Source of the DNA: a virus
Taxonomy: Duplodnaviria > Caudoviricetes
DNA length: 36,809 nt
Virus record (IMG/VR): IMGVR_UViG_3300032218_000799
Coordinates: 1-36,809 of that record
Direction: 5' to 3' (one strand)
In this document: piece by piece, positions 1-36,809 of the stretch
How the letters are laid out: the number at the start of each line of letters is the position of its first letter
Numbering within the stretch: the first letter of the stretch is position 1
Notes under the pieces: model-generated
The model's database searches: none
Told to the model about the DNA's origin: nothing
Seen by the model: the letters and a program-made list of their open reading frames with translations, nothing else
Translations under genes and position numbers: made by a program

Positions 1-11
1 AGTTTAAGCTA

Positions 12-45
12 GTTGTTTCCCACCCCTACGGGGGTGGGCAGCAAC
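12..45 (+). terminator. Stable hairpin (CCCACCCC-UACG-GGGGUGGG) without U-tract after an upstream stop codon
   Basis: 8-bp GC stem at 19-38 with cUACGg tetraloop and extension GTTG/CAAC; follows TAA at 5-7. Confidence 0.55.
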
Positions 46-61
46 GCTACGAAAGGCAGAT

Positions 62-319
62 ATGGCTTATCTATTTAAACCACCAACGGTAGAAGAAGGC
101 CCTGCTGGATTTGGAAGATTGTTTTGGCGTTTTAGAATTGCTCGTGCAAACACAATTCTTGTATATGGATCTATCGTTAAAAGCGAACGTACACCAGGAG
201 TAGATGAAACCCAATCAGCAGATTATTGCTATCTTGGCGGACATGAATACATCATAACAATTCCTGAATATAACATTTTAGTAGCTGCCGGATACGGCAA
301 TAACATCACTATAGTTTAA
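62..319 (+). CDS. Hypothetical phage protein
   Basis: 85-aa ORF with GAAAGG RBS; lies in the structural operon. Confidence 0.7.
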   Translation: MAYLFKPPTVEEGPAGFGRLFWRFRIARANTILVYGSIVKSERTPGVDETQSADYCYLGGHEYIITIPEYNILVAAGYGNNITIV

Positions 320-328
320 GGAGCCTTG

Positions 329-676
329 ATGAATCCAGGTAGATACAACATCACAGTTTATCAAGGTACAACATTTCAGTTAAGCCCAGTATGGAAAATT
401 GGTGGCGTACCTGTCATAATGTCAAATTACTCGGCAGATATGCAAGTTAGAGCTTCAACAGATACTGCAATAATAGTTGAACTTTCAACAACCAACGGCA
501 ATATAACTATTGACTCAGCTTATGGCAGAGTCAACTTAAATCTTAGTGCTGCCCAAACAGCAGTACTTCCTGCCGGTGTATATCAGTATGATCTAAACCT
601 TACTGATAATGACGCTAGCGTTACATACAAGATACTTCAAGGAGCTTTTGTAGTGGCAGCGAGTGTGACCCACTAA
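329..676 (+). CDS. Virion beta-sandwich (tail/fibre adaptor-like) protein
   Basis: AAGGAG RBS; pattern YNITVYQGTTF...GVYQYDL...KILQG typical of phage Ig-like adaptor proteins. Confidence 0.6.
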   Translation: MNPGRYNITVYQGTTFQLSPVWKIGGVPVIMSNYSADMQVRASTDTAIIVELSTTNGNITIDSAYGRVNLNLSAAQTAVLPAGVYQYDLNLTDNDASVTYKILQGAFVVAASVTH

Positions 677-1014
677 TGACAGTCACACCAGATAGCATTT
701 CTGTAATTGAAATACCAATTTCAACAAATGTCTTTGACGTACTTACAACACAAACTTTAACAATTGAACTCGGTCCACTTGGACCACAAGGCCCATCTGG
801 TCCACAAGGTTCTACTGCAAATGTATTTTATACCCATGTGCAAGCAACGCCATCTGCTGTATGGACAATTGCTCATAACTTAAATGGCTATCCAACAGCA
901 GTAGTTTTAGATTCAGCAGGAACGCAATGCGAAGGTTCGTTTAATTATACAGATACAAACACAATGGTTATTACCTTTACTGCTGCCTTTAGCGGTAATG
1001 CTTACGTTATATAG
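676..1014 (+). CDS. Small tail-fibre-associated protein with short collagen-like segment
   Basis: GPLGPQGPSGPQG followed by a WTIAHNL fibre domain; TAATG coupling. Confidence 0.65.
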   Translation: MTVTPDSISVIEIPISTNVFDVLTTQTLTIELGPLGPQGPSGPQGSTANVFYTHVQATPSAVWTIAHNLNGYPTAVVLDSAGTQCEGSFNYTDTNTMVITFTAAFSGNAYVI

Positions 1015-1022
1015 GAGATAAA

Positions 1023-2528
1023 ATGTCACGCAAGTTTTTAGTTAACATAGACCTTAGCAAAAACGAACTTCAAAATGCTGTCATTCAAAATCTTGCTACT
1101 GCTCCTTCATCACCTGTTGCGGGGCAAGTTTATTACGATACTGTTGAAAAACAATTATTTGTTTGGAACGGTACGGCTTGGAACCAGTCAACAGGAATTG
1201 AAACAGGCACTCTTGCTGGTAGGCCAGCAGCAGGTGCAGCGACCACAGGCATATTTTACTATGCCACAGATAACTTTCTTATGTACTACTCAAACGGTAG
1301 CACATGGCAACAGATAGATGCTTTTGGTTCTGGCTCATCTACAACAGTTGCAATTGCCGGAACAGCAGCCGATGGAACATCAACTAACTACGCTCGTGCT
1401 GACCATGCCCATGCTGGTCCAGGCTTTGCTGCACCAACAAGCACAACCACTTATGGCCTATCTGCTGTAACAGGTTCTGCTACCACAGTAGCTCGCTCAG
1501 ATCACACTCATGGAACTCCATCACTTTCTACAAACGCTGCAACAAATATTTCTACCACAACTGCTGCAAACGGTTCTGGTACTGCACCTGCTAAAGATGA
1601 CCACGTTCACGGTTTTGCACCTAGCGGATTTGCGCTTAGCGCATTTGGCGTACCTACCTCTGCTGTTGCATTTAACGCACAAAAGATTACTGGTCTTGCT
1701 GATCCAACTCTTGCTCAAGATGCAGCTACTAAAAACTATGTAGATGGCGTTGCACAAGGACTTGACGTAAAACAGTCTGTACGTGCAGCTACAACCACAG
1801 CTGGAACACTTGCTACATCATTTATTAACGGTTCCGTAATTGACGGAGTTACCCTTGTAACTGGCGATAGAATCCTTATTAAAAACCAAGCCACCCAGAC
1901 TGAAAACGGTATTTATACTGTTAACTTAGCAACTGCTCCTACACGTTCTACTGATATGGATACTAATACAGAAGTAGTGGGAGCATTTACTTTTGTTGAA
2001 GAAGGTACAACTTTAGCTGATACTGGTTGGGTGTGTACAGCTAATGCGCCCGTTACACTTGGAACAACAAACATTGCCTTTACACAATTTTCAGGTGCAG
2101 GTACTTATTCTGCTTCTAACGGTGTATTACTTACGGGTAACAACTTTACTTTTGCCCCACTTTCCACAGGTGGTTTACAGACAGCTTCTGGTGGGGGTTC
2201 CGTTAAACTTCCTACAAACTCAGGTTTAGTAACTGATTCTACTGGTTTATATGTAGGAGCTGGTACAGGTATTGTAGTAAGCACAGGAACGGTATCTATT
2301 GATACAGCTGTTGTGGCTCGTAAATATTCTACTACCCTTGCTACTTCTGCTACCTCTTACACAGTAACTCATAGCCTTGGAACACTTGATGTACATGTAC
2401 AGGTTTATACAGTAGCCGATGGATCAGAAGTAATGGTTGATAATCTTCGTGCTACAACAAATACCGTTACCCTTAATTTCTCAGTAGCTCCTAGTGCAAA
2501 TGTTTACCGTGTAGTTGTTATAGGATAA
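1023..2528 (+). CDS. Tail fibre protein
   Basis: Thr/Ala/Gly-rich; three A(R/K)xDHxH repeats; DAATKNYVD and DRILIKNQ..ENGIY fibre motifs; AGGAG RBS. Confidence 0.8.
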   Translation: MSRKFLVNIDLSKNELQNAVIQNLATAPSSPVAGQVYYDTVEKQLFVWNGTAWNQSTGIETGTLAGRPAAGAATTGIFYYATDNFLMYYSNGSTWQQIDAFGSGSSTTVAIAGTAADGTSTNYARADHAHAGPGFAAPTSTTTYGLSAVTGSATTVARSDHTHGTPSLSTNAATNISTTTAANGSGTAPAKDDHVHGFAPSGFALSAFGVPTSAVAFNAQKITGLADPTLAQDAATKNYVDGVAQGLDVKQSVRAATTTAGTLATSFINGSVIDGVTLVTGDRILIKNQATQTENGIYTVNLATAPTRSTDMDTNTEVVGAFTFVEEGTTLADTGWVCTANAPVTLGTTNIAFTQFSGAGTYSASNGVLLTGNNFTFAPLSTGGLQTASGGGSVKLPTNSGLVTDSTGLYVGAGTGIVVSTGTVSIDTAVVARKYSTTLATSATSYTVTHSLGTLDVHVQVYTVADGSEVMVDNLRATTNTVTLNFSVAPSANVYRVVVIG

Positions 2529-2532
2529 CCCT

Positions 2533-2739
2533 ATGAGTAAACTTGCTTTAGATCCTATTAATAACCTATCGTCATCAACTGCCCCAACTTTGCCTACGCT
2601 ACGAGCTGGTGATGTGTATTTTAATACTACAACTAACCAGCTCAATGTTTATACCGGTTCTGCTTGGATAGCGATAGGAACAGTTAACAATCAAACTAAT
2701 GCAACTATTGCAGATACTCTTATGCTTGGTGGTATGTGA
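2533..2739 (+). CDS. Small fibre-associated protein
   Basis: GDVYFNTTTNQLNVYTGSAW motif paralogous to the N-terminus of the 1023 gene (GQVYYDT..QLFVWNGTAW). Confidence 0.6.
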   Translation: MSKLALDPINNLSSSTAPTLPTLRAGDVYFNTTTNQLNVYTGSAWIAIGTVNNQTNATIADTLMLGGM

Positions 2740-2751
2740 TACGCTTATACC
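2737..2751 (+). promoter_or_regulatory. Putative extended -10 promoter giving a leaderless mRNA
   Basis: TG-A-TACGCT (2737-2745) 6 nt before ATG 2752; no SD. Confidence 0.5.
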
Positions 2752-3849
2752 ATGAAGATAGCTGTTTATGCAATTTCAAAGAATGAGATTCTTCATGTTG
2801 AACGTTGGGCAAAAGCTACTGAAGGTGCTGATTATAGGATTGTTGCTGATACTGGCAGTACGGATGGCACACAAAAAGCTCTTAAAGAACTGGGCGTAAC
2901 TGTTCATCAAATTAGTATCAAACCATTTAGGTTTGATATGGCTCGTAATGCTGCTTTGGCTTTGGTTCCAGAAGATGCAGATGTTTGCCTTATCTTAGAT
3001 ATGGACGAAGTACCAGAACCTACCTTCTTTAAAAAGGTACGAAAGCATTGGAAGTCTGGTACGGATCATGGTTGGATAACCATGAAAACGGATAGCAACA
3101 AATGGGAACGGGATAGGCTTCATTCCCGATACGGTTGGACATGGAAGTATCCATGTCACGAAGTTAATATTTGGTATGACAAACGCCCATCAACTGATTG
3201 TGACGTAAGAAGTGCAGTCATTGAGCATCTGCCAGATAGTAATAAATCCAGAGGCCAATACATAGACCTTCTTGAAATGGCAGTCAAAGAATACCCTGAA
3301 GATCCACGCATGTGGACTTATATGTGTCGTGAGTATTTCTTCTATGACCGGTGGGAAGATGTAATAAAAACTGCCACAAAGAAACTTGAATACGGTGGAT
3401 GGGATATTGAAAGTGCAGCTGTTTGCCGATGGGCAGGTGAAGCTTCCCATCAATTAGGTAAGCAAGAAGAAGCAAGAACCTGGTATGACAAAGGCCGTGA
3501 TTTACTTCCCAATCAAGGTGAACCACAGTTTGGTGTAGCACTAGATGCTTACCGAAAACAAGAATGGCAACGATGTTTAGATGCCACTTTAAATGCTTTG
3601 GAATGTTCCCGTTCCAAACATTATTGTTATGAGTCGGCAGTTTGGGATTGGAAAGCATATGACCTTGCTTCAATTTCCGCTTATAACCTTAAACATTTTG
3701 ATGAAGCGATAGTCTTTGCCGAAGCTGCTGTTAAAGCTAATGGCCCAGAACAAGAACGAATTGTTCGCAATTTAAACTTCTTTAAAAATAACTTAAACTT
3801 TTTTAAGAAAGAGAAAAATGGATCATCAGCATTTAGCAAAAATTATTGA
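2752..3849 (+). CDS. Family 2 glycosyltransferase with C-terminal TPR-like helices
   Basis: ISKNE, DTGSTDGT, FDMARNAAL, LDMDE (DxD) and HE motifs; helical repeats in the C-terminal half. Confidence 0.9.
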   Translation: MKIAVYAISKNEILHVERWAKATEGADYRIVADTGSTDGTQKALKELGVTVHQISIKPFRFDMARNAALALVPEDADVCLILDMDEVPEPTFFKKVRKHWKSGTDHGWITMKTDSNKWERDRLHSRYGWTWKYPCHEVNIWYDKRPSTDCDVRSAVIEHLPDSNKSRGQYIDLLEMAVKEYPEDPRMWTYMCREYFFYDRWEDVIKTATKKLEYGGWDIESAAVCRWAGEASHQLGKQEEARTWYDKGRDLLPNQGEPQFGVALDAYRKQEWQRCLDATLNALECSRSKHYCYESAVWDWKAYDLASISAYNLKHFDEAIVFAEAAVKANGPEQERIVRNLNFFKNNLNFFKKEKNGSSAFSKNY

Positions 3850-4261
3850 CTGGGCATTTGATGCAAACAAAAATTTTATACCTTCTAAATACGGCTGTAC
3901 CCAATGCGATGAAACGTTTACCCAAATACCAGTTTATGATGAAGCACCATCGGATCATAGCAAGCATACTAATTATGTTGACTCTTGTTTTGGTTGCAAG
4001 GTTAAAACATTAGAACTTTCCACAGGTGATGCCGGACGAGCAGATTCAATGTCTGACAAAAAGTGGAATAGAGAGTTGCAAGATTATCGCAACGCTAGAG
4101 CGCAAGGTATCCAGCCAGCAGGAACTTCTGCAAAGCAGATCCAAGATGCTCACGAAGCAAGTGAAAAATTAGGCAAAGCCTATAATGCTGACGTTATGCC
4201 AGCAACTAACAGAATAACCAAACAGACTGCAAAGTCATTCACAGAAGCAGGAGTAGTTTAA
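3818..4261 (+). CDS. Hypothetical phage protein with two CxxC motifs
   Basis: 147-aa ORF; CTQC and CFGC. Confidence 0.65.
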   Translation: MDHQHLAKIIDWAFDANKNFIPSKYGCTQCDETFTQIPVYDEAPSDHSKHTNYVDSCFGCKVKTLELSTGDAGRADSMSDKKWNRELQDYRNARAQGIQPAGTSAKQIQDAHEASEKLGKAYNADVMPATNRITKQTAKSFTEAGVV

Positions 4262-4440
4262 TGGCATACACTTCAAAAATGGATATGAAGCAAGACGCTA
4301 AAATGACAAAAGGATTAAATCCAAAGCAGAAAGCAGCCTTTAAAAAAGGTGATGCTGCAATGGATAAGAAGAAGCCATCTGCTAAAGCAGATATGAAAAT
4401 GGACAAAGCATTAGTAGCAAAGATCAAAAAGGGTAAGTAA
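4261..4440 (+). CDS. Lys/Ala/Met-rich basic mini-protein (59 aa; not in ORF track)
   Basis: MAYTSKMDMKQDAKMTKG...KIKKGK; AGGAG RBS; TAATG overlaps on both sides. Confidence 0.75.
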   Translation: MAYTSKMDMKQDAKMTKGLNPKQKAAFKKGDAAMDKKKPSAKADMKMDKALVAKIKKGK

Positions 4441-4733
4441 TGTCTGAGGCTTGGCAGAAGAAAGAAGGCAAGAACCCTAAAGGCGGATTAAACGCTAAGG
4501 GTAGAGCTTCACTCAAAGCAAAGGGTCAAGATATTAAAGCACCTGTTAAGTCAGGCGATAACCCACGCAGAGCATCTTTTCTAGCTCGTATGGGTGGTAT
4601 GCCTGGTCCTGAAAAGAAACCCAATGGTGAGCCAACACGCTTATTGCTATCACTTCAAGCATGGGGCGCATCATCTAAGGCTAATGCTAAAAGCAAAGCA
4701 GCTGCTATTTCTAAAAGAAACAAAGGTAAATAA
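4440..4733 (+). CDS. Basic phage protein (DUF6321-like)
   Basis: AWQKKEGKNPKGGLNAKGRAS...RRASFLARM...PTRLLLSLQAWG pattern. Confidence 0.7.
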   Translation: MSEAWQKKEGKNPKGGLNAKGRASLKAKGQDIKAPVKSGDNPRRASFLARMGGMPGPEKKPNGEPTRLLLSLQAWGASSKANAKSKAAAISKRNKGK

Positions 4734-4734
4734 C

Positions 4735-4926
4735 ATGGCAACAGCAAAAAAAGGTATGGGATTTGCAGCAGCGCAAAAGTCTATTGCTAAGAAGCAAGGT
4801 ATCCCGATGGAAAACGCTGGTGCAATTCTTGCAGCTGGCGCTCGCAAAGCAAGTCCAGCAGCAAAGAAAGCTAATCCAAATCTTAAAAAAGTAACAATGC
4901 CAAAAAAGAAAATGGGTGGTAAATAA
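4735..4926 (+). CDS. Lys/Ala-rich basic mini-protein (63 aa)
   Basis: MATAKKGMGFAAAQK...; ATG 1 nt after the upstream stop; replaces the longer GTG call at 4594. Confidence 0.75.
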   Translation: MATAKKGMGFAAAQKSIAKKQGIPMENAGAILAAGARKASPAAKKANPNLKKVTMPKKKMGGK

Positions 4927-4927
4927 T

Positions 4928-5041
4928 ATGTGCAAAGAATGTGGATGTAATTCAAGCATGATTGGCAAGCCAGCTGACAAACTAACAGGTAAGCCACAAG
5001 ATCCATACGGTCAGTACGAAGGTGTTGGCGGAACTAAGTAA
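4928..5041 (+). CDS. 37-aa Cys-containing mini-protein
   Basis: MCKECGCNSSMIGKPADK...; fills the gap and starts 1 nt after the upstream stop. Confidence 0.55.
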   Translation: MCKECGCNSSMIGKPADKLTGKPQDPYGQYEGVGGTK

Positions 5042-5067
5042 TTAAACAATTTTAGAAAGGATCTGAT

Positions 5068-5349
5068 ATGGCATTAACAGATGGCAGAACTACTGTTTAC
5101 CATTTAAATCGTTTAGCTGGTACATTGATTAACGATATTCCGCAATATGATTTTAATGGTGCAGCAAACATTTGGGCTTTCAATGTTACGGGAAAAAATT
5201 ACAGCCGAGGTATTGATGCTTTAAATCAGATTTATGCTTTTCGTAATAGTGGAAAAAATTATCAATATGATACCCCTGGTGCGTTTAATGCCCTTGCTGG
5301 AACCTTTGGTCTTGGTGAAGCAGAGGCAGCACGAAGGATTGCATCATGA
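5068..5349 (+). CDS. Hypothetical virion-region protein
   Basis: GAAAGGA RBS; repeated LNxLAG-type motif; ATGA overlap with the next gene. Confidence 0.65.
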   Translation: MALTDGRTTVYHLNRLAGTLINDIPQYDFNGAANIWAFNVTGKNYSRGIDALNQIYAFRNSGKNYQYDTPGAFNALAGTFGLGEAEAARRIAS

Positions 5350-6239
5350 GTACCTTTGTAAATATCATAGATGAAACAGCACTTGCTTTGACTGGTTATA
5401 CCAATCGTCAAGATCAAGCTACATACCTTATATCTGATATGACTTCAACGGCTACTACTTTTGTAGTAGCCGATGGAACTGTTCTCACTCGTGGATTAGT
5501 TGAAATAGATGATGAATTGATATGGGTAGATTCTTTTGATCGCACAAATAACACAGCAACAATTCCATCATATGGTCGTGGGTTTCGTGATACCACAGCA
5601 ACAACTCATACTGCCGGTACTCGCGTAACCATTACTCCTTCTTTCCCAAGATCAGTAATTAGACGAAATGTTAATCTAGCTATTGATGCGCTTTATCCTG
5701 ATTTGTTTGGTGTTTATTATACAACTTTTACTTTTCAAGCAGCGGTAACTACCTATGTACTTCCACAAGAAGCCATTGATGTTCTTGGTGCTGCGTGGCA
5801 AACCATCGGCCCATCTAAAGAATGGCTACCTATCCGGCATTACCGAGTAGATCGTATGGCTAACCCTACCTATTGGGGTAGTGGAAAAACCATCTCTATC
5901 CGTGAAGGTATTATTCCTGGTCGTACTGTACAAATTACTTATACCAAAAAGCCAACCACACTTACTTATGATTCAGATGATTTTGCATCGTTAACTGGTT
6001 TGCCAGATTCAGCTCGTGAAGTTGTTGTCCTTGGTGCTGCATACCGTACAGCAATGTACTTAGATATGGGTAGGGTGCCAGCACAGACAGCTGAAGCGGA
6101 TTCCCAAAGCCAATCAGATCCTATTGGATCTGCTACCAATATTGGAAGATCAATACAACAGCTTTACCAGCAACGCCTTATGATAGAAATACGTCGTTTG
6201 CAAGAACAATATCCGCCTAGAACCCATTACACAAGCTAA
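5346..6239 (+). CDS. Putative tail adaptor (tail tubular protein A-like)
   Basis: Size and position upstream of a nozzle-like gene; ITYTKKPTTL..D..GLPDSAREVVVLGAAYR C-terminal pattern. Confidence 0.55.
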   Translation: MSTFVNIIDETALALTGYTNRQDQATYLISDMTSTATTFVVADGTVLTRGLVEIDDELIWVDSFDRTNNTATIPSYGRGFRDTTATTHTAGTRVTITPSFPRSVIRRNVNLAIDALYPDLFGVYYTTFTFQAAVTTYVLPQEAIDVLGAAWQTIGPSKEWLPIRHYRVDRMANPTYWGSGKTISIREGIIPGRTVQITYTKKPTTLTYDSDDFASLTGLPDSAREVVVLGAAYRTAMYLDMGRVPAQTAEADSQSQSDPIGSATNIGRSIQQLYQQRLMIEIRRLQEQYPPRTHYTS

Positions 6240-6248
6240 GGATAACCA

Positions 6249-6683
6249 ATGGCATCCCGTTATTATAGCGCAATAGCGCAAGATTCAGTTGTGACAAGTT
6301 ACATGTCACCTTCGGCAACAAGCGTAACTGTTTCTTCAGTTACCGGTTATCCAAGTCAATTTCCATTTATTCTTGCTTTTGATTATAATAATTCAACTGA
6401 AGAACTTGTTAGCATTGTTGGCGTAAGCGGACTTACTTTAACAATTGGCGTTACTGCTGGGGTGGCAAACGTATCTGGTAGAGGATATAATTCAACAACT
6501 GCTGTGGCTCATAGCGTTGGCGCAACAGTACGACATGTTATTACAGCACAAGATTTAACAGATGCTCAAAACCATTACGGAGCCACAACTTCTGTACATG
6601 GAATTGCTGATACATCCAAATTAATAACTACTACAAATTTAGCAGATTCATTAAGTAATGCGTTCCTGACAATGGGCGCTTAA
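6249..6683 (+). CDS. Tail/fibre-attachment protein
   Basis: EELV...RGY.STTAVAHSVGATVRH domain (similar to an internal domain of the 5346 gene); HGIADTS; ends FLTMGA. Confidence 0.6.
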   Translation: MASRYYSAIAQDSVVTSYMSPSATSVTVSSVTGYPSQFPFILAFDYNNSTEELVSIVGVSGLTLTIGVTAGVANVSGRGYNSTTAVAHSVGATVRHVITAQDLTDAQNHYGATTSVHGIADTSKLITTTNLADSLSNAFLTMGA

Positions 6684-6702
6684 CCAAGCAAAGGAAAAAT
6701 AA

Positions 6703-7053
6703 ATGGCAAGCACATATAAAGTTCTTGGGCAAGCGGTACCAGCAGCAACAACAGCAGCAGGTGCAGCATCAAGCCTTACTACCCTATACACAGTTCCATC
6801 GTCAACGTCAACAATTGTATCAAGTGTAACAATTTGTAATCAGACTACAACAACTCAAACATATCGCGTGTCAGCACGTGTTGCAGCATTAGCAGATACA
6901 CCAAAACAATACATTGTTTACGATGTAAGCATTGGTGCCAATGCTACCGATACACTTACCCTTGGTTTAACGCTTGCCACTACAGATGTTTTATCTATTG
7001 CAGCTTCTTCCACTTCTGTTTCTTTCAATGCTTACGGATCGGAAATATTGTAA
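6703..7053 (+). CDS. Small fibre-associated beta protein
   Basis: MASTYKVLGQ...TTLYTVP...SFNAYGSEI; AAGGA RBS. Confidence 0.65.
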   Translation: MASTYKVLGQAVPAATTAAGAASSLTTLYTVPSSTSTIVSSVTICNQTTTTQTYRVSARVAALADTPKQYIVYDVSIGANATDTLTLGLTLATTDVLSIAASSTSVSFNAYGSEIL

Positions 7054-7054
7054 A

Positions 7055-8569
7055 ATGACTGTTATCCGTCATCCTAATACTCAAACTCTTATTAATCCAA
7101 CCATTGATGTAATTAACACTTCTTTAACTACTTCTGGTACGGCAACGTTATGGGATACAGGACTTACCACAGGTAACGTCTCAGTTGGTGGAGCAGTTAC
7201 TACTGGAAATATATCAATAGGAACTGGTCTTACAACGGGAATTGTTAAACTAGGTAACTCAATATCTATAAGCGGAGCAACAGGGCAAACTATTTCCACG
7301 CCAACAGTAGGGTCGGGCAGTAGTAACGGAATCACGATTCAATCTGGTAACTCTCCAAGTACGCCTGGAACTGTCCTTATTAAAGCTGGCGGTGATGGAG
7401 CAAACGCATACGGTGGCTCAATAACATTAAACGGCGGAACCCCTTCTATTGGTGGGGCTCTTACTATTCAAGCAGGAACTTACGCAAGCACAGGTACGGG
7501 TGGTGCGCTCAATTTACAGGCAGGCGGTGGTTCAACAAACGGAGCTATTACTATCGGCACAACAAACGCAGCTAGCGTAGGTATTGGTAAAGCTGGTGTA
7601 ACAACAACAGTAAGCGGGACATTGTCTGCTAGCACATTAACCACTACTACTGTTACAGGATTTAACTCAGGAGCGACTGACAATTTATTTAATGATGTTA
7701 CAACAGGAACAGTCAACCTTGCTAATGGTGTAACTACTGGAACAATAGGTATTGGTACAGCCGTTGGTTCAGCAGTTGGTACTGGAACAATCAACATTGG
7801 CACTTCGGCTGGTATTGCTAGTGGAGTTAAAGCAATTAACATCGGTACTGGTTTAACTGCTGGAACTGCTACTATTGCATTAGGTGATACTTCAAGTACT
7901 ACTACCATTACTAGCAGCACACTTAATCTTAGTAGCAATAATATATTATTAAAAAATAGCTCTGGCTCTTACAATTATTTCAAATTCTTCAACCCTGCTG
8001 CAAACTCATCACAATTTCAAAGCCCAGACACGGCTACTGCAAGCACACAAAGTTTTAATATGTTTATCGTTTCTGGTAACGCAAGCGGAACTACATCAAA
8101 TTCTGGAAATATATCTATAGACTCAGGAACTGCAACTGGTACTACTGGAACAGTATCTTTTGGAGGCACAAACGCTTCAGCTGTAACACTTGGACGTTCA
8201 GCAGTTGTCACTCAAACTAACGGCTACCGTACAACTATTCAACCAACGCCAAGCGCACAGAACGCCACCGCAACTGTAACACTAGCAAACTTGCTTACAG
8301 AAATTATTACAAGCAACTCAGCAACGGCGGTGGCATTAACCCTTCCAACAGGTACAAATATGCAAGCGACACCGTTTGCTACATTGGTCACTAACCAAGC
8401 GTTTGATTGGTCAATTATTAACACAGGCTCTTCGGCTGGCGCAGTAACCCTCACGGCTAATACTGCCCACACAATCGTCGGAAACGCAGTCGTAGCAATT
8501 TCAACTTCGGCTAGATGGCGTTCGGTTAATACCGCGTCTAACACTTGGGTAACATATAGAATTAGCTAA
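7055..8569 (+). CDS. Tail fibre/spike (receptor-binding) protein
   Basis: Gly/Thr/Ser-rich with GxIxIGT beta-repeats; ATG 7055 directly after the upstream stop. Confidence 0.75.
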   Translation: MTVIRHPNTQTLINPTIDVINTSLTTSGTATLWDTGLTTGNVSVGGAVTTGNISIGTGLTTGIVKLGNSISISGATGQTISTPTVGSGSSNGITIQSGNSPSTPGTVLIKAGGDGANAYGGSITLNGGTPSIGGALTIQAGTYASTGTGGALNLQAGGGSTNGAITIGTTNAASVGIGKAGVTTTVSGTLSASTLTTTTVTGFNSGATDNLFNDVTTGTVNLANGVTTGTIGIGTAVGSAVGTGTINIGTSAGIASGVKAINIGTGLTAGTATIALGDTSSTTTITSSTLNLSSNNILLKNSSGSYNYFKFFNPAANSSQFQSPDTATASTQSFNMFIVSGNASGTTSNSGNISIDSGTATGTTGTVSFGGTNASAVTLGRSAVVTQTNGYRTTIQPTPSAQNATATVTLANLLTEIITSNSATAVALTLPTGTNMQATPFATLVTNQAFDWSIINTGSSAGAVTLTANTAHTIVGNAVVAISTSARWRSVNTASNTWVTYRIS

Positions 8570-8587
8570 TTAAAAACGCAAAACATT

Positions 8588-8615
8588 AAAAACCCCACTT
8601 CGGTGGGGTTTTTTT
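8588..8615 (+). terminator. Rho-independent terminator
   Basis: AAAAACCCCAC-TTCG-GTGGGGTTTTTTT. Confidence 0.9.
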
Positions 8616-8640
8616 ATTGGAACAAACATAAGGAGACGAA

Positions 8641-10839
8641 GTGGTAGATGGATACAAGCATATTGCGGAACGTCCTAATGATCCTATTGGTCAACCAAAT
8701 GTTACTAGCGGAGCAACCTTTGTAAACACTTCTAATACTTACGATGTTGCCGTAGGTGGTATTCCATTTTTCTTAGGCATTAGCGAGAAGTATCCATACA
8801 AACGCGAGACTGCCCAATACCGTAAACAACAGATTGATATGCAGAAAGAACCAGGCGAGCAAACACTTACCTCATGGTGGCTTCGCTCTCAATCATCATT
8901 TCATTACGGTGCCGGTATTCGTTATGAAGAACCAATCCAAGGTGAAACAGTTACTTATCGTTTTAATAAATCAGCTGGTGTAGATGTATTTAATATTGGC
9001 AAAGTAACACTCCTTCCAGATGTTACCCTTTCACAAGCTGCTACCTATGTTCCAAAATTAATAGGCGGATATGATTCTGTAAATTCCAAAGATGTTTTGT
9101 TTCAAGCAGACGATGGAACCCTGACAAGAATTACATCAACAGGAAATACTACAGTTACTTGGGGTGGAACAGGTACCATATTTGATGTAGCTACCGATGG
9201 ACAATATTATTATGTTGCAAACGCCACAGCCATTTATCGTGGAACTCTTGCTGGCGGTACCGGAACGGCTATCTTTACCTATCCAGCAGCAATTGGCACC
9301 GTAACCAATGTAAAAATTGGTTGGGTAAAACAACGATTAATGGCTGGCGTTAACAATTACATTTATGAAGTTACCCCAATTACTTCATACACCGTCAATG
9401 CTGGTGAATTAAAAACAAATGTAGCCACACTTACAACAGCTACTGCTCACAATTTTACTGTAGGTTCTCAGGTCACAATTGCTTCTCTTGGCGCACCTTT
9501 TAACGGTACATTTTCAGTAAGCGCCGTTCCTTCTGCAACACAATTTTCTTATTACCATAATTATACAGATCAACAATTTGCCACAGGATTAGCTGGAACA
9601 GCTGTCTTAACAACCAATACAAGTTTACCTATTTATGCCCATCCAAATAGCAACTGGGTTTGGACTGGTATATGTGAAGGACCCAACGCAATTTATATGT
9701 CTGGTTACACAGGCAATACCAGCACAGTATTTCGTTTACTGTTAGATACATCAGGAGCAGTACCACTTCTTAGCAAAGCTTTAACAGCAGCGGATATGCC
9801 ATTAGGAGAATTGATCCATTCTATTGGTGCATATATTGGCAAGTATATGATTTTTGGTACCAATAAAGGTATCCGCGTAGGGCAGATTGATACCTCTGGT
9901 TACTTCAGTTCTGGTTACATTACCTATGGACCACTCATTGTAGTTACCAATGGTTACGATCCGGCAACTGGAACAAACCTTGCTGGTGGTCCATGTTACT
10001 CAATAACCTTTAATGATCGTTATGCTTACTGCACAATCAGCAACTACATTGATTCCGATGGTGCCGGAACCATGAAGTCTGGCTTAATTAAAATTGATTT
10101 AAGTCGTGATATTAGCATCAACCAAATGGCTTATGCCACACATCTACAAGTTCCAACAACTAACGATGCAGTTGCTGTGGCAGTATATGGTCGTAGCAAC
10201 AAGTTGGCAATTGGTGTTGCCGGTGTAGGAACTTACATCCAGTCAACCAACCTTGTATCTTCTGGCTATCTACAGACTGGTCTTGTCCGTTATCTTACCC
10301 TTGAAGATAAACATTTTAAGTTAATTAAATTGCTTGTCAAAAATCCAGTAGTTTCAAACATTAAAGTATCAACAGTACTTGATGATGGAACTGTTACAGA
10401 TGTAATCATTGCTGATCCCAACTTTGATTTAAGTTTAGATATTGCTACTAATCTACAGAAGGAACGTTCTTCTTTAGCTCTTAGATTTACCATATATCCA
10501 ACTGCTGATTTAAGTGGTGCTTCGGAGTTAAGTGGTTATCAACTCAAAGCCTTGCCAGCAGTACACCGTACTCGCATAATAACTTTGCCACTTCTCAACT
10601 TTGATTTTGAAGGCGATAGATACAACATGACCACAGGTTATGAAGGCAGGGCAGCAGAACGCTTGCTGTCAATTGAAACCCTTGAAGGACCAGGCAATGT
10701 TATTACCCTTCAAGATTTTACCAACAATGAAACAGTCCAAGGTGTAATTGAAGGTATTACTTTTGAACGCATGACTCCACCAGAACGTAGGTTCAAAGGT
10801 TTTGGCGGAATTATTTATCTACAATTCCGCACACTATAA
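8641..10839 (+). CDS. Putative tail nozzle (tail tubular protein B-like)
   Basis: 732 aa, beta-rich; AAGGAG RBS with GTG start; inserted AHNFTVGSQVTI..FNGTF domain; last gene before the lysis cassette. Confidence 0.6.
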   Translation: MVDGYKHIAERPNDPIGQPNVTSGATFVNTSNTYDVAVGGIPFFLGISEKYPYKRETAQYRKQQIDMQKEPGEQTLTSWWLRSQSSFHYGAGIRYEEPIQGETVTYRFNKSAGVDVFNIGKVTLLPDVTLSQAATYVPKLIGGYDSVNSKDVLFQADDGTLTRITSTGNTTVTWGGTGTIFDVATDGQYYYVANATAIYRGTLAGGTGTAIFTYPAAIGTVTNVKIGWVKQRLMAGVNNYIYEVTPITSYTVNAGELKTNVATLTTATAHNFTVGSQVTIASLGAPFNGTFSVSAVPSATQFSYYHNYTDQQFATGLAGTAVLTTNTSLPIYAHPNSNWVWTGICEGPNAIYMSGYTGNTSTVFRLLLDTSGAVPLLSKALTAADMPLGELIHSIGAYIGKYMIFGTNKGIRVGQIDTSGYFSSGYITYGPLIVVTNGYDPATGTNLAGGPCYSITFNDRYAYCTISNYIDSDGAGTMKSGLIKIDLSRDISINQMAYATHLQVPTTNDAVAVAVYGRSNKLAIGVAGVGTYIQSTNLVSSGYLQTGLVRYLTLEDKHFKLIKLLVKNPVVSNIKVSTVLDDGTVTDVIIADPNFDLSLDIATNLQKERSSLALRFTIYPTADLSGASELSGYQLKALPAVHRTRIITLPLLNFDFEGDRYNMTTGYEGRAAERLLSIETLEGPGNVITLQDFTNNETVQGVIEGITFERMTPPERRFKGFGGIIYLQFRTL

Positions 10840-10855
10840 AACAGGGAGAACTGCA

Positions 10856-11110
10856 ATGTCACCAGATACAGCCACTATCGTTTATTCTTATTTCTTTGTA
10901 GTAGCAGCTTTGCTTGGTGGGCTTGCTCTTATTGCTAAATACACGATTAGCAAACATACAGAAGAACTTAAAGATAAACTTTCCCGTATTGAATATGCGT
11001 TGTATAATGATGGCAAGACAGGACTTATTAACAAGGTTGAAGAACTGTTAGAAAATCAACAAAAAATCAAAATTGATGTAGAAGTTCTCAAAGCAAAGGC
11101 GGAACTATGA
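10856..11110 (+). CDS. Membrane protein of the lysis cassette (holin/antiholin-like)
   Basis: One TM segment then a coiled-coil-like region; GGGAG RBS; overlaps the endolysin start. Confidence 0.6.
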   Translation: MSPDTATIVYSYFFVVAALLGGLALIAKYTISKHTEELKDKLSRIEYALYNDGKTGLINKVEELLENQQKIKIDVEVLKAKAEL

Positions 11111-11676
11111 CCTATCCATTTATCCAAGCAAAACACTTTACCTCTGGACGTGGTGGCAAGAAGCCAATCCTCATTGTAATCCATACGATGGAAACCCCAG
11201 AGAACGAAGGACGGGCTGCTCAGGTAGCCAACTGGTTTGCCGGAGCCACCGCCCCACAAGCCAGCGCCCACTATATGGTAGATGATAAGCAGGTTCTTCA
11301 ATCAGTCAAAGATGAAGATACCGCTTGGGCCGTTGGAGACTTCCTTTTAAACCAGCAAAGCATCAGCATAGAACATGCCGGTACAGCCTCTCAGACCCCT
11401 GCCCAATGGGAAGATGATTACTCCAAGGCTGAACTAGCCCTTAGCGCCCGTTTAACGGCTGATTTAGCCCATAAATGGGGAATACCAGCAGTCAAATTAA
11501 CCCCTGCTCAGATCCTTGCTGGCAAATCTGGCTTCTGTGGTCATGCTGATATAACCGTAGCCAAGAAAGTAGCTGGTGGACACACAGATCCTGGACCCAA
11601 TTTCCCTTGGGTTGGGTATTTAAAATTAGTGAATGATATACTAAAATCAAAGGCAACACCAGTTGCCCATCCATAA
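11107..11676 (+). CDS. Endolysin, N-acetylmuramoyl-L-alanine amidase (Amidase_2)
   Basis: IVIHT, ASAHY, AWAVG, SISIEH, GH, HTDPG..FPW motifs. Confidence 0.92.
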   Translation: MTYPFIQAKHFTSGRGGKKPILIVIHTMETPENEGRAAQVANWFAGATAPQASAHYMVDDKQVLQSVKDEDTAWAVGDFLLNQQSISIEHAGTASQTPAQWEDDYSKAELALSARLTADLAHKWGIPAVKLTPAQILAGKSGFCGHADITVAKKVAGGHTDPGPNFPWVGYLKLVNDILKSKATPVAHP

Positions 11677-11686
11677 GGAGACAATT

Positions 11687-11941
11687 ATGGCACAGAAGTA
11701 TTTATTTAATATACCGCCTAAAATCTGGACAGTAGTGACATTTTGGTTTCATGTATTTATTGGTGGCGTTATGACCGAGTACGTCATCCACCACAACACC
11801 AACCTTCGCTCTTTGCTCAGCGCAGGTTCAGCAGCTTTGTTGCCTGTTGTTTACCGTTATTTGAATCCAGCTGATACTTTCCCATTGCCAAATCGTGGGT
11901 TGGTAGCTGCTGATACGGCAGTAAAAGATCCAACGCTTTAA
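11687..11941 (+). CDS. Putative holin
   Basis: Two hydrophobic segments; PVVYRYLNPAD..F motif; AAGGAG RBS. Confidence 0.65.
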   Translation: MAQKYLFNIPPKIWTVVTFWFHVFIGGVMTEYVIHHNTNLRSLLSAGSAALLPVVYRYLNPADTFPLPNRGLVAADTAVKDPTL

Positions 11942-11954
11942 TAGTTAAACAAAC

Positions 11955-11990
11955 AACCCCTGCCTTAACCGGCAGGGGTTTATTTTTTTT
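11955..11990 (+). terminator. Rho-independent terminator ending the late/lysis operon
   Basis: AACCCCTGCC-TTAACC-GGCAGGGGTT followed by a T-tract. Confidence 0.9.
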
Positions 11991-12134
11991 GCCCTTTTCC
12001 CCGTACTCGCTATCACCCTTGTCGCTCGTTTCGGTTTGGAGCGCACAGGCGCTCCCCATTATCGCACTCGCTTCGCTCGTAGTATAATCAATCTTCCCAT
12101 AGGAAAAGTATTTCGCGCTTCGGCGTGTCTTAAC

Positions 12135-12172
12135 TTGACAGCCTACGCTCACCCCAATGTTATCGTTCTCCT
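12135..12172 (+). promoter_or_regulatory. SigA-type promoter for the replication operon, probably leaderless
   Basis: TTGACA 12135-12140; TG-T-TATCGT (-10 at 12161-12166) 6 nt before ATG 12173; the 20-nt spacer is atypical. Confidence 0.55.
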
Positions 12173-12385
12173 ATGTCAGAAATAAAAGTTCAACATCGTT
12201 CGTTCAGTTCATTCACATCATGGCTACGTTGTGGCAAGGCTTGGCAACTAGAGCGTGGTATGCAAGCACCTTCGGAACCAGCATGGTGGTTTGTTGGTGG
12301 TTCTGCCTTTCACTTGGCAGCGGAAAAGTATCTACTACAGAAGTTTGATGGCACCAAAGATACTAAAGAAATCTTCCCATTCTAA
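12173..12385 (+). CDS. Cas4/RecB-like PD-(D/E)XK nuclease, N-terminal fragment
   Basis: HRSFSSFTSWLRCGKAW...GSAFHLAAE equals the S.S....C...G..(F)H N-terminal motif of PDDEXK_1/Cas4. Confidence 0.8.
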   Translation: MSEIKVQHRSFSSFTSWLRCGKAWQLERGMQAPSEPAWWFVGGSAFHLAAEKYLLQKFDGTKDTKEIFPF

Positions 12386-12386
12386 G

Positions 12387-12602
12387 ATGGCTAAGAACAT
12401 TTCTGATCTCAAAGCAACGCCAGGTAATGAAGCGGATTATCGCGGACTTGGCCCGATCCGAGTATGTCCATGTGGTTCAGACCTATGGAATGTCAAATGT
12501 AAATTTGATGAAGATAATGAAATAGGAATTTTTTTCTTAGATATTAACTGTGCATTGTGTGACAGTATCGCAACTGCACCTATACCAGAAAGCGAGTACT
12601 AA
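12387..12602 (+). CDS. Small Zn-ribbon protein
   Basis: CPCGS...CALCDS; ATG 1 nt after the upstream stop. Confidence 0.7.
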   Translation: MAKNISDLKATPGNEADYRGLGPIRVCPCGSDLWNVKCKFDEDNEIGIFFLDINCALCDSIATAPIPESEY

Positions 12603-12748
12603 TGTTTACTTTATGGGAAAAAATATTAATGAAAATTTATACGTGGTCATCTAATAAATTAGATCACATTTTCGTATGGGATGATGAATCGGATGATGCT
12701 GATTGGTTATGTCCTGAATGTTCAGATGAATTAGATAATGAGTGCTAA
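12602..12748 (+). CDS. 48-aa acidic mini-protein with CPEC (not in ORF track)
   Basis: TAATG overlaps at both ends. Confidence 0.55.
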   Translation: MFTLWEKILMKIYTWSSNKLDHIFVWDDESDDADWLCPECSDELDNEC

Positions 12749-12948
12749 TGGGGAAGCAAAGAGCTAAGATCATTAGCAAGATGGCTTTTGAAAAAGCTTT
12801 TGTTGAAGGCGAAGTTATCATGCGCCGGAATCTTGCAACACGCATCCAAGATGAGATTGACATTGAAGATAACGAAGATGTAAAGTCTGGACTCCTTAAA
12901 GCCAAAGAGATAGTTTACGGGAAAGTAGAAGTCAATGAGCCTGGATAA
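12748..12948 (+). CDS. Hypothetical protein
   Basis: MGKQRAKIISKMAFE...; coupled start. Confidence 0.6.
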   Translation: MGKQRAKIISKMAFEKAFVEGEVIMRRNLATRIQDEIDIEDNEDVKSGLLKAKEIVYGKVEVNEPG

Positions 12949-13606
12949 TATTTGGCAAGATGCTTTTACTACCACCATTGCTGAAATGGAAACCAAGTCT
13001 GGCACTAGCCCATTGGAATGGCGCAAAGCCGGTGCTGCAACTAAAGCCAATCCCGATAAAGAGAATGGCGTTTGGTGGGATGCTAATGGCAAGGAGATGT
13101 TTCTACAGTTTGTCAAAGTATGGGATGAAAGCAAATTTCAAATCTGGGAAACACCACATGGGATACCTGGTATTGAAATTGAATTTAACCAAATGTTTGG
13201 CGAGGTAGTTATCAAGGGTTTTGCCGATGCTATTGTTGTTACTCCTACTGGCGAGCTAGCCGTCATTGATTTTAAGACAGGCAAATCAACACCAGATACT
13301 TCTATGCAGCTTGGTGTATATGCTGCAATGATGGAGATGCAGTTTGACATTAAACCTACACGGGGTTTCTTCTACTCAGCTCGTAAAGCTGTGTTTGAAG
13401 AAGCGTGGGGTATGAATCTGTGGACCACACCAGTCCTTACAGAGATGTTTGCCCAATTTGAACGTGGATTAAAGGCAGAAATTTTTTTACCAAATATCGG
13501 TATGGCATGTAGCACTTGTGGCGTGAGGGAATATTGTTACGCTGTAGGTGGACAGTTGGCACAAATTTACGACCCATTAGCAAATATAAATAAAAAAGGA
13601 GAATGA
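12935..13606 (+). CDS. Cas4/RecB-like PD-(D/E)XK exonuclease, catalytic C-terminal part
   Basis: E...KGFAD...VIDFKTG, QLGVY and C-terminal CSTCGVREYC. Confidence 0.9.
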   Translation: MSLDNIWQDAFTTTIAEMETKSGTSPLEWRKAGAATKANPDKENGVWWDANGKEMFLQFVKVWDESKFQIWETPHGIPGIEIEFNQMFGEVVIKGFADAIVVTPTGELAVIDFKTGKSTPDTSMQLGVYAAMMEMQFDIKPTRGFFYSARKAVFEEAWGMNLWTTPVLTEMFAQFERGLKAEIFLPNIGMACSTCGVREYCYAVGGQLAQIYDPLANINKKGE

Positions 13607-13607
13607 A

Positions 13608-13985
13608 ATGGCAACAGAAGGAACAAAGTTCCAAGTCAACTTTAAGTTGGCTGACGGAACTCTTATCAATATCTATGCAACAACATCTGCTGAACTAGAG
13701 GCACAGTTAACAACTATCCAAGATACTGCAACACTCATTGGAGCAGTAGCTGGATCTCTTGGTTCACGTGGAAATGCAGCATCATATGTAGCAAATACAT
13801 TGGGCGCTGAAGTTGTTAGCGTAGCACCATCAGTACAAGCAAGCACACCACCTGATGGTCATTGTAAGCATGGTCAGCTGGTATGGCGTGAGTCCAAGCC
13901 AGGTGCGCCAAAGACTTGGAAGGGTTGGTTCTGTCCTTCGGAAAAAGGAACACCTGACCAATGCGAACCTAAGTTCTTGCGTTAA
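13608..13985 (+). CDS. Conserved replication-module protein with C-terminal Cys/His domain
   Basis: CKHG...WKGWFCP...QC; AAGGAG RBS. Confidence 0.7.
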   Translation: MATEGTKFQVNFKLADGTLINIYATTSAELEAQLTTIQDTATLIGAVAGSLGSRGNAASYVANTLGAEVVSVAPSVQASTPPDGHCKHGQLVWRESKPGAPKTWKGWFCPSEKGTPDQCEPKFLR

Positions 13986-13991
13986 TTAATC

Positions 13992-14819
13992 ATGCTGTCT
14001 CTACATCAGGCAGCAGCGAAAAGTACCAATGATTATGCACTATTGCCTGACCTATTCCCATCATTAGCAAATGAAGGGATTAGGTTTAGGCGTGGGCAAC
14101 TCACAATGATTGCCGGTCAACCTAATGCTGGCAAGTCTTTGTTAGCCCTATTTATGGCGGTGCAAATGAAGGTGCCCACGTTGTACATATCGGCGGATAC
14201 AGATGGTTACACAACTGCTATTCGTGCTGCAGCGATGGTTACTGGTCATAAGGTCGCAACAGTTGAAGATGCTTTTGCTAGCGGAACTGGACAAGATTTT
14301 TACGGTTCAGAACTTGAAAGCATTACTCATCTGAAGTTTGACTTTGCACCATCGCCAACACTTGATGAGATTGATCTCGCCATACGTGCCTATGCTGAAG
14401 CATATGGTGAACATCCACATATGATTATTGTTGATAACGCTATGAACGTTGTCTCGCTACATAATGATGAGTGGGCTGGTCTTAGAGAGATAGCTAAGGC
14501 CATGCACCATATAGCTCGTGAGACTCAAGCTGGTGTGCTATTGCTGCACCACACTACAGAGAATGAAGGAAAGCCGGATATTCCACCAGCTCGTAAGGCG
14601 ATCCAGGGCAAGATTGCCCAATTGCCGGAGATGATTATTACCGTTGCACTTGTGCCTTGGTCTGGTGAGTTTCGTATTGCTTGCGTTAAGAATCGTTTTG
14701 CCAAGAACAGCGCCGATGGTAGTCAGTTTGTAACTCTACATGCCGATGCTAGCAGGATGACGCTATATTCAAATCGGTTAGTTGTTGGTAACAATCAGCA
14801 TTGGAGCGATAATGAGTAG
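13992..14819 (+). CDS. dnaB: DnaB-like replicative helicase (RecA-fold domain)
   Basis: Walker A GQPNAGKS, Walker B IIVD, LLLHH, VKNRF arginine finger. Confidence 0.85.
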   Translation: MLSLHQAAAKSTNDYALLPDLFPSLANEGIRFRRGQLTMIAGQPNAGKSLLALFMAVQMKVPTLYISADTDGYTTAIRAAAMVTGHKVATVEDAFASGTGQDFYGSELESITHLKFDFAPSPTLDEIDLAIRAYAEAYGEHPHMIIVDNAMNVVSLHNDEWAGLREIAKAMHHIARETQAGVLLLHHTTENEGKPDIPPARKAIQGKIAQLPEMIITVALVPWSGEFRIACVKNRFAKNSADGSQFVTLHADASRMTLYSNRLVVGNNQHWSDNE

Positions 14820-15171
14820 CTACGGTAAGCGCAAAGGCAGTACGTTTGAAACAGGAGTTCTTAAGTGGCTACGATCCAAAGGGTTATTAGCCGAAAGATT
14901 AAGGCTCGCTGGTAAAGATGATGAAGGGGATATTGTATGTATGGTTGCAGGACAGCCATATGTATTTGAATTAAAGGCAACAGCTAAGATGGATCTGCCA
15001 CAGTTCTGGCGTGAAGCAACAACTGAGGCAGCCAACTATGCTAAGGCTAGAGGTATTAATCCAACGCCACCTGCATATGTTATTGTCAAAAGGCGGATGG
15101 CTACGTTGGATCAGTCTTGGGTAATACAAGATTTAAATCAATGGATTAAAACAAATGGGGGGATAGAATGA
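14812..15171 (+). CDS. Holliday junction resolvase-like PD-(D/E)XK nuclease
   Basis: KRKGSTFE, DEGDI, FELK motifs. Confidence 0.8.
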   Translation: MSSYGKRKGSTFETGVLKWLRSKGLLAERLRLAGKDDEGDIVCMVAGQPYVFELKATAKMDLPQFWREATTEAANYAKARGINPTPPAYVIVKRRMATLDQSWVIQDLNQWIKTNGGIE

Positions 15172-15329
15172 ACGAAACAATTATTGTAAACAATGACGCA
15201 GCATTGGTAAAGCGTTTGGATGAAGCTTGGGCCATTGTTGATAAACAGAAATTAGAACTTGCAGACTTAAAAGCACAGGTTAAAATCCTTAAAGAAGTTC
15301 TTAAAGAAGCTAACGATTATAGCTACTGA
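15168..15329 (+). CDS. 53-aa coiled-coil mini-protein (not in ORF track)
   Basis: MNETIIVNND...; ATGA and TGATG overlaps. Confidence 0.65.
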   Translation: MNETIIVNNDAALVKRLDEAWAIVDKQKLELADLKAQVKILKEVLKEANDYSY

Positions 15330-15700
15330 TGGATACTAAGCCTGATCTGGCTGTAGTTCTTGAACATTATGGCATAAGGATTTTGCACCGGCATGGTTGG
15401 ATACCTTGCAAATGCATCATCCATGATGATAGCCACGCAAGTGCAGCTTACAATTTGGACAAACAAAACTACCATTGTCTTGTTTGCAATATCTTTGGTG
15501 ATGTGTTTGAAGTAGTCGCCCATATGGAGAACATTAAGGAGTTTAGAGATGTTAAACGTAGAGCAGAAGAAATCGCTCACGGAAGCAGCAGAGAGGTATC
15601 ACGCCAATCTGACTCCAATGGCAGCCTCTTACCTAGAGGCGCGAGGAATAACAGAGGAAGTAGCAGTCAAGTACCTTCTTGGAAGCGTCGTGGAGCCTAG
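15329..15700 (+). CDS. DNA primase zinc-binding (CHC2) subunit
   Basis: CIIHDDSHASA...YHCLVC..GDVF. Confidence 0.88.
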   Translation: MDTKPDLAVVLEHYGIRILHRHGWIPCKCIIHDDSHASAAYNLDKQNYHCLVCNIFGDVFEVVAHMENIKEFRDVKRRAEEIAHGSSREVSRQSDSNGSLLPRGARNNRGSSSQVPSWKRRGA

Positions 15701-16184
15701 TGCTGGTCACGAACATTCAGTTGGTAGGTTGTCTATCCCATATCAAACACCTACTGGTGTGGTGGGTATGAAGTTCAGGACCATAGATGATACTCCGCCA
15801 AAGTATCTCTACCCTACGGGTCAGAAAGTGGGCTTGTTTAATGTCAATGACCTGCATATATTTAGCAACACTATTGCTATTTGTGAAGGGGAGATTGACA
15901 CAATTATTCTTTCAGGATTGGTGGGGATACCAGCGGTAGGCGTTGCAGGGGTATCGCAATGGAAGCCTTGGTTCCCAAAATTATTTGAAGGCTATGGGCG
16001 GATCTTTATCTTTGCAGATAATGATGTTAAAGAAGATGGGCGCAATCCTGGACAGGAGCTTGCTAAGAGGATCAAGGAAGATTTAGATCATGCTACGGTA
16101 GTTATGTTGCCGGACAATCAAGATGTAAACGATGTGTTCTTAGCCACAGGTAAAGAGTGGTTTAATGATAGAGTTAGCGTATGA
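15549..16184 (+). CDS. dnaG: DNA primase catalytic TOPRIM subunit
   Basis: YLEARGI, ICEGEIDT, FADND, DVND; own AAGGAG RBS at 15536-15541. Confidence 0.9.
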   Translation: MLNVEQKKSLTEAAERYHANLTPMAASYLEARGITEEVAVKYLLGSVVEPSAGHEHSVGRLSIPYQTPTGVVGMKFRTIDDTPPKYLYPTGQKVGLFNVNDLHIFSNTIAICEGEIDTIILSGLVGIPAVGVAGVSQWKPWFPKLFEGYGRIFIFADNDVKEDGRNPGQELAKRIKEDLDHATVVMLPDNQDVNDVFLATGKEWFNDRVSV

Positions 16185-16759
16185 CAACGATAGCTGCTAT
16201 TGAAGGACCTGATTGGGTCATCATTGGTGCAGATTCTATGTCATCTGGGGAAGATGGCTTTTCAATAGTCATTCCCGATGGGAAAATATTTATCAATAAC
16301 AATATAACTTTTGCCGGATGTGGGGCAGTTCGTGGCATAAATATTTTGCAGCATGATTTTGTACCACCGGCTATCAACACAGAAAATATTGACAAATATA
16401 TTACTCGCCAGCTGGTTCCTGCCATGCGTAGGACATTTATTGAAGCTGGTTATGAATTAAACAAGGCTGAGTCATCTGTTGAGAACGACAATATATGGAT
16501 CGTAGTTATCAAGGGTAAGGTTTATCGGATTGATTCTGACTATTCGTGGGAGCGTACAGCTGACAATATGTATGTGGCTGGTAGTGGTGAGAGGTTTGCA
16601 TTAGGTGCAATGTCAGCTTTGGCTAATGGCGTACTTGTGGATAATTACACCGAAGCTAGAAAAATTGTTAGTCAAGCGTTGCAAATAGCAAGCAAATACG
16701 ATTCATCTACTGGCGGAAAACTTACCATTCTTTTGATTGAGGAAAAGAAAAATGCCTAA
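16181..16759 (+). CDS. Ntn-hydrolase protease (HslV/proteasome beta-like)
   Basis: N-terminal TT, GADS, K, AG, GSGERFALGAM, D..TGG. Confidence 0.85.
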   Translation: MTTIAAIEGPDWVIIGADSMSSGEDGFSIVIPDGKIFINNNITFAGCGAVRGINILQHDFVPPAINTENIDKYITRQLVPAMRRTFIEAGYELNKAESSVENDNIWIVVIKGKVYRIDSDYSWERTADNMYVAGSGERFALGAMSALANGVLVDNYTEARKIVSQALQIASKYDSSTGGKLTILLIEEKKNA

Positions 16760-16946
16760 ACCAACATTTATGTATGGGCCTAAAGATGGCGCATTGGTGC
16801 CAGATATGTTATGGGTATTGGATATGATTGAAATGATTGAGCGCATTAAAGATGGTGAGATCATACATTGTTACGAAGTAAATCAAGAAGATAAGAATTA
16901 TTATTATGTAGGGCAATTCAAAAATACCAGAGCAGGGGGAGAGTAA
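16752..16946 (+). CDS. Hypothetical protein
   Basis: MPKPTFMYGPKDG...; GAGGA RBS. Confidence 0.6.
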   Translation: MPKPTFMYGPKDGALVPDMLWVLDMIEMIERIKDGEIIHCYEVNQEDKNYYYVGQFKNTRAGGE

Positions 16947-17326
16947 TGAGTGAACCAAGATATACAGATAGCGATTTTATTGTTAAACAACCTAGGGTTT
17001 CAAGTGTGCCAATTCAACGCGGAAAAGAACCAAATACTTATACAGATTCCACCTTTGCATCCGCAGTCTGGGAAGTGATGGATGAAATTGGCAACCTTCT
17101 CATCACGAAACAAAAGGATTACGGTCCAGGAAATATTAACCACGCTTTTGGTGGGCCTATCAATGGTATTCTTGTACGCATTGGTGATAAGTTTGAAAGG
17201 CTTAAAAATCTTTATCGTCATGGTAAAAAACCTGAACATGAGTCTGTTGAGGATTCATTTAAGGACATGGCTAATTACGCTGTTATTGCTCTAATGATTG
17301 AGCGAGGAAAATGGCCGAAGGAATAG
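16946..17326 (+). CDS. Nucleotide-modification-associated domain 1 (DUF1599-like) protein
   Basis: KQKDYG..NI...RIGDKFERLKNL...ESVEDSFKDMANYAVI. Confidence 0.8.
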   Translation: MSEPRYTDSDFIVKQPRVSSVPIQRGKEPNTYTDSTFASAVWEVMDEIGNLLITKQKDYGPGNINHAFGGPINGILVRIGDKFERLKNLYRHGKKPEHESVEDSFKDMANYAVIALMIERGKWPKE

Positions 17327-17460
17327 AAAAATTTATAGCTAAGATTGAAGCAGCTAAAACTGAACCACTTAATCCAAAAGATAGTGAATGGTTTGAAGGA
17401 TTTAATCAAGGCTTAGATTGGGCTATCCGAATACTTACAGGAGATAAGAGCGCATCGTGA
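17311..17460 (+). CDS. 49-aa hypothetical protein (not in ORF track)
   Basis: MAEGIEKFIAKIEAAK...EGFNQGLDWAIRIL; GAGG RBS; fills the gap. Confidence 0.6.
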   Translation: MAEGIEKFIAKIEAAKTEPLNPKDSEWFEGFNQGLDWAIRILTGDKSAS

Positions 17461-17744
17461 CTAGCTACGAAGCAAAGCGTAGAAGTAATTACAAAGTGCG
17501 TTACAAGATTAGCGTTGAAGAATATGAAGAATTGTTTGCTAAACAAGATGGCAAGTGTGCTATCTGTGAACAACCTGAAACATTAACTAAGGATGAAAAA
17601 GTGCATATGTTGGCGGTAGATCACAACCACGAAACTAAACAAGTGCGTGGTTTACTATGCATGAATTGCAATACTAGGCTTGGATATTTTGAGGGTAAGG
17701 GTTTACTTACTCGCATGGTTTCCTATCTTATGAGGCAGCTATGA
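17457..17744 (+). CDS. Endonuclease VII family protein
   Basis: QDGKCAIC...LAVDHNHET..VRGLLCMNCNTRLG. Confidence 0.92.
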   Translation: MTSYEAKRRSNYKVRYKISVEEYEELFAKQDGKCAICEQPETLTKDEKVHMLAVDHNHETKQVRGLLCMNCNTRLGYFEGKGLLTRMVSYLMRQL

Positions 17745-18205
17745 TGGCTGAACCAATCCGCCAAGTTGGTGGTGATGGTACCCGTGAGCAGTTAGTTGCC
17801 AGCAAACTATCTGAGATGTTTAATTGGGATTTCTTTCCTACGCCACGTTATTACTTTATAGATTTTTTGGTAAACATTAATCATGGTAATGGCTACGCCA
17901 ATTACATTGGTGGCTTAGAAGTTAAGTGGTTGAACAGGCCAGCAAATTCTGAAGTTAAATTTCCTTATCAGAAGTTGCAGCAGATATGGTTAACTGAACC
18001 AGCAACTGATAGACCAGATGCCTACAATCGTATTGTCATACGTTACAAGGATGGTTTATTGGTTATGCCAGCTTATGCTTTACGCTGCTTAGATCCTATC
18101 TACGGTTTAACTCGTGTTGATACCAACGAACATGATTTCAACGTACACTTTAATGCCACCATAGATTTCCCACAGTATCTATTGCCGGTGGTTATCAATG
18201 AGTAA
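17741..18205 (+). CDS. Putative PD-(D/E)XK-family nuclease
   Basis: RE...IDF...LEVK pattern. Confidence 0.5.
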   Translation: MMAEPIRQVGGDGTREQLVASKLSEMFNWDFFPTPRYYFIDFLVNINHGNGYANYIGGLEVKWLNRPANSEVKFPYQKLQQIWLTEPATDRPDAYNRIVIRYKDGLLVMPAYALRCLDPIYGLTRVDTNEHDFNVHFNATIDFPQYLLPVVINE

Positions 18206-18854
18206 CTGGCTAGATGAGGCTACCGATATAGCTTCACAGGTAGCTCGTGTGGTTCATCGTAAGTACAATACTTATTTTGATGTGTCGGATGTGCGCCAAG
18301 AATTATTGGTGTGGATCTTGCGCCGTGAAAGTAAGGTTCGTGTATGGCTAGATCCTAGCCTTACGATAGAAGAATATCGTGGTGGCGTAAAACAATTAGG
18401 TAAGACGCTATCTCGCCAGGCAGATAAGTATTGTCGCAAGCGTAAGGCTCAATTCCTGGGCTATGCAGTTGAAGATGAGGCGTATTACTCGCCACTTACT
18501 TTATCCGAACTGCTGCCATTCGTATGGGCTGATGTTGTTGCTACAGCTGATACAACCAAGCCACGTGTATCTGGTGGTGGTGCGCCGGCAGAAGGTGGCA
18601 ACTATGTAGTACAATTAATTGATATACGGAAAGCTATCGCTAAGTTAGATGAGATGGATAGGGATGTGCTTCAACTTAAATTTGAAAATCAACTTACCTT
18701 TAGTCAAGTTGCAGAAGAACTCGGAGTGAGTGATACTACTGCTCATAGAAAAGTAGATGGTGCGTTACGTAGATTGAATAACCACCTTGGTGGTCAGTCA
18801 CCGTTTACTGATGAGATACCAGAGGATCATGTGGTAGAGGTAGAAGAAGAATAG
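18198..18854 (+). CDS. RNA polymerase sigma-factor-like protein (region 4 HTH)
   Basis: DVRQELLVW (region 2-like); LTFSQVAEELGVSDTTAHRKVDGALRRL HTH. Confidence 0.8.
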   Translation: MSNWLDEATDIASQVARVVHRKYNTYFDVSDVRQELLVWILRRESKVRVWLDPSLTIEEYRGGVKQLGKTLSRQADKYCRKRKAQFLGYAVEDEAYYSPLTLSELLPFVWADVVATADTTKPRVSGGGAPAEGGNYVVQLIDIRKAIAKLDEMDRDVLQLKFENQLTFSQVAEELGVSDTTAHRKVDGALRRLNNHLGGQSPFTDEIPEDHVVEVEEE

Positions 18855-18878
18855 GTTTGGATAAGGGGAAGATCCAAA

Positions 18879-18914
18879 AGAAAAAACCACCGGTTTCTAA
18901 TCGGTGGTTTTTCT
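18879..18914. terminator. Bidirectional terminator between the convergent arms
   Basis: AGAAAAAACCACCG...CGGTGGTTTTTCT with T-tracts on both strands. Confidence 0.88.
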
Positions 18915-18955
18915 CTTTCCTGCTACAAGCCTGGAAGGGGTAGCGAACAGGAAAG
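18915..18955 (-). ncRNA. Candidate 3'-UTR small RNA hairpin with loop CCCUUCCAGGCUU antisense to the early-gene initiation motif
   Basis: Stems CUUUCCU/AGGAAAG and GCUAC/GUAGC; loop complementary to (CCU)UGGAAGGG. Confidence 0.4.
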
Positions 18956-18961
18956 GCGCAA

Positions 18962-19075
18962 CTAATCTTCCATTAGTCTATCATATGCTTCGTCCGCCTG
19001 ATCCCATATTGATGGTTCTTCAAGCTCATCATCTATCGCTGCCGGATCTCCGTTCATCCATCGTGGATCTTTCAT
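18962..19075 (-). CDS. 37-aa acidic mini-protein
   Basis: MKDPRWMNGDPAAIDDELEEPSIWDQADEAYDRLMED; AAGGA RBS; ATGA overlap. Confidence 0.6.
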   Translation of the reverse strand: MKDPRWMNGDPAAIDDELEEPSIWDQADEAYDRLMED

Positions 19076-19248
19076 TTTGATTCCTTTTCTAATTTAACTC
19101 TGCCAATATATTCAAATCCTTTGCAGTCATAATATTCTCTAACTTTAAACAAATTATTGCAAGTGCAAATGTAAACTTGCCCATGTTGCCATCTACGGTT
19201 TAAAGCTGGCAACACACATAAATGATTACCTGCATAAATATTTTTCAT
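19072..19248 (-). CDS. Cys/His-containing small protein
   Basis: AAGGAG RBS before ATG 19248. Confidence 0.6.
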   Translation of the reverse strand: MKNIYAGNHLCVLPALNRRWQHGQVYICTCNNLFKVREYYDCKGFEYIGRVKLEKESK

Positions 19249-19445
19249 GTCAACTCCTTCTCTATGGCTTGTATCGTTGAGCATGGATAAGGAACATTGG
19301 GATTACATTCGTTGCATAGTTCCTCTAAATCACAGCAAGGCTTATGCAACTCCACTACTGCGCTCAGGGCAAAGTGAACATCTAAGTTATCGCATAAACT
19401 ATTGCGCTTCTCCCATAATCTTGCCAGTAATTCATCGTGCGTCAT
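19245..19445 (-). CDS. Small phage protein (MTHDELL...YPCxTIQAIEKEL type)
   Basis: GAAAGGAG RBS; HxP...CxxC...YPC. Confidence 0.7.
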   Translation of the reverse strand: MTHDELLARLWEKRNSLCDNLDVHFALSAVVELHKPCCDLEELCNECNPNVPYPCSTIQAIEKELT

Positions 19446-19515
19446 TTCAACTCCTTTCGTAAAATGGGATAATAAAACTCCGTAAAATGGTATAGTTTTT
19501 TAAGTTCGTGTGTCA

Positions 19516-19872
19516 TTAGTACCATCCCTTCCTGTATTCATGCGACAATGCTTCACATGCATCATTATGCCAGCGTTCTTTAATATAATTCAAGCCCCAA
19601 CGTAGCTGTGTCTGGTAATTATATTTCCAGTCATCGCCGTATCGTGCCATCCTATTTCCTGGTAACGCTTGTGGTATTCCGTATGCGTTGCCGTTGGTAG
19701 CGTTAAGCTGCCATTGGCTCTCTAGCGTCCACAATTTATCTAAGCAATGCCATTGGGCATTGGTACCATTCTGGTACCGATACATGCGTATGGCGAATGT
19801 TTTAGGGCTGCTCAAGTGATCTTTCGTAGCTTGAACCGGCACATTAAACCCTGATAACAATCCGATTAACAC
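19516..19872 (-). CDS. Lytic transglycosylase-like (SLT) protein
   Basis: CLDKLWTLESQW, AYGIPQAL, QLRWGLNYIKERW, C-terminal GWY; start uncertain. Confidence 0.85.
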   Translation of the reverse strand: MLIGLLSGFNVPVQATKDHLSSPKTFAIRMYRYQNGTNAQWHCLDKLWTLESQWQLNATNGNAYGIPQALPGNRMARYGDDWKYNYQTQLRWGLNYIKERWHNDACEALSHEYRKGWY

Positions 19873-19880
19873 AATTAAAG

Positions 19881-20303
19881 TTATTCTTCTGACTCTTTTT
19901 TGGGATACTTTCCGAGTAAATAATTTAGTTGTAATGATCTTGGCCTTTCTCTTCTGGGAATGTAATTAGGTACAATCCCTAGTTGATTAGCTCTCGCTCT
20001 TACTTTGTACTCCCAAGAATTAGATTGTGGGGGTATTAATCCGACAGCTCTTTGTCGCTCCATCGGTAATGTTCCTGCCCATATTCCAAAATCAATGGTG
20101 GATGAATCTTCCATTGCATATTCCAGACATGAACCATCTGTAAACAGCGGACATATATGGCACAATTCAATGGCAGATATAGCTTTTTTAAGGAATATTC
20201 TTAAATCTTCCTTCGTCTGAGTTCTTAGTTCTGTTGGATCTGGGAACCATAATTCTGGGTTCTCACTAGCACATATAGGTGATGTATCCGGTTTCAGTTT
20301 CAT
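19881..20303 (-). CDS. whiB: WhiB-family Fe-S transcription factor
   Basis: C..ENPELWFP...CHICP....SCLEYA...GIWAG..ER. Confidence 0.9.
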   Translation of the reverse strand: MKLKPDTSPICASENPELWFPDPTELRTQTKEDLRIFLKKAISAIELCHICPLFTDGSCLEYAMEDSSTIDFGIWAGTLPMERQRAVGLIPPQSNSWEYKVRARANQLGIVPNYIPRRERPRSLQLNYLLGKYPKKESEE

Positions 20304-20428
20304 TTGACTTGTTCACCGGATATATCAGCTAATGCTTGTTCATAGCCACGCTCCCACGCTTGTTGGATCGCTTGGTGCAGCGCGTCAGTAGCTCGTTCAG
20401 CTAAGGCTTCTGTCATTGATTTCGTCAT
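20300..20428 (-). CDS. 42-aa hypothetical protein
   Basis: MTKSMTEALAERATDALHQAIQQAWERGYEQA...; ATGA overlap with whiB. Confidence 0.6.
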   Translation of the reverse strand: MTKSMTEALAERATDALHQAIQQAWERGYEQALADISGEQVK

Positions 20429-20466
20429 TCGCTATCTCGTTCCTCTCTAGGTTGATTGGTAGGTTA

Positions 20467-20495
20467 AACATAATAAAATACCCCTAGATTGTCAA
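20467..20495 (-). promoter_or_regulatory. SigA-type leftward promoter for the whiB operon
   Basis: TTGACA (20495-20490), 17-nt spacer, TATGTT (20472-20467). Confidence 0.7.
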
Positions 20496-20514
20496 ACATC
20501 TAGGGGTATTATTT
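20473..20514. terminator. Terminator-like palindrome overlapping that promoter
   Basis: 13-bp inverted repeat AATACCCCTAGAT/ATCTAGGGGTATT flanked by A/T tracts. Confidence 0.7.
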
Positions 20515-20526
20515 ATCGTGTCGTTA

Positions 20527-20640
20527 TTAGTTATCGCCGTTGATGTTGCTTACCCATCCACATCTATCACAGATGATAAGCCCTTCCATAGTCATGGAAT
20601 CGCCGGACATTCTTCCGCCACAGCTCCAGCATTTATTCAT
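20527..20640 (-). CDS. 37-aa Zn-ribbon mini-protein
   Basis: MNKCWSCGG...IICDRCGW. Confidence 0.6.
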   Translation of the reverse strand: MNKCWSCGGRMSGDSMTMEGLIICDRCGWVSNINGDN

Positions 20641-20719
20641 CACTTTCACCATGATACATCTCTACTTCCTGCCAATATTCACACTTGATACAGTCGCATA
20701 TCCGGTAATCGTGTTTCAT
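20633..20719 (-). CDS. 28-aa Cys mini-protein
   Basis: MKHDYRICDCIKCEYW...; overlaps both neighbours. Confidence 0.45.
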   Translation of the reverse strand: MKHDYRICDCIKCEYWQEVEMYHGESDE

Positions 20720-21105
20720 TCGTCATCCCCACAATCGCATAAGTGACCGCACGTATAGCAGACATAAGCGCCGGTCAGATAAGTACGATAGCCATATGAA
20801 CGGGTACCATCGGAATTAATTTCGTACTTTCTTCCGCTGCTATCCACGCGTGGACAATCATCATATGGGAATTGTTCTTGCTGCTCACACTCACACCAAT
20901 TAAATTTTTCTACTTGCGAGGCGTGAGTGAGTTCCGCCATATCCTGCCAAGAATAAGATTCCTGGCTTGGATCTTGCGGATCTATAATATCGTCCGTCCG
21001 CCGTATCGTTCCTCTAGGCGAAAATATATTGGTCGCATGCTCCGCACCTACCAAAATATTTTGGACATTTTTTTGTAATTTGTCTAATCTGTCTAGTTTT
21101 CTCAT
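20716..21105 (-). CDS. Early hypothetical protein, Cys-rich C-terminus
   Basis: TGGAAGG motif before ATG 21105; CEC...CYTCGHLCDC. Confidence 0.7.
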   Translation of the reverse strand: MRKLDRLDKLQKNVQNILVGAEHATNIFSPRGTIRRTDDIIDPQDPSQESYSWQDMAELTHASQVEKFNWCECEQQEQFPYDDCPRVDSSGRKYEINSDGTRSYGYRTYLTGAYVCYTCGHLCDCGDDE

Positions 21106-21192
21106 GTTGAATCCTTCCAAGGTATCTAGTCTGACCTTAATCTAAGGCCAGATAACCGGACAGGATGCGAGATCCTGCCCGATTATCCGGTA
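21106..21192 (-). repeat. Early intergenic two-hairpin element D
   Basis: Long stem 21148-21190, second stem 21130-21152, TGGAAGG at 21119-21113. Confidence 0.75.
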
Positions 21193-21579
21193 TTAGCTGT
21201 CGGTATCTGTAGCTTGATCTAATAGTGCAGCGATCAGATCCCGTACACTTTCAACGGCGGACGCGTGCGCTTCATCCATCCGGTTGAAATTGTAACGCGT
21301 GGCCGATACTTTGCCAGCTAATCGGCTAACGTCAGTCTGAGAGCTTGAGTATTCAAAGTGAATCCCGATAGTGCCGGACTCTTGAACTGTACACGTGGCA
21401 ATAATTGACCGATAAGCCTTTTCTATCTTGTCGTGATAGGTGTAAACCTTGACACGGTAATTCTCCGGTGTAGTCCATGTCTCCGTTATCTTGCGCCGTG
21501 CGTCATTCTTAAATATCTCGTGGGATATTTCAGAAGTTACTTCCGGCGCTTGATCTTGCTTAGTTGTTGTCTTATTCAT
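21193..21579 (-). CDS. Early hypothetical protein
   Basis: 128 aa; TGGAAGG motif before the ATG. Confidence 0.7.
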   Translation of the reverse strand: MNKTTTKQDQAPEVTSEISHEIFKNDARRKITETWTTPENYRVKVYTYHDKIEKAYRSIIATCTVQESGTIGIHFEYSSSQTDVSRLAGKVSATRYNFNRMDEAHASAVESVRDLIAALLDQATDTDS

Positions 21580-21662
21580 GTTTATTCCTTCCATCCTTGT
21601 AACGATTACAAGGCCACCGGATAGGGGTTAGCCCTATCCGATAGTCCGGCAACAGTTAGCGT
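21580..21662 (-). repeat. Early intergenic two-hairpin element C
   Basis: Stems 21612-21646 and 21595-21613; TGGAAGG at 21593-21587. Confidence 0.75.
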
Positions 21663-22250
21663 CTATGCGGTCCGCATCGGCATCAGTAACACGGTCCATT
21701 TAATCGGGTCCGCTGCAAGCTCTGCGAGTAGTGGTTTATTCTCCGCTGTGAATTTCAAGACAAGCGGTTTAGCCTTGTCTATTCCTGGCAACTTAGCTAT
21801 ATCTGCCAAGAAGGCCGGATTGACCGCCATTCTTTCCACCGGATTAAATTCCGTTGGGATCAGTTGCTCATACGGTGGGAAAGTGCCATCAAAGGCCAGA
21901 AAAGTAATCTCGCCGGTGTCGGTGGATATAGTTACCTTACTTTCATTAATCGTAACCGTGACGCGTGGATTAATCGCGCGTCCGGTGAGTGGCTTAATGA
22001 ATGAGCGGATATTTTTTACGTCATCACGGTTTATATCAATGACGAAACTTTCCGCTGGTAGTGTCTCAAGATTATCGCCGGATAGTCTAGCGATATGCAA
22101 ACGGTAGCGATCAGTTGCAACGGCGATCAATTCTCCGGCCTTGTATTCTAGGTGAACGCAAGCCAACATTGGGAAATTCTTATCCGTTGCGAGTACCGTG
22201 CCAGTTAACATATTATCAAGATCCGGCGCGTTGATTGTGAATGTATTCAT
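21663..22250 (-). CDS. Truncated DNA polymerase III beta-clamp-like protein
   Basis: VATDRYRL, GTFPPYEQLIP, NPAFLAD, LLMPMR motifs; only 195 aa. Confidence 0.85.
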   Translation of the reverse strand: MNTFTINAPDLDNMLTGTVLATDKNFPMLACVHLEYKAGELIAVATDRYRLHIARLSGDNLETLPAESFVIDINRDDVKNIRSFIKPLTGRAINPRVTVTINESKVTISTDTGEITFLAFDGTFPPYEQLIPTEFNPVERMAVNPAFLADIAKLPGIDKAKPLVLKFTAENKPLLAELAADPIKWTVLLMPMRTA

Positions 22251-22337
22251 GTTATTTTTACCCTTCCATAGGTTTATTCTGATCCTAATTTAGGACCAGA
22301 CCACTAGACAGGGCATGCCCTGTCCAGCAGTCCGGCA
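22251..22337 (-). repeat. Early intergenic two-hairpin element B
   Basis: Stems 22296-22335 and 22279-22299; TGGAAGGG at 22268-22261. Confidence 0.75.
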
Positions 22338-22487
22338 CTACTTGAGCAGCGGATCTATATTACTCCACGTCCATCCGTTACCTGTCCACCAAACATGCGT
22401 GGCGATTAGATAAATTCCGATAAGTAACGCGGTCCAGAATATGACGCGCGTTAAGGTCCGGACACGGTAATAGTTGCGTGATCTCAT
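22338..22487 (-). CDS. 49-aa single-pass membrane protein
   Basis: Basic N-terminus plus TM segment VIFWTALLIGIYLIA; ATGA overlap. Confidence 0.65.
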   Translation of the reverse strand: MRSRNYYRVRTLTRVIFWTALLIGIYLIATHVWWTGNGWTWSNIDPLLK

Positions 22488-22903
22488 GCGCCGGCCTTTG
22501 CTCGTTCTATCTGGCATCCATGACATGGACACGCGCTAATTATTTCCACGCGTTGCGCTTGTAATTCTTTCCGTACCGTTGCACTATTTGGGAATCTGAA
22601 CGCATCCACCAAGTTACCGAACTTACAGAAGTACGCTAGAGAATACTCGCGTCCGTCCGAATCGTTGAATCCGGCGCGCTGCGTGGAAGTGATTACTACC
22701 CCACCGACACTATGTAACACTCTGAATCCCGTAACACGAGATCCAAAAAATTTCATAGTGCTAGGGGAGAAATAATACGTATTTAATTCCGTCAATATTC
22801 CGGCGGTTGTAGTCCGGTGATAATCCACCGGCCTACCGTTGCAGCCGTTGCACGTACACGGGAAACTAGGTATCTCGGTCCTGCTTGCTTGATCTGTATT
22901 CAT
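22484..22903 (-). CDS. Early hypothetical protein with terminal CxCxGC motifs
   Basis: CTCNGC...YFSPSTMKFFGSRV...CPCHGC. Confidence 0.75.
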   Translation of the reverse strand: MNTDQASRTEIPSFPCTCNGCNGRPVDYHRTTTAGILTELNTYYFSPSTMKFFGSRVTGFRVLHSVGGVVITSTQRAGFNDSDGREYSLAYFCKFGNLVDAFRFPNSATVRKELQAQRVEIISACPCHGCQIERAKAGA

Positions 22904-22994
22904 AATTTATTACCCTTCCATAGGTTATTTATTCCGGCTAATCACCGGCCACCGGCCAGAATATCGCTACTCTGGCCGATAGTCAACGATTAGA
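22904..22994 (-). repeat. Early intergenic two-hairpin element A
   Basis: Stems 22947-22984 and 22934-22948; TGGAAGGG at 22920-22913. Confidence 0.75.
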
Positions 22995-23372
22995 CTACGC
23001 GTCCGCCATCAATTCGCCCAAGGTATTGGGCGAGTCTGCAGATATTGGGTCGGTACTCGTTACGTCAAACACGTAACGCCAAGAGAAGCGCATCCGTTCG
23101 CTAGTACCTTCGGCATCCGCCATCATGCCCATAGGCACCAATATCGCTAGGCCTTTAGATCCTTTCCGGACAATTCTTCCGGCCTTGCGCCATTCATGGA
23201 ATCCGGCGCAATTGGTGGCGCTTGGATCTTGCGAGAGTATCGCATAACAATTCTTGGGAGAGAATCGGCCTAGTAATCTGAAAGGTATTTCAGCTCCGGC
23301 GCTCTCCATTGCATCCGCTGCAATTCTTAGCTCTTGGATAAATTGTGCCTTGTCTTGCTTGGATCTTGCCAT
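22995..23372 (-). CDS. ArdC-like N-terminal ssDNA-binding domain protein (anti-restriction candidate)
   Basis: FSPKN..IL.Q.P.AT..AGFHEWRKAGRIVRKGSKGLAILVP...VFDVTST. Confidence 0.85.
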   Translation of the reverse strand: MARSKQDKAQFIQELRIAADAMESAGAEIPFRLLGRFSPKNCYAILSQDPSATNCAGFHEWRKAGRIVRKGSKGLAILVPMGMMADAEGTSERMRFSWRYVFDVTSTDPISADSPNTLGELMADA

Positions 23373-23373
23373 G

Positions 23374-23547
23374 TTATGCACCAGCCTTCGGTGCCGGATT
23401 AATTGAGATTAGATTGAGCGGATCGGCACAGTTAGCGCATGTTGCATGGGCCCACGTTATGACCAGATCATGTTTTAACGTGTAAGTAACTGACGCGTCA
23501 CAATTGGAACACGTTAGATAGTGTTCCCACCAGATTATTTTATTCAT
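23374..23547 (-). CDS. First early gene: 57-aa Zn-ribbon protein (not in ORF track)
   Basis: MNKIIWWEHYLTCSNC...CANC...KAGA; TGGAAGGG motif. Confidence 0.7.
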   Translation of the reverse strand: MNKIIWWEHYLTCSNCDASVTYTLKHDLVITWAHATCANCADPLNLISINPAPKAGA

Positions 23548-23601
23548 AATTTATTACCCTTCCAAGGTGTCTTACTTGTTGCATCCTTTGCAACATGTCG
23601 G

Positions 23602-23631
23602 ACGATACGCGCAAGAATTAGCCCGTGTCAA
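23602..23631 (-). promoter_or_regulatory. Major leftward early promoter
   Basis: TTGACA (23631-23626), 18-nt spacer, TATCGT (23607-23602). Confidence 0.8.
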
Positions 23632-23764
23632 GCTATTTAAGGTGAACAATAGATGAACAATATTAAACACGCTCAAAATTAGACAAAATAGGCGCGTGTG
23701 TATACTTGACAAGATTACAGGGCACCGGCGCTACCTGTAACGGTGGCAAGAATTAGCCCATGTC
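23611..23764. repeat. 19-bp direct repeat GCAAGAATTAGCCCRTGTC (23611-23629, 23746-23764)
   Basis: 18 of 19 positions identical; first copy covers the promoter spacer and most of the -35. Confidence 0.8.
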
Positions 23765-23874
23765 TTACCCTTAGCCGGTGTCTAAAAGTGTCTTAGATTG
23801 AATCCTCAGGACGATAATTCTAAGCGTTCGGGTTTATTGTCCAGTCTATGAGCTTAAAAGGTACTCGCTGCAAT

Positions 23875-24055
23875 TGTTGCGCCGGTGGTGTTGGATCGTG
23901 TCGGTGGTGGTTGCATCCGGTGTCGGTGCATCCGATGGGTGATCGGTGTCTGGTTGGTGCTGGTGGTGCATCCGGTGGGTGGTGTGCTATCGGGTCGGTG
24001 CCGGTGGTGTTAGCTTGGTGGCGGTGGGGATCGGTGGTGTGCTATTGGATCGGCC
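23875..24055. repeat. G/T-skewed low-complexity tract of iterated (C)GGTG(GTG)
   Basis: Roughly 20 GGTG units, TGCATCCG three times, GGTGGTGTGCTAT twice; very few A. Confidence 0.8.
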
Positions 24056-24655
24056 TAAGAGTATCGGCCTTGATAGTTTCAATAAATACGCCGGACAACA
24101 TGGAAGAACGGCCTACTTACCACGCAACACGGCCCGATACCTACACGATACGACTCGCAACACGCTCCGAACGGCGCACAATATCCGGACGGTTGGACAT
24201 TTCGCCCGTTTCCGTCCAAGTCTAAATGTCAGGTCAACCCCTAGGGTTTTAATGCCGGCGCACTCTTATACGTACTATCAACCAAAGTATTTTTTCTAAA
24301 TATAGCTGCCCAAACGGGGTAATATAAAATAAATCTTTTTGCTATAACTAGTATAAAATACTGACTATAAACAATGTGATGAACATCACACACTAAAGGA
24401 CGGGATAAAACCCAAATCCACCACCTTAGTATATATATACGGTAAAAAAAACCGCCCGTTTTAGTTCGGCTCTAGGCAATCTGAGCCTCAAGCGAAGTTG
24501 CCGTTGAGCCGAACGTAACAGCAGCCTTTAGGGCTGCTATTAATTGTAAGAGTTTAGGCGCTTAATGCGCCCCCCAAAAATACCCAAAGTATTACCCACA
24601 GGACGCTTTGCGGTGGGTGAGAACTAATCTTACCCACAGGAAAGATTTAACCCAA

Positions 24656-26572
24656 ATGACTAAACCACCGAGCAATGCGTATAAGCTGGCACCAAATGCC
24701 ACCTTATCCGCACCAGAGGCAAAGAAGCGCCTTCTCGCGCTGATTGACGATGGTGTTACGATTGAAGATGCTTGTCGCGCTGTAGGTAAGTCTGTCAAGT
24801 CTTACGAGTATTATCGCTCTAGCGATCCGCAATTTAAAGAAGCGATTGACCTTTCGCGCATTATTAAAAAACGCAAAGGTGTAGTTAGCGATGATGACGC
24901 GTCAATATCTTTTGAAGATTTCCGATTAAAGTATTTAAACTCCCAAACCTTTGACCATCAAAGAAATATAACAAGCCTTCTTGAAGAAGGCGAACCGGCA
25001 TGGCTGCATGGCAATATGACCTATGAAAAAGGTTTTAAGAATTACGTTCTTGTCAATATGCCACCCGAACACGCTAAGTCTATGACGGTGAGTATTGACT
25101 ATGTGGTGTATAGGATTGTGATCGACCCAAATGTGAGAATCAAGTTAGTGTCCAAGACTCAAGCAATGGCAAAAGAATTTCTTTATGCTATTAAGCAAAG
25201 GTTGACTTCACCCCAATGGGCAGAACTTCAAAGGCGTTACGCCCCTGTAGAGGGCTTTAAAGCCACATCTGATAAGTGGTCAGCAGATACTATTTACCTT
25301 GAACGTGAATCTGGTGAGAAAGACCCTACTGTTCAAGCACTAGGTATTGGCGGACAGATTTATGGCGCTCGTGCCGACCTTATTATTCTTGATGACTGTG
25401 TAACCCTTGCCAATGCTGGCGAGTATGAAAAGCAAATACGCTGGATACAGCAAGAAGTTCTTACGCGTGTTGGACCCACAGGCAAAATTTTAGTAGTAGG
25501 TACACGCGTTGACCCAATGGATCTCTATAGAGAGATGCGAAACCCAGAGCGTTACCCAGATAATGTTAGTCCTTGGACATACTTAGCTATGCCAGCTGTC
25601 CTTGAGTTTAAAGATAATCCAAAGGATTGGATTACTTTGTGGCCAAAGTCTGATCGGCCTTGGGATGCTGACGCAACAGAACCAGATGAGAACGGATTGT
25701 ACCCACGCTGGTCTGGCGAACACCTACGTCGTAGGCGTGGTCTTATTGACCCAAAGACTTGGGCAATGGTTTACCAGCAGCAAGACGTTGAATCATCGGC
25801 TATCTTTTCCCCAGAGTGTGTACGTGGATCTGTAAGCGGTATGCGTTCTATCGGACCACTTATACCTGGCGCACCAGGGCATCCAGAGTCTTTAGCTAGT
25901 CAATACATAGTTGCATCAATGGACCCTGCCATGTCAGGTGACACATTCTCTGTAGTTATATCAGGAGATAAAACCACAGGCAAGCGTTATTTGCTTGAAG
26001 CATCAAGGATGCCAGCACCTACGCCACAAATGATACGTGATCTTATTTTTGCTTGGACAGATAAATATAAAGTTAATGTATGGGTAATTGAAAAGAACGC
26101 CTTTCAGTTGTTCTTAACCCAAGACGAACAGATTAACAAGTTTCTTGCTACACGCGGTATCCGCCTTGTTCAACATTACACCGGCGGTAATAAGATGGAT
26201 CTTGAATTTGGCGTTGCATCATTAGCGCCACTCTTTGGATCTGTAGATAATCATGGTAAATATTTAAAGAACAATCTTATTGAATTACCACGAGCAGACA
26301 ATGAACACATTAAATCGTTGATTGAGCAGTTAATTACTTGGTCAGCTGGAACAAAGAACAAGCAAGACGGACCAATGGCATTGTGGTTTGCTGAAACCCA
26401 GATGCGTGATTATATCAACCAAATGGGTTCATATGGTCAAACATTTGTTAAGAACCAATTTGCTACACGATCACAAATAGCAAACCGTAAGGTTGTCAAC
26501 TTGGAAGAATACGCAAGACTACAAGAAAAATTAGCAGTGAACGGGGGTACCTTCTATGGCAGTAGATATTAG
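24656..26572 (+). CDS. terL: Terminase large subunit with N-terminal HTH extension
   Basis: PPEHAKS Walker A variant, GARADLIILDD Walker B, VVGTR coupling motif, MDPA nuclease motif, QDGPMALW; AGGAAAG RBS. Confidence 0.92.
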   Translation: MTKPPSNAYKLAPNATLSAPEAKKRLLALIDDGVTIEDACRAVGKSVKSYEYYRSSDPQFKEAIDLSRIIKKRKGVVSDDDASISFEDFRLKYLNSQTFDHQRNITSLLEEGEPAWLHGNMTYEKGFKNYVLVNMPPEHAKSMTVSIDYVVYRIVIDPNVRIKLVSKTQAMAKEFLYAIKQRLTSPQWAELQRRYAPVEGFKATSDKWSADTIYLERESGEKDPTVQALGIGGQIYGARADLIILDDCVTLANAGEYEKQIRWIQQEVLTRVGPTGKILVVGTRVDPMDLYREMRNPERYPDNVSPWTYLAMPAVLEFKDNPKDWITLWPKSDRPWDADATEPDENGLYPRWSGEHLRRRRGLIDPKTWAMVYQQQDVESSAIFSPECVRGSVSGMRSIGPLIPGAPGHPESLASQYIVASMDPAMSGDTFSVVISGDKTTGKRYLLEASRMPAPTPQMIRDLIFAWTDKYKVNVWVIEKNAFQLFLTQDEQINKFLATRGIRLVQHYTGGNKMDLEFGVASLAPLFGSVDNHGKYLKNNLIELPRADNEHIKSLIEQLITWSAGTKNKQDGPMALWFAETQMRDYINQMGSYGQTFVKNQFATRSQIANRKVVNLEEYARLQEKLAVNGGTFYGSRY

Positions 26573-28343
26573 TGAATTAGGTTTAAAGGTACGTAAGCTC
26601 CGCGATCACTTTAATCAACGTGATTCACGTTGGTCTGATCTTTTGGCTATTCGCCAAGGTAATATCCAGCAAGTATTTCCTGGCATGTTTCCTGATGACT
26701 TTCCAAAGCCAATGGTATCTAACTTTATTGACATTGCAGCACGTGACGTAGCAGAAGTCATTGCACCATTACCAGCTTTTAACTGTGATAGTACAGACGC
26801 TATTTCAGATCGCGCACGTAAACGTGCTGATAAGCGTACACAAATTGCTGCCGGTTATCGTGACTCATGCAACTTGCAAACCCAAATGTACACAGGTGCA
26901 GATCGTTACCTTACATATGGCATGATTGCTTTTATTGTTGAACCTGACTACGAGAACAAACGTCCGATGATACGTATTGATAATCCTATCGGCACATACC
27001 CAGAGCATGATCGTTTTGGTAGATTGCTTTCGTACACACGTCGTTACAACAAGACTGTACGTGAATTAGTTAATGACTTTCCTGAGCTTGAAGCTCAGAT
27101 CAAAGGCCCTTACGAAAACCGTAGTTCTGAACGTATGCTTGAAGTATTCCGTTATCAAGATAAAGATGAGTTAATTCTTTTCATTCCTGATCGCAAGAAC
27201 CTTGTCTTAGAACGCGCAAAGAACATCATTGGTGAATTGCCAATTGTTATTGCTACTCGTCCTGGTATTGACTCTGACGAGAATCAACGTGGTCAGTTTG
27301 ACGATATTATGTGGGTACAAGTAGCTCGCGCTCGCTTTGCCACATTGCAATTGGAAGCAGCACAAAAATCTGTACAGGCACCATTTGCTTTACCAGCAGA
27401 TGTTAACGTGCTTGAAATTGGACCGGATGCAACTATCCGTTCTGCTAGCCCAGAAAAGATACGCCGTGTTTCACTTGATATTCCACAAGGAATCTTTCAA
27501 GAGACAGCTGCTTTAGATCAAGAACTTCGTGTTGGTTCACGCTACCCACAAGGTCGTTTAGGTCAGCAATCAGGATCTATCGTTACTGGTCGTGGCGTTG
27601 AAGCACTCATGGGTGGGTTTGATACTCAAGTTAAAACAGCACAAGCAGTATTTGCTGAAGCTTTCCGTCATTTAATTCGCATCTGCTTCTTAATGGATGA
27701 GAAGTTATTTGGTAATGTTGAAAAGCAAGTACGTGGTGTAAACGCTGGTGCGCCTTACGAGATTACCTATACTCCTGAAAAAGATATTGCTGGTGACTAC
27801 TGGTGTGACGTATCTTATGGAATGATGGCAGGGCTAGATCCAAACCGAGCATTGGTATTTGGATTACAAGCTCGTGGCGATAAACTTATCTCACGTGATT
27901 TCTTACGCCGTCAGATGCCTTGGGAAATGAACGTATCTATGGAAGAAGAAAAGGTTGAAGTAGAAGAACTACGCGATGCCCTTATCCAATCTGTAGCTGC
28001 ATATGCCCAAGCAATCCCACAAATGGCTTCCCAAGGACAAGATCCTTCACGAGCTATCCAAGCTATTGCAGCAGCAATCAAAGGTCGCATGGCTGGCGAT
28101 AACATTGAAGATGTTATTGCTACAGCATTTACGCCACCACCACCGCCAGAATCCCCAGAAGGTGTAGCCCCAGGTCAACCACCAGCGCAAGGTGTACCTG
28201 GCGAGGCTCCTACTGGGGCACCTATGCCACAAGGTGGACCACCGCAAGGTGGTGGTTCATCATTACAAAACCTGCTTGCAGGACTTTCATCTTCTGGATC
28301 ACCGCAACTTGCAGCATCCGTATCCAGAAGATCGCCAGTCTAA
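26556..28343 (+). CDS. Portal protein
   Basis: 595 aa directly after the terminase; helical; Pro/Gly/Gln-rich tail. Confidence 0.85.
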   Translation: MAVDISELGLKVRKLRDHFNQRDSRWSDLLAIRQGNIQQVFPGMFPDDFPKPMVSNFIDIAARDVAEVIAPLPAFNCDSTDAISDRARKRADKRTQIAAGYRDSCNLQTQMYTGADRYLTYGMIAFIVEPDYENKRPMIRIDNPIGTYPEHDRFGRLLSYTRRYNKTVRELVNDFPELEAQIKGPYENRSSERMLEVFRYQDKDELILFIPDRKNLVLERAKNIIGELPIVIATRPGIDSDENQRGQFDDIMWVQVARARFATLQLEAAQKSVQAPFALPADVNVLEIGPDATIRSASPEKIRRVSLDIPQGIFQETAALDQELRVGSRYPQGRLGQQSGSIVTGRGVEALMGGFDTQVKTAQAVFAEAFRHLIRICFLMDEKLFGNVEKQVRGVNAGAPYEITYTPEKDIAGDYWCDVSYGMMAGLDPNRALVFGLQARGDKLISRDFLRRQMPWEMNVSMEEEKVEVEELRDALIQSVAAYAQAIPQMASQGQDPSRAIQAIAAAIKGRMAGDNIEDVIATAFTPPPPPESPEGVAPGQPPAQGVPGEAPTGAPMPQGGPPQGGGSSLQNLLAGLSSSGSPQLAASVSRRSPV

Positions 28344-28379
28344 CGTTCCTGGCGATCAAAAACCTATAGGAGAAAAAAC

Positions 28380-28586
28380 ATGGCAACAATGAAGTCATCT
28401 TTGACTACAAAGGTACCATCGCCAGCTAATCAAGGCGGACATGGTAGCTCAGACGCAACAACACAGAAAACCAAAATCCAGACTAAGCGTGGTTCAGAAA
28501 ATCCAGGAAGCTCAAGCATCCTCTTTACCAAGCAACCTTCAGGAACTAGAGGCACAGGCAATACTGCCGGAAAGCCTATGAAGTAA
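28380..28586 (+). CDS. Small basic low-complexity protein
   Basis: AGGAG RBS. Confidence 0.6.
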   Translation: MATMKSSLTTKVPSPANQGGHGSSDATTQKTKIQTKRGSENPGSSSILFTKQPSGTRGTGNTAGKPMK

Positions 28587-28590
28587 TTAA

Positions 28591-28806
28591 ATGAAAGATG
28601 AGCAGGGCATACCCCCAACAAGGGTAACTAAGTGGGATTGTTTTGCCCTGCTTGCACATGTAACATCTAATATTTTATCTGATGTAGCAGATGCATTTGA
28701 TATTTTAAGACAAATGCTAGAACATCAAGCAAGTTTTGTGGATGAGAAACAGTCATTCCACGAGTATGCAGCCCGAACCATTGAAACATTAAACGAGGGA
28801 GAATAG
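28591..28806 (+). CDS. Hypothetical protein
   Basis: 71-aa ORF tightly packed in the operon. Confidence 0.6.
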   Translation: MKDEQGIPPTRVTKWDCFALLAHVTSNILSDVADAFDILRQMLEHQASFVDEKQSFHEYAARTIETLNEGE

Positions 28807-28808
28807 TC

Positions 28809-29264
28809 ATGCCACAGGCAGCAAAGCCAGCTATGACTTCAGGCCCAGGGGCTATGAGCCAAAGAACTGATGGCGGACCAGCATCAAAGCAAGCACAACG
28901 GTATATCTCAGGTATGCCTAATTACGGCGATGGTCAACAACTGATGGATCTACAAGCATCAGCACCAATGGCTAAAGCACCAGAAACACCAACAATGCAA
29001 CAACCAATGGCATCTAATGCAGGTAATGGGCAAACAATCCAACCTGATGTTACGTCATTGACGGCACCTACAGCTAGACCACTTGAGCCAGTTACTGCTG
29101 GTGCAGCAAGTGGTCCTGGTCCTGGACCAGAAGTATTAAACCTTGGTAATGCTGATACGTCACAATATCAAACTGCCAAAGAACAAATGCAAGCTATGGC
29201 TGCATCTCCAAACGCTTCCCCTGCATTAAGAGCATTGGCACAAAGATTTAATCAGGTGTATTAA
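28809..29264 (+). CDS. Pro/Ala/Gln-rich virion-associated protein
   Basis: SGPGAMSQRTDGG and PTARPLEPVTAGA..GPGPGPEVL motifs; GAGGGAG RBS. Confidence 0.65.
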   Translation: MPQAAKPAMTSGPGAMSQRTDGGPASKQAQRYISGMPNYGDGQQLMDLQASAPMAKAPETPTMQQPMASNAGNGQTIQPDVTSLTAPTARPLEPVTAGAASGPGPGPEVLNLGNADTSQYQTAKEQMQAMAASPNASPALRALAQRFNQVY

Positions 29265-32200
29265 TGACAAAAGAAAATTTTAATAAAACATTAGCAGATC
29301 ATCCTGCCCTTGCCTCTAATCCAGCTTTAGCTAGCGATGTTTTAAATTCAAACAACCAAGATGCTTCTGCTACCACAGTTCTTCATGCTAACAATGTATC
29401 ATCATTTCAACAAGCATTAGCAGAAAATCAAGCACAAAATGGTAATGAAAGTATATGGCAAAGTGTATTTCATGGAGCAGCCAAAGCTGTTGGTGGCGCA
29501 CTTAATTGGTTAAGCAAACCACTTAACGAAATACAACGTGATTATAAATTTATTCATTCTGTTTATGTACGTCATGGAATTTTGCAAGGATTTGCTGCAA
29601 CTGCTGGTATAGCAGGTGGAGCTGTACTTGGTTCATTTTTTGGACCAGAAGGAACAGCTATTGGAATTGATCTGGCTGGCAGTCTTGAGCGTAATTTAAT
29701 TGGTCGTTTTGACGTTTCTCATCGTGATTCATTTAACGATTCAAACAATCCAAATTATAAAGTTTCAGCCGGACGAGATTTTGCTAATGCTGTTGCTCAT
29801 GTACCAGGACTTGGTGATTTACGCAATACAGATCATGGCCTTGGTAAAGTAATATCGGGAACTACTGATGCAGCATTTGATTTTATGCTTGATCCTTTTG
29901 TAATTGGTCTTAAAGTAAAAGCAGGAGTTAAGCAAGGCAAATATCTTGAAGTTAAAACCGAAAAAGGCGTAAAAGTATTAACAACTAAGTTACCTTTTAA
30001 AAATGCTTTTCCTGCCTTACAAGGTTTTTTAGAACGCAATAGCCTTCAAACTTTTGGTTCATCTGAGCAATTAAATAATCTTTACAAAGCTGGTAAAAAT
30101 CCAAGCATACTTGACCGAACATTTGGTGCATCTGGAAAAACATATGTTCGCAATCTTGAAGATATTGCAAAAGATATAAATAGTGAAAATGGTTTGGCTA
30201 AAGTTGCAATTAAAAATCCTACTTTGCAAGAAATGCTACCATTTTTAAAAGAAGCTAAAGACAAAGTTGGCACTTTAACCGATCAAGATGTTCACCATGT
30301 TTTCTTGCAAACAATGGGAGATGTTCAATTTTCTCAAAACTATCTTTCTACAGTAAGCTCATTTGTACCATCACGTACTGTAGTTCGTGCTGCCTTATCT
30401 AAAGTATCTGACAAGTTGCGCCAATGGGACCCAAACGAAGAAACATATTTACGCACTAATCAAGCAAATTTCTTTTTGCCACGTTCTTCTAAAAAAGCAA
30501 TATATGCAGATGTAGTAGATCCTCAAACTGGTCAAATTTCAAAAGTTGTTCAATTAACTAATGAAAAACAAACTATTCTTCCAGTAGTATTTCAACCCTG
30601 GAACCCTGATGCATGGAAATCAGCTCTTGCTAGTAAGGTGCGTACATTTAGTGGCTACCTTCCATACTCTATTGATTCTAAAATGCTTGAACTTTCTAAT
30701 ACGCAATTTGATCCAGCAAACCCAACTGCACTTGTTGGCATTTATCGCATGGCCCGTTTTTCAATGTCAGATCAATTGGCAAAACAACGTGTTACAGAGT
30801 TTGCTACTGCTGGTGATGATATAAGCCAAAAAAGAAAAATTTATTCTGGCATTATAAATGAAATGCTTAAAGCAGCAGGTATTCCTGATGATACACAATT
30901 TATAAAATATATGCATGATCGCATTGGTCAATTTACAGAAGGCGATATAAGCAAAAATACATATGGTCTTGGTCATTATTCTGGTAGCAAAGTATCTGAA
31001 GGTACTTCAAATTTTGGAACATATAATCGTGCTTTATTTGAAGATCAAGCTGGCAATTTTAAATACCCAGATTTTCGTGAAGTTAAAACTGCTATGCGTA
31101 GCGTTGGAAAATATGGACAAATTTATGGCAAGATTGATAACTTTGCAGCTAACCATTATACGGACAGCGTATTTAAACCTTTAGCTTTGCTTACAGCAGG
31201 ATTTGGTTTGCGTATTGCTGCATCTGAATTGTTGCCAGCAGTATTTCGTTTTGGTACAATTGCAACAGCTAAATCAAAAATAGCTTCTGCTGCACAAAAA
31301 ATGAATTACAAATTAATCCCAGGTGAAGATGCTGCTATTCTTGAAAATGCTATTCATGCTGTGTCGCAAGGCACAAATCCTGCAAAGTTTCTTTCCGATG
31401 CTGCTAATGCAGTTAAAGGAAAAACTGTTAAAAAATTGTATGCAAAAGGGCTTAGTGCATTAGCTACTGAATCCGACCTTGAACTTGCTGCTAATATTGC
31501 TATTAGCACTCGTGGTCATATGGGAACAGGAGCAACCCTTACAGGGTACGGTATCCCAGTTGAACAACAAGAATTTCATCGCCAAGTTGCACAAATTGTA
31601 AGCCAACAAGCGCAACGTAGTGGCGGATTAAACAATACTCAAATTCAAGAAAAACTACGTGAAGCTTACCCAGAATTAGCAGACAAAAAACGTCCAATTG
31701 TTGGAACTGGTCAATTCAGTCATTTTATTAATTCAGATCCAGCTTTTGATTTGCATTATTATACTGAGCTTTCCAAAACAACTGTTGGAATATCTAGGCA
31801 ACAAATTGCTTCTGATCTACATGAACAATTTGCCAAAGGCAAATCTATCCAACAAGCATACGATAATGTTCGTGCTTTAGAAGAAAAAAGACTTCGTGAT
31901 GTAAACTACCAACCATATGCTCGTGAACGTAAATTGCTTGCTGGTTATCAAGAAGATCCAGCAAAGTTTGCAGCAGATCGTACCGATAGCACATTAAATT
32001 TATTTGTTGGTGCAGATGGAAAAACTGTTAATAAAGATTTTCTTCAAAAAATTGCTAATGGAGAAAAGCCAACATTAAATGCTATACGCAATCTTGAAGT
32101 TGAAGCAAAACCACTTGCAGTAGCTGGACAACGTTACACTCAAATGCCTGGTGAAAATTTGCAACAACGCGTTACCAATTTTGGTTTTCATCATGTCATT

Positions 32201-33904
32201 GATCCAATTATTAATAATCTTTCACGTGAACCTTTATTCTTTAACCACGTTAAGAATGAAATGCGTTCACTTCAGTTTGCTCTTGAAAGTGGCAAACTAG
32301 ATGAAGGAGAAGCTTTACGTATTGCCATGACTCGTGCATCATTTTCAATGGTGCCACAGATCCACAATACTGCCCTTAAAACCCAGTTCTCGGTACTGGC
32401 CCGTAACTACCTACCATTTTGGTTTGCCCAAGAGCAAGCCATGCGCCGCGCTGGTAGCTTGATTGCTACCAATCCGGCAGCACTACGGCAGTACCAATTA
32501 ATCCAACAAGGATTAAATGATCCTGGTTTTGTTGAAGTAGATTCCAATGGTCAGAAGCATATAACACTTCCCGTCATAGGCGAAGCTGGAAGTATGTTTT
32601 TAAACGCTGCAAATGCCATAGGACTGCCTGTAGTGGGCGGTTTGCCTGTTACTGTCACCGGCGATTTACAGTCGCTTAAAACGGTTCTTCCAGAATTTAC
32701 GGCCCCTGGTATATCCCCATTTGTATCGGTAGCTGCTAATACCCTTGCTGCCTTTGACCCTACCTTTGATCGTGAAATTAAAAAGATTGTTGGTGGAGCA
32801 GGTTTTGGCAAAAGTTATTTTGACATATTAATGCCTAATACTGTTGCTCGTAGCGTATTCCATGCAGTTGATGCAAAAGATACTGAAACATCATTCTTTA
32901 ATGCAATCGTGGCATCAATTACTTCTGCTAGTTTTCATGGTCAAATACCACCATCTAATGCTACGGCACTTGTCAAGCAAGCTTTCTTAGATCGCATTAA
33001 AAATAATGCTAGATCAATTATGATGATGAAAGCAATCCTTGGTGCTGTTAGCCCATTAGCTCCGGCAGTAAGCCAAGAAGATCCAGGTTTGCGTCAAGAA
33101 TTTTACGATATACTCAAAAAGAAATCTCCTGTTACTGGCAAGCCAATGACATACCCTGAAGCACTTGATGAGTTTATTGCCAAACATGGAACCAACTCAA
33201 TTGGTTATACTATATCCCGATCAGTTGGTGCTGTTCCTGGTGTAACAGTTCCTTATACAAATAAAGCAATTGATTATATTGAAAATAATCAAAGTTTAAT
33301 TAAAGGTCAATACGGTGTAGGCGCTGCTTTCTTTATACCACAAGTAACAAGTGGTGGTGGTGATGCTCAAGCAATCCATGATGAAGTTATTAAAATGCAT
33401 CTTCGTGCTAGCAAAACACCGGATCAATTTCTTGCAAGTTATTATACGGCAGCTGGCAATAATTTTATTGCTGCTCAACGTGTTGGACACGATAAAGCCA
33501 TGAATGATCTTGCAAAAGCTGGCATATCACAAGCTGCTGAGCGTTCTTCATGGAACGCATTTATTACTGAATATGGAAAAATGAATCCAATTTGGTGGGA
33601 TGATTATGCAAGTACTGCTAAAAAGCATGTAGCTACAGAAGCATTTAGTAATTTTACCGCTATGTTTGCAAATAAAACTGATGCTCAAATAACTAAAGAA
33701 TATGGCGCACATGTTGTACCAATTAAAAATTTAGTAAATGATTGGAACCAACATCACAGCGCAGTTATTCAATTACGCGCAACTGGTGGAACTGAATATG
33801 TAAAAGCTGAAAACGATAATTGGCAAGCATATCTAAAAGATGTTGCAGATAAACAACCACAATTAAACACAGTTATTAATTCCGTATTTTCAAGGTTAGG
33901 ATAA
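29264..33904 (+). CDS. Large putative internal virion (ejection) protein
   Basis: 1546 aa, helical, with hydrophobic Gly/Ala segments; lies in the structural operon. Confidence 0.6.
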   Translation: MTKENFNKTLADHPALASNPALASDVLNSNNQDASATTVLHANNVSSFQQALAENQAQNGNESIWQSVFHGAAKAVGGALNWLSKPLNEIQRDYKFIHSVYVRHGILQGFAATAGIAGGAVLGSFFGPEGTAIGIDLAGSLERNLIGRFDVSHRDSFNDSNNPNYKVSAGRDFANAVAHVPGLGDLRNTDHGLGKVISGTTDAAFDFMLDPFVIGLKVKAGVKQGKYLEVKTEKGVKVLTTKLPFKNAFPALQGFLERNSLQTFGSSEQLNNLYKAGKNPSILDRTFGASGKTYVRNLEDIAKDINSENGLAKVAIKNPTLQEMLPFLKEAKDKVGTLTDQDVHHVFLQTMGDVQFSQNYLSTVSSFVPSRTVVRAALSKVSDKLRQWDPNEETYLRTNQANFFLPRSSKKAIYADVVDPQTGQISKVVQLTNEKQTILPVVFQPWNPDAWKSALASKVRTFSGYLPYSIDSKMLELSNTQFDPANPTALVGIYRMARFSMSDQLAKQRVTEFATAGDDISQKRKIYSGIINEMLKAAGIPDDTQFIKYMHDRIGQFTEGDISKNTYGLGHYSGSKVSEGTSNFGTYNRALFEDQAGNFKYPDFREVKTAMRSVGKYGQIYGKIDNFAANHYTDSVFKPLALLTAGFGLRIAASELLPAVFRFGTIATAKSKIASAAQKMNYKLIPGEDAAILENAIHAVSQGTNPAKFLSDAANAVKGKTVKKLYAKGLSALATESDLELAANIAISTRGHMGTGATLTGYGIPVEQQEFHRQVAQIVSQQAQRSGGLNNTQIQEKLREAYPELADKKRPIVGTGQFSHFINSDPAFDLHYYTELSKTTVGISRQQIASDLHEQFAKGKSIQQAYDNVRALEEKRLRDVNYQPYARERKLLAGYQEDPAKFAADRTDSTLNLFVGADGKTVNKDFLQKIANGEKPTLNAIRNLEVEAKPLAVAGQRYTQMPGENLQQRVTNFGFHHVIDPIINNLSREPLFFNHVKNEMRSLQFALESGKLDEGEALRIAMTRASFSMVPQIHNTALKTQFSVLARNYLPFWFAQEQAMRRAGSLIATNPAALRQYQLIQQGLNDPGFVEVDSNGQKHITLPVIGEAGSMFLNAANAIGLPVVGGLPVTVTGDLQSLKTVLPEFTAPGISPFVSVAANTLAAFDPTFDREIKKIVGGAGFGKSYFDILMPNTVARSVFHAVDAKDTETSFFNAIVASITSASFHGQIPPSNATALVKQAFLDRIKNNARSIMMMKAILGAVSPLAPAVSQEDPGLRQEFYDILKKKSPVTGKPMTYPEALDEFIAKHGTNSIGYTISRSVGAVPGVTVPYTNKAIDYIENNQSLIKGQYGVGAAFFIPQVTSGGGDAQAIHDEVIKMHLRASKTPDQFLASYYTAAGNNFIAAQRVGHDKAMNDLAKAGISQAAERSSWNAFITEYGKMNPIWWDDYASTAKKHVATEAFSNFTAMFANKTDAQITKEYGAHVVPIKNLVNDWNQHHSAVIQLRATGGTEYVKAENDNWQAYLKDVADKQPQLNTVINSVFSRLG

Positions 33905-33906
33905 AA

Positions 33907-34380
33907 ATGACTACTGGACCAACAGGATCTGGAAAAACTCCTACCCCTACAGTTTCAACTGGTAATTCTACAAGCATGACTGGTTACAAACCTGCACCTA
34001 TTCCAACTAAAAAAACTAAAGAACGTATTCCTACCTACACATCTGAATACTTTCAACCAGATATTAGTTCTACCCAGTTTGTAACTAACAGAGTTTACCA
34101 ATCGCTGCTTGGTCGCAATGCAACGCAAGATGAAGTTAACAAATACCACGAACAATTTTTAGCATATGCAAAAACGCATCCAACATTTACAAAACAAGCA
34201 ACTTACGATACAACCGGAGCAGTAACCCGTGATGTTACTGCTCAAAAAATGCCATTAAGCGAAACTGATTTTATTAGCAATGTAGTTCGTCAAGGTCCAG
34301 AAGCTAAAGGTTATGAAGCTGCAACTACATACTTTGATGCCATGCGTCAAGCAATGGGGCAGTTCCGAGGGGGTTACTAA
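33907..34380 (+). CDS. Putative internal virion protein
   Basis: VYQSLLGRNATQDE motif; coupled to neighbours. Confidence 0.55.
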   Translation: MTTGPTGSGKTPTPTVSTGNSTSMTGYKPAPIPTKKTKERIPTYTSEYFQPDISSTQFVTNRVYQSLLGRNATQDEVNKYHEQFLAYAKTHPTFTKQATYDTTGAVTRDVTAQKMPLSETDFISNVVRQGPEAKGYEAATTYFDAMRQAMGQFRGGY

Positions 34381-36764
34381 TGGCTGATTATGTAAAAAAT
34401 AAACAAGTTGAAGATGCTAAAAAGTTTCTTGCTTGGGCTAAAGAAAATGCTAAAAAACACGGTGCAAAAAGCGAGATTTCTTCGTTTGGTAGTTTAACCA
34501 GCAAATATATTGTTAGAGATTATAATACTTGGGGCGATGTTGTTGTTGATGCTCAAAAGCAATTAGATGATGCTTTTAAAAAAGCATCTACTACTGGCGC
34601 AGTTCAAACTGCAAAACTTCCTTTAAGTAATAAAGAAAGAACAGCACAAGAATATTTAGATTGGGCTAAAGGACAAGCTAAAAAACACGGCGTTAAAAGT
34701 GAAATTTCTTCGTTTGATAGTTTAACCAGCAAATATATTATTAACAATTTTAATACTTGGGGCGATGTTCTTGCAAACGCTCAAGAAGTTGCTGGCTTAG
34801 TTCCTGATGCTTCTCTTAAATCTACACAGACACCTGCATCTACACCAACACCTAAACCTACATCTACACCAACAGTAAAACCAACAGTAAAACCAACAGA
34901 TGAAAATAAAATTAAACAACTTGAAACTGAATTAGATAAAGCTAGAATAGCACGGCATAATGCACAAATGGATTTTGATATTGCAAATCCAAAAGATCCA
35001 AATTATCAAAAAATTGTTGATACTCTAGCCAAAGTAAATAAAGAATATGATGCTGCTGCTGCTGCACTAAAAGTAAAAGGTGCTGTTGCTTATCAACAAC
35101 AGCAAGTAACTAATACAAAAACAAAAGCTTCTGAAGATGTTAAAACAGCAGAACAAAATCTTCAAGCTTTGCAATCTCAATTAATTAAAGCAAAAGATGC
35201 TGTTAAAACTGGTGACAAAAATGCTCTTAACCAAGTAACAGATATTCAAAAAAGAATTGAAGAAGTTAAAAAAATTATTGCTACAAAAAAACCTATTGCT
35301 GATGCTGGCAATACTCCTAGCACAACTTCTTCAAATCAAATACCACCATTTGACCCATCAAAAGCTTTTGATACTTCAAAGAATAATTTACCTAAAAATT
35401 ATACTGGTTGGGTAATTGGTCAAGACGAAAGTAAGTTTAATCAAACAGCAGCTGCAGCTGGATATTATAAAAATGGAAAACAAATAAGTAATGGTAATGA
35501 AAATTATTATTTAAGTTCAGACAGCAAAAATTGGTTATCATTCAATTTTCCTGATATTCCAAATAAACCTACTGCTAAAATTACAACACCTGGTGGTACA
35601 ACCGGTACGGGCGGTACAGCCGGTACGGGCGGTACGGGCGGTACGGGCGGTACGGGCGGTACAAGAGGTACGGGTAGTACGGGTAATGTCACCATTGGCG
35701 CAGATCAAGCAAGAGTTCAAGCAGATATGGGTAGAGGACCAGCTGCTGGTCCTAATGCAGCTACAGCAAATGCTCAGGGAGCAAAGCTTAGCGCTAATGC
35801 AGAAGCATTAGCTAAGTATGGTGTTCAAGCTTCTTTAATTGACTCAGATGCTTCACTTAGAAAACTTTTTGCAGATGCAATGGCAGAGGGTTGGGATGTT
35901 AATCGTTTTAAGGCTGAATTTCTTAATACCAAATGGGCCAAAGATCATGCTGCTACATGGCAAAATGCTGAAACAGCAAGGCTCTCAGCACCAGGAGATT
36001 ACGCCACATCTTATAACAGGATGCGTGATTTCCTAGCAAGAACTGCTGTGGCTATGGGTGAAACTCTTACACCAGATCAAATTGGTGGAGAAATGAAACA
36101 GCAGAAAGATGGCACTTGGGCTGTTGTTGATTCAAAGGGAAAAGTTAAAACAGGACGTACAGGCAGTTTGGCTGAATGGGCTTTGGATCAATCATGGGGC
36201 AAAGGGCTTGATACAGAAGCAGTTAAACAACATATTGCTCAAGTTGGAAAGATTAACCTTTCCTTGCCTGGTGGCGATGCTGCCAACTATATTCAACAAC
36301 TTAAAACCTTTGCTAATGATTATGGCCTCAATGGTTTAAATACTCAAAGCGGATCAAACTATATTACAGAAGCTGCCCAAAGTATTTTGTTAGGCAAATC
36401 AGATATTAATACCTGGAAAACAGACATAATCAACCAAGCTAAAAAGAATTATAGCGGATACGCTGCACAATTAGATGCAGGTATTTCTTTGCGTTCTTTG
36501 GCAAATCCTTATATCAATACCCTTTCTAACCTTCTTGAAGTTCCTTCAGATTCTATTGATCTTAGCGCATCAACCGGTTATGGCAAGATGGTTACAGATG
36601 CCCTTCGTGGCACAGATCCAAACAATCCAGGTTCTATGACTTTAAATCAATTTGAAACCAAAGTAAAGCAAGATCCACGTTGGGGATATACAACCAATGC
36701 TCGTGACACAGTAATGGGTGGGGTTGGTGGATTGCTTAAAACACTTGGAAAGGTTAGCGGATAA
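34380..36764 (+). CDS. Putative internal virion protein with repeat-rich N-terminal half
   Basis: 794 aa; duplicated module, PT linker, coiled coil, GGT repeats; C-terminal KQDPRWGYT.NAR. Confidence 0.6.
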   Translation: MADYVKNKQVEDAKKFLAWAKENAKKHGAKSEISSFGSLTSKYIVRDYNTWGDVVVDAQKQLDDAFKKASTTGAVQTAKLPLSNKERTAQEYLDWAKGQAKKHGVKSEISSFDSLTSKYIINNFNTWGDVLANAQEVAGLVPDASLKSTQTPASTPTPKPTSTPTVKPTVKPTDENKIKQLETELDKARIARHNAQMDFDIANPKDPNYQKIVDTLAKVNKEYDAAAAALKVKGAVAYQQQQVTNTKTKASEDVKTAEQNLQALQSQLIKAKDAVKTGDKNALNQVTDIQKRIEEVKKIIATKKPIADAGNTPSTTSSNQIPPFDPSKAFDTSKNNLPKNYTGWVIGQDESKFNQTAAAAGYYKNGKQISNGNENYYLSSDSKNWLSFNFPDIPNKPTAKITTPGGTTGTGGTAGTGGTGGTGGTGGTRGTGSTGNVTIGADQARVQADMGRGPAAGPNAATANAQGAKLSANAEALAKYGVQASLIDSDASLRKLFADAMAEGWDVNRFKAEFLNTKWAKDHAATWQNAETARLSAPGDYATSYNRMRDFLARTAVAMGETLTPDQIGGEMKQQKDGTWAVVDSKGKVKTGRTGSLAEWALDQSWGKGLDTEAVKQHIAQVGKINLSLPGGDAANYIQQLKTFANDYGLNGLNTQSGSNYITEAAQSILLGKSDINTWKTDIINQAKKNYSGYAAQLDAGISLRSLANPYINTLSNLLEVPSDSIDLSASTGYGKMVTDALRGTDPNNPGSMTLNQFETKVKQDPRWGYTTNARDTVMGGVGGLLKTLGKVSG
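34433..34769 (+). repeat. 109-bp imperfect intragenic duplication (34433-34541, 34661-34769)
   Basis: WAK..AKKHG.KSEISSF.SLTSKYI...NTWGDV present twice, offset 228 bp. Confidence 0.9.
35592..35684 (+). repeat. 9-bp tandem repeat GGTACGGGC (Gly-Thr-Gly)
   Basis: About 10 perfect or degenerate units, in frame. Confidence 0.9.
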
Positions 36765-36809
36765 TGGCTGCATCTGACGATAGATTTATATTGCAAGCTG
36801 CTAGACAAG
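36764..36809 (+). CDS. Start of the next structural-operon gene (truncated by the window)
   Basis: TAATG overlap; frame open to the window end. Confidence 0.5.
   Translation, partial: MAASDDRFILQAARQ

Follow-up and report, generated by a model that had tools for sequence, protein, structure and literature searches.

The temporal control of phage genes has mostly been ascribed to proteins, and RegB of phage T4, a protein nuclease, is described as ending early expression by recognising and cutting GGAG, a Shine-Dalgarno motif of early mRNAs (PMC3014915). Phages P1 and P7 produce a trans-acting RNA, c4, whose loop complementarity blocks a phage ribosome-binding region and which, in the account given there, governs a single antirepressor operon in a temperate phage and is tied to heteroimmunity (PMC12197685). 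In actinobacteria, the small RNA 6C (PMC5014011), or B11, base-pairs with the ribosome-binding sites of numerous mRNAs and thereby represses them (PMC10470900), and a pyrimidine motif in the 3'-UTR of the Staphylococcus aureus icaR mRNA is reported to pair with the Shine-Dalgarno region of its own leader and to block initiation (PMC3868564). Finally, cluster K mycobacteriophages and cluster EF Microbacterium phages carry the start-associated sequences (SAS/ESAS), over-conserved ribosome-binding-site motifs of non-structural genes, in many cases preceded by an inverted repeat and a SigA-like promoter (PMC3203893, PMC7302621, PMC11373665). SAS was described in 2011, when Pope and colleagues gave its role as unknown and recorded a single reverse copy in K1 phages (PMC3203893), and it was still called ill-defined in 2024.

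The element studied here is a hairpin at the end of the leftward genes of an actinophage, with a loop complementary to a motif, TGGAAGG(G), at the starts of early genes. B11 is host-encoded and conserved in sequence, whereas this element is phage-encoded and its seed changes together with its targets. Where c4 serves a single operon, one seed would here address several early genes, and where RegB is a protein that cuts GGAG, an RNA is here proposed to recognise, through base pairing, a motif that is private and exchangeable. Unlike icaR, in which one mRNA pairs with its own leader, the seed is displayed on a loop and would act on several genes of another transcription unit. The leader motif resembles SAS in being over-conserved, in occupying the ribosome-binding position of non-structural genes and in having one orientation; however, it is unlike the 13-bp SAS consensus of Pope 2011, with which the motif of one relative (L153, GATAGGAC) shares only the core, and cluster K SAS belongs to a different phage family.

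No description of the hairpin element was found in the literature searched. The viral structured-RNA catalogue of Fremin 2023 gave no match in six supplementary files; as three large files fell outside that search, the motif may be catalogued there without a function. Nothing reached the Rfam gathering score in the window region or at seven related loci, and none of the 14 weak matches in the window belonged to the 6C RNA/B11 family. The c4 antisense RNA is processed from a tRNA-like precursor by RNase P; the C4 model did not match at the hairpin locus, and its only hit was a c4-2 match of 19.4 bits (cut-off 41) at 24448-24526.

The window analysed is the entire contig of 36,809 bases (36.8 kb; Caudoviricetes record IMGVR_UViG_3300032218_000799), and it encodes a WhiB protein, a transglycosylase, a sigma-like protein, a terminase and a portal, a gene set that marks freshwater actinophages (PMC10202952). 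Judged by the sigma protein, the closest cultured relatives are the Planktophila phages LanE43-AprF5 and AprE7, at about 30% identity, followed by the Streptomyces Beephvirinae at 24-26%. A leftward block (23547-18962) meets the rightward replication operon head-on at a bidirectional intrinsic terminator (18912-18882, or 18876..18913 with the U tract). The last leftward ORF (18962..19075, minus strand, 37 aa) ends with a stop at 18964-18962, and the sigma-factor-like gene (18198..18854, plus strand), which served as the anchor for relatives, is the last of the convergent operon. The leftward block is headed by a SigA-like promoter (23602..23631, minus strand); a second leftward SigA-like promoter (20495-20467, within 20467..20510, minus strand) has its -35 in the loop of an inverted repeat, 20510-20477, that is itself terminator-like (z -7.2). 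From its position, its SigA-like promoters and its gene content, we infer that the leftward block is early. Promoters of this TTGAC kind, whose spacers hold inverted repeats, are found again among relatives, in an ESAS-like manner. Degenerate CACC-rich direct repeats, possibly packaging or genome-end signals, were also seen in the long non-coding stretch that separates the early promoter from the terminase (23880-24060).

The first-pass annotation had placed a minus-strand stem-loop between the last leftward stop and the terminator, and exactly such a structure, hereafter H1, was found at 18955-18915 (18915..18955, minus strand), with a fold energy of -14.1 kcal/mol (z -3.0). It consists of a lower stem, an internal loop with a conserved C facing UUGU, a co-varying upper stem and a seed loop. 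The 'GG' first ascribed to the loop belongs to the upper stem: in the fold common to the family the loop is ACCCCUUCCA (18932..18941, minus strand), complementary to UGGAAGGG and closed by GCU/GGC. An extension of the pairing to the upstream CC of the leaders, through a bulge, had also been suggested; it falls because the GGC after the loop is stem, the bases following CCA varying among homologues and lying in the co-varying stem. Base shuffling of the 82-nt UTR gave CCTTCCA in 654 of 100,000 cases.

Relatives were collected through similarity to the sigma protein, through a second protein encoded nearby and through a pattern search, giving 254 sequences (the window and 253 loci, many of them redundant), of which 248 could be oriented. 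The terminator junction was present in 201 of the 248, and H1, called like the other hairpins by pattern and hairpin rules, in 129. These gave 36 distinct H1 sequences, 19 of them with CCTTCCA. In a MAFFT alignment of the 36, 86.9% of cells were paired against 68.7% after shuffling, and the covariation score was 0.513 against 0.195 (reached in none of 500 shuffles, with slid controls at or below 0.097); these statistics are to be read with the caveat that the set was chosen by a pattern requiring upper-stem pairing. All four upper-stem pairs varied on both sides, and because one pair reads UG (13 sequences), CG (10) or UA (7), the minus strand must be the RNA. H1 is a real, conserved RNA structure on the minus strand. 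Several clades do not have it, many relatives carry a second hairpin, H0, upstream of it, and in distant relatives a C/U-rich loop is found in the terminator itself.

A further hairpin, H3 (18856..18878), lies directly 3' of the last rightward stop, with the near-invariant loop CTTCCCC(TT) on the minus strand and GGGGAAG on the plus strand, on 22 different perfect stems that contain no G-U pairs. As a partner of H1 it was rejected, given that only 5-6 bp could form and that it persists where H1 is absent; no conserved target position was found for it.

Within the window, TGGAAGG occurs 11 times against 4.0 +/- 1.9 expected, a number that none of 100 shuffles reached. Five of the copies lie 7-11 nt before leftward starts, and the first-pass claim of 8 nt of complementarity to the loop at three early starts and 7 nt at two held in full. 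The 8-nt sites, TGGAAGGG, are at 23557..23564 (start 23547, 57 aa), 22913..22920 (start 22903, 139 aa) and 22261..22268 (start 22250, 195 aa, with PHROG matches that include a polymerase processivity factor), and the 7-nt sites, TGGAAGG, at 21587..21593 (start 21579, 128 aa) and 21113..21119 (start 21105, 129 aa), all on the minus strand. The motif was described as private to these genes, and it was indeed found at none of the 43 rightward starts checked in the window, many of which use AAGGAG/AGGA-type sites. When the starts of the window were ranked as targets, the five occupied ranks 1-4 and 7 of 59; rank 5 was start 19516, in the second operon. Opening the H1 seed costs 2.15 kcal/mol and the duplexes with the targets amount to -11.0 to -12.8 kcal/mol, with target opening costs of 0.95-4.2 kcal/mol for four of the five sites and 9.9 for that of 22250. 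Several early genes per phage do not carry the motif.

Four of the early leaders are preceded by inverted repeats. That ahead of start 22903 is long (22938..22993, minus strand) and overlaps a promoter-like TTGACT-17-TATTCT; the others, which are similar, stand ahead of 22250, 21579 and 21105. This layout, with one promoter-like match among four, may correspond to that of ESAS, and it is similar in many relatives. At the RNA level, long stable hairpins were predicted ahead of the same leaders (21107-21192, 21581-21662, 22252-22340 and 22905-22995; z -3.8 to -5.8), for which RNase III-type processing sites or promoter-operator repeats are a possible reading.

The anti-Shine-Dalgarno core of Actinomycetia is CCUCCUUU (PMC10783764, Table 1), and GAAGGG pairs with it using wobbles; the leader motif can therefore serve as a Shine-Dalgarno site. 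It is not an unusually strong one, since the five early leaders scored -8.0 to -9.1 kcal/mol against an assumed longer 16S tail, from which that of the host may differ, and several other starts of the window scored stronger against the same tail. Pairing with the host ribosome does not explain the differences in motif from phage to phage that track the loop. As a sole source of the motif, a weakening condition raised in the first-pass annotation, it fails on GAGAGAG and GACAGGA, which cannot come from the anti-Shine-Dalgarno sequence alone.

Such leader motifs, which also include TGAAGGG, CGGAAG, GATTAGG, CGAAAGGAC and GATAGGA, were each found opposite a matching loop in relatives. In L122 the loop ACCCTTCA corresponds to TGAAGGG at five starts; in L242, ACTTCCG to CGGAAG at three starts and TCCTAATC to GATTAGGA at one; in L058, TCCCTAATC to GATTAGG at three; in L197 and L092, TGTCCTTTCG to CGAAAGGACA at two starts each; in L107, AGTCCTTTC to AAAGGACT at three; and in L098, ACCCTTTC to GAAAGGGT at two. 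In addition, L248 pairs CTCTCTCTC with GAGAGAG (four starts), L170 TTCCTGTC with GACAGGAA (three), L153 TCCTATC with GATAGGA (three) and L099 ATTGCCTC with GAGGCA (two early starts).

The correspondence was assessed by permutation on 37 of 45 representative contigs, eight having been dropped for less than 4.3 kb of upstream sequence, after removal of two H0 calls inside an ORF; 30 of the contigs fell into 14 loop types, defined after inspection of the data, and seven were left untyped. When each type was represented by a single contig, matches of at least 7 nt to leaders of the same phage averaged 37.4 against 9.9 after shuffling, and those of at least 8 nt 24.2 against 5.0; in none of 200 draws did any of 2000 shuffles reach the observed value. 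Leader matches were found for 77 of 351 candidate early ORFs against 11 of 457 rightward ORFs, the ORF calls being mechanical and false genes included. By position, in 14 contigs, 96 matches fell on the 154 loop 7-mers and 12 on the 1586 others. The first-pass annotation had proposed to look for co-variation of loop and leader motif across related phages, and it was found under all three of these controls. The analysis thus shows an RNA structure with its strand, a seed that complements the leaders over their Shine-Dalgarno site, and co-variation of the two from phage to phage; loop-leader pairing is strongly supported.

Exceptions were also noted. No 7-nt match to an own early leader was found for the CCGTTC-type H0 loops of L111, L219, L218 and L089, for the H1 loop of L092 or for the H0 loop of L099, and by eye the loop of L166 had no matching leader. 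In L120, seven early leaders carry GAAGGGG, and the junction has no loop or hairpin; its loop may be elsewhere in the genome, beyond the coverage of the contig. L093 and L128 have a common 7-mer in three leaders and no loop. In the clade of L137, by eye, a TCCTATC loop lies farther upstream, outside the rule, with GATAGGA in two leaders.

The same controls bear on chance, or plain anti-Shine-Dalgarno bias, by which the leaders would be ordinary Shine-Dalgarno sites and the hairpin a part of the terminator. The wobble pairing and the leader energies given above agree with such a reading, as does the lack of the hairpin in several clades; against it stand the permutation, loop-position and rightward-gene controls and pairs that do not resemble Shine-Dalgarno sites, such as GAGAGAG/CTCTCTC and GACAGGA/TCCTGTC, so that it is largely refuted and hardly credible.

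In the tree built from the sigma protein, with 36 of the 37 contigs, contigs of different loop types are interleaved, which makes several independent switches of loop type likely, and the motif moves among three different hairpins. That movement weighs against a reading in which loop and leader motif are sites of one phage protein, as a DNA operator or for an RNA-binding factor, with complementarity as the trace of an inverted copy. Co-variation could likewise arise from a factor whose specificity changes, WhiB and a sigma-like protein are among the products of the phage, and Pope 2011 left open a protein or an RNA partner for SAS. However, an RNA-binding protein would require the same sense and not the complement, 96 of 108 matches are in loops, and the inverted copy co-varies within a hairpin loop, with G-U pairs on one strand only; a shared protein site is very unlikely.

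Fast diversification of the motifs, with the interleaving, would also be expected if the main targets lay in other genomes, either early mRNAs of a superinfecting relative, as in the exclusion exerted by c4 of P1/P7, or host mRNAs, the self-match being a by-product. Some loops are without a target in their own phage, the heteroimmunity of c4 offers a precedent (PMC12197685), and GTCCTTTC loops resemble the Actinomycetia anti-Shine-Dalgarno sequence of the 16S tail (PMC10783764) and could equally target host mRNAs. A genome scan aimed at the host gave a single weak, probably spurious match (L254). Yet even single-base differences in the loop are mirrored in the leaders of the same phage (L197 against L107, L122, L242), so that selection for self-pairing is needed, and foreign genomes as the main targets are unlikely.

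The arrangement recurs in cultured phages. In all four Streptomyces BF phages, the early strand of the region searched carries 8-9 copies of GG(G/A)GAGAG, nearly all of them before starts, and the antisense is confined to a single site, a hairpin loop immediately beyond the final gene of early type. The stems of this hairpin vary, its loop core does not, and three uncultured contigs fit the same pattern. The sites (L255:2540-2643, L256:2397-2503, L257:2737-2840 and L258:2771-2890) show a terminator-like hairpin followed by the hairpin with the loop CTCTCTCCCC, antisense to the early leaders; another conserved structured element was seen in the next gap upstream. In the Planktophila phages F5 and E7, GACAGGA occurs seven times each in the leftward block, some rightward genes use it too, and the rightward operon is headed by a stem-loop of about 20 bp whose loop reads TAC(C/T)CTCCTGTC. 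This long hairpin (L259:6150-6215 and L260:31630-31695), with a loop antisense to GACAGGAG, follows an AT-rich palindromic stretch at the head of the replication operon.

In cluster K, the reverse SAS copy of Adephagia (39.6 of 59.6 kb examined) was located at 58,685 in a hairpin loop, 90% unpaired, and the stretch around the loop had matches in 141 phage records. The gap between genes 92 and 93 that holds this hairpin is the apparent start of late transcription (PMC11373665). At 58,660-58,715 (L261:38660-38715) the loop is downstream of a motif, TTTAGACTC...GCACAACTGTGCCC, seen too in TM4, Pixie and other K phages, which is possibly the late promoter. Among eight homologous K sites, the loop sequence is kept in Anaya, Validus, LilPharaoh and Niklas, Hammy and Ekdilam carry CCTCCTTCC, and SirPhilip and ShedlockHolmes are without the loop. 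Co-variation predicted a variant SAS in Hammy; it was not found and the normal SAS is kept, so that the prediction failed there. An antisense loop was not found in the parts searched of TM4, Pixie, SirPhilip and AnnaSerena, or at the homologous site of ShedlockHolmes. Because of the failed prediction and of the other cluster K phages without the loop, an antisense-loop explanation of SAS is suggestive for K1 only.

The RNA predicted for the window is about 90 nt long, with putative ends at 18877..18968 (minus strand) and the bidirectional terminator as its predicted 3' end. It has the features of a small RNA, that is, a conserved structure with an exposed seed, complementarity to several targets with compensatory change and a 3' intrinsic terminator, the seeds being short, at 6-10 nt; H1 is probably a regulatory RNA. 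The first-pass annotation derived it from the transcript of the 20495 promoter. As an extended -10-like motif, TG-A-TAGACT (18975..18983, minus strand), precedes the hairpins, within the last leftward ORF, the RNA may instead have its own promoter. Among relatives, TGnTAnnnT was present in the 50 nt ahead of the first hairpin in 22 of 30 contigs, compared with 27 of 1140 background bins, a signal that comes partly from Pro-Asp-X-Ile codons shared by related genes and is absent in four close relatives.

The position of this motif is one of several points that bear on action in cis, by which read-through from the early promoter would give a long mRNA whose 3' hairpin folds back onto its own early ribosome-binding sites. 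In the phage family of the window the loops are indeed on the same strand as all targets and downstream of them, and the S. aureus icaR mRNA provides a precedent (PMC3868564). Nevertheless, the terminator-like hairpin 20510-20477 separates the two blocks, a single loop could not cover five sites in one molecule, the loop of the Planktophila phages is on the strand opposite the early genes and the hairpins are preceded by the extended -10 motif, all of which make action in cis quite improbable.

Co-variation is evidence of pairing and is silent on its sign, and the RNA might pair with the leaders to activate or stabilise them or to guide their processing. The conserved internal loop under the seed could bind a protein or a nuclease, and long hairpins stand ahead of the early leaders. 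The bases that the loop would pair with form the Shine-Dalgarno site itself and lie 7-11 nt ahead of the start codon, where pairing would compete with 16S rRNA, and a positive role is accordingly as improbable as folding in cis. Given that site, and given that B11 acts in this way in mycobacteria, repression in trans is the most likely outcome.

In the repression model, the RNA would either start at the extended -10 promoter inside the last leftward ORF or form the 3' end of the WhiB operon transcript, and it would accumulate as a stable terminator-capped molecule. Its loop would initiate pairing without Hfq, as for mycobacterial B11, and pairing in trans over the early Shine-Dalgarno sites would exclude ribosomes and hasten decay, giving a pulse of early proteins followed by shut-off, with the early genes turned down together. 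Since both leftward promoters look SigA-type, delayed negative feedback would fit better than the sharp early-to-middle switch first proposed. That an antisense RNA of about 90 nt, possibly from an embedded promoter, represses early translation is the reading that we consider likely. Such an RNA would resemble c4 in its manner of action and T4 RegB in its purpose.

About ten co-varying pairs of loop and ribosome-binding motif are unusually direct comparative evidence for a phage RNA acting on its own early regulon, and the same layout in cultured Streptomyces BF, Planktophila and K1 phages makes the idea testable now. The small scaffold with its exchangeable loop, maybe independent of Hfq, could become a gene-silencing tool for Actinobacteria. 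More broadly, and with clearly less confidence, we put forward the tentative idea that many actinophages barcode their early mRNAs in the Shine-Dalgarno site and read the barcode with a reprogrammable hairpin RNA, as an RNA counterpart of T4 RegB. Such a system offers a mechanism for start-associated sequences and would explain those of mycobacteriophages. Because the barcode diversifies along with the loop, superinfecting phages with a matching barcode may also have their early genes silenced by the RNA, which would drive an arms race of seeds.

What the first reader, a model, noticed from the sequence alone, without database searches (positions are those of the whole stretch)
21106..23600. 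Array of covarying two-hairpin RNA elements punctuating the earliest genes
Seen: all four intergenic gaps (22904-22994, 22251-22337, 21580-21662, 21106-21192) share one architecture on the minus strand: stop codon, long hairpin, short hairpin, (CCTW)TGGAAGG(G), ATG. The long stem has conserved arms with compensatory changes (GACUAUCGG/CCGGUGGCC twice, GACUGCUGG/CUAGUGGUC, GAUAAUCGG/CCGGUUAUC) and variable inner stems. Its G-U pairs work only on the transcribed strand, pointing to selection on RNA structure. None has a U-tract. The first gene has only the short hairpin (23577-23595), starting at about the predicted +1. Inference: the polycistron is cut at or after the long stem into separate mRNAs, each with a 5' hairpin and identical leader, analogous to the RNase III sites of the T7 early region. 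It could be an undescribed cis-RNA motif or a self-processing element. The shared leaders (24 bp identical at 22897-22920 and 23541-23564) could also allow gene-cassette shuffling.
Basis: partly seen in the sequence, partly recalled or inferred. Interest (0 to 1): 0.85.

Follow-up and report, generated by a model that had tools for sequence, protein, structure and literature searches.

The report
Two-state RNA connectors between phage genes
Four gaps between the likely early genes of a phage that probably infects actinobacteria hold the same covarying RNA element, a long hairpin overlapped by a short one, which recurs in related phages; it is likely cut by the host enzyme RNase III so that each gene's message would start with a protective hairpin, but no cutting has been shown.

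Summary
All four gaps over 50 nt in the leftward small-gene operon carry one element (fold z -3.1 to -5.1 on the transcribed strand; no Rfam match). A covariance model finds these four copies and hits 35 of 47 terminase-selected relatives, always in the same block; all 24 stem pairs covary.

Two features were missed. First, the short hairpin overlaps the lower half of a ~24-bp stem. The two folds exclude each other, are nearly equal in energy, and both are conserved; the short hairpin starts at a fixed position beside the core CUAUC/GGURG (66 of 69). Second, copy 1 and 12 of 69 homologs hold a sigma70-type promoter inside the stem, predicted to start about 2 nt before the short hairpin. Cultured Streptomyces podoviruses share the geometry with a different sequence.

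Best reading (0.55): host RNase III-type cut-and-cap sites, like T7's early signals but yielding 5'-hairpin-capped mRNAs. Not shown: any RNA end, the enzyme, or the cut register. A resemblance to host pre-rRNA stalks proved no better than chance. U-tract terminator, ribozyme and all-promoter readings are disfavoured. New variant of a known kind.

The parts
23602..23631 (-). Predicted first promoter of the operon (TTGACA, 18 nt, TATCGT); predicted +1 about 23594-23596
   Evidence: an equivalent site with a hairpin at the start in 17 of 20 first promoters read
23577..23595 (-). Short hairpin at the predicted 5' end of the primary transcript
23374..23547 (-). Gene 1, 57 aa, Cys-rich, no family hit
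22995..23372 (-). Gene 2, 125 aa, weak ArdC N-terminal domain match (E 0.002, below the Pfam cut-off)
22934..22993 (-). Element 1: long stem about 22993-22938 (core 5' arm starts at 22984; position 8 at 22948); alternative short hairpin 22948-22934
22958..22986 (-). Predicted sigma70-type promoter inside element 1 (TTGACT, 17 nt, TATTCT); predicted +1 about 22950-22951
22484..22903 (-). Gene 3, 139 aa, weak DUF7447 match (below the cut-off)
22338..22487 (-). Gene 4, 49 aa, overlaps the gene 3 stop; its own stop codon forms the base of element 2
22278..22341 (-). Element 2: long stem about 22340-22291; alternative short hairpin 22300-22278; no promoter consensus
21663..22250 (-). Gene 5, 195 aa, DNA polymerase III beta-clamp-like (PF02767 E 9e-6, just under the cut-off; PHROG 947 E 1e-11; the top PHROG hit, 12598, is labelled RusA-like)
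21595..21655 (-). Element 3: upper stem 21645-21614 with a weak lower stem; short hairpin 21613-21595 (favoured in the intact RNA)
21193..21579 (-). Gene 6, 128 aa, no family hit; its stop codon forms the base of element 4
21130..21196 (-). Element 4: long stem about 21196-21143; alternative short hairpin 21152-21130; no promoter consensus
20716..21105 (-). Gene 7, 129 aa, no family hit
20467..20510 (-). Conventional U-tract terminator-like hairpin (20510-20477, both strands) closing the block, with a TTGACA-17-TATGTT promoter-like site starting in its loop (20495-20467)

Best explanation
The element is a conserved two-state RNA connector that likely acts as a cut-and-cap site for the host's RNase III in the phage's predicted early polycistronic mRNA. 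Shown from sequence: a ~24-bp irregular stem runs from about the upstream stop codon to 15-30 nt before the next start codon. Its upper 14-17 bp are near-perfect and carry the core CUAUC/GGURG with a U.G wobble. A mismatch or weak pair follows (position 8). The lower 3' strand can instead form a short hairpin that starts at position 8-9. Inferred: read-through RNA folds the long stem, RNase III nicks it at or just above the mismatch, the weak lower stem falls apart, and the short hairpin forms at or next to the new 5' end. That would shield the downstream message from 5'-end-dependent decay (RNase E, RNase J). If the nick is on the 3' arm, the upstream message would keep the upper stem as a 3' barrier. 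In about one element in six, a promoter built into the stem would start a transcript about 2 nt before the same short hairpin, so initiation and processing would give almost the same capped leader.
For: Location and shape. All 49 sense-strand CM hits in 870 kb of terminase-selected loci lie about 1-2.7 kb upstream of the terminase, on the small-gene strand. In 40 aligned elements 85.5% of cells are paired and all 24 pairs show two-sided changes; 0 of 500 shuffles reach this and slid controls give 36-48%. A strand-neutral finder gives G.U > A.C in 46 hairpins and the reverse in 10, of 68. Both alternative folds are kept. The lower stem pairs 6.8 of 9 positions with its own flank versus 4.8 in chimeras. 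A fragment starting at position 8 begins with a hairpin in 66 of 69 elements versus 42% of chimeras, and in 23 of 23 versus 43% in the set not chosen by pattern. First-base pairing jumps from 14-31% for starts at positions 2-7 to 83% at position 8 (77 elements). The two folds lie within 3 kcal/mol in 46 of 69. Loop-to-position-8 distance is 14-17 nt in 61 of 69, above the 11-bp minimum helix of E. coli RNase III (PMC1540722, passages). The short hairpin behaves like a 5' cap: 17 of 20 first promoters have a hairpin of -8 kcal/mol or better starting 6-9 nt after the -10 box (read), and the 12 promoter-type elements place +1 about 2 nt before it. In six Streptomyces phages, 14 of 15 anchored elements start the short hairpin at an A.C or A.G mismatch 14-18 nt from the loop. 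S. coelicolor RNase III cuts an intergenic hairpin at an internal loop (PMC10126417, passages). Single nicks stabilise T7 early RNAs (PMC5389636, passages). RNase E and RppH need single-stranded 5' ends (PMC3997798, passages). The phage encodes no RNase III domain (record 88% complete).
Against: No RNA end or cleavage was observed. The register cannot be fixed: the E. coli rule (no G-C or C-G at proximal-box positions 2 and 4) is met at three registers in the freshwater set (68, 63 and 60 of 69). Only the third also fits all 15 Streptomyces elements, and it would cut 4 nt into the short hairpin. The T7 sites share GUGGCC with the 3' arm, but in the T7 register the cut would fall after position 14 and destroy the short hairpin, and that register passes the rule in only 26 of 69. 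The resemblance to host-type pre-rRNA stalks is no better than chance (2456 and 4305 of 5000 shuffles reach the score). Automatic location of the short hairpin without an anchor was only weakly enriched (8 of 37 versus 19% shuffled; 12 of 33 versus 20%). The core sequence is not shared with the Streptomyces phages (the CM misses them), although their hosts' stalks resemble the freshwater ones. 12 of 47 relatives have no CM hit. RNase III in the actual host was not checked, and the host is inferred.
Confidence: 0.55

Rival explanations
1. Ribosome-gated switch or insulator without a dedicated cut. A ribosome reaching the upstream stop codon opens the lower stem and flips the RNA to the upper-stem-plus-short-hairpin fold. 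The fold would then decide whether the junction is cut, paused or Rho-terminated, or would simply block exonucleases from both sides.
For: The real upstream stop codon starts 8-9 nt before the core in 26 of 69 elements, i.e. it is the base of the lower stem. The folds are nearly equal in energy. In intact RNA the lower stem dominates in 39 and the short hairpin in 25 of 69.
Against: The stop lies further away or was not found in the other 43. Neither hairpin covers the Shine-Dalgarno site, which lies 15-30 nt before the start in nearly all. A passive insulator would not need a conserved helix sequence with fixed wobble positions. This reading is compatible with the best explanation rather than exclusive of it.
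Confidence: 0.17
2. U-less terminator or pause site coupled to re-initiation: the long hairpin ends the upstream transcript and a promoter in or near it (host sigma, or the phage sigma factor at 18198-18854) restarts transcription with the short hairpin as 5' cap.
For: 12 of 69 elements, including copy 1, carry T(T/G)GAC, 17-18 nt, TANNNT with a fixed middle length of 20-22 nt. 9 of 10 TTGAC elements versus 5 of 59 others have the -10 box (Fisher p 3e-7). Positions 5 and 6 are mostly pyrimidine then purine, as at start sites. U-less terminators are reported in actinophage phiC31 (recalled, not from a call). The window has a terminator-promoter overlap at 20467-20510.
Against: 0 of 57 other elements have TANNNT at that place, and their middle length runs from 14 to 28 nt, too variable for one sigma spacer. 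Copies 2-4 have no consensus promoter, so termination there would starve genes 5-7. 0 of 69 have a U-tract, while this phage uses U-tract terminator-like sites elsewhere. Covariation of the lower stem is unexplained.
Confidence: 0.17
3. Self-cleaving ribozyme of a new class.
For: A compact, covarying two-state fold between genes. An earlier unchecked note (e1-6248213) reports similar hairpins alternating with hammerheads in another phage group.
Against: All conserved positions are base-paired and the loops vary freely. No Rfam ribozyme in the window or in 42 related loci. A hammerhead-core scan of all phage loci gave one hit, on the strand opposite the early genes and far from an element.
Confidence: 0.04
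4. DNA-level element: a single-stranded-DNA hairpin promoter (N4-like, recalled) or a recombination repeat that shuffles gene cassettes.
For: Gene content behind the elements varies widely: 18 families plus 4 singletons follow 46 elements, and some families occur both as first gene and behind an element. There is a 24-bp identical leader pair in the window.
Against: Wobbles favour the RNA-like strand, not the template strand. No RNA polymerase motif was found in the three largest proteins, and the Atlas gives no polymerase look-alike for the 1546-aa protein (a weak negative). Copies differ too much in the inner stems to be good crossover sites. Shuffling could be a by-product whatever the RNA does.
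Confidence: 0.05

Closest known systems
RNase III processing signals of phage T7 early mRNA (R1.1 type)
   Same: Imperfect hairpins between genes of an early polycistron, a sequence-conserved upper stem, and a mismatch region in mid-stem. Four T7 early-region hairpins carry the same GUGGCC 3'-arm letters. R1.1 is a single-strand cut that matures and protects T7 mRNAs (PMC8708148, PMC5389636, passages).
   Different: The upper stem is longer (14-17 bp to the mismatch). The lower stem is exchangeable for a short hairpin that would cap the downstream 5' end, whereas T7's nick leaves a 3' hairpin on the upstream RNA. A subset has a host-type promoter inside the stem. The CM does not hit the T7 region.
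Bacillus phage SP82/SPO1 early-region RNase III sites
   Same: Gram-positive phage early genes cut by host RNase III (SP82 named as an RNase III target in PMC4838370, passages; the early-region and 5'-stabiliser details are recalled). Many relatives here have purine-rich leaders.
   Different: No sequence comparison was made. A two-state overlapping hairpin is not known to me from those sites (recalled).
Streptomyces coelicolor rpsO-pnp intergenic hairpin (AbsB/RNase III site)
   Same: An actinobacterial intergenic hairpin cut at an internal loop (PMC10126417, passages).
   Different: That site has a 4x4 loop, is cut mainly on the 5' side and destabilises pnp mRNA. Here the imperfection is mostly a 1x1 mismatch and the predicted result is stabilisation.
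5'-terminal stem-loop mRNA stabilisers (ompA type)
   Same: A hairpin with at most 1-3 unpaired 5' nucleotides, which hinders RppH and RNase E (PMC3997798, passages).
   Different: Here the hairpin is hidden in an alternative long stem until a cut or an internal start exposes it.

Membership tests
RNase III processing signal (T7 early type) | Lies between genes of a polycistronic early transcript | tested here: met
   All four gaps over 50 nt; CM hits confined to this block in relatives. 'Early' is inferred from position, host-type promoters and gene content.
RNase III processing signal (T7 early type) | Helix of about two turns with at least 11 bp on one side of the cut | tested here: met
   24 covarying pairs; 14-17 nt from loop to position 8 in 61 of 69; rule from PMC1540722
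RNase III processing signal (T7 early type) | Mismatch or internal loop near the cut | tested here: met
   Positions 8, 9, 13 and 14 unpaired in 23, 14, 21 and 20 of 40
RNase III processing signal (T7 early type) | Proximal-box positions 2 and 4 free of G-C or C-G in one defined register | tested here: inconclusive
   Three registers pass in the freshwater set (68, 63 and 60 of 69); the Streptomyces set passes 4, 7 and 15 of 15 at the same registers. The rules come from the E. coli and Aquifex enzymes.
RNase III processing signal (T7 early type) | Pair pattern matches the host's own pre-rRNA stalks | tested here: not met
   Best windows score -0.5 and -3.5; 2456 and 4305 of 5000 shuffles reach them. 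This is a supporting test, not a defining rule.
RNase III processing signal (T7 early type) | rnc-dependent cleavage giving 5'-monophosphate ends | not testable with these tools
   No RNA run was listed for the region
Intrinsic (Rho-independent) terminator | Hairpin followed by a U-tract | tested here: not met
   0 of 69 have 5 or more T in 8 nt after either hairpin; the scan lists none at the four elements
Sigma70/SigA-type promoter | TTGACN, 17-18 nt, TANNNT | tested here: met
   Copy 1 and 12 of 69 elements only; not met for copies 2-4 and 57 of 69; activity untested
Self-cleaving ribozymes (hammerhead, HDV-like, twister and others) | Conserved unpaired catalytic core or an Rfam match | tested here: not met
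Any Rfam 15 family | Score at or above the gathering threshold | tested here: not met
   0 hits in the window; best E 0.099 in the permissive scan, unrelated and below threshold
Single-stranded-DNA hairpin promoters (N4 type, recalled) | Template-strand hairpin and a virion RNA polymerase | tested here: inconclusive
   Wobbles favour the non-template strand; no polymerase motif by pattern search and none among Atlas neighbours; the large protein was not folded

The most novel reading that the evidence does not exclude
A translation-gated processing switch. The ribosome finishing the upstream gene flips a bistable RNA between an RNase III substrate and a capped, uncleavable fold, so the phage couples cutting of each junction to translation of the gene before it. 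The same module, by gaining a -35 and a -10 box inside the stem, doubles as a promoter that delivers the identical capped leader: a portable expression connector for a hypervariable gene array across actinobacterial podoviruses.
Probability: 0.15. Interest if true: 0.75.

Novelty: new variant of a known kind. Interest (0 to 1): 0.48.

Why it matters
The kind of signal is familiar from T7, and this scan holds 238 notes on hairpins between phage early genes, so the location alone is not surprising. What is distinctive is the design: two mutually exclusive folds both under selection, a 5' cap released at a fixed position, a promoter built into the same stem in a subset, and the same geometry with different letters in cultured Streptomyces phages. 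If RNase III cuts these sites, the roughly 70 freshwater and 15-23 Streptomyces variants form a ready natural substrate set for defining what actinobacterial RNase III recognises. The review PMC10126417 (passages) describes only a few mapped sites. They would also be candidate mRNA-stabilising parts for Streptomyces expression work.

Tried and rejected
Rfam: no match in the window or in 42 related loci, except one 16S-like fragment.

DNA and protein searches: blastn of the early region against GenBank phages found nothing. The beta-clamp-like gene gave one distant locus, which the CM does not hit. The bacterial-genome scan gave one contig, in a betaproteobacterial bin, which does not identify the host.

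RNA data: no RNA holder was listed for the region; this is not evidence either way.

Host pre-rRNA stalks: an eye-catching ACU/GGU likeness in 45 16S and 20 23S stalks from 78 probe-positive contigs failed a permutation test on one operon and was dropped. No mapped actinobacterial stalk cut could be placed on a sequence: PMC4681348 gives +52 for S. coelicolor and PMC4838370 gives 65 nt for B. subtilis (passages), but those operons were not available. The CM has no hit in 263 kb of rRNA-operon loci.

Weak or biased measures: locating the short hairpin without an anchor was noisy. The count of 188 G.U to 0 A.C is biased by the finder and was replaced by the strand-neutral count, whose control region held only 6 hairpins (16 versus 7) and is uninformative.

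Other leads: hammerheads in the same slot were not found. A virion RNA polymerase has no support. RNase III and RNase J in the likely host could not be looked up. Mycobacterial RNase E preference for cutting before C (recalled) was considered because position 8 or 9 is often C; it was rejected as the main nuclease because the site is helical and several short hairpins start with G, A or U.

Literature: ten searches listed no paper describing these elements. A cluster BF genome announcement (PMC9753666, term search) has no 'hairpin', 'intergenic' or 'terminator'. The library lacks most subscription papers and I saw no supplements, so absence from print is not established.
Full report
Setting. 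The window is a whole 36.8-kb virus record, estimated 88% complete. Its terminase (24608-26572) and portal have their closest cultured relatives among Streptomyces phages of the Beephvirinae, at 43-46% identity; only those and two uncultured records pass E 1e-20 for the portal. It encodes WhiB and a sigma factor. An actinobacterial host is therefore inferred, not shown. The finding lies in a leftward block of small genes next to the terminase, where the Streptomyces relatives carry their anti-restriction gene. I call it early by inference from position, host-type promoters and gene content.

Check of the observation. The arms, leaders and coordinates are as reported. Each gap folds far better than shuffles on the transcribed strand (z -3.1 to -5.1) and less well on the other (z -2.1 to -3.4). 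Rfam has no match. The four sites are the only gaps over 50 nt in the block.

Homologues. Two pattern scans gave 49 and 121 viral stretches, many of them chance hits. A scan that is independent of the RNA, using the terminase, confirmed 325 relatives and kept the best 80, at 79-94% identity. A hairpin-plus-start finder gave 285 candidates, 125 after removing those over 80% alike; 95 were from the window and uncultured contigs. Of these, 77 fitted a pair profile seeded on the window's core. I dropped 8 whose loop distance fell outside 14-20 as mis-anchored, leaving 69: 4 from the window, 19 terminase-selected, 21 pattern hits (selected on the core, so circular for core sequence) and 25 neighbours of pattern hits. 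An alignment of 40 (52 tried, 12 removed, mostly as misaligned) has 85.5% of cells paired and two-sided changes at all 24 pairs. None of 500 shuffles comes near, and slid controls give 36-48% (related sequences inflate such counts). The covariance model built from it finds the four window copies plus an antisense echo. In 870 kb of terminase-selected loci it makes 52 hits: 49 on the small-gene strand about 1-2.7 kb before the terminase and 3 antisense echoes (training sequences included). 35 of 47 loci with at least 2.6 kb upstream have a hit (near-duplicate genomes included). It has no hit in T7, in the Streptomyces phages, in one uncultured relative or in 263 kb of rRNA loci.

Anatomy. I number the conserved 3' arm 1-9 (CCGGUGGCC in copy 1). 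Positions 3-7 form the core 5'-CUAUC/GGURG-3': C-G in 35, U.G in 34, A-U in 36, U.G or U-A in 38 and C-G in 36 of 40. Above it the helix varies in sequence but stays paired. Position 8 is an A.C mismatch or a weak pair. Below it an imperfect lower stem continues to about position 18 and is specific to each element (6.8 of 9 pairs with its own flank, 4.8 in chimeras). Its base is the real upstream stop codon in 26 of 69 elements and lies a little further downstream of the stop in most others. The short hairpin uses the same 3' strand: it starts at position 8 in 61 and at 9 in 5 of 69, with varied first pairs. First-base pairing of a fragment jumps from 14-31% to 83% when the start moves to position 8. 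The long fold and the upper-stem-plus-short-hairpin fold differ by 0.5-3.1 kcal/mol in the four window copies and by 3 or less in 46 of 69. Unanchored attempts to find the short hairpin were much noisier. G.U exceeds A.C on the transcribed strand in 46 hairpins versus 10 with a strand-neutral finder. No element has a U-tract.

Promoters. Copy 1 contains TTGACT-17-TATTCT. Nine of 10 elements with TTGAC have a TANNNT box 16-18 nt on, against 5 of 59 others. Twelve of 69 are promoter-type with a fixed middle of 20-22 nt, and their predicted +1 at position 5-6 lies about 2 nt before the short hairpin. None of the other 57 has the box there, and their middles span 14-28 nt. The first promoter of the block has a hairpin at its predicted start in 17 of 20 loci (read). 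A hairpin-capped 5' end therefore looks like the common goal of three routes: first promoter, internal promoter and, by inference, processing.

Cultured relatives. In six annotated Streptomyces phages, 26 of 48 early gaps of at least 55 nt hold an ungapped long hairpin (23 non-redundant); 15 have an A.C or A.G mismatch over a G-C pair 14-18 nt from the loop, and in 14 of these the short hairpin starts at that mismatch. The core letters differ, so this is a shared design and not a demonstrated single sequence family.

Mechanism. Both exclusive folds are conserved, which is most simply read as before and after a cut. A ~24-bp irregular helix with a mid-stem mismatch between early genes is the classic substrate of RNase III. 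One 11-bp helix can specify a site, and loops or bulges can limit it to one nick (PMC1540722, passages). The Streptomyces enzyme cuts an intergenic hairpin at an internal loop (PMC10126417, passages). A structured 5' end hinders RppH and RNase E (PMC3997798, passages), and S. coelicolor has RNase J (PMC4681348, passages). The phage record has no RNase III domain. Any nick at or above position 8-9, on either arm, would leave the downstream RNA with a structured 5' end. The weak points are real. No RNA data were listed. The proximal-box rule (PMC1540722 passages; PMC3074117 passages and section 17) is met at three registers, and the only one that also fits all Streptomyces elements would cut into the short hairpin. 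The GUGGCC likeness to T7 sites (R1.1 cut at 5887 per PMC8708148, passages) points to a fourth register that would destroy it. A likeness to host-type pre-rRNA stalks failed a permutation test. I put RNase III cut-and-cap at 0.55, a ribosome-gated switch or insulator at 0.17, terminator plus re-initiation at 0.17, a DNA-level role at 0.05 and a ribozyme at 0.04.

Cassettes. Among the window and 37 related loci, the gene after an element belongs to 18 families plus 4 singletons. Families such as the beta-clamp-like gene occur first in some genomes and behind an element in others (automatic gene calls). The connectors thus sit in a hypervariable array; whether they drive the shuffling is untested.

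Novelty. The element is not in Rfam 15, and ten literature searches listed no description (open-access library only, no supplements seen). The scan's own notes have no look-alike sequence but 238 findings on this general theme (unchecked leads), which lowers surprise. One suggested looking for hammerheads in the same slot; none was found. Verdict: a real, clade-wide, apparently uncatalogued RNA element that most likely works like T7's early RNase III signals, with three added features: bistability, a released 5' cap and an embedded promoter. Membership as an RNase III site is unproven. New variant of a known kind; interest 0.48.

Noticed in passing
window 20467-20510, minus strand: A U-tract terminator-like hairpin whose loop holds TTGACA, followed 17 nt later by TATGTT: a terminator and a promoter-like site overlapped, ahead of the whiB block.
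   Followed up: no
window 29264-33904: A 1546-aa protein with no Pfam or PHROG hit. Atlas neighbours are unnamed clusters; the nearest named ones carry LPD38, LPD3 or MuF-C domains. Probably an internal virion or ejection protein; no polymerase motif found.
   Followed up: partly
window 23850-24060: A low-complexity stretch of imperfect direct repeats (TGGTGGTGCATCCG-like) between the first early promoter and the terminase; possibly a genome end or origin region.
   Followed up: no
window 23745-23760 and 23612-23627, minus strand: The sequence GGGCTAATTCTTGC occurs twice, once inside the spacer of the first promoter and once about 130 nt upstream; a possible operator or second promoter.
   Followed up: no
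window 22914-22924 and 23558-23566, minus strand: The CCT(A/T)TGGAAGG leader can form a weak 3-5-bp hairpin over its own Shine-Dalgarno sequence; absent from relatives with purine-only leaders.
   Followed up: no
L257 9026-9134 (Streptomyces phage Stella, OP751154 about 45525-45633, minus strand): A 109-nt stretch near the genome end scores 85 bits against the bacterial 16S rRNA model (positions 106-311); a decayed host rRNA fragment or a small RNA mimic.
   Followed up: partly
L259 (CAIVXR010000185.1): A contig with an 85%-identical terminase sits in a betaproteobacterial metagenome bin; most likely mis-binned phage DNA.
   Followed up: no
L010, L041, L043, L059, L137, L148 and others: Some relatives carry a third hairpin between the short hairpin and the ribosome-binding site.
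   Followed up: no
window 15329-16184 and 34420-34784: The primase is split into a zinc-finger ORF and a TOPRIM ORF, as in the Streptomyces relatives. A 137-nt direct repeat (82% identical) lies in the gene at 34380.
   Followed up: no
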